In this document: piece after piece, positions 1 to 64,000 of the stretch
Layout of the letters: each line of letters opens with the position of its first letter
Position numbering within the stretch: position 1 is the stretch's first letter
Assembly: GCA_015060045.1 (NCBI GenBank)
Contig: SUZH01000006.1
Coordinates: 53,354 to 117,353, forward strand
Direction: 5' to 3'
DNA from: Rikenellaceae bacterium
GTDB taxonomy: Bacteria; Bacteroidota; Bacteroidia; Bacteroidales; Rikenellaceae
DNA: 64,000 nt
Translations under genes and position numbers: made by a program
Notes under the pieces: model-generated
Seen by the model: the letters and a program-made list of their open reading frames with translations, nothing else
Database searches by the model: none
Told to the model about the DNA's origin: nothing

Positions 1-2024
1 TCATGGCCGAAGTTGGCCTTGAGCGACTGTGAGGGGTCGATACCCTTCGGCAGTACACACTCCATCGTAGCCGCCTCGTCGCCCGTATTGAGCACCACGA
101 CTACCCACTCACCCATGTAGACACGCAGGTAGGCCCACACCTTCTCGGTCAGTTGCAGCGTCATCTGGTCGCCATACAGCAGCGGCAACTCCTGACGGCG
201 CAACTCGGCGAGTCGCTTCGTCACGGCCAGCTGCGCCTGCTCGGCCTCGTTGTAGCCCTCGAAGCGCATCATGCGGCGGTTGTCAGGGTCATTACCACCC
301 GGTTCGCCATACTCGTCACCCTGATAGATACACGGCACACCCGGAATGGTCATATTGAGGGCATTGACCAGCGACAACTTCTTGTAACCGACCGGATCGC
401 CCACTTCGATCTTACGCGTCCAACCGGCCAGCTTGTGATCCTCGTCGGGATCGAGCGTACCGCCTGCCAGCGAGATCAGACGACCCTTGTCGTGGTTACC
501 CGTGATGTTACCCATCGTGTGGTGGGCACCGTAAGCACCGAGCGACTGCTCAACCACCTGGGCCAACGCCTTGACCGAATGGCCACGCGTCAAGACATCA
601 AGGGCCGTATGATAGACATTGAAGTCGAACTGCGCGTTGATCATACCGCTGCGTACATACGAGCCGATCAGCTCGGGCGAGCCGTAGGTCTCGCCTATCT
701 GCCAGAGGTTCTTATCGGGCACGGCCTGACGCATCTTCTTCGTCAGCTTGCGCCAGTAGTGCAGCGGAATATGCTTGCAGGCGTCGTGACGGAACCCATC
801 GAAATCAAACTTATTCATCCAATAGACGGCCGAGTCGGTCATCGGCTCTACCACCTCGATGCGCTCATGATCCAGGGTCGGGATGTGCTCATCGAACCAC
901 GTCGTCAGACGCTGCTCATCCCACAAACCGAGGTTCTTGCGGCCATCGGGCAGCAGGAGCGGGGTCACCCAATCGGGGTGCTCCTGCAGCACGGGCGAAT
1001 TGATATGCAGGTGGTTGGCCACATAGTCCAACACCACGTTCAGGTTGTGCTCGTGGGCCGTTGCCAACATCTCATGCAGCTCCTCCTCCGTACCAAAGCG
1101 GTGGTCTACGACCGTCGTGTAGATCGGCCAATAGCCGTGGTAGCCCGAGAAACGGGTGAAGGGAGTCTGGTTCAAGCCCCATGCATCGAGCGGGTTCTGC
1201 GTTACGGGCGAGATCCAGATCGTCGTCATACCCAGATCGGTAAAGAAGCCCTCCTCGATCTTCTTCGTGATACCCTTCAGGTCACCACCTTGGTAATCCA
1301 CCTCGGGGAGAACATCGGGGCGATTCAGCGGCTCGTTATTGGTCGGATTGCCATCCTCGAAGCGGTCGATCATGAGCGAATAGAGGATCTGCGTCTCGTG
1401 ATCGTGGCGCGTGAGCTGATCCACCGACGTGACGACGCGACCCTTCTCGAGCGGAATCAGCACATCGTTGAAGAGCCCCTCGTTCGACGAAGCAAAGATA
1501 CGCAGGAACGAGCGGTCGAGCGCAGCGGCATCGTGCGGAATCATCACCTCGAACGACTCCTCACCACGAATGATGCACTGCTCGCTGAGGCGGCAATTCT
1601 GCCACATGGCGACAATCTGCACGGGACGCATCGAGGCCTCCACAGCCACCATGCGCATCATCTCGCCGGCCGTAAAGAGGCGGGCGTTGGTATTGCGCTC
1701 ACCGCACAACGCCACAATCGAGCTCTTCGCGCCCGCTTTCCAGGCATGAATCGTTGCCACGGCCACGCCATCCGAGCACTCCACATCAAACTCCGACCAA
1801 TCCTCCTCGGTAGCCGTCAGACGCCAATCGGCACCCTCGATCGTCAGCGAGTCGGCACCCTCCCACGTGGGCAGGTAATCGGTCAGAAAGCAGTGCTGCA
1901 CGCCCGATTGCAGGCGCATCGGCACAATCGGAGCCCCCTTGGCATCGGGTGCTGTCTGTGCGAATTGCTCACTGCCACAAGCCGTCAACGCAGCTGCAAA
2001 AAGAATCAGAAATAGTTTTTTCAT
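1..2024 (-). CDS. GH13 alpha-amylase-family lipoprotein (neopullulanase/cyclomaltodextrinase-like, SusA-like); 3' end lies beyond the window edge
   Basis: Absent from the ORF track because it has no in-window stop. Hand translation from ATG 2024-2022 gives the lipobox MKKLFLILFAAALTAC and the four GH13 regions DYVANH, GFRHDACKH, WQIGETYG and GNHDKGR. Track ORF 153..2015(+) is its codon-phased antisense shadow. Confidence 0.85.
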   Translation of the reverse strand, partial: MKKLFLILFAAALTACGSEQFAQTAPDAKGAPIVPMRLQSGVQHCFLTDYLPTWEGADSLTIEGADWRLTATEEDWSEFDVECSDGVAVATIHAWKAGAKSSIVALCGERNTNARLFTAGEMMRMVAVEASMRPVQIVAMWQNCRLSEQCIIRGEESFEVMIPHDAAALDRSFLRIFASSNEGLFNDVLIPLEKGRVVTSVDQLTRHDHETQILYSLMIDRFEDGNPTNNEPLNRPDVLPEVDYQGGDLKGITKKIEEGFFTDLGMTTIWISPVTQNPLDAWGLNQTPFTRFSGYHGYWPIYTTVVDHRFGTEEELHEMLATAHEHNLNVVLDYVANHLHINSPVLQEHPDWVTPLLLPDGRKNLGLWDEQRLTTWFDEHIPTLDHERIEVVEPMTDSAVYWMNKFDFDGFRHDACKHIPLHYWRKLTKKMRQAVPDKNLWQIGETYGSPELIGSYVRSGMINAQFDFNVYHTALDVLTRGHSVKALAQVVEQSLGAYGAHHTMGNITGNHDKGRLISLAGGTLDPDEDHKLAGWTRKIEVGDPVGYKKLSLVNALNMTIPGVPCIYQGDEYGEPGGNDPDNRRMMRFEGYNEAEQAQLAVTKRLAELRRQELPLLYGDQMTLQLTEKVWAYLRVYMGEWVVVVLNTGDEAATMECVLPKGIDPSQSLKANFGH

Positions 2025-2058
2025 ATCAGGTTATTATTTTTGTTGCTTCTTTCGGCCC

Positions 2059-3375
2059 CTACTCGGCGACATCCTTCATCCAATCGATGCCCTCGTGCAG
2101 GTTGTTTTGGTTTGTAAAGTCCCAATAGGAGTTATTCTCCCACGTCGAGCCATAGGCCCACTTGGCCGGGTAGGTATAAAGGCCCAAACCGTGGCCATTC
2201 TCCTTACCGGTCAACAGATCGGGCAGCGACTCCGTACCCCACGTGATGACACCCACGCCACCGCCGGCCTTCAACTCCTCGGCCAACGCCTTCAGCCAGG
2301 CACGCTGGCGAGCAGGGGTATAGTTCGCAGCATTCGTCGCGTCGTTCCAATCGGGATAGTTATAGGCATTGTCGCACCAATCACCCATCCACTCGCCGGC
2401 GGCATTGTTACCCGTCGTAAAGGTGTATGCGGTCTCCAAGATCACGGCCTGCGCCTTATAATCCTTTTCGCAGCTCTCGGCCATGGCGCGAATCGTTTGA
2501 TAGGGATTCGAGTGGCCAATGTTGGTTCCGGGGTACCATGAGATGCCGATCAGGTCGAAATCCACGCAACCCGCCTCCTTGATCTGGCGCACGTAAGAGC
2601 CCACCTTGGCCGGATTGGCGATATGGAGCAGGGTCTTTACATGGGGATTGTAGAGTTTTGCATAATCGCGTACGGCTTGAAAACCTCGCTTGAGCAGGCG
2701 ACCCGTCCGTGCACCATCCGATGCGGCACTTGTCGAGGGGCGCAGGAAGCCGATGTTGACCTCGTTACCCACTGCCACGACGCGCGGATAGAGTTGCTCC
2801 TCTTTGGCGAGCTTCACAAGCGTTTCATATACCCACTCATAGAGTTTATCTCCCAGCGCCTCTTCGCTCAAGCCACGCCACGCCGTCGGCAGGATGTTGT
2901 GGTGCGTCGAGGTATCGGTATAGCTGTCGGCATCGGGTTTGAGCGTCAGCAGGAGATCCAGTCCCTGCTCCTTGGCGCGCTTGGCATCCTTTACGACCGT
3001 TGCATAGTCGGGCCAATGGATGGTCACGCCGTTGTATGCGGGGAACGGCTCCACGTTCAACTGCAGACGCACGATGTTGGCACCGTGCTCCTTCATCGAA
3101 CGATAAGGATCCTTCTCGACACCCCCTTCGCGATACTTCAGGCCTACCTCCTGCAGGTAGGAGGCAAACGACATGGTCGAGCCCTTCATGAAGCCTGTCG
3201 AGAAGTAGGTCGGCGTCACGATCGGCGTATCCGGTTCAGGTTCGGGTTTCGGCGTCGGGGTGGGTTCGGGTTCGGGAGTCGGATCGTCCCCAACGCCCTC
3301 ATCACCACCGCAAGCCACCAGCGCAGCAGCCAGCATCAGCATCGAAATCCAACGGCGCAGAGTTGTCTTTTTCAT
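2059..3375 (-). CDS. Clan GH-A glycoside hydrolase lipoprotein, closest by eye to GH53 (endo-beta-1,4-galactanase-like), with a Pro/Glu/Thr-rich linker
   Basis: ATG at 3375. Lipobox LAAALVAC followed by a PEPEPTPTPKPEPEP linker. GH53-like blocks are GANIVRLQL, VVAVGNEVN (acid/base), DLIGISWYP, VILETAY (nucleophile) and a C-terminal YWDF. Confidence 0.6.
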   Translation of the reverse strand: MKKTTLRRWISMLMLAAALVACGGDEGVGDDPTPEPEPTPTPKPEPEPDTPIVTPTYFSTGFMKGSTMSFASYLQEVGLKYREGGVEKDPYRSMKEHGANIVRLQLNVEPFPAYNGVTIHWPDYATVVKDAKRAKEQGLDLLLTLKPDADSYTDTSTHHNILPTAWRGLSEEALGDKLYEWVYETLVKLAKEEQLYPRVVAVGNEVNIGFLRPSTSAASDGARTGRLLKRGFQAVRDYAKLYNPHVKTLLHIANPAKVGSYVRQIKEAGCVDFDLIGISWYPGTNIGHSNPYQTIRAMAESCEKDYKAQAVILETAYTFTTGNNAAGEWMGDWCDNAYNYPDWNDATNAANYTPARQRAWLKALAEELKAGGGVGVITWGTESLPDLLTGKENGHGLGLYTYPAKWAYGSTWENNSYWDFTNQNNLHEGIDWMKDVAE

Positions 3376-3386
3376 CGTGCAGTCTC

Positions 3387-5693
3387 TTATTTCAGCAGGA
3401 ATACTACCGTCGAGAAGCCCGGCATCTTCACCGTCTGATCCACCAGCGTAATCTCACCGCCGAGGACGGCCACCGCCTTATTCACCGCATCGCTGATCTT
3501 CACCTCAATCTGCTGACCGGCCACGTTGTGCATCACGAGCAGTTTCTGGCCGTTGTACTCGCGGTAGAAGGCCGAAAGGGCTGCCGGGTAGTTCGACGTG
3601 TTGTAGCAGGGGGTCATCGAACCCAGCTCCGTCATCGCGGGATAGATATTGCGCAACTGGCCTAACGTGCGGTAGGTATTGAGGATCGAGTTCGGCTCAT
3701 TGGTCAAATCGGCCACCGTATTGAGCTTCTCAAACGAGGGAAGCAGTGCACCCGTATACTTCGGATACTCGGTCTTGCTCCAACGCATCGGCTGACGGAT
3801 GTAGACGTCACTCGACTCCTTCGAACCCGTGTAGCCCAGCTCCTCGCCGTAGTAAACTACGGGGCGGCCCGATACGGTCAGCAACAGAGCTCCCGCCATG
3901 CGCATGCGGTTGATGTTACCCCCCAGGTCCTCACCGGCACGATTCTCATCGTGGTTCGTGAGCTTCACCGCGTCGATATAGGTCGACTTCACATTCTTCA
4001 ACTGCGTCTGGATATTCTTCAGGCCCGAGGCGATCTCGCGGCCCTTACCCTCGTTCAGCCCCTTCGGCAGCACATTCCACCAAAAGTCGAAGTTGAAGCA
4101 CGAGAGGGGCGTATTGCGAGCAAAGCCCGACACGACACCCGTACCATCGAAGATCTCGGCCACCATGTAGAGATCCTGACCGTTATACTGCGGCTTGGTC
4201 TTGTAATAAGCGTTCAAATCCGAGTGGAACTTCGTCCAGAAGGTATAGTCGCGCGAATCGATTGACCAGATGCCATAGACATGCTTGGCGGCATCGAGGC
4301 GGAAACCATCCACACCCTTATCCAACCACCCCTTTGCCGAGGCGATGATGTGCTGATAAGGCTCGTTTGAAGCGAGGTTACCGATCACGCCATAGTTGAT
4401 CTCAGGCATCCAAACACCAAAGATCGGGGCGAAGATCTTGAGCGATTTCATCTCCTCGAACTGGATATCGGCCGCCGTCGTGTTGTTCAGCGCATAAGCT
4501 ACACCCGGCTGGATATAGGAGCCATTACCGCCATACTTCGTACCACCATCCCACGTCGTATTGGAGGTGCGTACCAGGAAGCCCCACGGCGAGTTGAAAT
4601 CACATACCAATTCATAGACACCGTTCTCCTTGGCATACATGCGGTGGGCGGCACCCGCCTCACCGTAGTAGAGGAACATATTGACGCTCGTATCCGTATT
4701 GTCGGGCTGGGCAGCCTCGGTCGTCTCGCTAACGGTCACCGTCGAGGGCTTGCCATTGACGGTCTGGAGCGTAAACTTATAGCGATGAGTTGTGGCCGCC
4801 GGTGCGGTCATACCGTCGGGCGTCTTCCAATCGTCCGAAGTGTAGGTCGAAACCATCGGGAACTTACCCGCAGCCACATCGGCAGCCGGATTGTACGAAA
4901 GGTTGTAATAATTCCACGTGGCACTCTGCTCACCATTCTTCAGGGCATCGGTGTACCATGGGTGACCCTTACCCGTGTGGTTTACGACATAGTCGAGGTA
5001 GATCTTAATATTCTTCTCATGAGCCGCCTTGACCAGATTCTCGAAATCGGCCATCGTACCAAACTGCGGATTTACGGCCGTGTAATCCGTCACGTCGTAA
5101 CCGTGGTACGAGTCGGCGGGATGGATCGGCGAGAGCCAGATGGCACCAGCACCGAGCGAAGCGATATAGTCCAACTTCTGCGTGATACCGTTGAAGTCAC
5201 CCACCTTATCACCGTTACTGTCGGCAAACGAATAGACCAAAATCTCGTAGATCATCTCACCACGCGTCTTGCCGTCCCAGGCGTCGGGCTGTGCCGTCAA
5301 CGTACCCTCCGCCACGGCTGCCGCAGCCTGCGTCACGGCGATCGACTTCGAATAGCCACCGGCTGCCGTCACGATCAACTCGGCGGTGCGCTCCTTCCCC
5401 GTATTGGGCGTTACCAGCACCTGCGTCGTCACTTTGCCTTTAGGACCACTCGTCTGCGCCAAGAAGCACCAATCGGTCTTCGTAACCGACCATGCAGCGG
5501 GAGCCTCAATCGTGATGGCCTGCTGACCACCCTCAGCCGTAAAGCTGAACGTAGCAGGAGATATCACCAGGTCCGTCTGCGGGGGCTGCGGAGGTTCGGG
5601 TTCATCTACCCCACCATCGCCACCACAGGCCGTCATCAGCATCAAAGCTGCCAAAAGCAGCGTACGCTGCAACAAATCGAAATATCGTTTCAT
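3387..5693 (-). CDS. susG: SusG-like surface alpha-amylase (GH13) lipoprotein with an N-terminal Ig/BACON-like domain and a ~200-aa insertion between GH13 regions I and II (the position of CBM58 in SusG)
   Basis: Start moved to ATG 5693 (MKRYFDLLQRTLLLAALMLMTAC lipobox). GH13 regions are DYVVNH, GFRLDAAKH, VAEIFD and LTNHDENR. The insertion contains WGFLVRTSNTTWDGGTKYGG, which resembles Sus-type starch-binding sites. Confidence 0.8.
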   Translation of the reverse strand: MKRYFDLLQRTLLLAALMLMTACGGDGGVDEPEPPQPPQTDLVISPATFSFTAEGGQQAITIEAPAAWSVTKTDWCFLAQTSGPKGKVTTQVLVTPNTGKERTAELIVTAAGGYSKSIAVTQAAAAVAEGTLTAQPDAWDGKTRGEMIYEILVYSFADSNGDKVGDFNGITQKLDYIASLGAGAIWLSPIHPADSYHGYDVTDYTAVNPQFGTMADFENLVKAAHEKNIKIYLDYVVNHTGKGHPWYTDALKNGEQSATWNYYNLSYNPAADVAAGKFPMVSTYTSDDWKTPDGMTAPAATTHRYKFTLQTVNGKPSTVTVSETTEAAQPDNTDTSVNMFLYYGEAGAAHRMYAKENGVYELVCDFNSPWGFLVRTSNTTWDGGTKYGGNGSYIQPGVAYALNNTTAADIQFEEMKSLKIFAPIFGVWMPEINYGVIGNLASNEPYQHIIASAKGWLDKGVDGFRLDAAKHVYGIWSIDSRDYTFWTKFHSDLNAYYKTKPQYNGQDLYMVAEIFDGTGVVSGFARNTPLSCFNFDFWWNVLPKGLNEGKGREIASGLKNIQTQLKNVKSTYIDAVKLTNHDENRAGEDLGGNINRMRMAGALLLTVSGRPVVYYGEELGYTGSKESSDVYIRQPMRWSKTEYPKYTGALLPSFEKLNTVADLTNEPNSILNTYRTLGQLRNIYPAMTELGSMTPCYNTSNYPAALSAFYREYNGQKLLVMHNVAGQQIEVKISDAVNKAVAVLGGEITLVDQTVKMPGFSTVVFLLK

Positions 5694-5803
5694 ATCGTTC
5701 TCTTTTTTTATCACTTGGTGACCGATGCGCCGATCAAAGCGCATCGGCCTAAACACAACCCGCAGCCTTCACCTTTCGGAAGGCTGTGGGTTGGAAAATC
5801 TGC

Positions 5804-8800
5804 TTACTGGGCAGGCGTCCACTTTACAACGAATACGTTGATAGCGCTGCCCTTGCTGTACATATTGATCACCGAACCGGCCTTTGCCGACGAGCAATCG
5901 ATCGTGTGTACCTTGCGCTCAGCCGTCTTATCGGGAGCCTCCAGGCCGTCACCCGTCACCTCCGTACCGTCGATAGCAACAGCCAGATAACGAGCTGCAT
6001 CACCGCTCGATTGGATATCTACCTCCAGCTTACCGGGACCCGTAACAGCCAGCTGCAGGGTACACTTCGAGGTATTACCCGAACCACCGAGCTGGATACG
6101 ATAAGCACCGCTGTTCGAACCGAACTTGCACTTCGAACCACCTGCGATAAACTTCAAGCCATTGCCCAGATCAACATCATCGGTGTAGTTGTCACCACCC
6201 AGCGTGTTGTAGAACTGCTCGAAGAGCGAGCTGCTCCACTCCAAGACACTCGGCGTCGGCGTTACGGGCTCCTCAGCCTGCTTTACCACCTTGATCTTAG
6301 CGGGTTGTGCAGGAATTACACCACCCTCGTCGGTCGTGGGATAGAAGTATACATGGTACTTACCATCGGCAGCCACCTTCATATTCTGGGCACCGCCACC
6401 TACCGTCAGGTCAGTCTCGACACCATCAGCCAGGACACCGGCCGTAGCCAGACCCCAGTTGAAGTTATCGTTCCACTCACCGGCCTTGCGTACCTTGAAC
6501 TCGTCAGCAGCCGTCAAAGCTACGTTCTCTGCCAGGAAGCTACCGTCAGCCTGCTTGGTCAGCATCACATCCGAGCTCCAATTGGTCATCGAACCAACCA
6601 GACCTACCTCGATCTGCTGGCCCAGCGGACCCGAAGGCGTCGAACCGCCTACCGACTCGATCTTGATCTTGGCAACACCGCCCTTCACAACGGCCGTACC
6701 ATCCAGCGTCGGGTAGAAATATACGTTGTACGTGCCGTCAGCAGCAACCGACATATTGGCCGAACCGCCACCGCACGTCAACTCAACCTCAACACCCAAC
6801 TCTACGATACCGGCAGCAGCCAGACCCCAGTTGAAGTTATCGTCCCAAGCACCGGCCTTACGTACCTTGAAGGTATCCGTAGCCTTGAGGGCAACATTCT
6901 CTACCTTGTAGCTGCCATCAGCCTGCTGTGCCAGCATTACGTCCGTATCCCAGTTGCCACCAACACCAATCAGACCTACCTCGATCTGCTCCGAGCTCGG
7001 AGCGGGAGGCGTTACAGGCTCACCAGCATCAGCGGGCGTCTTACCCGGCGTCATCACGTAGAGCTTCAGCTCGGCGGGATAGAAGTAGAGGTCATACGTG
7101 CCGGTCGTCTCTACCGACATATTCTGGCTACCGCCACCGTTTACGAGCGTCGTCAAGGCGTCGATCGTTACATTACCCGATACCTGACCACCGTAGTTCT
7201 CGGCATCGTTCCACTCGTTGTTGGCGCGAATCTTGAAGCCCTTGCCGGCCTCCAATGCCTGACCCAGCAGGACATACTCGCCGTTACCCTTCGCCGTGAA
7301 AGCGATATCGGGCGTGCCACCCCAACCGTTCAGATCACCTACCAGACCGTAGTTTACAGCGGGCTTCGGAAGCTCCGAACCGGCCGTCAGAGCCAGGAAC
7401 TCCTTCGTCTCGGCGTTGAAGTAGAAGTCATACGTACCGGCAGCAATCGACATATTCTTACCGTTGGCAACCAGCGTCGTAGCCTCACCTGCAGCCAGTG
7501 CATAGGGCTCCGTATCACCCGAACCACCGTAGTTCTCGTCCCAAGCGTTGGCAAAGCGAACCTTGAACTGATCCTCAGCCGTTACCGTTACGTTCTTGAC
7601 AGCCGTATATGCCGAACCCTCAACAGGCTCGAAAGCGAGGTCGGGCGTACCACCCCACGAGTTGATCGTACCAACCAGACCGTAGCTCGACGAGGGCAGC
7701 TCGGCACCGGCCGCAACTGCAATGAACTCCTTGGTCTTGGGATAGAAGTAGAAGTCGTACGAACCGGCAGCCATCGACATATTCTTACCACCGGCAACCA
7801 GCGTTACCTTCGTATCTACGGCCAGTGCATAGGGCTCAACATCACCCTCGCCACCGTAGTTCTCGGTCCAGTCGCTATCGACGCGGATCTTGATCTGATC
7901 CGACTCCGTCAGCGTTACATTCTTCACTACCTTGTAGTCCTTACCCTCAACGGCCTCGAAAACAAGGTCAGGCGTCTCGCCCCAGTTGTTGATCGTACCA
8001 ACCAGGCCGTAGTTCTTGGCCATCGGGTCCTCGATTACCACATCACCCGTCTTATGGAAGGTCAACGCGTAGTTGGCGCTCGTCGAGAGGTTCATCGTGA
8101 TATCGTATACACCCGGCTCCGACGGAATATCCGAGCCACCGAAGGTCATATCGTTCGGATCGCCACCCAGGTTGTAGGCATAGGGATCCTCCCACGGGTT
8201 GCCCCAGTTGTCGTTTACGCGTACCTTGTAAGCACCCTCGCCCAGCGTGATGCCCTTGAGCTCCATGGCACCGGTATCGGGGTTGTAGGTAAAGTTCGTC
8301 TGGCCATCCCAGCCCAGCTCCGTAGCCGAACCAATCAGACCGATCGACGAAACGGGAGCCATCGTCAGCTGTGCAGCAGCCAGGTCGAGGTAGAATACGA
8401 ACGTACCCTCCTTACCACCGGCACCGTCAGCTACCTGCATCATGTTGCCGGCCGAAGCGCTGATTGCGAAGGTATAAGGCTCACCCTCCGAGGTAGCCGT
8501 ACCACCCAACCAAACAACCGACTCATCCTTCGGGTTGGTGTAGATCACCTTGAAGCCCCACTCCTGACCATAGATCGAAACCACACCGTGGTAAACACCC
8601 GTGTTGGCATCACCCTTCAGGATCGGGAGCTCACCCGCCGTATTCCAAGCGTGGCCACCGAAGTCACCGCAAAGCTGTACAAACGCGGGATACGAAGGCG
8701 TGTAGGTCGTAACCTGAACCGTTACGGCAGGCGACTCGAGCTGGGGAGCACCCTCACCCTCGAGGTACGACGTCACGATGAGCTGTACATCACAAGCCGT

Positions 8801-9487
8801 ATCCTTCGGGCAACCCAGTGCGATCAGCGTCGAGTTGAGCGTCGTGGGCGAAATCGAGTACTTCGTCGTCGTCAAACCGCTGGCCAGCTCCTGACGAGCA
8901 CCATCGTTATAGACGATCTCCACCTTGTAGAGCGGATTCGTACCATACTCGAAGCGAGCCTCCGTCCAGCTGATCAGCGTAACGTCCTCGGTCATTCCCT
9001 CCGACAATACGATACCCTGAGCGGCAGCCTCATCCACAGCTACGATAGCAGGAACATAATCACCATAGACAAAAACGTTCATCGTGATCGGCTCCGACTT
9101 TACGACCGTCACACCATTGTCGGCCGCTACGTACATACCGATCGAGAAGTTGTTGTTGGCATCCAAGCCAAAACCGCTCAAGAGCTGCGTACGGAAAGCC
9201 TCCTTACCGGCCGTGAAATAGAGGCCGTTGGTCGACGTGAGCGAAATCTCTTGGCTGTCATACGTTGCATAGAGGGTGTACATCACCTCCTCACCCATAC
9301 CGCGAGCCGCCTTCCACGAGAAGGTCAGCGTCTCTTCGATCGAGTTCTCGGTCAAGAGGATGTCGGCGTGCGAATCCATGACCGGAGCCGTGGCCTCTAC
9401 CGCGTAGAGATCAGCGGGGTCCTTCTCACAAGCCGTGAAGGCCATGAGACCCGCTACCAGGGCAGTTAAATATCTGAAAACTTTCAT
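5804..9487 (-). CDS. Giant SusE/SusF-like surface glycan-binding lipoprotein: two SusE-N-like modules, seven tandem CBM-like modules and a distinct C-terminal domain
   Basis: ATG at 9487 with lipobox LMAFTAC. Modules of ~105-125 aa recur with NYGLVG..NWGG.PD...W..NYGG...YDFYFYP-type motifs. It sits between a SusE-like gene and a SusG-like gene. Confidence 0.8.
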   Translation of the reverse strand: MKVFRYLTALVAGLMAFTACEKDPADLYAVEATAPVMDSHADILLTENSIEETLTFSWKAARGMGEEVMYTLYATYDSQEISLTSTNGLYFTAGKEAFRTQLLSGFGLDANNNFSIGMYVAADNGVTVVKSEPITMNVFVYGDYVPAIVAVDEAAAQGIVLSEGMTEDVTLISWTEARFEYGTNPLYKVEIVYNDGARQELASGLTTTKYSISPTTLNSTLIALGCPKDTACDVQLIVTSYLEGEGAPQLESPAVTVQVTTYTPSYPAFVQLCGDFGGHAWNTAGELPILKGDANTGVYHGVVSIYGQEWGFKVIYTNPKDESVVWLGGTATSEGEPYTFAISASAGNMMQVADGAGGKEGTFVFYLDLAAAQLTMAPVSSIGLIGSATELGWDGQTNFTYNPDTGAMELKGITLGEGAYKVRVNDNWGNPWEDPYAYNLGGDPNDMTFGGSDIPSEPGVYDITMNLSTSANYALTFHKTGDVVIEDPMAKNYGLVGTINNWGETPDLVFEAVEGKDYKVVKNVTLTESDQIKIRVDSDWTENYGGEGDVEPYALAVDTKVTLVAGGKNMSMAAGSYDFYFYPKTKEFIAVAAGAELPSSSYGLVGTINSWGGTPDLAFEPVEGSAYTAVKNVTVTAEDQFKVRFANAWDENYGGSGDTEPYALAAGEATTLVANGKNMSIAAGTYDFYFNAETKEFLALTAGSELPKPAVNYGLVGDLNGWGGTPDIAFTAKGNGEYVLLGQALEAGKGFKIRANNEWNDAENYGGQVSGNVTIDALTTLVNGGGSQNMSVETTGTYDLYFYPAELKLYVMTPGKTPADAGEPVTPPAPSSEQIEVGLIGVGGNWDTDVMLAQQADGSYKVENVALKATDTFKVRKAGAWDDNFNWGLAAAGIVELGVEVELTCGGGSANMSVAADGTYNVYFYPTLDGTAVVKGGVAKIKIESVGGSTPSGPLGQQIEVGLVGSMTNWSSDVMLTKQADGSFLAENVALTAADEFKVRKAGEWNDNFNWGLATAGVLADGVETDLTVGGGAQNMKVAADGKYHVYFYPTTDEGGVIPAQPAKIKVVKQAEEPVTPTPSVLEWSSSLFEQFYNTLGGDNYTDDVDLGNGLKFIAGGSKCKFGSNSGAYRIQLGGSGNTSKCTLQLAVTGPGKLEVDIQSSGDAARYLAVAIDGTEVTGDGLEAPDKTAERKVHTIDCSSAKAGSVINMYSKGSAINVFVVKWTPAQ
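6248..8692 (-). repeat. Intragenic tandem array of seven CBM-like coding modules (aa ~266-1080 of the SusE/F-like protein); modules 3/4 and 6/7 are the most similar pairs
   Basis: Protein-level periodicity counted by hand. Module 3 (aa 492-601) resembles module 4 (602-711), and module 6 (835-957) resembles module 7 (958-1080). Confidence 0.75.
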
Positions 9488-9569
9488 GTTTATTTTCGTT
9501 TGTTAAAAAGCGGGCTGGATCGTTCGCGGGGATCGACCCCGCCCGCATTTCGGTTTTGACTCTGCTTAC

Positions 9570-10640
9570 TTACTCTGCCTGATAGCTTACAACCCACGGC
9601 GTGCAGTTGGCGTGGAGGTAAATGATACCGGCCGAAGGCGTCAGGATGTTACCTGCACCCTGTACCAGGTTGAAGCCGGCGGGATAGATCTCCGACGTCT
9701 CCGTACCACCACCGTAGTTGATGTCCCAGCTGTTGTTCAGACGGAACTTGAACTCCGTACCGGCGTCGATCGTCGACGTGGTCTTCCAAACATTGGCCGC
9801 AGCATCATAGGTCATCACCATCGGATCCGACCAGCCGTTGAACGAGCCCATAACATCTACCTGCGAGAACTGCTTGGCGTCGATAGCCATGTTGTTCAGG
9901 TCGATCGTGATCTTCCAGATACCGGCGGGCAGCATCAGGTTACCGTCGCTCGACGACGTGAAGTCGGCACCGAGGGTCGAGAAGTTACCGTAACCCATCT
10001 CACCACCGTCCCATGCACGGTTCGGCAGCACCTTGAAGCCCGAGTAACCCGGCGTATTGGCTGCATCCTCCGGAAGCTCAACCAGGGCCTCGTAGATGTT
10101 CGAGCCACCCTTGTTCTCCCAAATCTCAACGGCGTTACCGGCATCCCAGCCATTGAACACACCGCAGAGGTGATACTTACGCATAGCAGCCTTGAAGGTC
10201 TGCACCGAGAACGAAATCATGTTCGACTTCTGGGTCTTCAGATCCGAACCACCGGCGTAAGCAATTACATAAGCATTGATCACAGCCACCTCGTTGGCAG
10301 CCACACCCAGGTTGTTCACGATCTTACCATTGAGGTCCGATTTCTCCATCGTGATCGCGGGATAGTTCGACTCGGCGGCGAGGGTCTCCACGCCGTCCTT
10401 CTCAAAATAGAGCTGGTAGGTAATAGCCACCGACTGACCGAAATCGGCTGCCGAGCAAGTAAAGGTCACCGACTCAACGCTGATATTATCACCATTGACT
10501 ACGATGTCGCCCTGCTCGCTCAAAACCGGCGCTACGAAGTCCGACTCCTCAGCCAACTTTACATGCTCCACGTCCGTCTCGCACGAAGCGAACGTAAACG
10601 CAGCCATGGCGAGAGTCGCAAGATATTTCATATATTTCAT
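9570..10640 (-). CDS. susE: SusE-like outer-membrane starch-binding lipoprotein
   Basis: ATG at 10640 with lipobox FTFASC. It has a SusE-N-like module followed by two CBM-like modules (HLCGVFNGWD, VMGSFNGWSD, NNSWDINYGG) and lies directly downstream of susD. Confidence 0.75.
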   Translation of the reverse strand: MKYMKYLATLAMAAFTFASCETDVEHVKLAEESDFVAPVLSEQGDIVVNGDNISVESVTFTCSAADFGQSVAITYQLYFEKDGVETLAAESNYPAITMEKSDLNGKIVNNLGVAANEVAVINAYVIAYAGGSDLKTQKSNMISFSVQTFKAAMRKYHLCGVFNGWDAGNAVEIWENKGGSNIYEALVELPEDAANTPGYSGFKVLPNRAWDGGEMGYGNFSTLGADFTSSSDGNLMLPAGIWKITIDLNNMAIDAKQFSQVDVMGSFNGWSDPMVMTYDAAANVWKTTSTIDAGTEFKFRLNNSWDINYGGGTETSEIYPAGFNLVQGAGNILTPSAGIIYLHANCTPWVVSYQAE

Positions 10641-10682
10641 AATCGTATTCTTTTTAAGCGTTTAATTTCTGATTCGCTTCGA

Positions 10683-12365
10683 TTAATAACCCGGGTTCTG
10701 CTTCAGGTTCGGGTTGGCAATCAGGTCGGTCGTAATGATCGGGAATACCTTGAGGTGATCCGACAAAGCCACCGCACCATTTGCAATACCACCCTTATAG
10801 GGCCAGGGGAACGAAGCCGACGTGAAGTAACCGTAGCGGATCAAATCCACACGACGGTGACCCTCCCACATCAGCTCGCGTACGCGCTCCTTGAGGATGT
10901 AGTCCAAATCGATCGTCATCGGCATATCAGCTACACCGTTAGCACGCTCACGCAGCTGGGCGATGCGCTTGTAACCGGCGCTCGACGAGGTCAGCGAACC
11001 ACCGTTGAGGCGAGCCTCGGCCTCAGCCGAAATCAGGTACATCTCACCCAGACGGAAGATCGGGAAGTCGGCCGACGAGAACTCGATACCGCTCTCGATG
11101 CAGGCAGCCTTGTTATCCGAGGTCAGCGGAACCCACTTCAAGCAAGCCCAACCGGTGTTGATATCGGCCGACTCGGGGTCGATGTCCTTCGTGAAACCGG
11201 CGTTGGTGAATACGGCACGCTGATCCGAAGCAGCGCGGTCGTAACCCCACTGGTTCTTGTTGGCCCAATCAACACCCTGCAGCTCGAAGTTGTTCATTAC
11301 ATACTCATCCGAAACGTGGTAACCATTCCACTGGTTCATGTAGATGTCGCTCGAGAAGCCGAAGAGGCTCGACGAGATCAGACGCAGGTCGGCGTAAACC
11401 GATGCATAGAGCAGGTGCGTCGTACCACCGTAGCTGGGGGTCGTAGCACCATCGTAGAGCGCAGCCACGATGAACTCGTTCTGAGCACCGTTGGTCGAGT
11501 TGTCCTGACGGAAGAGGTTATCCCACTTCTTGCAGAGCTCAAAGCCACCGCTCGTGATAGCCAACTCGGCATACTTCTGAGCGTCAGCCCAGCGAGCCGT
11601 ACCCGTGTAAACCTCGGCGTTGAGGTACATACGAGCCAACACGGCATAAGCAGCACCCTTCGACAGACGCGGATAAACCACGCGCTGTGCGGGCAGGTTC
11701 TCATCCTCGATCAGCTCCAACAGCTCGTTCTCGATCCAGGCAAACATGCCGGCGCGGCCCAGCTGCTGGGGGAAGTTCGTCGTACCGATGTTCTCGGGCA
11801 AGCACAAAGGAGGATTGCCGTAGAGGTCCATCATGATCTCGTAATAGATCGCACGCAGCAGGCGCATCTCGGCACGGTAGGTGCGTACGTCATCGAGCTT
11901 AGCCTCGTGGCCACGGCCCTTCACGGCGCCATCACCCGAAACCGACTCATCGAGGAACTGGTTGCAGATAGCCACAGCCTTCAAACCACGCAGATAAACA
12001 GCCATCACAGCTGCATTCGTAGCCGTCCACTTGCCATACTGTACACCGTCGATGTAGTCATCGCCCCAGTTACACTTCAGGGCATCGGTCGTCAACTCGT
12101 TCAGAATCATGTACTGACGGATAAACTCACTCTGACCGGCATCCGATACGGCGATATCCGACGAACCCGGATCGCCCTGCGATACGAGCGAGAAGTAGCT
12201 GTACGCATAGTTCACGTACTGGTCGTAGCTCTCCGGTGCCTCGAAGGCCTTATCGGCCGTAATCGTCGACTCGGCCAGCGGCTCGGCATCCAGATCACCC
12301 AAGCAAGAGGTAATCATCGTAGCCGAGGTCAGAAGCGCTACACTATATAATAAGAACTTTTTCAT
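10683..12365 (-). CDS. susD: SusD/RagB-family nutrient-binding outer-membrane lipoprotein
   Basis: ATG at 12365 with lipobox MITSC. Its 560-aa length, TPR-like composition and position immediately after the SusC-type gene fit the family. Confidence 0.9.
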   Translation of the reverse strand: MKKFLLYSVALLTSATMITSCLGDLDAEPLAESTITADKAFEAPESYDQYVNYAYSYFSLVSQGDPGSSDIAVSDAGQSEFIRQYMILNELTTDALKCNWGDDYIDGVQYGKWTATNAAVMAVYLRGLKAVAICNQFLDESVSGDGAVKGRGHEAKLDDVRTYRAEMRLLRAIYYEIMMDLYGNPPLCLPENIGTTNFPQQLGRAGMFAWIENELLELIEDENLPAQRVVYPRLSKGAAYAVLARMYLNAEVYTGTARWADAQKYAELAITSGGFELCKKWDNLFRQDNSTNGAQNEFIVAALYDGATTPSYGGTTHLLYASVYADLRLISSSLFGFSSDIYMNQWNGYHVSDEYVMNNFELQGVDWANKNQWGYDRAASDQRAVFTNAGFTKDIDPESADINTGWACLKWVPLTSDNKAACIESGIEFSSADFPIFRLGEMYLISAEAEARLNGGSLTSSSAGYKRIAQLRERANGVADMPMTIDLDYILKERVRELMWEGHRRVDLIRYGYFTSASFPWPYKGGIANGAVALSDHLKVFPIITTDLIANPNLKQNPGY

Positions 12366-12385
12366 AATTGCAGTGCTTGTATTGA

Positions 12386-15300
12386 TTAGAAGTTAATGTT
12401 GAGGCGGACCGTATAGAGGCGCGGACGCGGGATGAGGGTGCTGTATACACCATCAGCGCTGTTCACCTCGGGATCCAGACCCGAGTAGTTGGTAATCGTA
12501 AATACGTTCTGGCACGAAGCAGCTACGCGGATGTTTACCTTCGAATTACCTACCTCGCGGAACGTGTAACCGAGGTTCACGTCGTCGAGACGGAAGAACG
12601 AAGCGTTCTCGATGAACATATCCGAGTAAGCCTGGTCGGTCGACGTGTTACCCGTGAAGCCCGTACGGAAGTTGTACTCGTTCAGGTTGCGCAGGTAGTT
12701 GTACGACAGCGTACCGCAGTAGGTAGACGAGTTGTCCACAGCCAGCTTGTTGATGGCGTAGTTGCCGATCGTACCGTGACCGTTGAAACCGAAGTCCCAA
12801 TTCTTGTAGTTGAGCTGCATCGAGATACCGTAGTAGAAGTCGGGCGTAGCCGAGCGACCGGTGATGTACTTGTCATCCTCGGTGATCTGGCCATCCTCGT
12901 TGCGATCGATGAAGGTGTTCATGATCGGCTTACCGGCGGCGTCATAAGCCTGCTGGTAGAGGTAGAAGGTGTAGGGAGCGAAGCCCTTGTAGTGTACCGA
13001 CGAGTTACCACCCGTACCCGAGAGCGACGAACCAACCTTCACGAAGTTGTCGTTCAGGTCACCAATCTCAGTCTGCTGCCACGTACCGTTGAGGTTGATC
13101 GTCCAGTTCCAATCCTCGGTCTGAACGGGAATCAGGTTCAACGATACCTCGACACCCTGGTTCACCATCTCACCGATGTTCGACATCAGGCGGTTCGTGA
13201 AGTTCGAGCCGGTCGGCACGTCAATCTCCGACAGCAGGTCGGTCGTGTGACGATAGTAGTAATCCACAGCACCGCTGATACGGCCCGACAGGAAGCCGAA
13301 GTCGATACCGGCGTTGTAGGTCGTCGTGGTCTCCCACTTGATGTTGCGGTTGAAGGCCTGAGGAGCCAGCGTACCGCCGATACCCGGCATATACTGGGCA
13401 TTACCGTTGTTTACATAGTTGTAGAGCGGATAGTAGGGATAGTAGTTGTCACCAATATCCTGCTGACCGGTCTGACCCCAACCCAGGCGGAGCTTCAGAG
13501 CCGACAGCGTCTTCGAATCCACGAGGAACTTCTCCTGAGCGATGTTCCAAGCAAAGGCAGCCGAGGGGAAGAAGCCCCAACGGTTATCCTCCGAGAAGCG
13601 CGACGTAGCATCCTCACGAACCGTGAAGGTGAACAGGTAGCGCGAATCAATCGAGTAGTTGATACGACCGAAGAACGAGATCAGGTAGTACTCCTTCGGA
13701 TAGGGCTTACGCGAAAGCTCCGTAGCACTCGACGAGTGGTACTCGTCACGATTGGCGTTGTAGTAGTTCAGCGACTGCGTCTTCACATAGTTGCGCTGCC
13801 ACGAGTAACCACCCATGACATCCAGACGGTGGATACCGAACTCCTTGTTATAGTTGGCGTAGAACTCCAACAGCGTGTTCGAGTTGAAGGTCGTCCAATC
13901 CGTGTAGGCATCCTCCGAACCGGCCTTCATGTTAGCAAACGAGCCCAGCTCGTTGTAGTGCGTACCGGTCGACTCGGCTACGTCGTAACCCAGGTTCAGG
14001 TTCAGGCGCAGATCCTCCAGACCGTGGATCTTATAGTCGAGCTGTGCGTTACCTACCGAACGCCACGTGGTCGAGTAGTTAACATAGTCGTTCAGGCTCG
14101 ACATCGGGTTCGTGTTGGCATTCTTCTCGGGGTTGAAGTTGCCGGCATCGTCGAAGTTACCCCAGTTGAAGTAACCGTTAGCCAGCGACTTGTTCACCGA
14201 ACCATCGGCGTTGTAGAAGTGAACCGGCTTGGTGGGGTCGTACGACAAAGCATCACCCACGGCATTGTTCGTCCAGTTCGACTTGTTGTAAACACCCTTC
14301 ACGTTCAGATTGACGGTCAGATGATCGTCGAAGAACTTGGGAGCAAGGTTTACGCTGGCATTCACGCGCGTGTTGTCACCACCCTTTACCGTACCCTGAT
14401 CGTAGTTGGCACCCAACGAAACGCGATAGGGGAAGTTACCCTTCTCCGTGTTACCGTAGAGCGAGAGGGCGTGGTCGGTCGAGAAGGCCGTGCGGTAGAT
14501 CAGATCCTGCCAATCGGTGTTGTAGTTCTTGCCGTTGTAACCCAGGAGCGACTGGATCTTCTCGGCATCGGCAGCGCTGTTAGCCTGATATACATTGGTC
14601 ATGTAATCGGCGAACTCCGAGCCCGTCAGCACGTCGATCTCGTCCGAGTTGGACTTCACGGTGTACGACGAGTTGTAGCTTACCTGCAGCTGCGAACCCT
14701 TACCCTTCTTGGTGGTGATGATGATCACACCGTTCGATGCACGCGAACCGTAGATAGCCGTAGCCGAAGCATCCTTCAGCACGGTGTAGGTGTCGATGTC
14801 ATCGGGGTTTACGGTAGCCAGCGGGTTACCCATACCGGCACCGCCGTCACCCGTCACGGGCACACCGTCGATCACGATGAGCGGGTTGTTCGAGGCGTTG
14901 AGCGAAGCGTTACCACGGATACGGATCTGTGCACCCGAACCCGGCTCACCCGAAGCGGGCGTAACGAGCAGACCCGGCACCTTACCCAGCAGCAGCTGAT
15001 CGGGCGAGGTTACCGCACCGCGGTTTACATCCTCGGCCTTGATCGCTACAACCGAACCGGTCATATCGCTCTTCTTCACGCCACCATAACCGATCACGAC
15101 GACTTCGTCGAGGGTCATCAGGTCCTCCTCCAGCGTCAGGTTCTTCAGCAACTCCGACGAGGCTGCCAGCTCTACGGTCTTATAACCGATGTAGCTGACC
15201 GAGACAACCGAATTGGCGTCTTTTACATTCAGTACGTACTGACCGTCGATGTCGGTCGTCGTACCATTCACGGTACCCACCTCGATGATCGTTGCTCCGA

Positions 15301-15427
15301 TCACGGGGATACCGGCGGCGTCCACCACGACGCCCTTCACCTCGTACTTACCTTGGGCAAGCGCGAGATGCGGGGTAACGATGCCCAGTAGCATCATACC
15401 CAAGCACATTGCGAGAAATTTTCTCAT
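12386..15427 (-). CDS. susC: SusC/RagA-family TonB-dependent outer-membrane transporter
   Basis: 1013 aa with a signal peptide and a carboxypeptidase-regulatory-like N-domain (VKGVVVDAAGIPVIGATI). It also has the TonB-box-like DEVVVIGYG, a plug and barrel, and a terminal aromatic residue (NINF). Confidence 0.92.
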   Translation of the reverse strand: MRKFLAMCLGMMLLGIVTPHLALAQGKYEVKGVVVDAAGIPVIGATIIEVGTVNGTTTDIDGQYVLNVKDANSVVSVSYIGYKTVELAASSELLKNLTLEEDLMTLDEVVVIGYGGVKKSDMTGSVVAIKAEDVNRGAVTSPDQLLLGKVPGLLVTPASGEPGSGAQIRIRGNASLNASNNPLIVIDGVPVTGDGGAGMGNPLATVNPDDIDTYTVLKDASATAIYGSRASNGVIIITTKKGKGSQLQVSYNSSYTVKSNSDEIDVLTGSEFADYMTNVYQANSAADAEKIQSLLGYNGKNYNTDWQDLIYRTAFSTDHALSLYGNTEKGNFPYRVSLGANYDQGTVKGGDNTRVNASVNLAPKFFDDHLTVNLNVKGVYNKSNWTNNAVGDALSYDPTKPVHFYNADGSVNKSLANGYFNWGNFDDAGNFNPEKNANTNPMSSLNDYVNYSTTWRSVGNAQLDYKIHGLEDLRLNLNLGYDVAESTGTHYNELGSFANMKAGSEDAYTDWTTFNSNTLLEFYANYNKEFGIHRLDVMGGYSWQRNYVKTQSLNYYNANRDEYHSSSATELSRKPYPKEYYLISFFGRINYSIDSRYLFTFTVREDATSRFSEDNRWGFFPSAAFAWNIAQEKFLVDSKTLSALKLRLGWGQTGQQDIGDNYYPYYPLYNYVNNGNAQYMPGIGGTLAPQAFNRNIKWETTTTYNAGIDFGFLSGRISGAVDYYYRHTTDLLSEIDVPTGSNFTNRLMSNIGEMVNQGVEVSLNLIPVQTEDWNWTINLNGTWQQTEIGDLNDNFVKVGSSLSGTGGNSSVHYKGFAPYTFYLYQQAYDAAGKPIMNTFIDRNEDGQITEDDKYITGRSATPDFYYGISMQLNYKNWDFGFNGHGTIGNYAINKLAVDNSSTYCGTLSYNYLRNLNEYNFRTGFTGNTSTDQAYSDMFIENASFFRLDDVNLGYTFREVGNSKVNIRVAASCQNVFTITNYSGLDPEVNSADGVYSTLIPRPRLYTVRLNINF

Positions 15428-15502
15428 AGGGCTTTTTAGTGTTAGTTAATAAATTTGGTTATTGAGAATTGTTATTTAAGTTCCTTGCGGAATCGAGGTT
15501 TC

Positions 15503-16813
15503 CTATTCGACCTTTTTGGTCTGGATACCAAAGACAGCCACGGCGCCGATAAAGAGCGACACACCGGCCACGACAAGCATCATGATCTGCTCGCCACCCA
15601 CCAGCTTCAGCAGCAAACCGCCGAGCAATGCTGCGATAATCTGCGGCAGGCAGATCGTGCAGTTGAACAGCCCCAGATAAGCACCCATCGAGCTACCCGA
15701 AAGCGAGTTCGTGAGCAGCGCAAACGGCATGGCCAGCATGGCAGCCCAACCGCAACCGATCAGCAGGTACGATATAAATAATAAGTATTGGTCGTGGATC
15801 ATGGCCGTCGAGACGAAGCCCAAGCCGCCCAGCACGAGGCTCACGGCATAGCCCACCTTGACGTTCTTGAACATCGGCAGCACCATGGCCCACAGAATCG
15901 AGCCTACGGCCTGTACGGCAAACAGGACACCTACCCAGTCACCGGCAGCCTGATAGCCGGCCGAAGCGACATCGGTCGTACCCCAGATCGTCTCGGCGAT
16001 ACCACCGTTCGTGTAGGTCCACATATAAAGGAAGGCCACCCACGAAAAGAACTGCACCAGACCGATCTGCCAGAAGGCCTTCGGGGCGTGCAACAGCAGC
16101 TGCAGGAGGTTCTGCTTCTCCTCCTTGTTTGCCTGCTGCTCCTGGATGTTGTGGAAAGCGGCATACTCTTTGGGGTCCATCTCCTTGACCGTAGCACCCG
16201 TGTAGAGGACGCAGAGGATCAGGATGGCGGCACCGACATAGAACGAGTAGATTACCGAATCGGGAATCACACCCTCGGGAGCAACGTTCGAGATACCGAT
16301 CCAGGTGAAGATGTAGGGGAAGAGGTAGCCCACCAGCGAACCGGCGTTGCACAGCAGCGACTGGATCGAGTAGGCCTTTGCCTTCTGGCGCTCATTGACC
16401 AGATCGCCCACCATCATCTTGAAGGGCTGCATAGCCATATTGATCGACGTATCGAGCAACATGAGCATAATCAGGCCGAACGACATGGCCATCTTGACCG
16501 TCAGGCCGAGCGAACCGGCATTCGGAAGGAAGGCCATCACAGCGACAGCCACCAGCGCGCCCACATAGAGGTAGGGCTTGCGACGGCCCCAGCGACACCA
16601 GGTCTTATCGCTCCAGGTACCGACCAGCGGCTGCACGATCATACCCATCAGTGGGGGCAGGATCCAGAAAAAACTCAAATCATGGGGATCAGCGCCAAGC
16701 GTGGCGAAGATACGGCTGATGTTGGCACTCTGAAGTGCATAAGCGATCTGAACTCCGAAGAAACCGAAGCTCAGATTCCACATCTGCCAAAACGACAGGT
16801 CTCGTTTCTGCAT
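15503..16813 (-). CDS. MFS/GPH (SLC45-like) sugar:cation symporter, probable maltose/maltooligosaccharide inner-membrane importer; first gene of the PUL operon
   Basis: 436 aa with ~12 predicted TM segments and an RWGRRKPY motif after TM2, typical of the sucrose/maltose SLC45-GPH group. It is co-directional with susC across a 75-bp gap. Confidence 0.75.
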   Translation of the reverse strand: MQKRDLSFWQMWNLSFGFFGVQIAYALQSANISRIFATLGADPHDLSFFWILPPLMGMIVQPLVGTWSDKTWCRWGRRKPYLYVGALVAVAVMAFLPNAGSLGLTVKMAMSFGLIMLMLLDTSINMAMQPFKMMVGDLVNERQKAKAYSIQSLLCNAGSLVGYLFPYIFTWIGISNVAPEGVIPDSVIYSFYVGAAILILCVLYTGATVKEMDPKEYAAFHNIQEQQANKEEKQNLLQLLLHAPKAFWQIGLVQFFSWVAFLYMWTYTNGGIAETIWGTTDVASAGYQAAGDWVGVLFAVQAVGSILWAMVLPMFKNVKVGYAVSLVLGGLGFVSTAMIHDQYLLFISYLLIGCGWAAMLAMPFALLTNSLSGSSMGAYLGLFNCTICLPQIIAALLGGLLLKLVGGEQIMMLVVAGVSLFIGAVAVFGIQTKKVE

Positions 16814-16854
16814 ATTTTAGGTCTTTTTAGTTTAGTTTTTTTGGTTTGGTTAGA

Positions 16855-16862
16855 CAAATATA
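16855..16862 (-). promoter_or_regulatory. Bacteroidetes sigma-A -7 box (TATATTTG) for the MFS-Sus operon
   Basis: The reverse complement of caaatata matches TAnnTTTG, about 42 nt upstream of the MFS ATG at 16813. Confidence 0.6.
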
Positions 16863-16867
16863 TACGT

Positions 16868-16945
16868 GCGCGACGAAATGCACAATTCACCTCCGACGAA
16901 TGGTTACATGCAAGCGACGAACGGCCAATCGGGGCAGACGAAAGG
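16868..16945 (-). promoter_or_regulatory. Four same-orientation direct repeats, CATTTCGTC / CCATTCGTC / CCGTTCGTC / CCTTTCGTC on the operon strand, spaced 23/21/21 bp; candidate LytTR-type operator array
   Basis: The plus-strand hexamer GACGAA starts at 16872, 16895, 16916 and 16937. The array lies immediately upstream of the -7 box of the PUL promoter and next to the LytTR regulator operon. Confidence 0.55.
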
Positions 16946-16950
16946 AGGAG

Positions 16951-16968
16951 CCAAAAAGCGCTTTTTGG
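16951..16968. promoter_or_regulatory. Perfect 18-bp palindrome CCAAAAAGCGCTTTTTGG in the divergent control region
   Basis: The sequence is self-complementary when read directly. It lies between the repeat array and the kinase gene. Confidence 0.5.
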
Positions 16969-17041
16969 CACAAATCGAAAAAAAATTTGCAAAAACTACA
17001 AAAATAGTCTACCTTTATTGGTCGGAATCGATTTTTCGCCT

Positions 17042-18415
17042 ATGAGACAAAGCTCACTCTCCACGCCCTGCATCATCCACCTCTTCGCGTTGGCCCATGC
17101 CGCCATCGCGATCATGAGTCGCATGGTCAACTACGTGGACGATGTACCGTTGACGATTTTGACCCTGGCGCTGGTCGTGATCATCGCGCTTCGCCACCAC
17201 GTACAAGCCGAGATGATCGCCATCCTGGCACTGGTCGGCACCTTCGCCGGCTACCTCTTCGGTTCGTTCGGCGCCGAATTAATAGCTCACATAGTCCGCA
17301 ACGACATCTTTGCACCGGCCCTCACCACAGCCATCTTCACCGAGCTGCTCGGCTGGGGAGTTTACGCTTTTGCCCGTCTACGCGGCGAGCAGCAGGAGCG
17401 CTCTTTCACTTGGTCACCGCCCCTGCCGCAGATCGTCATCATCGTCCTCTCGATTCTCCTTTTCAGAATCTCCTACACGCTGATTTTCAACTCCTCGTAC
17501 TTCACGCAAACCTCTATCACGGCGGAGTTGAATCGCCTGCTTGAAAATACGGTAGCCATCCTGCTGATGTTGTGCGGTAACATGCTTTTTGTAAGCCTCC
17601 GTCTGCAACGCATCACCCGCCCCGAATGGCGCACGATCGGTACCGTGGTGATGACACTCCTCTTTACGACCGTCATCACGCTGCTCGTCTACTATGAGTT
17701 CCCGCACGGCCACGAAAAGCTCTTCGCCATGCTGCCCTTCCTGCGCCTTTACGCGGTGGTGCTCCTGTGCGACATTGTGGTCTATGCCCTCTTTAAGTTG
17801 GCTGCCTATGCGTTGATTTCCAAAGCCGAGTTGCATGCCGAGCGCGGCAAGAAGCATCAGGCGCAATTCCAGTACAACAAACTCAAGCTGCAGATCAACC
17901 CCCATTTCTTGTTCAACTCGCTCAACATCTTGGACTTCCTGGTGCAAGAACAGCAGACCGAACGCGCCTCGGCCTTCATCCACAAATTGGCCGACTGCTA
18001 TCGCTACATGCTCAAAAACGAGGACGAACAACTCGTAACGCTGCAAGAGGAGTTGATCTTCGCCCGCAAATACAGCGAGTTACTCCAGGAGCGTTTTGCC
18101 GAAGGTTTCCATGTGCGCTACAAAATCCCCGACGAGGTACTCATGCGCCACATCGTGCCCTGTGCCCTGCAACTCTTGATCGAAAATGCCACGAAACACA
18201 ACGCCGTCAGCATCGATTCGCCACTCGAAGTGGTGATCACGGTCGAGGAGGATCGTCTGCGCGTAAGCAACCGTCTGCAGCCCCGCCTGAGCAAGCAGCC
18301 CTCAACGGGTAAAGGGCTGAAAAACATCCGCCAACAATACCTCGACTTGGCAAACCAACCGATTCATGTCGAGCAAACCGATACCGAATTTATCGTAGAA
18401 CTTCCGCTATTATGA
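17042..18415 (+). CDS. LytS/YehU-family sensor histidine kinase (multi-TM input domain, no obvious periplasmic domain)
   Basis: Start set at ATG 17042; the upstream part of track ORF 15788..18415 is antisense to the MFS gene. The protein has ~6 TM segments, then the His_kinase block INPHFLFNSLNILDFLV and an HATPase region (LLIENATKHN). Confidence 0.85.
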   Translation: MRQSSLSTPCIIHLFALAHAAIAIMSRMVNYVDDVPLTILTLALVVIIALRHHVQAEMIAILALVGTFAGYLFGSFGAELIAHIVRNDIFAPALTTAIFTELLGWGVYAFARLRGEQQERSFTWSPPLPQIVIIVLSILLFRISYTLIFNSSYFTQTSITAELNRLLENTVAILLMLCGNMLFVSLRLQRITRPEWRTIGTVVMTLLFTTVITLLVYYEFPHGHEKLFAMLPFLRLYAVVLLCDIVVYALFKLAAYALISKAELHAERGKKHQAQFQYNKLKLQINPHFLFNSLNILDFLVQEQQTERASAFIHKLADCYRYMLKNEDEQLVTLQEELIFARKYSELLQERFAEGFHVRYKIPDEVLMRHIVPCALQLLIENATKHNAVSIDSPLEVVITVEEDRLRVSNRLQPRLSKQPSTGKGLKNIRQQYLDLANQPIHVEQTDTEFIVELPLL

Positions 18416-19209
18416 CACCTACATACAACGTACTGATTGTCGAGGATGAATTGCCGGCACAAGCCAACCTGCGCCGCGCCCTCGAAATGCGATTTCCGGA
18501 CCTGCGCATCGTCGGACTGCAAAGCTCGGTGCATGGCACCCTGGAGTGGCTGAAAGAGCCGACCAACCGCGCCGACATCATCTTCATGGATGTCGAGCTC
18601 TCGGATGGCATGTGTTTCGACATCTTCTCGCATGTTGAAGTGAATGCCAAAGTGGTTATTACCACTGCATTCGACAACTATGCCGTCAGGGCTTTCCGCA
18701 TCAACAGCATCGACTATCTATTGAAGCCGATTGACCCCGAGGAGCTGACCGGAGCCGTCGAACGATGCCGCCGATCGTTAGCAGCCGAAAAAGAGAATAC
18801 CAAAACTGCGCAACCGATTGATATTGAAGCGTTGAAGAGCGCACTAACGGGGGGGGGTGAGCCAACGTTCCGCAAACGTTTCGTGGTTCGTTTCGGCGAT
18901 CGTCTCTCGGTTATCGAGACGACGCAGGTCGCCTACTTCTACGCCGAGGACAAGAGTACCCACCTGGTCACGAACGAAGGGCGTCGCTACATCCTCGATC
19001 AATCGCTCGACCAGCTGGCCGATGAGATCTCGCCGGCCGATTTCTTCCGTATTTCGCGTAACTGTACCGTCTCGATTCGCGCCATTGCCGGCATCTCGAA
19101 ACATCCGTCGAATCGTCTGAAAGTCAATCTGATTCCAAAGCCCGATTTTGAGGTCTTCGTCTCGCGTTCGCGTACGACCGACTTCATAACCTGGCTTGAG
19201 GGCAAATAA
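18412..19209 (+). CDS. LytTR-family response regulator (REC + LytTR DNA-binding domain)
   Basis: The ATG overlaps the kinase stop (ATGA). REC motifs are LIVEDE and IIFMDVEL. The C-terminal LytTR block runs RFVVRFGDRLSVIETTQVAYFYAEDKSTHL...FFRISRNCTV. Confidence 0.88.
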   Translation: MTPTYNVLIVEDELPAQANLRRALEMRFPDLRIVGLQSSVHGTLEWLKEPTNRADIIFMDVELSDGMCFDIFSHVEVNAKVVITTAFDNYAVRAFRINSIDYLLKPIDPEELTGAVERCRRSLAAEKENTKTAQPIDIEALKSALTGGGEPTFRKRFVVRFGDRLSVIETTQVAYFYAEDKSTHLVTNEGRRYILDQSLDQLADEISPADFFRISRNCTVSIRAIAGISKHPSNRLKVNLIPKPDFEVFVSRSRTTDFITWLEGK

Positions 19210-19224
19210 ACAAAACGCCACTCC

Positions 19225-20367
19225 ATGAAACACTTATTGCTGACCCTTTGCGCCCTCTGCGCAACCCTTTCACTCGCAGCCCAGGAGGCGCTGCAGCCCA
19301 ACACGCTGCCCACCTCGCCCGAACAGCATGCCGACCGTTCGGTCACCTTCCGCTACACCGCTCCCGAGGCAAAGAGCGTCGTAGTTGTGGGCGATTTTGC
19401 CACTGAAAAACTCCCCATGACGCGCAACGCCGAAGGGATCTGGGAGGCAACGACCCAGCCCCTCGAGTCGGAGTTGTACAACTACGCATTTGAGGTGGAC
19501 GGCGTACGGGTCATCGACCCCTCGAATGTACACACCGTGCGTGACATTGCAACGACGAGTAACCTCTTCATTGTGAGCGGCGAACGGGGCGATCTATACA
19601 GTGTGCAGGATGTGCCGCACGGCACCATATCAAAGGTTTGGTACCCTTCACCCACGCTCGGCATGGAGCGTCGCATGACGATCTACACCCCGCCCGGTTA
19701 CGAGGAGGGCAAGGGGCGTTATCCGGTCTTTTACCTGCTGCACGGCATGGGAGGCGACGAGGAGGCGTGGCCGGCCTTGGGGCGTGCAGCCGAGATCCTC
19801 GACAACCTCATCGCACAGGGCAAGGCCGAGCAGATGATTGTCGTGATGACCAACGGCAACGCCATTCAGCAGGCCGCCCCGGGCCACTCCGCCGAGGGGC
19901 TCTACAAACCGCAATTCCAACTGCCAAAGACCATGGAGAGCTCGTTCGAGAAGTCGTTTGCGGATGTGTTGAAGTTCGTCGATAAACACTACCGCACCAT
20001 CGCCAAGCGCGAGAAACGCGCCATTGCCGGCCTCTCGATGGGCGGTTTCCATGCCCTGCATATTTCGCGCACGATGCCCAAAACATTCGACTATGTCGGC
20101 CTCTTCTCGGCCGCCACGATGAAGGGCAAAAACGAAACCTTCTACGCCGACATGGAGCAGACACTCAAAGCGCAGCGCGACAACGGATTCGAGCTCTACT
20201 GGATCGGCATTGGCAAGGAGGATTTCCTGTGGAAAATGAATGTCGAATTCCGCCAACAGCTCGATGCGATGGAGTTCCCCTACACGCTCCGCATCAGCGA
20301 GGGCGGCCACACCTGGCGCAACTGGAGAATCTACCTCTCGGAGTTTGCGCCGATGCTCTTCAAATAG
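19225..20367 (+). CDS. Secreted esterase (Esterase-D/CE1-like alpha/beta hydrolase) with an N-terminal CBM48/E-set-like domain
   Basis: It has a signal peptide and an N-domain VTFRYTAPEAKSVVVVGDF...GIWEAT...YNYAFEVDG. The catalytic part has YPVFYLLHGMGGDE and the nucleophile elbow GLSMGG. It starts 15 nt after the LytTR gene. Confidence 0.75.
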   Translation: MKHLLLTLCALCATLSLAAQEALQPNTLPTSPEQHADRSVTFRYTAPEAKSVVVVGDFATEKLPMTRNAEGIWEATTQPLESELYNYAFEVDGVRVIDPSNVHTVRDIATTSNLFIVSGERGDLYSVQDVPHGTISKVWYPSPTLGMERRMTIYTPPGYEEGKGRYPVFYLLHGMGGDEEAWPALGRAAEILDNLIAQGKAEQMIVVMTNGNAIQQAAPGHSAEGLYKPQFQLPKTMESSFEKSFADVLKFVDKHYRTIAKREKRAIAGLSMGGFHALHISRTMPKTFDYVGLFSAATMKGKNETFYADMEQTLKAQRDNGFELYWIGIGKEDFLWKMNVEFRQQLDAMEFPYTLRISEGGHTWRNWRIYLSEFAPMLFK

Positions 20368-20395
20368 GCAGCAAATCACTTTACTTTATACGATA

Positions 20396-20429
20396 AGAGC
20401 CTTCCTATTTGCAGGTAGGCTCTTTTTTT
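20396..20429 (+). terminator. Rho-independent terminator after the esterase gene
   Basis: The stem is agagccttcc / ggtaggctct (one mismatch), followed by TTTTTTT. Confidence 0.7.
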
Positions 20430-20430
20430 G

Positions 20431-20438
20431 TATCTTTG
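20431..20438 (+). promoter_or_regulatory. -7 box TATCTTTG for trkH
   Basis: An exact TAnnTTTG match 24 nt upstream of ATG 20463. Confidence 0.6.
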
Positions 20439-20462
20439 TCTTTGTTTCCAACCAACACCACG

Positions 20463-22289
20463 ATGAAACACTTTTCCTGGAAGCCGCTGTGGCCCTCTAC
20501 GCAGACCCAACGTCGCATCCGTTTTTGGGTGCAGACGCTCTCGTTTATGGTCTCGGTAGTGGTGTTGGGAGCCCTGTTTATCGATTACGGCTACACGTTG
20601 AAGCCCCACGAGACGGAATATGTCCATGCCATCTACCACTTCGGCAAACTCTTTTACCTGATTCTCTTCTCGGCCACACTGCTGCTGCATATTCGCCGTC
20701 TGCGACGCAAGGCTATCTTCATGACTCTTATCACGGGGTTGGCTCTCTACTCGCTTGTGCTCCCCCATTGGTTCCCTCTGGCCTCGGCCGAGAGTCCGCT
20801 TCGGGGGGTGTGGCACCTGTTCGAGAACACCTATTACGTCGGGGCTATCCTTGGGCTGTTTGCCACCATGGAGCTTTCGCGGGCCGTGGTCAATTTCATC
20901 AACAAACGCACCAATCCTGCCCTGATGCTGGCCGCAGGATTCGCCGTCATCATTGCAATCGGCACCCTGCTGCTGCTCGTCCCGCGCTCCACCCTGCCCC
21001 ACATCCACCTTTCGGTGGTCGATGCCCTCTTTGTGGCCACTTCGTCGGTCTGTGTCACGGGACTTTCGCCCGTTGAATTGGCCACCACCTTCACCCTCGA
21101 AGGGCAGACCGTCATCCTGCTCCTGATTCAAATCGGAGGTCTGGGTGTGATGACCATCACGAGCTTTTTCGCCCTCTTTTTCATGGGCAACACGGGCCTT
21201 TACAACCAATTTGCCCTGCGCGATATGCTCTCCTCGGAGACCTTCTCGTCGCTCGTCTCGGCCCTGCTCTACATCCTGGGCTTCACCTTCGTTATCGAGT
21301 TATGTGGGGCGGCTCTGATTTGGCACAGCATCCACGGCACGCTCGGCTACTCGCTCCATGAAGAGCTTTACTTCTCGCTCTTTCATGCCGTTTCGGCCTT
21401 CTGCAATGCCGGCTTCTCGACCCTCGAAGGGAATCTGGGCAACGAGGCGATTCTCACCGCCCACAACGGATTCTACCTCTGGATTTCGCTCCTTATCATC
21501 CTGGGCGGTATCGGATTCCCGATTCTGGTCAATTTCAAAGATATCCTCTTCTACCACCTCCGCATGGCGGCCTACCGCCTCCTCGGCGTGGGACAGAAGC
21601 CGATACGCTACCGCCACCTGACGAACATCAACACGAAAATCGTCCTCTTCATCACCGCCCTGCTGCTGGTCGGCGGCACCCTCTGGGTAGGCTGCCTGGA
21701 GTGGAACGGAGCCTTCCACGGCATGACCACGGGCGAGAAGCTGACCCAATCCCTCTTCAATGCCGTAGCCCCGCGAACGGCCGGATTCAACAGCGTGGAC
21801 CTGCGCGAATTTTCGTTTATGACCCTGCTCGGCTACCTCTTCCTGATGTGGGTCGGAGGTGGTTCGCAGTCCACGGCGGGTGGTCTGAAGGTCAATACAC
21901 TCGGTGTGGCGTGGGCCAACTTCCTATCCGTAATACGCGGGCGCGAACGGGTCACCCTCTTCGGCCGTGAGATTCCGGCCGAATCGGTACGCCGAGCCTC
22001 GGCCACCATCTTTGCCTCGATGAGCGCGATAATCACGGCCTTCGTGCTGCTCGTTGCCATCGAACCTACGATTCACCCCGCACGGCTGCTGTTCGAGACC
22101 ATATCGGCCCTCTCGACCGTCGGGTCGTCGTTGGGCGTAACCCCCGAATTGGGCGAGGCGGGCAAACTCATCCTGACGGGATTGATGTTCATGGGGCGTG
22201 TCGGCCTGATTACCGTGCTGATGAGCCTCCTGCCCGCACGTCCCGACCCGAAATATCGCCTCCCGAAAGACAATGTAATCATCAACTAA
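20463..22289 (+). CDS. trkH: TrkH/KtrB-family potassium uptake membrane subunit
   Basis: Start moved to ATG 20463, downstream of the promoter box. It is a polytopic protein with repeated selectivity-filter-like GLS/GGS motifs (TGLSP, TAGFN, GGSQSTAGGLK, VGSSLG). Confidence 0.85.
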   Translation: MKHFSWKPLWPSTQTQRRIRFWVQTLSFMVSVVVLGALFIDYGYTLKPHETEYVHAIYHFGKLFYLILFSATLLLHIRRLRRKAIFMTLITGLALYSLVLPHWFPLASAESPLRGVWHLFENTYYVGAILGLFATMELSRAVVNFINKRTNPALMLAAGFAVIIAIGTLLLLVPRSTLPHIHLSVVDALFVATSSVCVTGLSPVELATTFTLEGQTVILLLIQIGGLGVMTITSFFALFFMGNTGLYNQFALRDMLSSETFSSLVSALLYILGFTFVIELCGAALIWHSIHGTLGYSLHEELYFSLFHAVSAFCNAGFSTLEGNLGNEAILTAHNGFYLWISLLIILGGIGFPILVNFKDILFYHLRMAAYRLLGVGQKPIRYRHLTNINTKIVLFITALLLVGGTLWVGCLEWNGAFHGMTTGEKLTQSLFNAVAPRTAGFNSVDLREFSFMTLLGYLFLMWVGGGSQSTAGGLKVNTLGVAWANFLSVIRGRERVTLFGREIPAESVRRASATIFASMSAIITAFVLLVAIEPTIHPARLLFETISALSTVGSSLGVTPELGEAGKLILTGLMFMGRVGLITVLMSLLPARPDPKYRLPKDNVIIN

Positions 22290-22302
22290 CACCCTAATAG
22301 GT

Positions 22303-22722
22303 ATGAAATATTTAGTCATTGGATTGGGTAACTTCGGTAAAACGCTGGCCGAGGAGCTGACCGAGCAAGGCAACGATGTGATCGGCATCGACCTGAACGA
22401 GCACCGCATCGAAGAGGTCAAAAATCGCATTGCGGTGGCCTATATCCTCGATGCCACCGAGAAGGCGGCCCTGAGGGCCCTGCCTTTGGACGATATCGAC
22501 TGCGCCATCGTGGCCATCGGCCAAAGCATGGATGCTTCGCTGCGCACCGTGGCGGCACTCAAAGAGCTGGGTGTAAGACAGATTTATGCCCGCGCCCTCG
22601 ATGCAACGCACCAATCCATCCTTGCCGCCATGTCGATTCGTCGCATCTTCATTCCCGAGAGCTATGCGGCCCGCTCCTTCGCCCGCAAACTCGGTAACAA
22701 CGAAGAGGCCGAATTGTTATAA
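22303..22722 (+). CDS. trkA: Short TrkA/KtrA-like RCK_N (NAD-binding) protein with no RCK_C domain
   Basis: [16 protein letters not shown] forms a Rossmann GxGxxG motif. The protein is 139 aa and lies immediately after trkH. Confidence 0.75.
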
Positions 22723-22774
22723 CGCTCGCCTAAAATTTTATGCCGCGAGTGGCTCGTTGCGCCGAATTTTTCAC

Positions 22775-22782
22775 TATCTTTG
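22775..22782 (+). promoter_or_regulatory. -7 box TATCTTTG for purC
   Basis: An exact motif ~40 nt upstream of ATG 22823. Confidence 0.6.
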
Positions 22783-22822
22783 CGCATCCAAACAAGCACA
22801 ATCAAACAAAAAACATATCCAA

Positions 22823-23767
22823 ATGGAAGCTATCGTAAAGACCAATTTCAACCTGCCGGGTCAGCAGGATCACTATGTAGGTAAGGTACGCGATGTCTAT
22901 TCGATCGAGGGCGACTACCTCGTGATGGTCGTTTCGGACCGCATCTCGGCCTTTGATGTCGTACTGCCGAAGGGCATCCCCTTCAAGGGACAGGTACTGA
23001 ACCAAATCGCCGCAAAATTCCTCGATGCCACGTCGGACATTCTGCCCAACTGGAAGATTGCCGTACCCGATCCGATGGTGACCGTCGGCCACAAGTGCGA
23101 GCCCTTCAAGGTCGAGATGGTTATCCGCGGCTACCTCTCGGGCCACGCATGGCGCGAGTACAAGGCCGGCAAGCGCACAATCTGCGGTGTAGAGATGCCC
23201 GAGGGCATGGTTGAGAACCAGAAGTTCCCCACCCCGATCATCACCCCGACGACGAAGGCCGCCGAGGGTCACGACGAGGATATCTCGAAGGAGGAGATTA
23301 TCGCACAGGGCATCGTAAGCCGTGAGGATTACGAGCAGCTGGAGGCCTACACGCGCGCTATCTTCGAGCGCGGTACGGAGATCGCCGCCAAGATGGGGCT
23401 GATTCTGGTGGATACGAAATATGAGTTCGGTAAGAAGAACGGCGTGATCTACCTCATGGACGAGATCCACACCCCCGATTCGTCGCGTTACTTCTACGCC
23501 GAGGGCTACGAGGAGCGCCTGGCAAAGGGCGAGAAGCAGAAGCAGCTCTCGAAGGAGTTCGTACGCGAGTGGCTGATGGCCAACGGTTTCCAGGGTCTGG
23601 AGGGTCAGCAGGTTCCCGAAATGACCGACGAGATTGTTGCCAGCATCACCGACCGCTACATCGAGCTCTACGAGAACATCACGGGCGAAAAGTTCTGCAA
23701 GGCCGAGGGTGAGAACATCGAGGAGCGCATCGAGAAGAACGTGACCGAGTGGTTGAATAACCTCTAA
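22823..23767 (+). CDS. purC: Phosphoribosylaminoimidazole-succinocarboxamide (SAICAR) synthase
   Basis: Start moved to ATG 22823 ([14 protein letters not shown]...). Diagnostic blocks are [17 protein letters not shown] and LVDTKYEFG. Confidence 0.9.
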
Positions 23768-23790
23768 ATCGGAAGTTCTTACATACCAAA

Positions 23791-23821
23791 AGCCACTCCC
23801 GTTTCCGGGGGTGGCTTTTTC
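23791..23821 (+). terminator. Rho-independent terminator after purC
   Basis: The stem is agccactccc / gggggtggct, followed by TTTTT. Confidence 0.7.
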
Positions 23822-23960
23822 AATGGCCCGCGCTCCACAACGGCCTTCGAAGAGGCTTCTTGACTGATAACGAATCGGTTAATTGAGGTACGCATCGCAT
23901 CCTGGATGGCGGCACAAACAAAAAAATCGACGGAGGTTTGGATTTTTGGAAAAAGGTTTC

Positions 23961-23968
23961 TATCTTTG
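23961..23968 (+). promoter_or_regulatory. -7 box TATCTTTG for tRNA-Leu
   Basis: An exact motif ending 27 nt before the tRNA 5' end. Confidence 0.6.
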
Positions 23969-23995
23969 TCGTCCCGATTCAACGATTATCGGCCT

Positions 23996-24079
23996 GCCCG
24001 GATGGCGGAATCGGTAGACGCGTTGGTCTCAAACACCAATGTCAGCAATGACGTGCCGGTTCGACCCCGGCTCCGGGTA
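23996..24079 (+). tRNA. tRNA-Leu (anticodon CAA), class II with a long variable arm; CCA not encoded
   Basis: Hand-folded: acceptor GCCCGGA/TCCGGGT, anticodon stem TTGGT/ACCAA with loop CTCAAAC, T-arm GCCGG-TTCGACC-CCGGC, discriminator A. Confidence 0.85.
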
Positions 24080-24082
24080 CGA

Positions 24083-24115
24083 AAGAGAGAAACTTTTGTT
24101 TCTCTCTTTTTTTTG
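24083..24115 (+). terminator. Rho-independent terminator after tRNA-Leu
   Basis: The stem is aagagagaaac / gtttctctctt, followed by a T8 run. Confidence 0.8.
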
Positions 24116-24340
24116 TGTCCGGAGCCGGGGTCGCAGCTTCGGTGGCGGTGTGGCAGACTTATCTACACTCGGTAGTTGTTTGCTTACGCAAACATCCGTT
24201 GTTGCTGAACGATTGTGGCTGAAAATAAATTTTCGCCACCTCGTTCATCAACCCCTACAATCTGCGATTGCACTACCTCGCTTCGGTCTGCTCAAACCTG
24301 CTGCGAACCTTCGACCACCAATCTTTAGGGAATGTAACTG

Positions 24341-24400
24341 CTCCTTTAGTTACCTTTAGCTACCTTTAATTGCCTTTAATTCCCCTTAGTAGCCCTTAAT
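24341..24400. repeat. Six consecutive 10-bp units (ctcctttagt tacctttagc tacctttaat tgcctttaat tccccttagt agcccttaat)
   Basis: Read directly from the sequence. The period is exactly 10 bp with consensus TnCCTTTARY. Confidence 0.85.
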
Positions 24401-24489
24401 TCGTCGGCCTTCTTTTGAATTTTAAATTAAAATTCATACCTTCGCGGCCGAAAGTTAGGTTAATAAAAAATTTTAATTTCAACAAATCC

Positions 24490-26184
24490 ATGAATTTACG
24501 CAGCGCTATCGACTTCCAACCCAAACTTTTGAGTTGCCTGCGACACTACAACAAAGAGACCTTTTCGCGTGACGTAATGGCCGGAATCATCGTCGGCATC
24601 GTCGCCATTCCGCTCGCCATCGCCTTTGGTATTGCCTCGGGCGTAGGCCCGACGGAGGGTCTTGTAACGGCCATCATCGCCGGCCTTCTGATCTCCGTAT
24701 TCGGCGGATCGAAGGTGCAGATCGGCGGCCCTACGGGTGCCTTTATCGTCATCATCTACGGCATCATCCAGCAGTTCGGCCTGGGTGGTCTGGCCATCGC
24801 CACGATTATGGCGGGTATCATTCTGATCGTAATGGGCTTATGCAAGCTCGGCACGATCATCAAGTTCATGCCCTACCCCATCATCATCGGCTTCACGGGC
24901 GGTATCGCCATCACGATCTTCTCGACCCAGATGAACGACCTCTTCGGCCTCGGCATTGCGGATGTTCCGGCCAACTTCATCGACAAGTGGATCTGCTACT
25001 TCCAGCACCTCGGCCAAATCAACTGGTGGGCCTTCGCTGTGGGTATTTTGAGCATCTTGATCATCTGCTACACGCCGAAAATCTCGAAGAAGATCCCCGG
25101 ATCGCTGGCCGCCATCGTGCTGATGACGCTGCTGTGCTGGGCGCTGAAGCAATTTGCCGGCATTGATTCGATCAAGACGATCGGCGATCTGTACGAGTTG
25201 CCGTCGGGCCTTCCCTCGCTTACGATGCCCGACCTGAGCGCACTGACCTCCTTCGAGTCGATTCAGCAGCTCCTCCCCGTAGCCTTCACGATTGCCATGC
25301 TGGGCGCTATCGAGTCGCTCCTCTCGGCCATGGTGGCTGACGGTGTGATCGGTGACCGCCACAACTCGAACACGGAGCTCATCGGCCAGGGTATTGCCAA
25401 CGTCGTAGTTCCCTTCTTCGGCGGTATCCCTGCCACGGGTGCCATTGCCCGTACGATGGCCAACATCAACAACGGTGGTCGCACGCCGATTGCCGGTGTC
25501 GTACACACGATCGTACTGCTCATGGTGCTCCTGTTCCTGGGTGGTCTGGTAGGCGCGATTCCGATGCCCTGCCTGGCCGGTGTGTTGATCATGGTGTCGT
25601 ACAACATGAGCGGTTGGCGCACGATCCGTTCGATGTGCCGCCAGGAGAAATCGAACGTGCTGGTACTCTTCACGACCCTCTTCCTGACGGTGATCTTCGA
25701 CCTGACGATCGCTATCGAGGTGGGTCTGGTAATGGCCATCGTCCTCTTCATGAAGCGAATCATGGAGAACACACATATCTCGGTGCTGCACAACGAGTTG
25801 GAGGTACACCACGACGGCGAGCGCGACGAGCGCCTTACGATCCCCGCCCACACGGAGGTCTACGAGATCGACGGCCCCTTCTTCTTCGGTATTGCCACCA
25901 AGTTTGAGGAGCTGGCCCGTATGCGCGATGCCGAGCCGATCCGCATCGTGCGTATGCGTAAGGTGTCGTTCATCGATGCCACGGGTTTGCATAACCTCGA
26001 GATCTTCGTAACAGCCTCGCTGCAGCAGGGGCAGAAGGTGATTCTCTCGGGTGTAAACGAGTCGGTTTACCACGAGATCGAGCGCAGCGGCATCCTGGAG
26101 TTGGTCGGCAAGGAGAATGTCCTGGACCACATCCACAAGGCCATCAAGCGCGCCGAGGAGCTTGCCAAGGAGTACGACAAATAG
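24490..26184 (+). CDS. SulP-family anion (sulfate/bicarbonate-type) permease with a C-terminal STAS domain
   Basis: Start moved to ATG 24490 (the track start 24415 is TTG). Diagnostic blocks are DVMAGIIVGIVAIPLAIAF, the polytopic core, and STAS-like VYEIDGPFFFG...VSFIDATGLHNLE. Confidence 0.85.
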   Translation: MNLRSAIDFQPKLLSCLRHYNKETFSRDVMAGIIVGIVAIPLAIAFGIASGVGPTEGLVTAIIAGLLISVFGGSKVQIGGPTGAFIVIIYGIIQQFGLGGLAIATIMAGIILIVMGLCKLGTIIKFMPYPIIIGFTGGIAITIFSTQMNDLFGLGIADVPANFIDKWICYFQHLGQINWWAFAVGILSILIICYTPKISKKIPGSLAAIVLMTLLCWALKQFAGIDSIKTIGDLYELPSGLPSLTMPDLSALTSFESIQQLLPVAFTIAMLGAIESLLSAMVADGVIGDRHNSNTELIGQGIANVVVPFFGGIPATGAIARTMANINNGGRTPIAGVVHTIVLLMVLLFLGGLVGAIPMPCLAGVLIMVSYNMSGWRTIRSMCRQEKSNVLVLFTTLFLTVIFDLTIAIEVGLVMAIVLFMKRIMENTHISVLHNELEVHHDGERDERLTIPAHTEVYEIDGPFFFGIATKFEELARMRDAEPIRIVRMRKVSFIDATGLHNLEIFVTASLQQGQKVILSGVNESVYHEIERSGILELVGKENVLDHIHKAIKRAEELAKEYDK

Positions 26185-26203
26185 TTATCGGCATGATATT
26201 TCA

Positions 26204-26236
26204 AAGAGGGGAGAATTGTTTTCTTCCCTCTTTTTC
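26204..26236 (+). terminator. Rho-independent terminator after the SulP gene
   Basis: The stem is aagaggggagaa / ttcttccctctt (one mismatch), followed by a T-run. Confidence 0.65.
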
Positions 26237-26237
26237 T

Positions 26238-26245
26238 TATCTTTG
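26238..26245 (+). promoter_or_regulatory. -7 box TATCTTTG for uvrC, only 5 nt before the ATG
   Basis: An exact motif, with the ATG at 26251. Confidence 0.55.
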
Positions 26246-26250
26246 CAGCA

Positions 26251-28086
26251 ATGACGACCGACAAAAAAGCGTTGAAAGAGCAGGTGGCTCTCTTGCCACT
26301 CTCGCCCGGGGTCTATCAATTCTTGGACCGCACGGGAACGATCATCTATGTCGGTAAAGCAAAAAGCCTCCGCAAGCGTGTTTCGTCCTACTTTGTCGAG
26401 AGCAAGGAGCACTCGGCCAAGGTGCGCGTCTTGGTCAAACAGATTGTCGAGATTCGCCACATCGTGGTCGATACGGAGCAGGATGCCCTCCTGTTAGAGA
26501 ACTCGCTGATTAAGAGCCTGCAACCTCGCTACAACATCCTGCTCAAGGATGACAAAACCTACCCCTGGATTGTCGTTCGGCGCGAGCCCTTCCCGCGCGT
26601 ACTATCCACCCGCCAAGTGGTACGCGACGGCTCACAATATTATGGCCCTTACAGCTCGATCTCGATGCAACGCAGCATCCTGGAGTTTATCCGCGAGGTG
26701 ATACCTTTGCGTACCTGCAAACTCAACCTTTCGCCGCAGGCCATCGCCCGCGGGAAATACGGGGTCTGCCTGCAGTACCACATCGGCAACTGCAAAGGGC
26801 CCTGCATCGGGGCACAGAGCGAGGAGGAGTATGCCTCGCAACTCGACCTGGTGCACGCCATTCTGAAGGGCGACCTGCGCCCCGTACGCCGCTACCTGAC
26901 CGAAGAGATGGAACGGGCGGCCTCGGCGCTGAAATTCGAACAGGCGCAGGGCTACAAGCAGCGACTCGATGCACTCGACAACTACGCCTCGAAGTCGGTC
27001 ATTGTCAGCACAAAAATCCAGGATGTCGATGTCTTCTCGCTCCTGGTGGACGACGACGTGGCCTTCTGCAACTTTGTCCGCATCCGCCACGGCTCGATCG
27101 TAGGAGTCACAACCCTGCGCCTCTCAACGGGTATCGAAAGTTCGGAGGCCGACATGCTCACGCTGGCCATCCAGCATGCTGTCGAGGGGCTTACCGAAGG
27201 GAAATTGGCCCGCGAGGTGATTGTCCCATTCCTGCCGTCTGCTACGATGCTCTTCGACGGAGTCACCTTTACGGTTCCGAAGCGTGGCGAGAAGCTCGAA
27301 TTGCTTGAATTTTCACAAAAGAGCGCCCGCATCTACCGTGCCGAGCAGCTCAAAAACCTCGAAATCAAGAACCCCGAACGCCACACCGAACGCCTGATGG
27401 AGGCGATGCGGAAGGAGCTGCACCTCAAGGAGCAACCACGCCACATCGAGTGCTTCGATAACTCGAACCTGCAAGGCTCTTACCCCGTCGCTTCGTGCGT
27501 TGTTTTCCGCGACGGCAAGCCCTCACGCAAGGAGTACCGCCACTTCAACGTCAAGACGGTCGAGGGGCCCGACGACTTCGCCTCGATGCGCGAGATTGTC
27601 TATCGCCGCTACTCGCGTCTACTGGAGGAGGGGCAGGAGCTGCCTGATCTGATCATTGTCGATGGCGGCAAGGGACAGCTTTCGAGCGCCTACGAGGTGC
27701 TTTGTGCGCTGGGGATCGAAAACCGCGTGCCGATCGTGGGTCTGGCCAAGCGCATCGAGGAGATCTTCTTCCCGGGCGACCCGATGCCCTATTACCTCTC
27801 GCGCACGGGCGAACCGCTCAAGGTGGTGTGTCACATCCGTGACGAGGCGCACCGCTTCGGCATCACGTTCCACCGCCAAAAACGCAGCAAAGATTTTATC
27901 CACAGCGAGTTGGAGCAAATCGAAGGCATCGGCACCAAGAGTATTCAGGCACTACTGACCCACTTCCGCACTGTCGAGAAGGTTCGTGCGGCTCATGTCG
28001 AGGAGCTGGCCGGTGTTGTGGGGCAGGCCAAAGCGCGAAAAATCAAGCAACACTTTGATAACGAAACAAATACCAAACAACGATGA
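26251..28086 (+). CDS. uvrC: Excinuclease ABC subunit C
   Basis: It has a GIY-YIG N-terminus (PGVYQFLDRTGTIIYVGKAKSLRKRVSSYF), a UVR domain, an endonuclease V-like domain and a C-terminal HhH. Length is 611 aa. Confidence 0.93.
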   Translation: MTTDKKALKEQVALLPLSPGVYQFLDRTGTIIYVGKAKSLRKRVSSYFVESKEHSAKVRVLVKQIVEIRHIVVDTEQDALLLENSLIKSLQPRYNILLKDDKTYPWIVVRREPFPRVLSTRQVVRDGSQYYGPYSSISMQRSILEFIREVIPLRTCKLNLSPQAIARGKYGVCLQYHIGNCKGPCIGAQSEEEYASQLDLVHAILKGDLRPVRRYLTEEMERAASALKFEQAQGYKQRLDALDNYASKSVIVSTKIQDVDVFSLLVDDDVAFCNFVRIRHGSIVGVTTLRLSTGIESSEADMLTLAIQHAVEGLTEGKLAREVIVPFLPSATMLFDGVTFTVPKRGEKLELLEFSQKSARIYRAEQLKNLEIKNPERHTERLMEAMRKELHLKEQPRHIECFDNSNLQGSYPVASCVVFRDGKPSRKEYRHFNVKTVEGPDDFASMREIVYRRYSRLLEEGQELPDLIIVDGGKGQLSSAYEVLCALGIENRVPIVGLAKRIEEIFFPGDPMPYYLSRTGEPLKVVCHIRDEAHRFGITFHRQKRSKDFIHSELEQIEGIGTKSIQALLTHFRTVEKVRAAHVEELAGVVGQAKARKIKQHFDNETNTKQR

Positions 28087-28988
28087 AACAAAAACTCACC
28101 TTCAAAGATTGGTTTCTGGCCACACGTCCGTGGTCGTTCACCGCTTCGGCCCTCTCGGTCGTTGTCGTATTGGTCTACCTCGAATGGTTGACGGGAGCTG
28201 TCAACTGGACAAACGGCACACTTGCCATCCTCGGCATCATCCTTTTCCACGCTGCAGGCAACACCTGGAGCGACTACTGCGACTACAAAAGCGGTGTCGA
28301 TACGGTCGAGGGTGCGATCAGCATCGACACAATCAAAGGGGGACTGTTCCGTGCCGAGCAGATTCGTAACCTCTCGTTCGGACTCCTCGTGCCGGGCATC
28401 ATCATCGGCTTGTGGCTGCTCTACACGACGGGGTGGGGGCTGCTTTGGATCGGTCTGGGCGGTGTGATCTGCACACTCTGCTACCCGCCGTTGAAATACC
28501 GTGCCCTGGGTGATTTGGTCATCATCCTGGCCTACGGCCTGCTACCGGCACTCGGCGCTTCGTGGGTGGCCGTAGGCGAACTCGATTGGCGTGTCTTGTG
28601 GGCTGCCTTCCCCGTAGCCCTTTTGGTCGATGCCATTCTGCACGCCAACAACACGCGCGATGCCAAGACCGACAGCAAGGCAAACATTCGCACCATGGCA
28701 ATGGGCATGGGTGTACAGGCCTCGGTGGTACTCTATGTGCTGGAGCAGCTGATCCCCTTCATTTGGGTAGTTGCGTTGATCCCCTTCCACATCTTCCCGT
28801 GGCTCTCGATTCTCGTCACCTTCGTCATGCGCTTTGCCATCCGCAACACGCGAGCCATGCGCGAATTCAAGGAGACGGGCAACGTGGCCGAGATTGCCGA
28901 TCTCGACCAACGCTCGGCACAAACGCAGATGCTCTTTGCCGTTGTGCTCTGTATCTCGTTCCTGGTAGACCTATTATTACTGCGATGA
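28083..28988 (+). CDS. UbiA-family aromatic prenyltransferase (MenA-like)
   Basis: The ATG overlaps the uvrC stop (ATGA). It has ~8 TM segments and the motif NTWSDYCDYKSGVD, which resembles the MenA NDYGDxxKGxD box. Confidence 0.7.
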   Translation: MKQKLTFKDWFLATRPWSFTASALSVVVVLVYLEWLTGAVNWTNGTLAILGIILFHAAGNTWSDYCDYKSGVDTVEGAISIDTIKGGLFRAEQIRNLSFGLLVPGIIIGLWLLYTTGWGLLWIGLGGVICTLCYPPLKYRALGDLVIILAYGLLPALGASWVAVGELDWRVLWAAFPVALLVDAILHANNTRDAKTDSKANIRTMAMGMGVQASVVLYVLEQLIPFIWVVALIPFHIFPWLSILVTFVMRFAIRNTRAMREFKETGNVAEIADLDQRSAQTQMLFAVVLCISFLVDLLLLR

Positions 28989-29602
28989 AACGACTCTACT
29001 TTGCCCTCTTGGTGGCGCTCCTACTATGGACGCTGATGTTCTGTCCGCTGACCGCCCCGCGTTTCGATTTTTGGGAGATGATGGCCGGTTCGGCCCTGCT
29101 TTTGAGTGGTCTTGCCACCCTCTTCGCACCTGCCTGGTGGACGCGCATGAAGTTCGACACACGCAACATCCTCCTGGGTGTCGTAGTTGCCATCGTGCTT
29201 TGGTGCGTATTTTGGGTTGGCGACAAGGTTTCGTCGTGGATGTTCAACTTCGCCCGCCCGCAGGTCGATCTGATCTACGGCATCAAGGAGGGCGAGTCGC
29301 CCTGGGCACTCTCACTGCTGCTATTGCTGCTGATCGGCCCCGCCGAGGAGATCTTCTGGCGCGGTTACGTGCAAGAGCGCATGTCGAAGAAGTGGGGCTT
29401 GAACCGTGGCTACCTGATCGCTACGGCCTGCTACACGCTGGTGCACGTTCCCTCGTGTAACTTTATGCTCGTCATGGCCTCGCTGGTCTGCGGCTTAGCG
29501 TGGGGCTTCCTCTATCGTCAGATGCCCCAACACTTTACGGGTATCGTCATCTCCCACGCGCTGTGGGATGCAGCGGTCTTTGTCTGGCTACCAATTCTGT
29601 AA
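28985..29602 (+). CDS. CPBP (CAAX) family intramembrane glutamic endopeptidase
   Basis: Start moved to ATG 28985, which overlaps the preceding stop. Diagnostic motifs are EEIFWRGY and HALWD in a polytopic protein of 205 aa. Confidence 0.8.
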   Translation: MKRLYFALLVALLLWTLMFCPLTAPRFDFWEMMAGSALLLSGLATLFAPAWWTRMKFDTRNILLGVVVAIVLWCVFWVGDKVSSWMFNFARPQVDLIYGIKEGESPWALSLLLLLLIGPAEEIFWRGYVQERMSKKWGLNRGYLIATACYTLVHVPSCNFMLVMASLVCGLAWGFLYRQMPQHFTGIVISHALWDAAVFVWLPIL

Positions 29603-29637
29603 AGTTGAAAGTTAAAAGTTGAGAGTTGAAAGTTAGC
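29603..29637 (+). repeat. Heptanucleotide array agttgaa agttaaa agttgag agttgaa agttagc directly after the CPBP stop codon
   Basis: Read directly. TGA/TAA/TGA/TGA/TAG occur at 7-nt spacing and so fall in all three frames. Confidence 0.85.
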
Positions 29638-29693
29638 TCAACAAAAAGGAGATAGCCAACGGTTCAGGCTATCTCCTTATTTTTTTTGTTGAG
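29637..29693. terminator. Bidirectional intrinsic terminator between the convergent CPBP and MTHFS genes; core of a dispersed repeat element
   Basis: The outer stem is ctcaacaaaaa / tttttttgttgag and the inner stem is ggagatagcc / ggctatctcc. Confidence 0.8.
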
Positions 29694-29711
29694 CGGATGA
29701 AAGCACGACAA

Positions 29712-29744
29712 AATTTTCAATTTTCAACTCTCAACTCTCAACTT
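29712..29744 (-). repeat. Heptanucleotide array (minus strand: aagttga gagttga gagttga aaattga aaatt) directly after the MTHFS stop
   Basis: Read directly. There are four TGA at 7-nt spacing on the minus strand. Confidence 0.85.
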
Positions 29745-30281
29745 CTATCCCACGATCACCTCATCGAGCTGCCGATCGTGCGGTTCAACGGGCAGTTGAT
29801 CGAGCAGTTGATGGACATAGCCGACACCGATCGTATAACCACAAAAGTCGCTTTGACACAGGTATTTATCATAATACCCCTTACCACGTCCCATTCGGTC
29901 ACCCGCGGCCGTAAAAGCCACTCCGGGCACGATCATCAATTCGATCTCGGCATGCGGGCACAACGCAGCCTCGTCGCTCGGTTCTTCAATACCGAACGCG
30001 CCACGCACCAACTTCGACGGTTCATAGTAAAAGAAGCGCATCCGATCCCCCTCAACACGGGGCACGGCCACGCGTTTTCCCTGCTCGACCCAGCGTCGCA
30101 AAACCGCCTCGGTCGCAGGTTCGTCAGGCAAGGCACAAAAGGCCGCCACGACCTCCGCACGGCTAAAGTGCTCACTGCGCTCCACTTGTCGGAAAATGCG
30201 CGCCGAAGCCCTCACGCGCTCCTCGGAAGTAAGCGCGCGATTGCGCTGACGCATCGCTGCACGAATCTTGCTTTTATCCAC
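29745..30281 (-). CDS. 5-formyltetrahydrofolate cyclo-ligase (MTHFS)
   Basis: Diagnostic blocks are KSKIRAAMRQRNRALTSEE and IVPGVAFTAAGDRMGRGKGYYDKYL. The first codon at 30281 is GTG; an alternative ATG lies at 30254. Confidence 0.85.
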   Translation of the reverse strand: MDKSKIRAAMRQRNRALTSEERVRASARIFRQVERSEHFSRAEVVAAFCALPDEPATEAVLRRWVEQGKRVAVPRVEGDRMRFFYYEPSKLVRGAFGIEEPSDEAALCPHAEIELMIVPGVAFTAAGDRMGRGKGYYDKYLCQSDFCGYTIGVGYVHQLLDQLPVEPHDRQLDEVIVG

Positions 30282-30333
30282 CTCTATACCTACTTTTAAG
30301 GGGTTTTTCTCTTGTTATTCCGCAAACAATGAT

Positions 30334-30341
30334 TATCTTTG
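30334..30341 (+). promoter_or_regulatory. -7 box TATCTTTG for the frdCAB operon
   Basis: An exact motif ~48 nt upstream of ATG 30390. Confidence 0.6.
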
Positions 30342-30389
30342 TAGGCGAAAATGCAAAATCATTCACAAAAATAACAAATTTTACACATT

Positions 30390-31100
30390 ATGAACTGTTT
30401 TCTTTGCAATTCATCGGTAGGCAAGAAGCTGGTGATGAGTATTTCGGGCTGCGCGCTGGTGCTCTTTATCATCTTCCATATGTCTATGAACCTCACGGCC
30501 CTCTTCTCGGCCGAGGCTTACAACATGATCTGCGAACTGCTGGGTGCCAACTGGTATGCCCTCGTGGGTACGGCCGGTCTGGCAGCACTGGTAGTAGTGC
30601 ACTTCGCCTATGCGTTGATCCTGACGATCAACAACTACCGTGCTCGCGGTACGCAGCGTTATGCTGTTGAGACGAAGGAGCCGGGGGTTTCGTGGGCTTC
30701 GAAGAACATGCTCGCGCTGGGCGTGATCGTACTCGTAGGTCTGCTGCTCCACCTCACGCACTTCTGGGCCAAGATGCAGTTCGTTGAGCTCCTCGGTGGT
30801 CACGAGTCGGAGGTCGGTGGTCAGATGATTGCCGCTACGGACGGTGCTGCGCTGATCGCCTACACCTTCTCGAAGTGGTACAACGTGGTGCTCTACCTCA
30901 TCTGGTTCGTAGCACTCTGGTTCCACCTCACGCACGGCGTATGGTCGATGTTCCAGACCGCAGGTTGGGCTAACGACACGTGGTATCCCCGCCTGAAGTG
31001 CATCGCCAACCTCGTGGCTACGCTCATCTTCCTCTGCTTTGCCGCTGTTGTGGTGATCTTCTTCATCAAGGCTCAGTGCGGTTGCTGCGGCGCTTGCTAA
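30390..31100 (+). CDS. frdC: Fumarate reductase/succinate dehydrogenase cytochrome b subunit (Bacteroides type)
   Basis: 236 aa with 5 TM segments and conserved His residues (IFHMSMN, VVVHFAYA, LLLHLTHF, WFHLTHG). It is the first gene of a three-gene operon. Confidence 0.85.
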   Translation: MNCFLCNSSVGKKLVMSISGCALVLFIIFHMSMNLTALFSAEAYNMICELLGANWYALVGTAGLAALVVVHFAYALILTINNYRARGTQRYAVETKEPGVSWASKNMLALGVIVLVGLLLHLTHFWAKMQFVELLGGHESEVGGQMIAATDGAALIAYTFSKWYNVVLYLIWFVALWFHLTHGVWSMFQTAGWANDTWYPRLKCIANLVATLIFLCFAAVVVIFFIKAQCGCCGAC

Positions 31101-31136
31101 TCTACCCTATCAAGAACAAACAAAACACATTCAGAT

Positions 31137-33083
31137 ATGGCTTTCAAATTAGATGCTAAAATTCCTGCCGGCGCACTTGCCGACAAGTGGAGCAATCACA
31201 AGGCAGCGATCAAGGTCGTGAGTCCGGCCAACAAGCGTAAGCTCGATATTATCGTGATCGGTACGGGTCTGGGTGGCGGTGCAGCCGCTGCTTCGCTCGG
31301 TGAGCTGGGTTACAACGTGAAGGTATTCTGCATTCAGGATTCGCCTCGTCGCGCCCACTCGATCGCCGCACAGGGCGGTATCAACGCAGCCAAGAACTAC
31401 CAGAACGACAACGACTCGGTATATCGTCTCTTCTACGATACGATCAAGGGTGGTGACTACCGCGCTCGTGAGGCCAACGTATATCGTCTGGCCGAGGTTT
31501 CGAACCTCATCATCGACCAGTGCGTAGCACAAGGCGTACCTTTCGCTCGTGAGTACGGCGGTCTGCTGGCTAACCGTTCGTTCGGTGGCGCGCAGGTATC
31601 GCGTACCTTCTATGCCCGCGGTCAAACGGGTCAGCAGCTCCTGCTGGGTGCCTATGCAGCCCTGAACAAGGAGATCGCTGCCGGTTCGGTAAAGAGCTAT
31701 CCGCGTCACGAGATGCTCGACATCGTTGTAGAGGATGGCGAGGCTAAGGGTATCATCGCTCGCAACCTGGTAACGGGTGAGATCGAGCGCCACGGTGCTC
31801 ACGCCGTTGTAATCGCCTCGGGTGGTTACGGTAACGTATTCTTCCTCTCGACCAACGCCATGGGCTCGAACGGTTCGGCCGCCTTCCAGTGCTACCGCAA
31901 GGGTGCCGGTTTTGCGAACCCCTGCTTCACGCAGATTCACCCCACCTGTATCCCCGTACACGGTACGCAGCAGTCGAAGCTGACGCTGATGTCGGAGTCG
32001 TTGCGTAACGATGGTCGTATTTGGGTTCCGAAGAAGCTGGAGGATGTAAAGGCCCTGCGTGCCGGTACGTTGAAGCCCTCGGACATCAAGGAGGAGGATC
32101 GCGACTACTACCTGGAGCGTCGCTACCCCGCCTTCGGTAACCTGGTACCGCGTGACGTGGCTTCGCGTGCAGCGAAGGAGCGTTGCGACGCCGGTTTCGG
32201 TGTGAATGAGACGGGTCTAGCCGTATTCCTCGACTTCAAGACTGCCATCGAGCGTCTGGGTGAGGATATCATCAAGCAGCGTTACGGCAACCTCTTCGAT
32301 ATGTACGAGGAGATCACCGACGTAAGCCCCTACAAGGAGCCGATGCAGATCTTCCCCGCCGTACACTACACGATGGGTGGTATCTGGGTAGACTATAACC
32401 TGATGACCACGATCCCGGGTCTCTACGCCATTGGCGAGGCCAACTTCTCGGACCATGGTGCTAACCGCCTTGGTGCTTCGGCCCTGATGCAGGGTCTGGC
32501 TGACGGTTACTTCGTGCTGCCCTACACGATTGGCGACTACCTCTCGAAGAAGATTCAGGCTCCGAAGGTCAATGTCAACACGCCCGCATTCGACGAGGCT
32601 GAGAAGGCCGTGAAGGAGAAGATCCAGAAGCTGATGTCGATTAACGGTAAGCAGTCGGTAGACGATATCCACAAGAAGCTGGGTAACATCATGTGGGAGA
32701 ACGTAGGTATGGCCCGTACGGAGGAGTCGCTCAAGACCGCCATCAAGGAGATCCAGGCACTGCGCAAGGAGTTCTGGAAGGACGTGAAGGTGGTTGGTGA
32801 TCCGATGTCGTTCAACGTGGAGTTGGAGAAGGCCCTGCGTCTGGCCGACTTCCTGGAGCTGGGTGAGCTGATGGCTCGCGACGCCCTGAACCGTGAGGAG
32901 TCGTGCGGTGGTCACTTCCGCTCGGAGCACCAGACCGAGGAGGGTGAGGCCCTGCGTCACGACGACAAGTTCGCCTACGCTGCCGTTTGGGAGTACAAGG
33001 GCATGGACGTGGAGCCCGAGCTGACGAAGGAACCGCTCGAGTACGAGTTCACGCACCGCGCACAGCGTAACTACAAAGACTAA
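31137..33083 (+). CDS. frdA: Fumarate reductase/succinate dehydrogenase flavoprotein subunit
   Basis: The FAD-binding N-terminus is [15 protein letters not shown], the covalent-FAD His context is [14 protein letters not shown], and HPT and HYTMGG blocks are present. Length is 648 aa. Confidence 0.93.
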
Positions 33084-33121
33084 TCACTTTTGACGTACAA
33101 CACTTTAATAACACAGAAATT

Positions 33122-33865
33122 ATGAATTTCACCTTAAAGATATGGCGTCAGAAGGACGCAAAATCGAAGGGCGCATTCGAGACCTATCAGGTTAAGGACA
33201 TCTCGGCCGACACCTCGTTCCTCGAAATGCTCGATATTCTGAACAACGACCTCGTACACGAGGGTAAGGATCCCGTGGCTTTCGACCACGACTGCCGCGA
33301 GGGTATCTGCGGTATGTGCTCGCTGCACATCAACGGTCTTGCTCATGGTCCCGGTCAGGCCGCTACGACCTGCCAGATCTACATGCGTAAGTTCAAGGAT
33401 GGCGACACGATCACAATCGAGCCGTGGCGCTCGGCCGCTTTCCCCGTGATCAAGGACCTCGTAGTGAATCGTGGTGCTTACGACCAGATTCTCCAGGCCG
33501 GTGGTTACGTTTCGGTACGCACCAACTCGGTGCCCGACGCCAACGCTATTCCGATTCCGAAGGCTGACGCCGACGAGTCGATGGATGCTGCTGCCTGCAT
33601 CGGTTGCGGTGCTTGCGCTGCTACGTGTAAGAATGGTTCGGCTATGTTGTTCGTAGCTGCCCGCGTTTCGTCGCTGGCCAAGCTGCCGCAGGGCCGCGTC
33701 GAGGGTGCTCGTCGTGCCAAGGCGATGGTTGCCAAGATGGACGAGCTGGGCTTCGGTAACTGCACCAACACGGGTGCTTGCCAGGCCGAGTGCCCGAAGG
33801 GTATCTCGATCGCGCATATCGCACGACTCAATCGTGAATTCTTGTCGGCTAAGCTGCAGGACTAA
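33122..33865 (+). CDS. frdB: Fumarate reductase/succinate dehydrogenase iron-sulfur subunit
   Basis: Cys clusters are [20 protein letters not shown] and [12 protein letters not shown]. Length is 247 aa. Confidence 0.92.
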
Positions 33866-33884
33866 CACTTCACATCTATTCCAC

Positions 33885-33916
33885 AAAAAAGAGTGTCCAT
33901 CGGGCACTCTTTTTTG
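33885..33916. terminator. Terminator hairpin after frdB (A-run/stem/T-run)
   Basis: The sequence is aaaaaagagtgtcc-atcg-ggcactcttttttg. Confidence 0.75.
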
Positions 33917-34006
33917 TTTTCGTTATGCAAGCGTGCGATATGCGCTGTGCGCAGTTGTTATTCACATCCCCCCTCCCCCTTGCAAAGGGGGCGATTCGCT
34001 CGCCTG

Positions 34007-34042
34007 AACCGTGAGTTCCTGGCTGCAAAGATTCAGGACTAA
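34007..34042 (+). repeat. Diverged second copy of the last 11 codons plus stop of frdB (encodes NREFLAAKIQD*)
   Basis: It aligns by eye to 33830-33865 ([11 protein letters not shown]). A third copy at 34110-34139 encodes EFLSAKIQD*. Confidence 0.75.
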
Positions 34043-34059
34043 AACACACTGCTATACGC

Positions 34060-34097
34060 AAAAAAACGAGTGGTCAAAATTGACCACTCGTTTTTTG
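34060..34097. terminator. Second terminator-like hairpin following the frdB-end relic
   Basis: The sequence is aaaaaaacgagtggtca-aaat-tgaccactcgtttttt. Confidence 0.7.
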
Positions 34098-34248
34098 TTG
34101 TGCAGAGGCGAGTTCTTATCTGCGAAGATTCAGGACTGATTCTAAATTTTATTGTGGACGGATGTTAATCATGGGAGTTCTCTTGGGCAATTTGAGAGCA
34201 TTTCTTGCAGAAATCCCCCAAAGCTGCGGTTTTCAGCATTTTTTGTTG

Positions 34249-34256
34249 TACATTTG
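34249..34256 (+). promoter_or_regulatory. -7 box TACATTTG for the alpha/beta-hydrolase gene, 6 nt before the ATG
   Basis: It matches TAnnTTTG, with the ATG at 34263. Confidence 0.5.
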
Positions 34257-34262
34257 CACCTA

Positions 34263-35039
34263 ATGTTGCACTACAAAACCATAGAGAAAAGCCCCGAAAG
34301 CCCCTGGATTGTGATGATCCACGGTGCGGGAGGCAGTAGCGCGGTGTGGTTTCGCCAGATTGGCGACTACCGCAACCACTTCAACCTCCTGCTGGTCGAT
34401 CTGGTGGGTCATGGCGGCTCGATGGCGCAGATCGTGAGCAAGGAGTTCAGCTTCGAGCGTGCCGCCGAGCAGGTGATGGAGGTGGTGGACCACGTCGGCA
34501 TCCACAAGGCGCACTACATGGGCCTTTCGCTCGGCAGCATCATCGTCCGCGTGATTGCCGAGGAGCAGCCCGAGCGGGTCGATTCGATGGTTTTGGCGGG
34601 TGCGGTGACGCAATTAGGTTGGGAGGCGCGCACGCTCCTGAAGCTGGCCGATTGGGGCAAACACATCGTCCCCTACCGCCTCTTGAAGTGGTGCATTGCC
34701 AAAGCGATCATCCCGCAACGCCGCTACGGCAAGTCGATGCACCTCTTCCTCGAAAATGCGAAGAAGGTCTCGTTTGACAACTTCCTGCGCTGGCTCACGC
34801 TGAGCGACAACATCACAGGTCGTCTGGGCCGTCTCTTCTCGAAAAAGCTTTCGATTCCCACCCTCTACCTCATGGGCGAGGGCGACTACCTCTTCCTGCC
34901 GCCCGTCTATCTCGCGGCGCAGGTATCGAAGGACTACGCCTCGGTGGTGATCGTGCCCGATGCGGGCCATGTCTGCAACATCGACAACAACAAGTTCTTC
35001 AACCGCGCCTCGATCGAGTGGTTGAGAAACCTGGCATAA
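34263..35039 (+). CDS. Alpha/beta-fold hydrolase
   Basis: Start moved to ATG 34263 (MLHYKTIEK...). It has an HGAGGS oxyanion region, the nucleophile elbow GLSLGS and a C-terminal DAGH. Confidence 0.75.
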   Translation: MLHYKTIEKSPESPWIVMIHGAGGSSAVWFRQIGDYRNHFNLLLVDLVGHGGSMAQIVSKEFSFERAAEQVMEVVDHVGIHKAHYMGLSLGSIIVRVIAEEQPERVDSMVLAGAVTQLGWEARTLLKLADWGKHIVPYRLLKWCIAKAIIPQRRYGKSMHLFLENAKKVSFDNFLRWLTLSDNITGRLGRLFSKKLSIPTLYLMGEGDYLFLPPVYLAAQVSKDYASVVIVPDAGHVCNIDNNKFFNRASIEWLRNLA

Positions 35040-35050
35040 AACTTACCCCT

Positions 35051-35947
35051 ATGAGATTCAAGAAATTGGTTGCTATCGAGCCGGTGAGTCTGATCCCGTC
35101 GGCCGAAATGGAGCTCTACACCTTGGCTGACGAGGTGAAGCTCTACGATGATATTCCCACCTCGAACGAGGAGATTGCTGCCCGCGTGGGCGATGCCGAT
35201 GCGGTGCTATTGAGCTACACCTCGCGCCTGGAGCGTACGGCGATGGAGAAGTGCCCCAACATCCGCTATGTCGGGATGTGCTGCTCGTTGTACTCGCCCG
35301 AGAGTGCCAATGTCGATATTCGCTATGCCGAGAGCCGCGGTATCACCGTGACGGGCATCCGCGACTATGGCGACGAGGGTGTCGTGGAGTATGTCGTCAG
35401 CGAGCTGGTGCGCCTCCTGCACGGCTTTGGCGAGGAGCCCTGGGAGGGAATGCCGCGCGAGATCACGGGCCTCAAGGTCGGCATCGTGGGTCTCGGCAAG
35501 TCGGGCGGCATGATTGCCGATGCGATGCGCTTCTTCGGGGCCGAGGTGAGCTATTTCGCCCGTTCGGAGAAGGAGTGGGCCAAGGAGAAGGGTTACACGT
35601 TCCTGCCGCTGAAGGAGCTGCTGAAGCAAAGCTCGGTGGTCTTCTGCTGCCTGAACAAGAACACGGTGCTGCTGCACGAGGAGGAGTTTGAGGCGTTAGG
35701 CTACGGCAAGGTGCTGTTCAACACGGGTCTTTCGCCCGCGTGGGATGAGCCGGCGCTGATGAAGTGGTTCGCAGGTTGCGGTTGCCGTCTCTACTGCGAC
35801 ACGGTGGGCGCTTTGGGTGGCGAGCACCTCCTCGATCACCCCTTTGTGCGCTGCGTGAATGTCTCGACGGGTCGCACGAAGCAGGCCTTTGTCCGCCTGA
35901 GCGAGAAGGTGCTGCACAATATGAAGGTATTCCTCGGAAGAGCGTAA
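35051..35947 (+). CDS. D-isomer-specific 2-hydroxyacid dehydrogenase-like NAD-binding protein (divergent)
   Basis: Start moved to ATG 35051. The Rossmann motif is VGIVGLGKSGG. The overall 2-HADH layout is present, but the canonical catalytic Arg and His positions look substituted (alignment by eye only). Confidence 0.6.
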   Translation: MRFKKLVAIEPVSLIPSAEMELYTLADEVKLYDDIPTSNEEIAARVGDADAVLLSYTSRLERTAMEKCPNIRYVGMCCSLYSPESANVDIRYAESRGITVTGIRDYGDEGVVEYVVSELVRLLHGFGEEPWEGMPREITGLKVGIVGLGKSGGMIADAMRFFGAEVSYFARSEKEWAKEKGYTFLPLKELLKQSSVVFCCLNKNTVLLHEEEFEALGYGKVLFNTGLSPAWDEPALMKWFAGCGCRLYCDTVGALGGEHLLDHPFVRCVNVSTGRTKQAFVRLSEKVLHNMKVFLGRA

Positions 35948-35953
35948 CGAAAA

Positions 35954-35993
35954 AATTAAGAATTAAAAATTAAGAATTGCTTAATTCTTAATT
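35954..35993. repeat. Heptanucleotide array aattaag aattaaa aattaag aatt followed by its inverted copy (cttaatt cttaatt); AT-only hairpin
   Basis: Read directly. Positions 35968-35993 form an 11-bp stem with a 4-nt loop, and there are three TAA at 7-nt spacing. Confidence 0.8.
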
Positions 35994-36013
35994 GCATAAG
36001 CGGAACAAAAAAG

Positions 36014-36808
36014 ATGAAAAAACTGCGTCTTGGAATTGTTGGCTGCGGTCGTCTGAATCGCATTGTAGCCGAGGCGGTGGCCGATGGTCTGCTGCCCGAA
36101 TATGAGTTGGTGGGATGCTACTCGCGCACCTACGAGAGTGCCGAAAAGCTCTCTGCTGCGATGGCCGAGCGAGGCATCGCCTGCAAGCCCTGCCACACGA
36201 TTGAGGAGCTGCTGGAGCAGCGCCCCGACATCGTGGCCGAGGCCGCTACGCCGGCCGGCATGCGTGCCGTAGCGGTGAAGTGCCTCGAAAACGGTTGCTC
36301 GATTGTCTGCCTTTCGATCGGTGCTTTTGCCGACGAGCGCTTCTACGCCGAGGTGCGTGCAACGGCTGCCAAGCACGGCACAAAGGTCTATATGGCCTCG
36401 GGCGCTACGGGCGGTTTCGATGTCCTGCGCACGGCAACGCTCATGGGCGGTGCGACAGCCGAGTTCTTCAACGAGAAGGGCCCCAACGCCCTGAAGGGTA
36501 CGCCCGTCTATGACGAAAAGCTTCAAAGCGAGCAGCGCGTAGTCTTCTACGGCACGGCCAAGGAGGCCATCGCCAAGTTCCCCACGCGCGTGAATGTCAC
36601 CGTGGCCGCCTCGCGCGCCTCGGTAGGCCCCGAGAAGATGAATGTCACGATGCAATCCTCGCCCTATTTCCGTGGCGACACGCAGCGTGTCGAGATTCGC
36701 AACCCGCAGGTACGCGCCACGGTCGATGTCTATAGTGCCACGCCCGAAATCGCCGCCTGGTCGGTGGTCGCCGTGCTGCAAAACATCGTCTCGCCCATCG
36801 TCTTTTAG
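36014..36808 (+). CDS. Aspartate dehydrogenase-family (NadX-like) oxidoreductase
   Basis: The N-terminal Rossmann motif is LGIVGCGRLN. The central SGATGGFDVL block and a length of ~264 aa are typical of NadX/DUF108 proteins. Confidence 0.65.
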   Translation: MKKLRLGIVGCGRLNRIVAEAVADGLLPEYELVGCYSRTYESAEKLSAAMAERGIACKPCHTIEELLEQRPDIVAEAATPAGMRAVAVKCLENGCSIVCLSIGAFADERFYAEVRATAAKHGTKVYMASGATGGFDVLRTATLMGGATAEFFNEKGPNALKGTPVYDEKLQSEQRVVFYGTAKEAIAKFPTRVNVTVAASRASVGPEKMNVTMQSSPYFRGDTQRVEIRNPQVRATVDVYSATPEIAAWSVVAVLQNIVSPIVF

Positions 36809-36814
36809 ACAAAG

Positions 36815-36905
36815 GGGATTAAGGGTTACTAAAACTAAAGGCTGCCAAGGAGTTTTCATAGCCCCTTAGCAGCCTTTAGTCGTCTTTCAGTTCCGTTTAT
36901 CGGCG
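36815..36905. repeat. Imperfect palindrome built from CCTTTAG-type 10-bp units, between the convergent NadX-like and TlpA-like genes
   Basis: ctaaaggctgc at ~36835-36845 pairs with gcagcctttag at ~36878-36888. The right arm is gccccttagc agcctttagt cgtctttcag ttccgtttat. Confidence 0.65.
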
Positions 36906-36908
36906 TTT

Positions 36909-37994
36909 CTACTCTGCCAACACCTCTTGGATGGTTTCATAGATTTGCTCACCGCGCAAGCCGCGCTCGATGATGGTGCCATCGGGGCCAAAGAGTATCA
37001 GGAACGGAATACCGTTGAACCCATATACCTCACTCGGAATACGTTGGGCATTGAGGATTTGCGGCCAGGGAAGGTGCAACTCCTCGATGGCACGTTGCGT
37101 AGCCTTCGGTGCATCGCGCACCGCCACGCCTACCACCTCGAAACGCTCGCCCCGAAACGCATTCCACGCCTTACGAATAAAGGGAATCTCCTCACGACAC
37201 GGCACGCACCAGGAGGCCCAAAAATCGACCAACACATACTTCCCGCGCCCCACATAGTCGGAAAGTTTCGCCGTCGAGCCGTCCGGATTTCCCTGTTCAA
37301 TCGTAAAGTCGGTAAACATCATACCGGGCGAGGTGCGTTTAATAACCTCCATCTCCTCGACACATTTTTGAATGGGGCTAAACCCACGAAGATAGTCACC
37401 GGCGAGGGCGTAAATCGCATCAAACTCCTCGGGCGAAAGGTGGTTCGTGACCAAATAGGTCCACATGATATAGGCACCCGTGGCATTGTTGCTGTTTTGT
37501 CTGATAAGCTCTTTTACCTGCTCCATCCTCTCGGTGCGCCGTTGCGTAAAAATCGCTATGCGTTTTGCGTCCAACTCATCTGCCGAAAGTGTCGTATCGG
37601 CAACAAGGCGGGCGCGCAGCTGTGCATTCTCGTTGAAATAGGCATCTTCGGCAGCATCGTAGTCGTTTTTGATGCGATTCTTTTCGCTGCCCGTAGCTCC
37701 ACGACGCTCGAAATCAACCACCAAATCTGTGCCGCCCTCGACGATGACATTCGCGGATACACGCCCCAGCTCCAAGCGATAGAGCGAATCGCCCCGCATC
37801 TTGCCCGAAAAGCAGAACTGCCCGTTTTCGACACGCGCACTATCGACCACCTCGCCCTGAAGATGGTAATCGCTCATATAGACCATTGCTCCATTGTGCG
37901 AAGCATCCACCTCGCCGCGCACGGTGTAGGATTTCATCCTCGGCGCACAGCCCATCAGCACAACTGCGCAAGCCACTAAAAGCCATTTTTTCAT
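36909..37994 (-). CDS. TlpA/ResA-like thioredoxin-fold thiol:disulfide oxidoreductase lipoprotein
   Basis: The lipobox is VLMGC and the active site is DFWASWCVPC. The ATG is at 37994 (the track start 37997 is GTG). Confidence 0.8.
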   Translation of the reverse strand: MKKWLLVACAVVLMGCAPRMKSYTVRGEVDASHNGAMVYMSDYHLQGEVVDSARVENGQFCFSGKMRGDSLYRLELGRVSANVIVEGGTDLVVDFERRGATGSEKNRIKNDYDAAEDAYFNENAQLRARLVADTTLSADELDAKRIAIFTQRRTERMEQVKELIRQNSNNATGAYIMWTYLVTNHLSPEEFDAIYALAGDYLRGFSPIQKCVEEMEVIKRTSPGMMFTDFTIEQGNPDGSTAKLSDYVGRGKYVLVDFWASWCVPCREEIPFIRKAWNAFRGERFEVVGVAVRDAPKATQRAIEELHLPWPQILNAQRIPSEVYGFNGIPFLILFGPDGTIIERGLRGEQIYETIQEVLAE

Positions 37995-38000
37995 CACTCA

Positions 38001-38020
38001 ATTCTAAATTCTAAATTTTG
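38001..38020. repeat. Heptanucleotide array aattcta aattcta aatttt between the two TlpA-like genes
   Basis: Read directly. On the minus strand it gives TAG, TAG, TGA, TGA covering all three frames after the upstream gene's stop. Confidence 0.75.
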
Positions 38021-38028
38021 CATTTCGT

Positions 38029-39207
38029 TCACTCGCCCAGCACCTCCCGAATGGTACGTTTCAGGCTTCCTTTGCCGTAGCCCACCCACTGTTTCACCAC
38101 CACGCCCTCGGGCGAGAGCAGCGTATAGGAGGGTATTCCGCCCTGGTAGTAGTGGGCATAAATACCCTGCTCGCCACGGCCGTCGTTCCAATTAAACCAT
38201 GTCATCGGGTGTTCTTGGGAGGCTTCGCGCCACGTTTTATCCGTGTCGATACTGATGCTCACCACCGCCAGGCAATCGGCATACTGCGCGGCTATCTCCC
38301 CCATTTCGGGTATCGCCATCACGCAGGGGCCGCAGCCGTTGCTCCAAAAGTCGAGCAGGATGTATCGCCCCTTCAGCTCACTCAAGGAGTGATTTTCACC
38401 CGCCAAATCGAGCATCACACCGTCGATGAGCGGCTCGCCAACCGCGACCTGCTTGGGAGGGAAGAGACCCATGGCGGCCGCCCGAGCCACGGGGAGCCGG
38501 CGTTGCTCCTCGCTCAAGCGGTCATAGAGTGCCAACACAGCCTCGCGGTGGGGGTAGTTCTCCCCTTCGTAACGCACCATACGCGCCAATCCCTCCAGCT
38601 CCTCCAAATATTTATCATCCACATCGCTACGCTGCATGAGTTCGATAACAAGCGCATCAATTCGATGCTTTACACGAAATTCGTACTCTGCTAGGCTGTC
38701 ACGCTTCGCGGCCAACACCTTCCGCTCCTCCGTAGTGGCCGTTTTTGCCAGGCTGCGCACCCTGCGCTGCTCAATGTTGATGCGGTCGCACTCACCCCAA
38801 AGGTCACGCGCCACATCTATATAGCGTTGTTCGGCCCGGAGCGCGGGATGCTTACCCTTCACTCGCCAGGTGCGGGTAAGGGTGTTGTTACCCCGAATGC
38901 GCACCCGCTCACCCGGTGAGGCCCACACATGGAGCGTAGCCGTCGGGAAGTTGGGATGATCCGGACAACCCACATAAAAGAGTTCCGACTCGTCGGAAAG
39001 GGGTGTAATCGTCATCGAAAACCGTCCATCGCGCAATGTATCCGTCCCAATCGGCTCACCATAATCGCCATTCGAGCGGAAAAAGCGCACGACAACAGAA
39101 TCGGGGACTTGGTCGATGCGACCCTCGATGACGATACGGTCACTCGGCACATCTTGGCAGGCGACAAGGCCGCATAAGGCGGCGAAAAACAAGAAATTTC
39201 GTATCAT
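38029..39207 (-). CDS. TlpA-like thioredoxin-fold lipoprotein (second paralog)
   Basis: Start moved to ATG 39207 (MIRNFLFFAALCGLVAC lipobox). The active site is DFWSNGCGPC. Confidence 0.8.
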   Translation of the reverse strand: MIRNFLFFAALCGLVACQDVPSDRIVIEGRIDQVPDSVVVRFFRSNGDYGEPIGTDTLRDGRFSMTITPLSDESELFYVGCPDHPNFPTATLHVWASPGERVRIRGNNTLTRTWRVKGKHPALRAEQRYIDVARDLWGECDRINIEQRRVRSLAKTATTEERKVLAAKRDSLAEYEFRVKHRIDALVIELMQRSDVDDKYLEELEGLARMVRYEGENYPHREAVLALYDRLSEEQRRLPVARAAAMGLFPPKQVAVGEPLIDGVMLDLAGENHSLSELKGRYILLDFWSNGCGPCVMAIPEMGEIAAQYADCLAVVSISIDTDKTWREASQEHPMTWFNWNDGRGEQGIYAHYYQGGIPSYTLLSPEGVVVKQWVGYGKGSLKRTIREVLGE

Positions 39208-39228
39208 AGGCGATTGGTTTCTTCGAAA

Positions 39229-39236
39229 CAAAAGTA
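39229..39236 (-). promoter_or_regulatory. -7 box TACTTTTG for the TlpA-like genes
   Basis: The reverse complement of caaaagta, 22 nt upstream of ATG 39207. Confidence 0.5.
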
Positions 39237-39437
39237 GCAAATTCAGGGGGGGGTAGCAATTTTTTTGTGTTAAAAAGTGTTAAATAATGTTAATTCGGTC
39301 GATAAACAGTTCATCCCGAACCGGAAACGATGAATCCCTTTCGTTTTTTTTGCTGACCAAGCAGAGATTCGACTCTCCGATTCAGGATGATTGTAGCTTT
39401 TCAACTTATTTAGACACCTTTTCGGGCAAAAGGTTAC

Positions 39438-41819
39438 TTAAGCCTTAAATTGAACGGGCAGGGTAAACTTCACGCGCACCTTTTGGCCACGCTGTCGGCC
39501 TGCCTCCCAACGGGGGCTGAGCTTCACCACGCGCTCCACCTCCTCCGTAAGGCGCTTATCGGGCGAACGCAAGGGGGTAAACTCCGACACCGAGCCATCG
39601 GTTTCGATCACAAACGAGCAGATAACCATCCCCTCTAACGCCTTGCCATCAGCCCCTTTCTGCGGTGCGATGCGGGCCTCGATCCATTGGCGGAAGGCCT
39701 TGATATCGCCACCCTCGAATGTCGGCATCTGCTCCACGACCAGGAACGGCGTATCATCGAAGCGGAGCTTGATACCATACTTGGCTGCAACAGCCTTGCC
39801 ATCCTTCATGGCAGGGGTCCATTTGGGCGAGGACTTCACCACACGCAGAGCCTCCTTCGCCAGGCGCTTATCGGCCTTACCGATCACATCGACATCACCC
39901 ACCTCGCCGTTCGCCTTCACGACAAAGGTGACCATCACTTCACCCTTGACACCCTCCTTTTGGGCCGCCTCGGGGTACTGCACCTTCGCCTGCACCCACT
40001 GCTCGAAGCGGCGGTAATCGCCACCCGCAAACTCGGCCATGGCAGGGGTCACGCCATTCGGGGCAACCTCCTCGGGTTGGCTTACCTTAAACTCGATCGG
40101 GAAGGTCATCGAGACCTTCACAGCTACGCCGCGCTGCATGCCGGGCTGCCATTTGGGCGACTTTTTCACCAGCTCCACGACCTGATCCGAGAGGCGCTTA
40201 TCGGGCGTGCGAAGCGTCTGCACACTCCCAACCGAGCCATCGGTATCGACCACAAACTGAACGATCACGCGACCGCTCACGCCGGCCTCCTGCAACTCCT
40301 TGGGATACTGCACACGCATCTGCACCCACTGGCGGAAGGTGTTGATATCGCCACCCTCGAATTTGGGCATCGACTCGACAATCAGAAATACCTCCTCATC
40401 GGCTGCGGCTTTGGCCTGCACCATCTCGGCCTTCGCCTGCTCCATCTCTGCCTTTGCCGCTTCGAGGTCGGCTTTTGCCTGCTCCCACTCTGCCTTTGCC
40501 TGCTCCATGTCGCGCTTATGCTGTGCCATAATCTCCTTTTTCCGCTCGTCATCCACCAGCATAAAGGGCACGGCCTCCTCGTCAGCAGCGGCCTTCGTCT
40601 GCTCCTTGGCGCCATAGCCAACAACCACCAGCTCGTCGATCTCGACCACCTCGGTCTTCAGTTGAAGGGTCAGCTCCTCGGTCGGAAGCTGCTCCACGGT
40701 GTAGTGGATCGTCTCCTTGCCGATCATCGAGCAGATGAGTTTATCGCCCGCTTTGACCTGCAACGTACCGCGCCCCTCCGGGTCGGTGCAGATACCCTCA
40801 TTCGTGCCGGCCTTGACGACAACGGCTCCGACGATGGGTGCACCCTTTTCGTCCGTGAGGCGGAGTTTCAGAAGACCCTCTTCGGCAGGTTGCGAAATTT
40901 GATTTTTTGCGCTATCTTTGTCCTCAGCATAGAGATAGCGCGTCTCGGCAAAGGCCCCTACGGCCAGGCCGACAAGCGGCAGGAGTAGCAACGATTTGGC
41001 TGCTGCCCACCGCGAAGTGCGTTTTTGCAACATCATGGTAATACGGTTTTTAAGGTTACTGTGATTCAGGCTGTTGGCTACCGAGCACCACCTCTCGCCA
41101 ACGGCCTTTTTTATGAGCAATAGCTGATAACTGCGCGGATCAACGCCCAGGGCAATCACCGCACGGTCGGCTTCATATTCGTGGATCGCACGCAGTTCGC
41201 GTCTTAAGAGCCACATCGCGGGGTTGAACCACTGCCCCACCATCAAAAGATCGAACAGGACCAAATCCCAGGTATGCCCCAAGCGGATATGGGCCAGCTC
41301 GTGGCTCAGGATCGCCTCGCCATTCTCCGCCGCATCGCGCGCCGAAAGGACAATATAACGCCCCCAACTAAAGGGCGACAGCTCCTCGGAGGCGACAATG
41401 ACGGTTGCCCCCTCCACCTCGCGCACCTCCTCGGCCGAACGCTTCAGCCGATGAATCGTGCGCCACACGCTGTAGGTTGCTACCACCATGCGCCCCACCA
41501 TGACCGCCATAGCGAGGAGGCACAACGCCCCCACCACCTGCTGCCAGGCGATCCCATCATCCGGAAGCGTTGTTACGATCTCCTCTGCAGGGAGTTCTTC
41601 CATCATCACAATCGGTTCGGGAGCGGGCACCACCTCTACGATCGTCACCCGACAGACGGGCAGCAGGAAGGCCACCACCACGGCCGTAAGCAGCACCACG
41701 CGGTTCAGGCGGTGCAGCGTATCACGGCTCAACACCCACTTAAAAAAGAGGTAGAAGAGCGCCAGGCAGAGGGCCGTGCGGAGCGAATAGAGCACAAATG
41801 TGTGGAGGTCGTAGAGCAT
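39438..41819 (-). CDS. BlaR1/MecR1-like M56 metallopeptidase signal transducer fused to a CarboxypepD_reg-like domain, an (EQAKA)n coiled coil and three TonB C-terminal-like domains
   Basis: The HELAHIRLGH zinc motif follows 4 TM segments. Three ~95-aa repeats carry FEGGD..FRQWV...YP....GV.G.V.V.F.V..DG. The ATG is at 41819 (the track start 41828 is TTG). Confidence 0.8.
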   Translation of the reverse strand: MLYDLHTFVLYSLRTALCLALFYLFFKWVLSRDTLHRLNRVVLLTAVVVAFLLPVCRVTIVEVVPAPEPIVMMEELPAEEIVTTLPDDGIAWQQVVGALCLLAMAVMVGRMVVATYSVWRTIHRLKRSAEEVREVEGATVIVASEELSPFSWGRYIVLSARDAAENGEAILSHELAHIRLGHTWDLVLFDLLMVGQWFNPAMWLLRRELRAIHEYEADRAVIALGVDPRSYQLLLIKKAVGERWCSVANSLNHSNLKNRITMMLQKRTSRWAAAKSLLLLPLVGLAVGAFAETRYLYAEDKDSAKNQISQPAEEGLLKLRLTDEKGAPIVGAVVVKAGTNEGICTDPEGRGTLQVKAGDKLICSMIGKETIHYTVEQLPTEELTLQLKTEVVEIDELVVVGYGAKEQTKAAADEEAVPFMLVDDERKKEIMAQHKRDMEQAKAEWEQAKADLEAAKAEMEQAKAEMVQAKAAADEEVFLIVESMPKFEGGDINTFRQWVQMRVQYPKELQEAGVSGRVIVQFVVDTDGSVGSVQTLRTPDKRLSDQVVELVKKSPKWQPGMQRGVAVKVSMTFPIEFKVSQPEEVAPNGVTPAMAEFAGGDYRRFEQWVQAKVQYPEAAQKEGVKGEVMVTFVVKANGEVGDVDVIGKADKRLAKEALRVVKSSPKWTPAMKDGKAVAAKYGIKLRFDDTPFLVVEQMPTFEGGDIKAFRQWIEARIAPQKGADGKALEGMVICSFVIETDGSVSEFTPLRSPDKRLTEEVERVVKLSPRWEAGRQRGQKVRVKFTLPVQFKA

Positions 41820-41831
41820 CGCAATCAAGGG

Positions 41832-42191
41832 TTAGGCTTGTTTCTCAATCTGCTGAATCAGTTCGCGCAGCTCCTCGACCGAAATCTTCTCCTCCTCGAC
41901 AAGCGCCGAGACTGCCCCCAGGTAGGATCGCTCGAAGTAGCGGTCGATGACCGAGCGGAGCGTGAGGCGCGAGAAGGCCTCCTCGCTCACCGTGGCGTAG
42001 TACTGATAAGTACCCCCGAAGACCTTGTGGGCCACATAGCCCTTCTGCTCCAGGGTGCGCACCTGGGTCGAGATGGTGTTGAAGTGGGGCTTCGGATCCT
42101 CCATCATCGCCACGATCTCCTGCACAAACAAGGGGCCGTGCTGCCAAAAAAGCTGCATCAGCGCCTCTTCTCGTTTTGTCAATTTCTCCAT
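41832..42191 (-). CDS. blaI: BlaI/MecI/CopY-family winged-helix transcriptional repressor
   Basis: Start moved to ATG 42191 (MEKLTKREEALMQLFW...). It is ~119 aa and lies directly upstream of the BlaR1-like gene. Confidence 0.85.
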   Translation of the reverse strand: MEKLTKREEALMQLFWQHGPLFVQEIVAMMEDPKPHFNTISTQVRTLEQKGYVAHKVFGGTYQYYATVSEEAFSRLTLRSVIDRYFERSYLGAVSALVEEEKISVEELRELIQQIEKQA

Positions 42192-42210
42192 AGTGAAAGG
42201 TTTTACGCAA

Positions 42211-42218
42211 CAAAGATA
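42211..42218 (-). promoter_or_regulatory. -7 box TATCTTTG for the blaI-blaR1-like operon
   Basis: The reverse complement of caaagata, 19 nt upstream of ATG 42191. Confidence 0.6.
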
Positions 42219-42300
42219 ACTAAAATTTTTCGTTTTGCAACTATTTTTCATAGTTTTTCAACGAAATTTTCTCGTTCTTGTGTTTTTTACACGGATGCAC

Positions 42301-42308
42301 TATCTTTG
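42301..42308 (+). promoter_or_regulatory. -7 box TATCTTTG for the ComEA-like gene, 4 nt before the ATG
   Basis: An exact motif, with the ATG at 42313. Confidence 0.55.
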
Positions 42309-42312
42309 TGGT

Positions 42313-43395
42313 ATGGCTAACGGATTCACAAAAAGGGAGATTACGGGTGCCGTCCTCTTTATGGCGGTAGCACTTTTGATCGTGCTGCTCGTGGCGCTGG
42401 GCGAAAGACGCCCTCGCACCGTTGTGGAGCCAATCGAGCCAAAGAAGCAGGCGCACGAATCCGACCAGACAGACAGCATACCGACACCTCGCCGCGCCTT
42501 TGACCCCAATACGGCCACCTACGAGGAGCTGCTCGCCGTGGGTATGAGCCGCGCCGAGGCCGTTTCGCTCCTCAAATTCCGCGCTGCAGGTAAGGTGTTC
42601 CGTATCCGAGAGGATGTAGCCCTTTGTTACGGCATCACCGATTCGGCCTACCAGGCACTCAAACCATATATAAATATAGGTGAGGCATACCGCATTCGCC
42701 CTGCCTCACAATATGGGGAGCGCTTCCCGCGACACACGCGCGACACGGTCGCCAAGATAGCACCAACGCCTTTTCGTATCGACACGGTCACGGCGGCCTA
42801 CCTGCGCGCCATCGGTGCCTTCACGAAACGACAAGCCGAGGCCTTCATCCGCTGGCGCGATCGGAGCGGTTTTCGGGATATGGAGGAGGTGCGCGCCTGC
42901 TACGTCGTGGATGATTCGGTCGCCACGGCGCTGGAGCCCTACATACTCTTTCCCGAGCGCGACCTTGCGCCCTACGAAGCGCCCGTCGATATCAATTCGG
43001 CCGATTCTGCTCGTCTGATCGAGGTAGTAGGGATCGGAGCAAAGACGGCCGGCGCAATCGTTCGCTATCGTGAAAGGCTTGGCGGATTCCTCCGCGTGGA
43101 GCAATTAGCCGAAGTTGCAGGGGTCACAGAGAGTAATTACGAGAAAATTTTGCAACAAATTTGCTGCAAAGATGTTGAAATTCAAAAAATAGATATTAAC
43201 TTTGCAACCCCAAGTGAGTTAGACCACCCGTACATCGGGCCGAAGCTCATGCGAAAGATTGTAAAACAACGACAATTGAAAGGAGGTTGGACCTGCACAC
43301 AAGAGATGATTGAACAAAACATATTGACCCAAGAGGAGGCCGAGCGATTGGCGCCTTATGTGGTCTTTGGTGTGCATCAGACAACAGCCGAGTAA
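42313..43395 (+). CDS. ComEA-like membrane-anchored protein with four to five helix-hairpin-helix repeats
   Basis: There is an N-terminal TM segment, then repeated units of the form [FI]D.N[TS]A....L....G......A..I..[FYW]R. Confidence 0.7.
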   Translation: MANGFTKREITGAVLFMAVALLIVLLVALGERRPRTVVEPIEPKKQAHESDQTDSIPTPRRAFDPNTATYEELLAVGMSRAEAVSLLKFRAAGKVFRIREDVALCYGITDSAYQALKPYINIGEAYRIRPASQYGERFPRHTRDTVAKIAPTPFRIDTVTAAYLRAIGAFTKRQAEAFIRWRDRSGFRDMEEVRACYVVDDSVATALEPYILFPERDLAPYEAPVDINSADSARLIEVVGIGAKTAGAIVRYRERLGGFLRVEQLAEVAGVTESNYEKILQQICCKDVEIQKIDINFATPSELDHPYIGPKLMRKIVKQRQLKGGWTCTQEMIEQNILTQEEAERLAPYVVFGVHQTTAE

Positions 43396-43484
43396 ACCAA
43401 ATCTTAGAGCGCATGCTCCCGTGCCAAAAAAAGAGGAGCAACCCAACAAAACACGATTTAACAAAACAAAAAAGGAATACTACT

Positions 43485-43676
43485 ATGATTATCACGACTG
43501 TAAAGGAGGGCGAAAACATCGAGCGCGCCCTGAAGAAGTTTAAGCGTAAGTACGAGCGCACGGGCGTTCTGAAGGAGTTGCGTCGTCGCCAGTTCTTCAA
43601 CAAGCCCTCGATGGTTAAGCGTGCCAACAAGATGCGTGCCATCTATGTTCAGCACACCTACCACCTGGATGACTAA
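43485..43676 (+). CDS. rpsU: 30S ribosomal protein S21
   Basis: Start moved to ATG 43485. The 63-aa product begins MIITTVKEGENIERALKKFKRKYERTGVLKELRRRQFF. Confidence 0.92.
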   Translation: MIITTVKEGENIERALKKFKRKYERTGVLKELRRRQFFNKPSMVKRANKMRAIYVQHTYHLDD

Positions 43677-43698
43677 TCAAACGGTCACAAAAACACGA

Positions 43699-43730
43699 AA
43701 CCTCAATCTTCGGATTGAGGTTTTCTTTTT
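43699..43730 (+). terminator. Rho-independent terminator after rpsU
   Basis: The stem is cctcaatc-ttcg-gattgagg, followed by ttttcttttt. Confidence 0.85.
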
Positions 43731-43760
43731 GCCCTTGCCTTTCGGTTGCCGAGGGCAACA

Positions 43761-43817
43761 ACAAATAAGATGTCGGCTCACCATTAAGCAAGCTTTTGAG
43801 AGCCGACATCTTATTTG
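43761..43817. repeat. Perfect 19-bp inverted repeat (acaaataagatgtcggctc / gagccgacatcttatttgt) with a 19-nt loop
   Basis: Read directly from the sequence. Confidence 0.85.
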
Positions 43818-44078
43818 TTATCTCCTGCGGAGAGTCCGAAAGGCTACAAAAGGATATACGAGGGCTTGTTGTCTAAAAAAAAAGATATAGACAATCCCCC
43901 TAAATCCCCCTTTGAAAAGGGGGACTTAGTCGCTACGCTCCTGGGATGTGCTAATCAAGCATGAGAAATTATTTCAACAAAGAAACGCAAAAAAAGGTTA
44001 CCCCGAAAGGAGCAACCTTTTACATTATATCCGACACGGTTCGGACTGTGGATGATGTGCCGATTTTTAGGCTTGCGC

Positions 44079-44112
44079 CAAAAAGAAGGTCACCCTTTAG
44101 CGAGTGACCTTC
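44079..44112 (-). terminator. Minus-strand intrinsic terminator ~135 nt downstream of mutB
   Basis: On the minus strand the sequence is ggaaggtcac-tcgctaaag-ggtgaccttc followed by TTTTT. Confidence 0.6.
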
Positions 44113-44245
44113 CACATAGCGGGCAAAAGTTCATATCCGAGGCTGTTTTTAGGCTTGCGATGGGGTGAAAACCGCAGCATACTAAGCGTATGTGAGGATT
44201 TTCACACCAAGCGGAACGACAAAACAGCCCGGATTGGGACTTTCG

Positions 44246-46381
44246 CTACTCCTCGGAGAGGATCTCCAGCATCTTAATCGCCGCCGTAGCAATCTTCGTA
44301 CCGGGGCCAAAGATAGCTGCAGCACCGTCGCGATAGAGCTGATCGTAGTCCTGAGCGGGAATTACACCACCCACTACCACGATGATATCCTCGCGGCCGA
44401 GCTTCTTCAGCTCCTCGATGATCTGCGGAACAAGCGTGAGGTGACCGGCAGCCAGCGACGATACGCCGACAACGTGTACGTCATTCTCAACAGCCTGCTT
44501 GGCAGCCTCGGCGGGCGTCTGGAACAAGGGACCCATATCGACGTCGAAGCCGATATCGGCATAACCCGTAGCTACGACCTTAGCACCGCGGTCGTGACCA
44601 TCCTGACCCAGCTTTGCAATCATGATACGGGGCTGGCGACCCTCCTTCTTGGCAAACTCGGCGCACATCTGCTTAGCGCGCTCGAACGACTCGTCGTTTT
44701 TCACTGCTGAACTATAAACACCCGAAATGGAACGAATTACAGCCTTATAGCGGCCAACTACAACCTCGCAAGCATCCGAGATCTCACCCAGCGTAGCGCG
44801 AACCTTGGCGGCCTCAACAGCCAGCTCGAGGAGGTTACCCTCGCCCGTCTTCACGCACTCGGTGATAGCGGCCAGCGCCTTATCAACGGCAGCCTGATCG
44901 CGGTTAGCGCGCAGCTCCTGCAGACGCTTCACCTGGCTCTCGCGTACAGCCGTGTTATCTACGGCCAGGATATCGATCGGTGCCTCCTTCTCCAGGCGGT
45001 ACTCGTTCAGACCGATGATCTTCTGCTCACCCGAGTCGATACGAGCCTGCGTGCGAGCAGCGGCCTCCTCGATACGCATCTTCGGAATACCCGTCTCGAT
45101 AGCCTTAGCCATACCGCCGAGCTTCTCTACCTCCTGGATGTGCTCCCAAGCCTTGTGAGCGATCTCCTCGGTGAGCTTCTCCACGTAGTACGAACCAGCC
45201 CAGGGGTCTACCTGACGGCAAACCGAGGTCTCCTCCTGGATGTAGATCTGCGTGTTACGAGCAATACGTGCCGAGAAGTCGGTCGGCAGAGCGATAGCCT
45301 CGTCGAGAGCGTTCGTGTGCAGCGACTGGGTGTGACCCAGGGCAGCGCCCATAGCCTCGATAGCCGTACGAGCCACGTTGTTGAAGGGATCCTGCTCCGT
45401 GAGCGACCAACCCGAGGTCTGCGAGTGGGTACGCAGGGCCAGCGACTTGGGATTCTTCGGATCGAACTGCTTCACGATCTTAGCCCAGAGCATACGGGCA
45501 GCACGCATCTTGGCGATCTCCATGAAGTGGTTCATACCGATAGCCCAGAAGAACGACAGACGGGGTGCGAAGGCATCTACCGACATACCGGCGTTGATAC
45601 CGGCGCGGAGGTACTCCAAACCGTCGGCCAGCGTGTAAGCCAGCTCGATGTCGGCCGTAGCACCGGCCTCCTGCATGTGGTAACCCGAAATCGAGATCGA
45701 ATTGAACTTCGGCATATTCTTCGACGTGTACTCGAAGATGTCGGCGATGATGCGCATCGAGAACTCGGGCGGGTAGATATAGGTGTTACGCACCATAAAC
45801 TCCTTCAGGATATCGTTCTGGATCGTACCGGCCAGCTGGTCGAGCGTAGCGCCCTGCTCCAGACCCGTCACGATGTAGAAGGCCAGGATCGGCAGCACGG
45901 CACCGTTCATGGTCATCGACACCGACATACGATCCAACGGAATACCGTTGAAGAGTACCTTCATATCCTCTACCGAGCAGATCGATACACCTGCCTTACC
46001 TACGTCACCTACTACGCGCGGGTGGTCAGCATCGTAACCACGGTGCGTAGCGAGGTCAAAAGCTACCGACAGACCCTTCTGACCGGCAGCCAGATTGCGA
46101 CGATAGAATGCGTTCGACTCCTCAGCGGTCGAGAAACCGGCATACTGACGGATCGTCCAGGGACGCATCACATACATCGTCGAATAGGGACCGCGCAGGA
46201 AGGGAGCCACACCTGCAGCATAGTTCAGGTGCTCCATGCCTGCCAAATCCTCAGCCGTATACATACCCTTCACGGGAATCTGCTCGGCCGTCATCCACGG
46301 CTGCTTATCCTCGCAGCCCGTCGAGGCGCAGCAGCTCTGCTGACCGGCCTCGTATTTCAGTTCCGAAAATTTAGCTCTCAT
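44246..46381 (-). CDS. mutB: Methylmalonyl-CoA mutase large (catalytic, B12-binding) subunit
   Basis: 711 aa with a TIM-barrel mutase domain and a C-terminal cobalamin-binding DxHxxG motif ([10 protein letters not shown]). Confidence 0.93.
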
Positions 46382-46383
46382 AA

Positions 46384-48192
46384 TTAGATTCCCATCTCTT
46401 TAAGGTAATACTTCAGCGTTTCGAGCACGTTCGACTTCACGTTGATGAAGTTCGTAATGCCCTGTGCCTCCAACTCGGGCGTGCAGGCGGGAGCGCCGGC
46501 AACTACCAGGATAGCCTTACCACCCAGCAGCTCCTTGATCTTGGGAGCTACCTCGGCGTAGTCATCGTCCGAAGCGCAGACAACCACGATCTCGGCCTTC
46601 GATGCGAGGGCAGCCTCAACACCCTCCTCAACCGACTTGAAGAAGGTATTATCCTCTACGCGGATACCGGCGCAAGCGAAGAAGTTGCACGAGAACTGGG
46701 CGCGAGCGCGAGCCATACCGAGCGAGCCGCACGTCAGCATGAAGGCCTTCGGCTCCTTGCCCGAACGATCCACCTCCAGACGCATCTGCTCGAAGGCCAT
46801 GGCGCCACGGTAGGCGTTCAGCACGTTACCCTCCTTCAGGTCACGCTCAACCGACTCCATCGTGATCTCCTCACCGGCAACCTCCGTAAAGTTGGGGAAC
46901 TGGTTGGCACCGAGCAGGATCTGACGACGCGTAGCGATGTTCTTATCCTTCTGGGCAGCCGAAGCCTCCACCATCTCCTTTACCTTACCGGCCTCGTAAG
47001 CAGCAGCGTAGCCACCCTGCTCCTCGAGGGCAAGGAAGAGCTTCCAAGCCTCCTCGGCGATCGACTTCGTGAGGTTCTCGATGTAGTACGAACCACCGGC
47101 GGGGTCAACCACCTGGTCGAAGTGCGACTCATGCTTCAGAAGCAGCTCCACGTTGCGAGCGATACGCTTCGAGAACTCATCGGGCTCGGCGTATACGGCG
47201 TTGAAAGGAACAACCTCCAGCGAGTTCACACCGGCAATCGCTGCCGACATTGCCTCGGTCGTACCACGCAACATGTTTACATAGGGGTCATACACGCTCT
47301 GATTCCAGCGCGAAGTCTCGGCGTGCACATACATCTTCGAAGCGCAGAGCTTCTCGGGCTCGTAAGCCTTCACGATGTTGGCCCACAGCATGCGACCGGC
47401 ACGGAACTTGGCGATCTCCATGAAGTAGTTCGACGTTACGCTGAAGGTAAAGCGAATGGCGCGTGCAGCGTCATCGGCCGACAGACCGGCATCGGTCAGA
47501 CGAGCCATGTACTCCTGACCGGCCGAGAGGGCGAAGCCCAGCTCCTCGACGATCGTCGAACCGGCATTACCAAAGAGGTTGGCATGGATCGTGATCGGGC
47601 GAACGTGCTTCCACTTGGCGCACTTCTTTACCAACTCGGCTACGCACTGCTCAGCGCAAGCGCAACCCTTGGCTTTACCCTTGACAATCGGGTCAGCCTC
47701 GAACGAGATGAAGGCATCCTCCAGACCCTCCTTCTCCAACTTGGCGATTACCAACTCGGCCACCTCGGGGCAGAAGGTCAGCTCAACGGCCGACAATACG
47801 ATGCCCTCCAGCAGCTGATCCAGCTTCTCGGCCGTCATCTCCACACCGCAGGTGCAGAAGCCGAGCGAATCAACGCCCGAGTTGAGCAACTTGAGTGCCT
47901 CGGCATTTGCCTCGGCCACCTCCTTAACGACCACCGTCTGGTGGATGCGCCACTCGTTGTTGGCGCGCGTTCCGCGTACATAGGGGAACTCACCTGCCTT
48001 CGACTGCAGGAACTCGATGCCCTCGAGGTTCTCGGCACGGTAGTAGGGACGCAGGTTGAAGCCCTCGCCCGTACGCCATACCAGCTTACGCTCGTAGTCG
48101 GCACCCTTGAGATCGGCCGTAATCACCTCCTCCCACTTCTCGGTCGGAACCGCGGGGAACTCGGCGAACAGCTTTTCATTAAGATTTGCCAT
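46384..48192 (-). CDS. mutA: Methylmalonyl-CoA mutase small subunit
   Basis: 602 aa, mutase-like but lacking the DxHxxG motif. Its stop lies 2 nt before the mutB ATG. Confidence 0.88.
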
Positions 48193-48247
48193 AACTGTTT
48201 TTTAGTTAATTATGATTGAATTGAAATAGTTGTCTTAAATAGGCGCG

Positions 48248-48255
48248 TAAAGATA
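48248..48255 (-). promoter_or_regulatory. Possible -7 box (TATCTTTA) for mutAB
   Basis: The reverse complement of taaagata, 55 nt upstream of ATG 48192. The last base deviates from the consensus G. Confidence 0.35.
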
Positions 48256-48668
48256 GCGATTATTCGGTAAAGAACGAAACTTTTTGTTATTTTTCTAACA
48301 ATTAACCTTAAAATCGTTTTTTTCGCCAGGATCGGCTATCTGCGCAAAAGCGCAGAGTAAAACCAACTCTACACGAAAGACAAGCGGCATTGAAGATTAC
48401 TCACCCATAAACACGATGCACCTCACATCCAATTTCAACAGGATCGATTTATTCCAATTTTCAACTATATCACCTGCATTTTACCGTAAATCAAAAATTC
48501 GAGATTTTCAACCGAAAACCCGATTTTTCGCCCGATTTTCCGAAAAACAATCCCAAATTTCAGCACAAGCCCTGAAAAATCACCCGATTTTCCGAGAAAA
48601 GTGCTAAAATTTTGCACCATAACGCAAAAATCATCACTTTTGCGTAGCGCAGATAAACAAGAAATATT

Positions 48669-48676
48669 TATCTTTG
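48669..48676 (+). promoter_or_regulatory. -7 box TATCTTTG for glnN
   Basis: An exact motif 27 nt upstream of ATG 48704. Confidence 0.6.
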
Positions 48677-48703
48677 CAAAAACGAATCTAAACACACAGA
48701 ACA

Positions 48704-50887
48704 ATGTCATCCTTGTTGCGATTTAAGATGGTCGATGCGGCCATTAATCACACGGCCGTGGAGGTAGAGGCTCCCGAAGGCCGTCCGTCGGATTATTTTG
48801 GTGCGAAGGTTTTTGGTCGCGAGGCGATGCGCAAGTACCTCGACAAAAAGACCTACGAAGCCCTCTCGGACACGATGGCCAACGGCACGCCCTTGAAGCG
48901 CGAAGTGGCCGACTCGATCGCCGCCGGCATGCGTCAATGGGCCTTGGAGCATGGTGCCGACCACTACACCCACTGGTTCCAGCCCCTCACGGGCAGCACA
49001 GCCGAGAAGCACGACGCCTTCGCGCAGCCGGACGGCTTCGGGGGTGTGATCGAGGAGTTTTCGGGTAAGCTCTTGGCGCAGTCCGAGCCCGACGCATCGT
49101 CGTTCCCCAACGGCGGCATCCGCAACACCTTCGAAGCGCGTGGTTATTCGGCCTGGGATCCCGCATCGCCTGCCTTTATCGTCGATACAACGCTCTGTAT
49201 TCCTACCGTCTTTATCGCCTACACGGGCGAGGCTTTGGACTATAAAGTTCCCCTGCTGCGCTCGATTTCGGCCGTCGATAAGGCCGCCACGGAGGTCTGC
49301 CACTACTTTGACCGCTCGGTGGAGAAGGTCTATACCTACCTCGGTTGGGAGCAGGAGTATTTCCTGGTGGATGAGAGTTTGTGGGCCGTTCGCCCCGACC
49401 TGATGCTGACGGGCCGCACCCTCATGGGCCACGAGTCGGCCAAGAACCAGCAGTTGGAGGATCATTATTTCGGTGCGATCCCTACGCGCGTGATCGCCTT
49501 CATGAAGGAGCTCGAATACGAGTGCTTGAAGCTCGGTATTCCCGTCAAGACGCGCCATAACGAGGTGGCACCCAACCAGTTCGAGCTGGCCCCCGTCTAC
49601 GAGGAGGCCAATCTGGCAAACGACCACAACCAGCTCCTGATGACGATCATGGATAAGATTGCCCGCCGCCATAAGTTCCGCGTGCTGCTGCACGAGAAGC
49701 CCTTCAAGGGAATCAACGGTTCGGGTAAGCACAACAACTGGTCACTCGGCACGGACACGGGTGTCAACCTGATGGGCCCGGGCAAGACCGCCTCGGAGAA
49801 TCTGCAGTTTATTACCTTCTTGGTGAATGTCATTTCGGCCGTACACAAGCACAACGGCCTGCTGAAGGCCGCCATCATGAGCGCCACGAACGCCCACCGT
49901 CTGGGTGCCAACGAGGCGCCGCCAGCCATTATCTCCGCCTTCCTCGGCACACAGGTGTCGGCCGTGCTGGATAAGTTGGCCGACTCGAAGAGCGACAACG
50001 CCATCCGTTTCGATGCCAAGGGCGTATTCAAGATGAGCGGTATCTCGCACATCCCCACCCTGCTGCTCGACAATACGGACCGCAACCGCACCTCGCCCTT
50101 TGCCTTTACGGGTAATCGCTTCGAGTTCCGCGCCGTCGGATCGTCGGACAACTGCGCCGAGGCGATCATCACCCTTAATACGATCCTGGCCGACGAGCTG
50201 ACCGCTTTCAAGCGGGAGGTGGATGCAAAGATCGAGCGAGGCACGAAGAAGGAGAAGGCGATCTATGAGGTGCTGAAGCGCATGATCAACGATTGCCGTG
50301 CAATCCGATTCGACGGCAACGGCTACTCGGAGGAGTGGCGTGAAGAGGCAGCTCGTCGTGGTCTGGATTGTGAGACGTCGGCGCCACTGATCTTTGACCG
50401 TTACCTCACCCCGGAGACCATCTCGCTCTTTGACCGCACAGGTGTCTACTCGAAAATCGAGCTGGAAGCTCGCACCGAGGTAAAGTGGGAGACCTACGTT
50501 AAGAAGATCCAGATCGAGGGCCGCGTCCTGGGCGATTTGGTGATGAACTACATCGTACCGACCGCTTCGCGCTACGAGGCAACGCTGCTTGACAAAGTCT
50601 ATAAGATGTCGCAGATCGGTTCGGGTCTCAATGCCGATGCCGATATTGCCCTCATCAAGCGCATTCAGGACCATACGGCCGAGATTGTCCGCCTTGCAGA
50701 GGAGCTGGTCGAGGCGCGCAAGAAGGCCAACCGCATCGAGGATATGCGCCTCAAAGCTATTGCCTACCACGACACCGTGGAGGGTTATTTTGATCGCATC
50801 CGCCACCATGTCGACAAGTTGGAGGAGATCGTCGATGACCAGATTTGGCCCTTGCCGAAGTACCGCGAGCTCTTGTTCCTACGCTAA
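48704..50887 (+). CDS. glnN: Glutamine synthetase type III
   Basis: 727 aa. The N-terminal FKMVDAA...YFGAKVFGREAMRKYL and the overall length are typical of Bacteroides GSIII. Confidence 0.9.
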   Translation: MSSLLRFKMVDAAINHTAVEVEAPEGRPSDYFGAKVFGREAMRKYLDKKTYEALSDTMANGTPLKREVADSIAAGMRQWALEHGADHYTHWFQPLTGSTAEKHDAFAQPDGFGGVIEEFSGKLLAQSEPDASSFPNGGIRNTFEARGYSAWDPASPAFIVDTTLCIPTVFIAYTGEALDYKVPLLRSISAVDKAATEVCHYFDRSVEKVYTYLGWEQEYFLVDESLWAVRPDLMLTGRTLMGHESAKNQQLEDHYFGAIPTRVIAFMKELEYECLKLGIPVKTRHNEVAPNQFELAPVYEEANLANDHNQLLMTIMDKIARRHKFRVLLHEKPFKGINGSGKHNNWSLGTDTGVNLMGPGKTASENLQFITFLVNVISAVHKHNGLLKAAIMSATNAHRLGANEAPPAIISAFLGTQVSAVLDKLADSKSDNAIRFDAKGVFKMSGISHIPTLLLDNTDRNRTSPFAFTGNRFEFRAVGSSDNCAEAIITLNTILADELTAFKREVDAKIERGTKKEKAIYEVLKRMINDCRAIRFDGNGYSEEWREEAARRGLDCETSAPLIFDRYLTPETISLFDRTGVYSKIELEARTEVKWETYVKKIQIEGRVLGDLVMNYIVPTASRYEATLLDKVYKMSQIGSGLNADADIALIKRIQDHTAEIVRLAEELVEARKKANRIEDMRLKAIAYHDTVEGYFDRIRHHVDKLEEIVDDQIWPLPKYRELLFLR

Positions 50888-50920
50888 CATTTAACCAACA
50901 CTTTCTAACACCTAAACACC

Positions 50921-52480
50921 ATGAAACGAACCCTTTTACTGCTTTTAATGTGCCTCGGCATGCACGTTGCGTCAGCCCAGGTGCACATTCCGACCCGTGC
51001 AGAGGTAGGCGCCGCCGTCTGCCCCACGGAGATTGCCCCAATCGAGGCCCCCTTCTACATGCCCGAGATGGAGCGTCCGACCTTCCCCGACTACACGGTA
51101 CGGGTCGCTTGCCCCACGAACGGCGACATGGCTACCCGTGCCATTCAAAAGGCGATCGATCAAACCGCGAAGCGTGGCGGTGGTCGTGTCATCGTTCCTG
51201 CCGGCCATTGGCACACGGGGCGCATCACGCTCAAGAGCAACGTCAATCTCCACCTCGAGGAGGGGTGCGAACTGCACTTCAGCGGTGAGATCGAGGACTA
51301 TCTCCCTGCCGTCTTTACGACCAACGAGGGCGTAGAGATCATGTCGCTTGGCGCCTGCATCTATGCCTGCAATGCTGAGAACATCGCCTTGACGGGTAGA
51401 GGTCGTCTGATTGGTCCCAAGAGCGGTTCGATCAAGGATCGCCAAGTGTCGTTTGCGGTCGAAAAGATCGACTTCAACACCCCCGTCGAGGAGCGCATCT
51501 ACGACGGCAAGGATGGTGGCGAAGTCTTCCTGCCTACCTTCTTCGGCCCGATCAACTGCAAAAAGGTCTTCCTCGAAGGGGTACGTTTCGAGCAGGGCTT
51601 CTTCTGGAACATCGCGCCGGTTTATTGCGAGGAGCTGATCATTCGCGGCGTAGAGGTCGAGTCGGTCGGCATTCCGCGCGGTGACGGTATCGATATCACC
51701 TGCTGTAAATATGTCCTCATCGAGTACTCGACGATGAGTTGCGGCGACGACAACTTTGCCATGAAGGGTGGCCGCAACGAGTATGGCGAGGCGATTGGAC
51801 GCGCCTCGGAGAACATCGTCATGCGCCGTTGCTTGACGCTACGCGGTCACGGCGGTATCACCTGTGGCAGCGAGACGGCCGGCTGGATCCGCAACCTCTA
51901 CACGCACGACTGCGTCTTCGACGGCACGCAGGTCGGCATTCGCTTCAAGACACGTCGTCCGCGCGCCGGTGGTGGCGAAAACCTTACCTACGAGCGCATC
52001 CGCATGAACACCACGAAGGGCGCCATCGTCTGGGATATGCTGGGCAACCCCGCGTGGATCGGTGAATTGGCCGCACGTAAACCGGCACAACGCTGGACAA
52101 AACTCACACCGGCTTTCCGCGCCATTACGATTCGGGATGTCGTGGTCGAGGGGTGCCGTGAGCTGATCGACATGAAGGCGATTCCCGAGAGCCCCGTACG
52201 CTACCTGCAGATCGAGAACCTGACGCTCGACATGAGCCGCACGAAGAGCGACCCGAGCAACCGTCGATTGATGCTCCTGCGCGATGTCGAGGGGATGTCG
52301 ATGCGTAATTTCCGCATGATCGGAGCCAAGAAGCCCCTCATCGAGGTGGTTGATGGTCGCAACCTCATTTTTGAAAATTGGCAGACCGAAGGAATCACCC
52401 CCGAAGTGCAGTATGAGGGCGATCTGACGGGCGACATCCGTTTCTACAACTGCCCGGGCTGGGAAGCGTTCAACCGATAG
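50921..52480 (+). CDS. GH28 glycoside hydrolase (exo-polygalacturonase/rhamnogalacturonase-like), secreted
   Basis: It has a signal peptide. Parallel beta-helix motifs are GDGIDI, CGDDNFAMKGG, RGHGGITCGSE and GIRFKT. Confidence 0.85.
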   Translation: MKRTLLLLLMCLGMHVASAQVHIPTRAEVGAAVCPTEIAPIEAPFYMPEMERPTFPDYTVRVACPTNGDMATRAIQKAIDQTAKRGGGRVIVPAGHWHTGRITLKSNVNLHLEEGCELHFSGEIEDYLPAVFTTNEGVEIMSLGACIYACNAENIALTGRGRLIGPKSGSIKDRQVSFAVEKIDFNTPVEERIYDGKDGGEVFLPTFFGPINCKKVFLEGVRFEQGFFWNIAPVYCEELIIRGVEVESVGIPRGDGIDITCCKYVLIEYSTMSCGDDNFAMKGGRNEYGEAIGRASENIVMRRCLTLRGHGGITCGSETAGWIRNLYTHDCVFDGTQVGIRFKTRRPRAGGGENLTYERIRMNTTKGAIVWDMLGNPAWIGELAARKPAQRWTKLTPAFRAITIRDVVVEGCRELIDMKAIPESPVRYLQIENLTLDMSRTKSDPSNRRLMLLRDVEGMSMRNFRMIGAKKPLIEVVDGRNLIFENWQTEGITPEVQYEGDLTGDIRFYNCPGWEAFNR

Positions 52481-52497
52481 CCACGTGTACATACAAA

Positions 52498-52537
52498 CAA
52501 AAAAAGAGCAAGGTCGAAAGCCTTGCTCTTTTTTTTG
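52498..52537. terminator. Bidirectional terminator between the convergent GH28 and NhaC genes
   Basis: The sequence is aaaaaaagagcaagg-tcgaaag-ccttgctctttttttt. Confidence 0.8.
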
Positions 52538-53845
52538 TTATGCCGTGCGTCGGCGATTCTTGATCAAAATCGAAATCACGGTACAGAAGCCCAATGCAAA
52601 GGGATAGTAGAGATGGCCCATGATCTCCAATGGTGAGAGCGAGGCCAAACCGGCCGCCATCAGCATCTGCGCACCATAGGGCAGCATACCCTGCGTAAAG
52701 CAGGAGATACTATCGAGCAGCGAGGCACTCTTGCGACGATCTACACCAAAGCGATCGGCAATCTCGGCCGCCAGCGGGCCGACGGTCAGAATGGCAATCG
52801 TATTGTTGGCCGTACAGCAGTTGGCCAAGCAGACCAATCCGGCAATCGCCCCTTGGGCAGCACGCGGACCGTGCAGACGGCGCGTCAGGCGCGAAATGAT
52901 GTAGTCGATACCGCCACCGCGACGAATCGTCTCGAGCATACCGCCTGCCAACATCGTCACGATGATCAATTCACCCATGCCGACCATACCCTTTCCCAGT
53001 TCGCCACACCAGCCAAAGAGGTCGAGTGCGCCCGTTGCCAGACCGATGGCACCCGTGCTGACAATGCCCAGCAAGAGCACCAACATCACATGAACACCCG
53101 CCAGAGCCGTAATCAACACCAAGAGGTAGGGCACAACCTTCACCCACTCGACCGTTTCGACCACAGCCAGCGATTCGGCGCGTGCACCCGTGAGCAGGTA
53201 GATGACCAACGTAATGGCAGCTGCCGGGGCGGCAATACGCAAATTGAAGCGGAATTTATCCTTCAGATTGACGCCTTGCGTACGTGTAGCAGCGATTGTC
53301 GTGTCGGAGATAAACGAGAGATTGTCGCCAAAGAACGAGCCTCCGACCACCGTGGCGACCAGCAATGCGGTATTCAATCCCGTCTCATCGGCCAATCCGG
53401 CAGCCACCGGAGTCAGGGCAACCACCGTACCCACCGACGTACCCACCGAGATCGACACAAAGCAGGCAGCCAGGAAGAGTCCCGCCGTGAGATACTCGGC
53501 CGGCAGGAGTTTGAGTGTCAGGTTGACCGTGGCATCAATGGCTCCCATCGCCTCGGCCGAACCGGCAAAAGCACCTGCCAGGATGAAGATCCAGATCATC
53601 TGCAGGATATTGGAATCTGCCGCACCGTGTGAGAAGACCTCCACGCGCTCCTGCAACGTCCGCCCTTTGAGCAGACAAGCCGCATAGACCGAAGCCACGA
53701 CAAAGGCTACGGCAATGGGCATTTTGTAGAAGTCGCCCACGACGAGCGACGTCACCAAATAGAGCACCAGAAATAACAACAGAGGGGTCAGCGCCAAAAA
53801 GCGACCCTCCTTCGGAGTAGTATTCGACATCATTGATTGGTTCAT
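52538..53845 (-). CDS. nhaC: NhaC-family Na+/H+ antiporter
   Basis: A polytopic protein of ~435 aa. The start is uncertain: TTG at 53860, or ATG at 53845, 53833 or 53830. Confidence 0.8.
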   Translation of the reverse strand: MNQSMMSNTTPKEGRFLALTPLLLFLVLYLVTSLVVGDFYKMPIAVAFVVASVYAACLLKGRTLQERVEVFSHGAADSNILQMIWIFILAGAFAGSAEAMGAIDATVNLTLKLLPAEYLTAGLFLAACFVSISVGTSVGTVVALTPVAAGLADETGLNTALLVATVVGGSFFGDNLSFISDTTIAATRTQGVNLKDKFRFNLRIAAPAAAITLVIYLLTGARAESLAVVETVEWVKVVPYLLVLITALAGVHVMLVLLLGIVSTGAIGLATGALDLFGWCGELGKGMVGMGELIIVTMLAGGMLETIRRGGGIDYIISRLTRRLHGPRAAQGAIAGLVCLANCCTANNTIAILTVGPLAAEIADRFGVDRRKSASLLDSISCFTQGMLPYGAQMLMAAGLASLSPLEIMGHLYYPFALGFCTVISILIKNRRRTA

Positions 53846-53862
53846 CCGCAACAGCGACAAAT

Positions 53863-54489
53863 TTAGCGATTCTTGGGCGTCTTAATCTTCGGCTCATACT
53901 GCGGCTCTTCGATCCCCGCCTCACGAGCCAAGGCAAAGGCACGCATCATCCAAGCCATATTCTCACCCAGCATGCGCATAATCTGCATACCCTCCTCGTC
54001 ACAACGCACCTCATCCGGATTCGAGCCGTAGACCATGTTCCAATAGAGCGAAGGAACCATCGGCATGTGGTGGAAAGCGATGTAGCGATTCAGCTGATCG
54101 AGCGTAGCGGTGGTACCGGCACGGCGCGCCGATACAATCGAAGCGGCCGGTTTACGCACAAAGACACCCTGTCTGCCGCCACACATAAAGACGCGATCCA
54201 GGAACGAAGCAATCGCACCGCTGGCCGAGGCATAGTGGACAGGCGAACCGAAGATAAAGCCATCTGCCTCACGTGCCCGCTCGACAAATTCATTCACACC
54301 GTCCTGACGGAAGCAACGTCCCGTCGCGGCACAGGCACCACAACCGATACAACCGGCTACCGGATCGTTGCCGATCCAAAAGATTTCGGATTGGATATCG
54401 TGTCGCTCGAGGGTCGAGGCGATCTCGGTCAGGGCCGTATGGGTGCAACCCTTTTCATGGGGGCTGCCGTTCAGCAAAAGTACCTTCAT
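53863..54489 (-). CDS. Flavodoxin-fold NAD(P)H-dependent FMN reductase / iron-sulfur flavoprotein-like
   Basis: Diagnostic blocks are MKVLLLNGSPHEKG, the Cys cluster [14 protein letters not shown], and GFIFGSPVHY. Confidence 0.75.
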   Translation of the reverse strand: MKVLLLNGSPHEKGCTHTALTEIASTLERHDIQSEIFWIGNDPVAGCIGCGACAATGRCFRQDGVNEFVERAREADGFIFGSPVHYASASGAIASFLDRVFMCGGRQGVFVRKPAASIVSARRAGTTATLDQLNRYIAFHHMPMVPSLYWNMVYGSNPDEVRCDEEGMQIMRMLGENMAWMMRAFALAREAGIEEPQYEPKIKTPKNR

Positions 54490-54514
54490 CGTTCGTATGG
54501 GTTTATTTAGGTGT

Positions 54515-54522
54515 CAAAAATA
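54515..54522 (-). promoter_or_regulatory. -7 box TATTTTTG for the flavoprotein-nhaC pair
   Basis: The reverse complement of caaaaata, 25 nt upstream of ATG 54489. Confidence 0.5.
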
Positions 54523-54575
54523 GCCTTTTTTTCCCAAACGGCCGCTATCGGGTTGCTATTTTCGTAGAAAAACTT

Positions 54576-54583
54576 TATATTTG
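54576..54583 (+). promoter_or_regulatory. -7 box TATATTTG for the URO-D-like gene
   Basis: It matches TAnnTTTG, 33 nt upstream of ATG 54617. Confidence 0.55.
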
Positions 54584-54616
54584 TTTATTCGTGCAAACCT
54601 TAAAACTATCCTTCCT

Positions 54617-55654
54617 ATGATGACACATCGAGAACGATTCTTCGCCACGGTGGCCGGTGAAGCGGTCGATCGTCCCGCCTCGTGGTTGGGACTCCCCGTA
54701 CCCTCGGCTTTACCGCGTCTGTTTGCCCACTTTGGCGTTGAGACGATCGACGAACTCAAACGTAAGATCGACGACGACGTCTATCCCATCCCCGTCCCCT
54801 ACCACAACCCGCCGACGAACGACATCGGTTGCTCGCTCGCTTTTGCCAAGAGCGGTGAGGGCGGTGCACAGGATGAGCGCACACTGACCGCACCGGGTTT
54901 CTTCGAGGATATGACCGATCCGGCCTTGGTGGATACCTTCCCGTGGCCCGATCCCGAGGAGCATATCGATTTCAACGAGGCACGCCGTCTGGCGATGGAG
55001 GCCCCCGAGGATTCGGCCCGCATGGGTATTATGTGGGCGGCCCACTTCCAGGATGCCTGCTCGGCCTTCGGTATGGAGAATGCCCTGCTGACGATGATGA
55101 TCGCCCCCGAGATGTTCCGTGCCGTCATTGACCGCATCACCGACTTCTACATCCGTTGCGGCGAGATCTTCTACGAGGCCACGAAGGGGTACCTGGATGC
55201 CGTCTTGATCGGCAACGACTTTGGCTCGCAGAATGGCCTGCTGGTATCGCCCGAGGAGCTGCGCGAATATGTCTTCCCCGGCACGAAGCGTCTGGTGGAC
55301 CAGGCGAAGAGCTATGGACTGAAGGTCGTACACCACTCGTGTGGCGCGATTCATCCGATTATCCAGGATCTCTTCGATCTGGGTATTGATGTCATTCACC
55401 CGATCCAGGCCAAGGCGCGCGATATGCAGGCTGAGAAGCTCAAGGCCGACTTTGCGGGCAAGGGTTGCTTCTTTGGCGGTGTGGATGCCCAGCATCTCTT
55501 GGTGAATGGCACGCCCGAAGAGGTGGAGGCCGACGTAAAGCGTCTGAAGGAGATCTTCCCCACGGGACTGATCCTCTCGCCGAGCCACGAGGCGATTCTG
55601 CCCGACATCAACCCTGCCAATGTGGAGGCGTTGTTTAGAGCAATTAAGAATTAG
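54617..55654 (+). CDS. Uroporphyrinogen-decarboxylase (URO-D)/MtaA-like family protein of unknown substrate
   Basis: Start moved to ATG 54617, downstream of the promoter box. The TIM-barrel URO-D-like layout has VHHSCG and DVIHPIQ blocks. Confidence 0.65.
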   Translation: MMTHRERFFATVAGEAVDRPASWLGLPVPSALPRLFAHFGVETIDELKRKIDDDVYPIPVPYHNPPTNDIGCSLAFAKSGEGGAQDERTLTAPGFFEDMTDPALVDTFPWPDPEEHIDFNEARRLAMEAPEDSARMGIMWAAHFQDACSAFGMENALLTMMIAPEMFRAVIDRITDFYIRCGEIFYEATKGYLDAVLIGNDFGSQNGLLVSPEELREYVFPGTKRLVDQAKSYGLKVVHHSCGAIHPIIQDLFDLGIDVIHPIQAKARDMQAEKLKADFAGKGCFFGGVDAQHLLVNGTPEEVEADVKRLKEIFPTGLILSPSHEAILPDINPANVEALFRAIKN

Positions 55655-55657
55655 TAA

Positions 55658-55725
55658 TAACCAAGGCGACATCAACTGCTTACCAAAGAATCTCAACCCG
55701 TTTTTTGATTTTAGGCGAGCAGATT
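55658..55725 (+). repeat. Copy 1 of a 67/68-bp direct repeat (taaccaaggcgacatcaactgcttaccaaagaatctcaacccgttttttgattttaggcgagcagatt)
   Basis: It is nearly identical to 55765-55831, differing by a single 1-nt indel. Confidence 0.9.
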
Positions 55726-55764
55726 AAAAATTCAAAATTCAAAATTTAGAATTCAAAATTAGTT

Positions 55765-55831
55765 TAACCAAGGCGACACAACTGCTTACCAAAGAATCTC
55801 AACCCGTTTTTTGATTTTAGGCGAGCAGATT
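55765..55831 (+). repeat. Copy 2 of the 67/68-bp direct repeat; the copies are separated by an AT-only heptad spacer (55726-55764)
   Basis: Read directly from the sequence. Confidence 0.9.
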
Positions 55832-55931
55832 TTGGCCTGACCGAAGGTTGGCTTGGATGGGCTGTACAAGAGGTACTGCCCATTCAAGACAAGCAAGGAA
55901 GGACAAAAGGTGCCGCATAAAATCGAAAAAG

Positions 55932-56255
55932 ATGAAAAGGTATGGTCAAGTAATCGGTGTTAATGCCGATAAGTTGGAGGAGTACAAGAAGTTGCACGCT
56001 GCCGCATGGCCGGGTGTACTGAAGATGATCAAGGAGTGTAACATCCAGAATTACAGCATCTACTACAAGGATGGACTACTGTTCAGCTACTACGAGTATG
56101 TAGGCGATGACTACGAAAAGGATATGGCCAAGATGGCCGCCGACCCCGAGACGCAGCGTTGGTGGGATGTCTGCATGCCCTGCCAGAAGCCGCTCGAGAC
56201 GCGTCAAGAGGGCGAGTGGTGGGCCACGATGGAGGAGGTCTTCTACCTGGAGTAA
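55932..56255 (+). CDS. rhaM: L-rhamnose mutarotase
   Basis: Start moved to ATG 55932. The 107-aa product begins MKRYGQVIGVNADKLEEYKKLHAAAWPGVL and includes YSIYYKDGLLFSYYEY. Confidence 0.85.
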   Translation: MKRYGQVIGVNADKLEEYKKLHAAAWPGVLKMIKECNIQNYSIYYKDGLLFSYYEYVGDDYEKDMAKMAADPETQRWWDVCMPCQKPLETRQEGEWWATMEEVFYLE

Positions 56256-56267
56256 AAACAAACGCCC

Positions 56268-57488
56268 ATGGAGAAACGCTCAATGTTTAAGAATAAGAAC
56301 GGGATCAACTACTTTGTCCCGTTCTTGTTGATTGCTACGCTCTACCTCTTGTGGGGCTTGGCACATGGCCTGCTGGATGTACTGAACAAGCACTTCCAGG
56401 AGGTGTTCGATATGTCGAAGGCCGAGTCGGGCTTTGTGCAGTTCTCGGTCTATATCGGCTACTTTGTGATGGCCCTGCCAGCAGGCTGGGTGATGCGCAA
56501 GGTGGGTTATAAACGCGGCATCATCACCGGTCTGTTGATCTTTGCGCTGGGTGCCCTGTTGTTCGTGCCCGCCTCGTTTATCCACTCGCCCCTGCCCTTC
56601 TTTGCCGCGCTCTTTATCTTGGCGTGTGGTCTGTGTCTGATTGAAAATGGCGCACACCCCTGCGCCACGGGTATGGGTCCCGAGGAGTTTGCCGCCCAGC
56701 GTATCAACATCGCGGCCGCCTTCAACGGCGTGGGCTGGATCATCGGCCCGCTGATTGGCGGACTGCTGATCTTTGGCGGTGACGGCTCGTCGATGGACCT
56801 TGCGAAGCCCTATATATTAGTAGGTATCTTCGTGCTCCTGGTTTGCGTCGTCTTTGCCTTTACGCGCATCCCCGAGAAGGAGATGGAGCAGGACGAGGTG
56901 GAGAATGCCGCGCTGGAGGGTACGGCCGAGGGCTCGGTATGGAGTCACAAACACTTCAAGTGGGCACTCTTGGCGCAGTTCCTCTATGTGGGTGCACAGA
57001 CCGGTATCGGTAGCTACTTCGTGAACTATGTGCTGGAGCTCGACCCGATGATGTCGAAGCAGACCGCAGCCCTTATGCTCTCGATGGGCGGCATGGGCCT
57101 CTTTTTTGTGGGTCGTTTGCTCTCGTCGCTCTTCATGCGCTGGATCTCGCCGGGTCGTCTGTTGGCCCTCTTTGGCGCTTTTGGCACGATCTGCATGGCG
57201 CTGGTAATCCTCTCGATGGGCAAGATCTCGCTTGCCGCCCTCTTCCTTTCGTTCTTCTTCATGTCCACGATGTTCCCCACGATCTTCGCGTTGGGCGTCA
57301 AGGGTATGGGCGCCGAGACGAAGCGCGCCTCGTCGTATCTGGTGATGTGCATCGTCGGCGGTGCCGTTTTCCCGATCGTAATGGGTCTCTTGGGCAAAAC
57401 GAGCATGGCCGCCGGCTTTACGCTGCCGCTTGTGGCCTTTGCTTACATTACGCTCTTTGGCGTGATGAATGCCTTCAAGAAGAGTTGA
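56268..57488 (+). CDS. fucP: FucP-family L-fucose/6-deoxyhexose:H+ symporter (MFS)
   Basis: 406 aa with 12 TM segments. The N-terminal FVPFLLIATLYLLWGLAHGLLDVLNKHFQ is typical of the family. Confidence 0.82.
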   Translation: MEKRSMFKNKNGINYFVPFLLIATLYLLWGLAHGLLDVLNKHFQEVFDMSKAESGFVQFSVYIGYFVMALPAGWVMRKVGYKRGIITGLLIFALGALLFVPASFIHSPLPFFAALFILACGLCLIENGAHPCATGMGPEEFAAQRINIAAAFNGVGWIIGPLIGGLLIFGGDGSSMDLAKPYILVGIFVLLVCVVFAFTRIPEKEMEQDEVENAALEGTAEGSVWSHKHFKWALLAQFLYVGAQTGIGSYFVNYVLELDPMMSKQTAALMLSMGGMGLFFVGRLLSSLFMRWISPGRLLALFGAFGTICMALVILSMGKISLAALFLSFFFMSTMFPTIFALGVKGMGAETKRASSYLVMCIVGGAVFPIVMGLLGKTSMAAGFTLPLVAFAYITLFGVMNAFKKS

Positions 57489-57506
57489 GAGTTAATAAGT
57501 AAACAA

Positions 57507-57562
57507 CTCAATAAAAAAGGGAGATAGCACCGGTTATGCTATCTCCCAATTTTTTTGTTGAG
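57507..57562. terminator. Bidirectional terminator between the convergent fucP and ahcY genes; second copy of the element at 29637-29693
   Basis: The sequence is ctcaataaaaaagggagatagc-accggttat-gctatctcccaatttttttgttgag, followed by the conserved cggatg. Confidence 0.8.
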
Positions 57563-57574
57563 CGGATGTTAGTA

Positions 57575-57619
57575 AGCAATAACTTTCAACTCTCAACTTT
57601 TAACTTTTAACTTTCCACT
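57575..57619 (-). repeat. Heptanucleotide array (minus strand: gaaagtt aaaagtt aaaagtt gagagtt gaaagtt) directly after the ahcY stop
   Basis: Read directly. On the minus strand TAA, TAA, TGA, TGA occur at 7-nt spacing. Confidence 0.85.
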
Positions 57620-59029
57620 TTAATAGCGGTAGTGCTCGGCCTTATAGGGACCCTCCTGCTTGACACCGATGTAATCAGCCTGCGCCTCGGTGAGCTGCGT
57701 CAGCTCCACGCCGAGGTTATCAAGGTGCAAGCGAGCTACCTCCTCATCGAGGTGCTTCGGCAGACGGTAAACGCCCACCTCGAGGTTCTTCTCCCACAGT
57801 TCGATCTGCGCCAAGCACTGGTTCGTAAACGAGTTCGACATCACGAACGAGGGGTGACCCGTAGCGCAACCGAGGTTCACCAGACGCCCCTCGGCCAAGA
57901 TAAAGATCGAGTGACCATCCGCGAAGGTGTACTTATCGACCTGGGGCTTAATCTCCGTACGTACGGCACCCGAGGCGTTCAGGCGTGCCATCTGGATCTC
58001 GTTATCGAAGTGGCCGATGTTGCAGACAATAGCCTGATCGCGCATCTTCTCCATGTGCTCCAGCGTGATGATATCGCGGTTACCCGTGCAGGTTACATAG
58101 ATGTTACCCTCCTCCAGCGCGCTCTCAACGGTCTTCACCTCGAAGCCCTCCATGGCGGCCTGCAGAGCGCAGATCGGGTCGATCTCGGTCACAATCACGC
58201 GCGCACCATACGAGCGCATCGAACGGGCACAACCCTTACCTACGTCACCATAACCGCAAACAACAACCACCTTACCGGCGATCATCACATCCGTGGCGCG
58301 CTTGATACCGTCGGCCAGCGACTCGCGGCAACCGTAGAGGTTGTCGAACTTCGACTTCGTGCACGAATCGTTTACGTTGATGGCAGGCACGAGCAACTCG
58401 CCGGCCTCCTGCATCTGGTAGAGGCGGTGAACACCCGTCGTGGTCTCCTCGCTCACGCCCTTCCACGCCTCGACCGTGCGATGCCACTTGCCGTGGTCTT
58501 CCGAAAGAATCTTTTTCAGCGTAGCCAGGATTACCTCCTCCTCATACGACGAAGGCTCATAGTCGAGCGTCGAGGCATCCTTCTCGGCCTTGAAACCCTT
58601 ATGGATCAAGAGCGTTGCATCGCCACCATCATCCACGATCAGCTGCGGGCCCTTCCCGTCGGGGAACGACATGGCCATCGCCGTGCACCACCAATACTCC
58701 TCGAGCGTCTCACCCTTCCAGGCGAAGACGGGCACACCGCGCTCAGCAATGGCGGCAGCAGCGTGGTCCTGCGTCGAGAAGATGTTGCACGAACACCAAC
58801 GCACCTCGGCACCCAGCTCCACCAGCGTCTCGATCAAAACGGCCGTCTGGATGGTCATGTGCAGCGAACCCATGATGCGTACCCCTTTCAAGGGCTTCTT
58901 CGGGCCATACTTCTTGCGTACAGCCATCAGGCCGGGCATCTCGTGCTCCGAGACCTCAATCTCCTTGCGACCCCACTCGGCAAGGCTCATATCGGCCACC
59001 TTGTAGGGCAAAGTCAAATCCAAAAACAT
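57620..59029 (-). CDS. ahcY: Adenosylhomocysteinase (S-adenosyl-L-homocysteine hydrolase)
   Basis: From the internal ATG at 59029 the product is [36 protein letters not shown]... The NAD site is [12 protein letters not shown]. Length is 469 aa. The ORF is open upstream into the riboflavin-kinase segment. Confidence 0.9.
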
Positions 59030-59404
59030 ACTCTCTCTATTTAATATTATCTCTTTATCTTTTTTGAGTTGGGCCTGTAGCTCCTCCATCGACCCAAAAC
59101 GAATCTCATCGCGAATCTTCTCGATCAGGCGCACCCTAATCCGTGCCCCATACAAATCCCCCTCGAAATCGAAGAGGTGGCTCTCCAAACGTAACTCCTC
59201 ACCTCCGACCGAGGGATTACAACCCAGATTCGACATGGCACGCCACACCCCTTCGCAACCCTCGATCTCCACCTCCGAGCGATAGACGCCACGCGCAAGG
59301 GGCAACACCCCGCGAATAGGCAGATTGAGGGTCGGGAAGCCGATTCGCTGACCGATCTGGCGGCCACGTTCCACCACGCCGCAAATCACCACACCGCGTT
59401 TCAT
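59030..59404 (-). CDS. Stand-alone riboflavin kinase domain (RibF C-terminal type) with no stop codon of its own; in frame with ahcY
   Basis: Diagnostic blocks are [34 protein letters not shown] and [13 protein letters not shown]. The ATG at 59404 overlaps the stop of the upstream transporter gene (TGATG). Confidence 0.7.
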
Positions 59405-60510
59405 CAGATCTTCTCCGTAAGTTTACGCACCAGGCTAAATTGCGAGAAAAACTCCTTGGCAAAGACGCGCAGCACGGTATAGGCCGGAATGGCCAGCAGC
59501 ATGCCAATGATACCGGCCGCCGAACCGGCCACCAAGATCACAAGAAAGACCTCCAGCGGATGGGCCTTCACGCGCTCCGAATAGAGTGTCGGCTGCAGCA
59601 CGAAGTCATCGAGCGACTTGAGGGCCAGCAGCGAACAGATAATCACAGCCGCCGTATAGCCGATCGTCTGCCCCTCGATGGGCGACACAACACCCACAAA
59701 GACCGACAACACGCCACCAATCAGCGGACCGGCATAGGGGACAACATTCATCACACCCATCACCAGGCCGATAAAGGCAGCATCCTGCACCTTCATGCCG
59801 AAGATCGACATCGTCAGCGTCACGGCAATCATCAAGAGCAGGCTCTCGGTCAACAGACCACGGAAGTAGCGCGACAAAAGGTAGGTCACCTCATCCAGTG
59901 CGCGGGTAATATTCTCCGAGTAGCGCTCGGGGAAGACGGCCGTCACCATAGCGTAGAAGAGGCCATCCTCCTTGAGGAAGAAGAAGGTGATGAACGACAC
60001 AGAGAAGATCGCCACGGCCGACGAAAGCAGCAGCCCCACAATGGACGAGAAGAGGTGGTTGATCGACTCGAGGTCGATCCACGACTTGAGTTGCGAAATG
60101 AGTGCCTCCTGCAACGAGAACGAACCCACGGGCATGGCAAAGAGGTCCGAAAGGTAGTGTTGCAGGCGAGCCACCGGCTCCTCGATGTTGCTCACCACGG
60201 CGGCAAAATCGAGGTTCGAGAATTCGTAGACCTTGTCAAAGACCAGCGGCAGGAACAACATACCTACCACGGCGGCAATCGTCCAAATCACCATGAGCGT
60301 CAAGAGTGCTGCCAGCGGACGAGGCAACTGCCAATGCCGAATCCGCACCTGCGACAAGCGTCTGACGAGCGGACGCCCCATCACGGCCAGCACGGCCGAG
60401 ACGAGGATATAGATCACAATCGACGAGAAATACCACAACAAGAAGAGCGCCACAGCCGTCACAGCGGCTCCGGCCAAAAATTTCCAGATGGTTTGTGCAT
60501 TCATCGTCAT
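59404..60510 (-). CDS. AI-2E (PerM/UPF0118) family transporter
   Basis: 368 aa with ~8 TM segments and family-typical length and topology. Confidence 0.75.
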
Positions 60511-60533
60511 CTTCCTTTATTTTTTTTGGCGTG

Positions 60534-61214
60534 TTACTCGGTAACGGTCTTGTGCAGGCGGGCAATCGGCGTCTGCGAACCTACCACGGCATCGCCAATC
60601 TCTACAAGCACCGTGCTATCCTTCGGCACCAGCACATCGACACGCGAGCCGAACTTAATAAAACCTGCCACCGAGTTCTGCTCTACGGTGCTGCCCACCT
60701 TCATGTACGACACGATGCGGCGAGCCACCAGACCGGCAATCTGACGGAACAAGACGGGACGGCCATCGGCCATACGCACCACGGTCGTCGTACGCTCATT
60801 CTCGGTCGAGGACTTCGGATGCCATGCCACAAGGAAGCGGCCCGGATGGTACTTGAAGTACTCCACCACGCCACCCACGGGCACCCAGTTCATGTGGACA
60901 TTGGTCACCGACATGAAGATCGAGATCTGCAACATCTCCTGCTTCAGATGCTCGTCCTCCATCACCACTTCGGTCACCACCACGCGACCATCGCAAGGCG
61001 AGAATACAAGGTCAGCATCATGGATGCGAACACGGCGCGGCTCACGGAAGAAGGCCACGATAAAGGCCCAGAAACAGAGCAGGAAGAGCGTGGCGGCCAC
61101 AATCAGCAACGAGCTTTCACGGCTCATCAGCAACCAATAGAAGATCAGCCAGATCAAGAGGCAGATCAAACCCGATACGGCAATAATGCGATATCCTTCT
61201 TTATTGATTTTCAT
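60534..61214 (-). CDS. psd: Phosphatidylserine decarboxylase proenzyme (membrane-anchored short type)
   Basis: Diagnostic features are the SPCDG block, NVHMNWVP, and the self-cleavage-site region GFIKFGSRVD. Confidence 0.88.
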   Translation of the reverse strand: MKINKEGYRIIAVSGLICLLIWLIFYWLLMSRESSLLIVAATLFLLCFWAFIVAFFREPRRVRIHDADLVFSPCDGRVVVTEVVMEDEHLKQEMLQISIFMSVTNVHMNWVPVGGVVEYFKYHPGRFLVAWHPKSSTENERTTTVVRMADGRPVLFRQIAGLVARRIVSYMKVGSTVEQNSVAGFIKFGSRVDVLVPKDSTVLVEIGDAVVGSQTPIARLHKTVTE

Positions 61215-61231
61215 AGTATTATGCGTTTCGG

Positions 61232-62086
61232 TTAGAAGATGCAGATCATATAGACAAAGACAAACGGCGCGGAGAGCAGCATCGCATCAAAGCGATCCAG
61301 CACACCACCGTGGCCGGGAATCAGTGCGCCCGAGTCCTTCACCTCGGCCGCACGCTTGAACATCGACTCGACCAAATCACCCAAGACAGCCGTTACGACC
61401 GTCACCACGGCCAAACCGCACCACACCCAGGCGTTGTGCTCCAGCAGGTGGGCCGCTACCCAGCCGGCTACCACCGCACCGACCAAGCCACCGAAGAAGC
61501 CCTCCCACGACTTTTTGGGCGAGAGGCGCTCAAAAAGGCGATGACGGCCAAAAGCGATACCGAAGAGGTAGGCAAAGACATCATTCGACCAAACGATGGC
61601 TATATAGGCAATCAGCACCCAGGGATTCCAGCTCCACGTATCACCACCCAACACCGGGAAGTAGAGCAAGAGCGAAAGGGGCAGTGCCACGTAGAAGAGC
61701 GGGAGAATCGTCGTGGCGATATTGGCCGCGGGATTGGCCTGTTTGCGATAGAGCTCGCAAATAAACATCAGCGGGATGATGAGTGCAAAGAAGGCCAGCA
61801 CGGGCGCAAAATATTTTGAGCCCCCGTAAAGGATCTGAATATCATCGCTCACCAGCGCAAAGTTCAGCACAAAGAGCACCACGCAGGCGATCATACCCAG
61901 CCCACGCTGCGGTTGCAGACCCTGCTTCTCAATCAGTCTGTATAACTCCAGCACTCCTCCGACAAGCATCACCAGGAGCAATGCTCCGAGCGACCACTGC
62001 GACCACAAAATGGCGCCAAAGACCACTACAATAAGGCCGATGCCGCTAATACCGCGGATGACCAGGTTTTTCATTTTATCGTTCAT
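61232..62086 (-). CDS. cdsA: Phosphatidate cytidylyltransferase (CDP-diglyceride synthase)
   Basis: The family signature is SMFKRAAEVKDSGALIPGHGGVLDRFD. Confidence 0.9.
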   Translation of the reverse strand: MNDKMKNLVIRGISGIGLIVVVFGAILWSQWSLGALLLVMLVGGVLELYRLIEKQGLQPQRGLGMIACVVLFVLNFALVSDDIQILYGGSKYFAPVLAFFALIIPLMFICELYRKQANPAANIATTILPLFYVALPLSLLLYFPVLGGDTWSWNPWVLIAYIAIVWSNDVFAYLFGIAFGRHRLFERLSPKKSWEGFFGGLVGAVVAGWVAAHLLEHNAWVWCGLAVVTVVTAVLGDLVESMFKRAAEVKDSGALIPGHGGVLDRFDAMLLSAPFVFVYMICIF

Positions 62087-62130
62087 ATCAGGTTATGGGT
62101 TTTTCGGGGTTATTATTCATTCCTTGCGGT

Positions 62131-64000
62131 CTACTCCTGCGTAGCCGATTCGGGGGCAATCACCTCCGAAGGGCTCTCGGCCGACACCTCGGCCTCCAGC
62201 TCCTTGGGACGTTTGCCCAGGATACGCTCCACGTCTTCCGTAAAGATCACCTCACGCTCCAAGAGCAACTCGGCCAGCGCCTTCAGCCCCTCGCTGTGCT
62301 CCGTCAGCACCTCTTCGGCCATCTGATAAGCCCGATCGATCAAGGCGCGTGCCTCGCTGTCGATCGCCTCGGCCGTCTCGTTGGCATAGGGCTTCGTAAA
62401 GGCCATATCGCTCTGTCCCGTCGAGTCGTAGAACGAAAGGTTACCCACCTTCTCACTCATGCCGTAGTAGGCCACCATGGCGTAGGCCTGCTTCGTCACG
62501 CGCTCCAGATCGTTCAGTGCACCGGTCGAGATCTCGCCAAAAGTCAGCTGCTCCGACACGCGACCACCGAGCGTCGAGGCCATCTCATCCATGAGTTGCT
62601 CGCGCGTGGTGATCTGTCGCTCCTCGGGCAGGTACCAGGCAGCACCTAACGCCTTGCCACGCGGGATGATCGTCACCTTGATCAGCGGCGAGGCATGTTT
62701 CAAGAGCCAGCTCACCGTCGCATGACCCGCCTCGTGGTAGGCAATCTTGCGCTTCTCGGCATCGGTGATGATCTTATTCTTGCGTTCCAAACCACCGATG
62801 ATGCGGTCGATGGCAGCCAGGAAATCCTCCTTGGCGATCATCTTCTTCTCATGACGGGCCGCAATCAGCGCCGCCTCGTTGCAGACATTGGCGATGTCGG
62901 CGCCCGAGAAACCGGGAGTCTGACGTGCCAGGAACGAACGATCCAACTGCGGATCGAGCTTCAAGGGACGCAGATGCACCTCGAAGATCTCCTCGCGCTC
63001 CTTGACGTCGGGCAGACCCACCTCGATCTGGCGATCGAAACGACCGGCACGCATCAGCGCCTTATCCAAAATATCGGCACGGTTCGTAGCCGCGAGGACA
63101 ATCACACCTGCGTTGGTCTGGAAGCCGTCCATCTCCGTCAGGAGCTGGTTCAGCGTATTTTCGCGCTCGTCGTTACCCGAGAAACCGGCATTCTTGCCAC
63201 GGGCACGACCGATGGCGTCAATCTCATCAATAAAGACGATGCAGGGGGCCTTCTGCTTGGCCTGCTCGAAGAGGTCTCTTACGCGCGAAGCACCTACACC
63301 GACAAACATCTCGACAAAGTCCGAACCCGAAATCGAGAGGAACGGCACATTGGCCTCACCCGCCACGGCCTTTGCCAAGAGCGTTTTACCCGTTCCCGGA
63401 GGGCCAACCAGCAGCGCGCCCTTCGGAATCTTGGCACCCAGTTCGCGGTACTTTTCGGCATGCTTCAAGAAATCGACAATCTCCATAATCTCGACCTTGG
63501 CCTCCTCCAGTCCGGCCACATCCTTGAACGTGACGCGTTTCTTGTTATCCTTATCAAACACCTGTGCACGGGCCTTGCCGACATTCATGATACCGGCACC
63601 ACCACCGGCACCTCCGCCGCGCATCGAGCGCATCAGGAAGAACCAGAATCCAATAATAAGCAACCACGGCAGAATCGAGCCGACGATATTCATCCAATCG
63701 TTTTTCTCATTCTCGTAGACCACCGGAACGCGCTCGGCCGTCGCCTCCTCGACAGCCTTCAGGTCCTCGCGGAAAGCATCCACCGAGCCGATCGTAAAGT
63801 AGAGCTGAGCACCCGTGGCCGGCATGCGTTTCAGCGTCACATCCTCGCCATCGTGATACTTCTCAACGGCCTCCTTTTTCAGGAAGACCTCGGCTGTCTC
63901 ACGGTTCACCACGCGGATGCGCTCCACCTCGCCCTGCTCAACCATCTGCTCGACCATCGGCCAATCACCCTTCACCGGATCGCCGTTCTCCTGCGAGAGC
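62131..64000 (-). CDS. ftsH: ATP-dependent zinc metalloprotease FtsH; 5' end lies beyond the window
   Basis: It has Walker A GPPGTGKT, an AAA+ module and the zinc motif HEAGHA. The frame stays open from 63975 to the window edge (the track start is GTG). Confidence 0.92.

Follow-up and report, generated by a model that had tools for sequence, protein, structure and literature searches.

A phased three-site repeat array at the promoter of a starch-type PUL beside a LytS-like/LytTR two-component system in a Rikenellaceae bacterium

To our knowledge, the regulation of PUL is understood almost wholly from Bacteroides, in which SusR, hybrid two-component systems and ECF sigma factors have been described. 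For Alistipes and other Rikenellaceae, which are abundant in the gut, the regulation of glycan use has hardly been studied. The window analyzed here, a stretch of 64,000 nucleotides from a Rikenellaceae bacterium, contains a Sus-like PUL that is divergent from the genes of a histidine kinase and a response regulator with a LytTR DNA-binding domain. Short repeats occupy the gap between them. The locus raises the question of whether these repeats form the operator through which the neighboring two-component system (TCS) controls the PUL. A preliminary description of the same DNA had proposed such control, and this LytTR-PUL interpretation is supported by the sequence comparisons described below. 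Within the Rikenellaceae, the source organism is Alistipes-like. A cultured carrier of an ortholog is Alistipes muris.

The PUL and the neighboring two-component genes

The genes of the locus, with the Pfam domains that identify them, are the following:

1..2024, minus strand: GH13 gene running off the window start (Alpha-amylase)
2059..3375, minus strand: GH53-family glycoside hydrolase (Glyco_hydro_53, E = 7e-51)
3387..5756, minus strand: SusG-like GH13 alpha-amylase with CBM58 (Alpha-amylase, SusG_CBM58, SusG_C, BACON)
5804..9487, minus strand: SusE/F-like protein of 1227 aa (SusE, two stretches)
9570..10640, minus strand: SusE-like surface glycan-binding protein (SusE)
10683..12365, minus strand: SusD-like protein (SusD_RagB)
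12386..15427, minus strand: SusC-like TonB-dependent transporter (CarboxypepD_reg, Plug, TonB beta-barrel)
15503..16813, minus strand: SLC45-type MFS sugar transporter, first gene of the PUL operon (MFS_1/MFS_2)
17042..18415, plus strand: histidine kinase with an unannotated sensor domain of about eight TM helices and a PF06580 core (Pfam, hydropathy, AF2 model)
18412..19209, plus strand: response regulator with a LytTR DNA-binding domain (PF04397; Response_reg 47 bits, LytTR 60.6 bits with a cutoff of 22.6)
19225..20367, plus strand: CBM48-esterase gene, 16 bp after the regulator gene

Adjacent susC and susD genes accompanied by CAZymes for one glycan make this locus a Sus-like PUL. The identities previously assigned to the MFS, Sus, glycoside hydrolase, kinase and regulator genes were all confirmed by Pfam, and the MFS carries the source names 'SLC45 family MFS transporter' and 'maltose/maltooligosaccharide transporter'. 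The operon had been counted as eight genes, a number that has to be corrected to ten: two further GH13 genes, one of them cyclomaltodextrinase-like, lie past the window start in the same-species contigs L201-L203, and beyond them these contigs encode unrelated GT2, AsmA and M16 peptidase proteins. At the other end, the CBM48-esterase gene is probably co-transcribed with the regulator gene and is found at the locus only in the close relatives L001, L002 and L204. No described PUL regulator (SusR, HTCS, ECF sigma/anti-sigma pair or LacI, GntR, AraC, CRP or SARP-OmpR type) is encoded within the PUL or at either of its ends, in agreement with the preliminary description.

The kinase has a LytS-type core, with a PF06580 His_kinase match at E = 4.8e-22 and with H288 of the H-box and the N-box invariant in the alignment. 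Its HATPase_c match is weak (E = 0.085), as is typical of this kinase class. The N-terminal 260 residues form about eight helices connected by short loops and contain no large periplasmic domain, according to hydropathy and to an AF2 model that is mediocre (pLDDT 70.7, pTM 0.35) and was used only to count helices. This sensor domain matched no Pfam or NCBIfam model, and 5TMR-LYT (PF07694) and GAF are absent even at E <= 10, so the kinase resembles LytS only in its core. Among the invariant residues inside the helices are many polar and aromatic ones, including H13, H19, D33, D34, R51, E57, E101, W105, R142 and N169. When 1.84 billion representative proteins were searched exhaustively with HMMER, the sensor-domain family proved small, with 176 clusters; its full-length members have 450-490 residues and a single architecture, and the remaining members are shorter fragments. 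A small family with one architecture suggests a dedicated function. Periplasmic oligosaccharides would not usually be sensed by a kinase that lacks a periplasmic domain, and the signal could therefore differ from the glycan.

The regulator combines a LytTR domain with an intact receiver, in which the DE pair, D60 and K105 are present. The best named NCBIfam models are BtsR (82.4 bits, equivalog cutoff 246) and LytR (80.8 bits, cutoff 375), and with scores so far below these cutoffs the protein is not assigned as a BtsR, YpdB or LytR equivalog. A phmmer search of the regulator against the PDB matched receiver domains only and no LytTR-DNA complex; the LytTR domain is too diverged for this method to match AgrA-type structures.

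Repeats and promoters in the divergent gap

As previously described, a gap of 228 bp (16814-17041) separates the MFS start codon, at 16813 on the minus strand, from the divergent kinase start codon at 17042. GACGAA indeed starts at 16872, 16895, 16916 and 16937 of the plus strand, with spacings of 23, 21 and 21 bp, and on the operon strand the four sites read CATTTCGTC, CCATTCGTC, CCGTTCGTC and CCTTTCGTC. Promoters were positioned from consensus boxes, the Bacteroidota consensus being TTTG at -33 and TAnnTTTG at -7. The elements of the gap, annotated with their state in the two alignments of the intergenic region (A2 and A3), are:

16855..16862, minus strand, read from 16862 to 16855: -7 box TATATTTG of the PUL promoter (TAnnTTTG, Bacteroidota type), invariant in A2 and A3
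16872..16880, minus strand: extra site CATTTCGTC, inside the -33/-7 spacer, 23 bp from its neighbor and out of phase
16883..16886, minus strand: ATTG, a weak match to the -33 element in the PUL promoter, separated by 20 nt from the -7 box
16895..16903, minus strand: putative operator site, proximal among the conserved ones, CCATTCGTC, with CCATTCGTCGG invariant in A3; its end is 32 nt before the -7 box
16916..16924, minus strand: putative middle operator site CCGTTCGTC, the same 9-mer as the AlgR core, with its own core invariant in A2 and A3
16937..16945, minus strand: putative distal operator site CCTTTCGTC, 21 bp from the middle site, core conserved in relatives
16986..17017, plus strand: kinase operon promoter, with TTTG at 16986-16989, a 20-nt spacer and TACCTTTA at 17010-17017, conserved in A2 and A3

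The window contains 21 and 24 copies of GACGAA/TTCGTC on its two strands, and the group at 16872-16937 is the only cluster of GACGAA. Three phased pairs of the form TTCGTC-N14-18-TTCGTC are observed in the window versus 0.07 expected from dinucleotide-preserving shuffles, and none of 100 shuffles reached three. The exact triple with 21/21 spacing occurs once versus 0.01 expected, even with two mismatches. The repetition is confined to the 9-mers, the spacer sequences being unrelated to one another, and TRF reported no 21-bp tandem array. An Rfam scan of the gap for known RNA elements gave nothing near a gathering score. A 20-bp palindrome at 16950-16969 was considered as a second operator and rejected, since it is unconserved even in the closest relatives.

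The preliminary description counted four phased sites, of which the three at 16895, 16916 and 16937 are conserved with their 21/21 spacing. The site at 16872-16880 belongs to this species: it is identical in the same-species contigs L205-L207, and it is replaced by TTTAGG in L204, TTTGGG in L001 and TTTAGC in L002, the nearest relatives (kinase identity 83%, 81% and 75%, respectively). This copy is absent from every genome examined outside the species and is either a species-specific addition or a coincidence.

The three conserved sites fit the 9-mer C[C/A]RTTC[G/A]TC on the operon strand and are separated by 12-nt spacers. The 9-mer was obtained by aligning 63 phased sites, 50 of which have C at -3, a position that played no part in the selection of the sites. 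One clade (L008-L012, L016, L021 and L023) has degenerate versions of the second and third sites (CCATTCGG, CAnTTTGG). In a comparison by eye for covariation with the regulator sequence, the site variants differ strongly even within one locus. In the alignments A2 and A3, the invariant islands are the three cores, the -7 box of the MFS promoter and the -33 and -7 boxes of the kinase promoter, and the spacers around these islands are diverged.

The geometry relative to the PUL promoter is fixed. On the operon strand of the window, CCATTCGTC is followed by 8 nt, ATTG, 20 nt and TATATTTG. One site does lie just upstream of the -33 region, as had been stated, but it is the site at 16895, whereas that at 16872 falls inside the -33/-7 spacer. 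In each of the 18 loci that allowed the -7 box and the proximal conserved site to be located, 32±1 nt separate the box from the end of the site, and TTTG at -33 is missing from most of the orthologous PUL promoters measured. Judged against the Bacteroidota consensus, a fixed distance of this kind combined with the usual lack of a -33 element gives the PUL promoter the appearance of an activator-dependent promoter. The kinase promoters of the relatives retain TTTG, a spacer of about 20 nt and TAnnTTTA.

Rearranged loci indicate to which of the two promoters the repeats belong. In L005 the kinase, regulator and MFS genes are co-directional, and three TTCGTC repeats lie on the MFS strand between the regulator stop and the MFS start; the region upstream of the kinase contains no repeats, though its TTTG/TAnnTTTA promoter is kept. 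An insertion splits the genes in L006, where the repeats remain with the MFS and the kinase promoter is kept without them. In L021 the repeats are found upstream of a relocated MFS gene. The cis-element formed by the repeats thus belongs to the PUL promoter rather than to that of the TCS.

Conservation of the array and its linkage to the two-component system

The comparison loci were found through the kinase. A scan of 185,579 species genomes with the kinase alignment returned 80 loci, in 28 of which (L001-L028) the match spans the N-terminal sensor domain, with identities of 35-81%. The hosts of these full-length orthologs are Alistipes, Rikenellaceae, Candidatus Cryptobacteroides and other Bacteroidales. 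MFS and SusC genes stand beside the kinase-regulator pair in all 28, SusD is inside the fetched stretch in 24, and the divergent arrangement of the window is found in 25. None of the 52 loci that match only the kinase core has an MFS, SusC or SusD neighbor. The PUL of the more distant groups are also of the alpha-glucan type, encoding SusE/SusF and a GH65 maltose phosphorylase.

The regions upstream of the MFS genes at the orthologous loci contain two or three copies of GA[C/T]GAA at 21-bp spacing. Strict phased repeats are present in 22 of 29 such regions and degenerate sites, still in phase, in the others, so that the co-occurrence of array and TCS anticipated in the preliminary description is observed. 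The motif pair also exceeds chance, as had been anticipated: across 869 kb of L001-L028, counted on both strands, 28 of the 31 phased TTCRTC pairs fall, on the operon strand, in the 7.3 kb upstream of the MFS genes. The 52 unrelated LytTR loci contain 7 phased pairs per 1.47 Mb. The enrichment at the MFS promoters of the relatives is about 800-fold.

The TCS adjoins the array in 30 of 30 loci, namely L001-L028, L135 and L209, and among the loci compared the sites co-occur exclusively with this TCS. L135, from a human-gut metagenome, was found by the motif alone and is a divergent example of the MFS/TCS system. L209 has a sensor domain only 26% identical, yet its TCS lies beside the array. The metagenome scan with TTCGTC-N15-TTCGTC-N15-TTCGTC returned at least 120 stretches in no ranked order, the majority from soil and seawater; among the matches listed only L135 represents this system, and an unranked scan of this kind says nothing on the specificity of the motif. 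The matches to the MFS protein in a protein search came exclusively from Alistipes or Rikenellaceae, with identities no lower than 82%, and no locus lacking the TCS was found among them.

Candidate regulation of the PUL by the LytTR regulator

With their phase, their conservation and their constant position at the promoter, the repeats are very probably a functional operator of the PUL promoter. The factor that binds them is suggested by their form. LytTR operators consist of repeats of 9-11 nt separated by spacers of 11-13 nt (PMC4847170), and the array, with its 9-mers and 12-nt spacers upstream of the promoter, lies inside these ranges, as the preliminary description had maintained. Three equally spaced repeats depart from the usual LytTR pair.

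AlgR of Pseudomonas aeruginosa (AlgZ/FimS-AlgR) is likewise a LytTR regulator. Its 9-bp core is CCGT(T/G)(C/G)GTC, and the AlgR core site CCGTTCGTC, correctly given in the preliminary description, is identical to the middle site (PMC4064291). The middle site is therefore of the AlgR regulon type, an assignment that concerns the sequence of the site and not the orthology of the proteins. The AlgR variants CCGTTTGTC and CCGTGCGTC are close to the consensus found here, and the algD and algC promoters also use three sites each (PMC4064291). AlgR sites are dispersed over hundreds of bp in both orientations, whereas those described here form a tight array phased at 21 bp. Since the specificity of LytTR proteins resides in variable loops, the 9-mer shared by AlgR and this operator may be convergent.

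Further parallels are offered by YpdA/YpdB and BtsS/BtsR of E. coli, where a receiver-LytTR regulator is likewise the partner of a kinase that spans the membrane several times and has a PF06580 core. For YpdB and BtsR, too, the bound direct repeats immediately precede a transporter promoter, that of the MFS gene yhjX in the case of YpdB (PMC4847170). YpdAB induces yhjX, and the known LytS/LytTR nutrient systems activate transporter genes (PMC4847170, PMC10653868). BtsR supplies the best-scoring NCBIfam model for the regulator, though far below its equivalog cutoff. The differences are that the kinase of this locus has neither the 5TMR-LYT nor the GAF domain, that three sites are found in place of two, and that the target is a ten-gene Sus-like PUL of the Bacteroidota with a -33/-7 type promoter. 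BtsS binds pyruvate inside a seven-helix membrane domain (PMC10653868), whereas the signal here is presumably a glycan derivative.

The link between the regulator and the repeats draws on the adjacency of the TCS in all 30 loci, the LytTR-type geometry, the match to the AlgR core, the intact proteins and the lack of a rival regulator nearby. On these grounds the adjacent regulator is likely to bind the repeats and to activate the promoter. A real operator could instead be bound by another transcription factor encoded elsewhere, SusR-like or another maltose regulator, with the TCS controlling something else or only fine-tuning the PUL. Room for such a factor is left by a view limited to the 64-kb window and to some 17 kb from each relative, and by a comparison confined to TCS-carrying loci in which binding by the regulator is deduced from sequence. 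Nevertheless, the TCS stays with the array across deep divergence and even after rearrangements; the sites match a LytTR operator in length, spacing and direct-repeat form; no further regulator is encoded in or beside the PUL; and the small sensor family with its one full-length architecture suggests a dedicated function. Control by a factor encoded elsewhere is thus unlikely.

The sign of the regulation has also to be considered, since AlgR both activates and represses (PMC4064291). If the LytTR regulator repressed the PUL, or acted both ways, the fourth site in the -33/-7 spacer could block RNA polymerase in this species, and the 16872-16880 copy does overlap the core promoter. On the other hand, that copy is absent in all genomes examined outside the species, and the conserved sites lie upstream of -33 at a fixed 32 nt from the -7 box, with the -33 element mostly missing, which is the signature of activator dependence. 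Taken together with the activation of transporter genes by the known LytS/LytTR nutrient systems, these features make repression quite improbable. That the repeats arose by chance or persist as a relic without regulatory function, for instance from a tandem duplication that has decayed, might be argued from the short 6-mer cores and from the triple pattern in unrelated soil and seawater DNA among the metagenome matches listed, but this reading is extremely improbable and effectively refuted by the comparative data, given the rarity of the triple in shuffles, the enrichment at the relatives' MFS promoters, the invariant cores amid diverged spacers, the TRF result, and the conserved phase and distance to the -7 box.

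The preferred reading is that the three phased 9-mers are the operator of the adjacent LytTR regulator, which probably activates the PUL promoter in response to an alpha-glucan-derived signal; regulator binding, sign of regulation and signal identity are what we infer here. The kinase would detect this signal either as a maltooligosaccharide in its membrane domain or as transport through the co-regulated SLC45 MFS. Ligand binding in the membrane domain, suggested by analogy with BtsS, and coupling to the MFS are both speculation. The kinase would then phosphorylate the LytTR regulator, whose molecules would bind cooperatively on one face of the helix, centered at estimated positions of about -50, -71 and -92; the transcription start is predicted at about 16847-16850. 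The bound regulator would recruit RNA polymerase to a promoter with a good -7 box and a poor or absent -33 element, and the ten-gene operon (MFS, susC, susD, susE, susF-like, susG, GH53 and three GH13 genes) would be switched on. The TCS operon would be transcribed from its own consensus promoter, with no autoregulation through the repeats.

Among regulated PUL, a comparison can be made with the Sus system of B. thetaiotaomicron and its SusR, also an alpha-glucan PUL with susC, susD, susE/F and a susG-type GH13 with CBM58. In that system, too, a dedicated regulator is encoded beside the locus, the inducing role of its counterpart here being proposed from the present data. SusR senses in the periplasm and is a one-component protein of the inner membrane, whereas a classical kinase and a LytTR regulator are found in this locus, which has no SusR. 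In addition, the operon is headed here by the SLC45 MFS, in contrast to Sus. The nearest precedent is the chitin locus of Flavobacterium johnsoniae, which encodes CusS and CusR (Fjoh_4564); the latter may be of the LytTR type. CusS/CusR is a classical, non-hybrid TCS inside a Bacteroidota PUL and beside an MFS transporter gene, as in the window, and it is required for growth on chitin and for ChiA production; the study, like the other literature searched, gives no DNA-binding family for CusR, and it defines no operator (PMC5127042). It differs from the present system in its substrate, chitin, and in a kinase presumed to be a periplasmic sensor.

The PUL regulator families quoted in PMC7641319 are HTCS, ECF sigma/anti-sigma, LacI, CRP, AraC, SARP-OmpR and GntR; SusR is mentioned apart from these, as the PUL regulator that was discovered first, and LytTR does not appear. 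A full-text literature search found no description of a LytTR-regulated Sus-like PUL, and in the literature on PUL it found LytTR only as a Pfam count, in gene lists or at a Gram-positive Roseburia locus. The preliminary description spoke of a new regulatory architecture. This stands insofar as no LytTR-controlled Sus-like PUL was found in the literature, but the presence of a classical TCS in a PUL has a precedent in CusS/CusR (PMC5127042).

The comparative data support the view that a LytS-like/LytTR system that has a novel sensor domain and acts through a three-site operator was recruited as a dedicated regulator of starch-type PUL in Rikenellaceae and related Bacteroidales. A more far-reaching proposal, which we regard as tentative and somewhat doubtful, is that the system represents a distinct new class of PUL regulator. 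A lineage-restricted kinase of about eight membrane helices, lacking a periplasmic domain, would sense maltooligosaccharide in the membrane or SLC45 flux, a trimer or short filament of the regulator on the three in-phase sites would substitute for the -33 element, and the system would replace SusR as the master switch of starch use across Rikenellaceae and related gut Bacteroidales.

Taken together, the candidate operator defined here, the constant geometry of the promoter and the dedicated pair of kinase and regulator provide a testable model for the switching of starch use in Rikenellaceae. The motif may be used for regulon prediction in metagenomes, and the compact inducible promoter, together with its regulator, could serve as a module for genetic tools in non-Bacteroides Bacteroidales. 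The new membrane-embedded sensor domain is one whose ligand can be sought. For the LytS/LytTR family, the pattern in which a nutrient sensor controls a transporter, as in YpdAB and BtsSR, would be extended to whole PUL.

Sensor domain and neighboring genes

17042-17836 (+), sensor domain of the kinase, about eight helices
19225-20367 (+), CBM48-esterase gene, starting 16 bp past the regulator gene
5804-9487 (-), SusE/F-like protein of 1227 aa, unusually large, with two SusE-domain stretches
2059-3375 (-), GH53-family gene (Pfam E = 7e-51)

The sensor domain of the kinase is matched by none of the Pfam and NCBIfam models. A search of 1.84 billion representatives gives 176 clusters for it at 50% identity, a very small family whose full-length members have a single architecture in common. 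Downstream of the kinase and the LytTR regulator, the CBM48-esterase gene is probably carried on the same transcript as the two-component system; among the relatives, none but the closest ones (L001, L002 and L204) have it.

In the polysaccharide utilization locus (PUL), the large SusE/F-like protein shows a weak, pullulanase X25-like match and is possibly a starch-binding lipoprotein of an extended, multi-CBM type. GH53 is a beta-1,4-galactanase family, and its representative sits between SusG on one side and three GH13 genes on the other, in a PUL that is otherwise purely alpha-glucan.

Elements flanking the MFS promoter

A perfect 20-bp palindrome, GCCAAAAAGC|GCTTTTTGGC, occupies 16950-16969, in the interval that separates the distal repeat from the -33 box of the kinase. 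The palindrome is kept in contigs of the same species but is missing from the closest relatives L204, L001 and L002, and a function is therefore unsupported. On the other side of the array, 3' of the -7 box, the 5' leader of the PUL (16814-16854, minus strand) contains an A/C-rich stretch, also found in L001, L002 and L004-L006. The stretch reads TAACCAAACC... and, in L005 and L006, ACCGAAACCGAAAACTAC. Since it is conserved even between loci whose MFS proteins are just 40% identical, it may act as a leader element, in translation or in connection with an sRNA.

Versions of the system in Alistipes

In one Alistipes clade (L008-L012, L016, L021 and L023) the array upstream of MFS consists of GCAATTCGTC and CCATTCGG/CCGTTCAG. 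The third position in phase with these holds a palindrome-like ACCCTTTGGGTA element, possibly a site that has diverged, possibly one for a second factor.

On sequence comparison, Alistipes genomes appear to contain two paralogous versions of the system. In the first (L003-L006) the kinases are 55-59% identical to that of the window and the MFS only about 40%, whereas in the second (L007-L023) the corresponding values are 40-46% and 73-79%. The locus in the window combines a kinase of the L003-L006 type with an MFS of the L007-L023 type.
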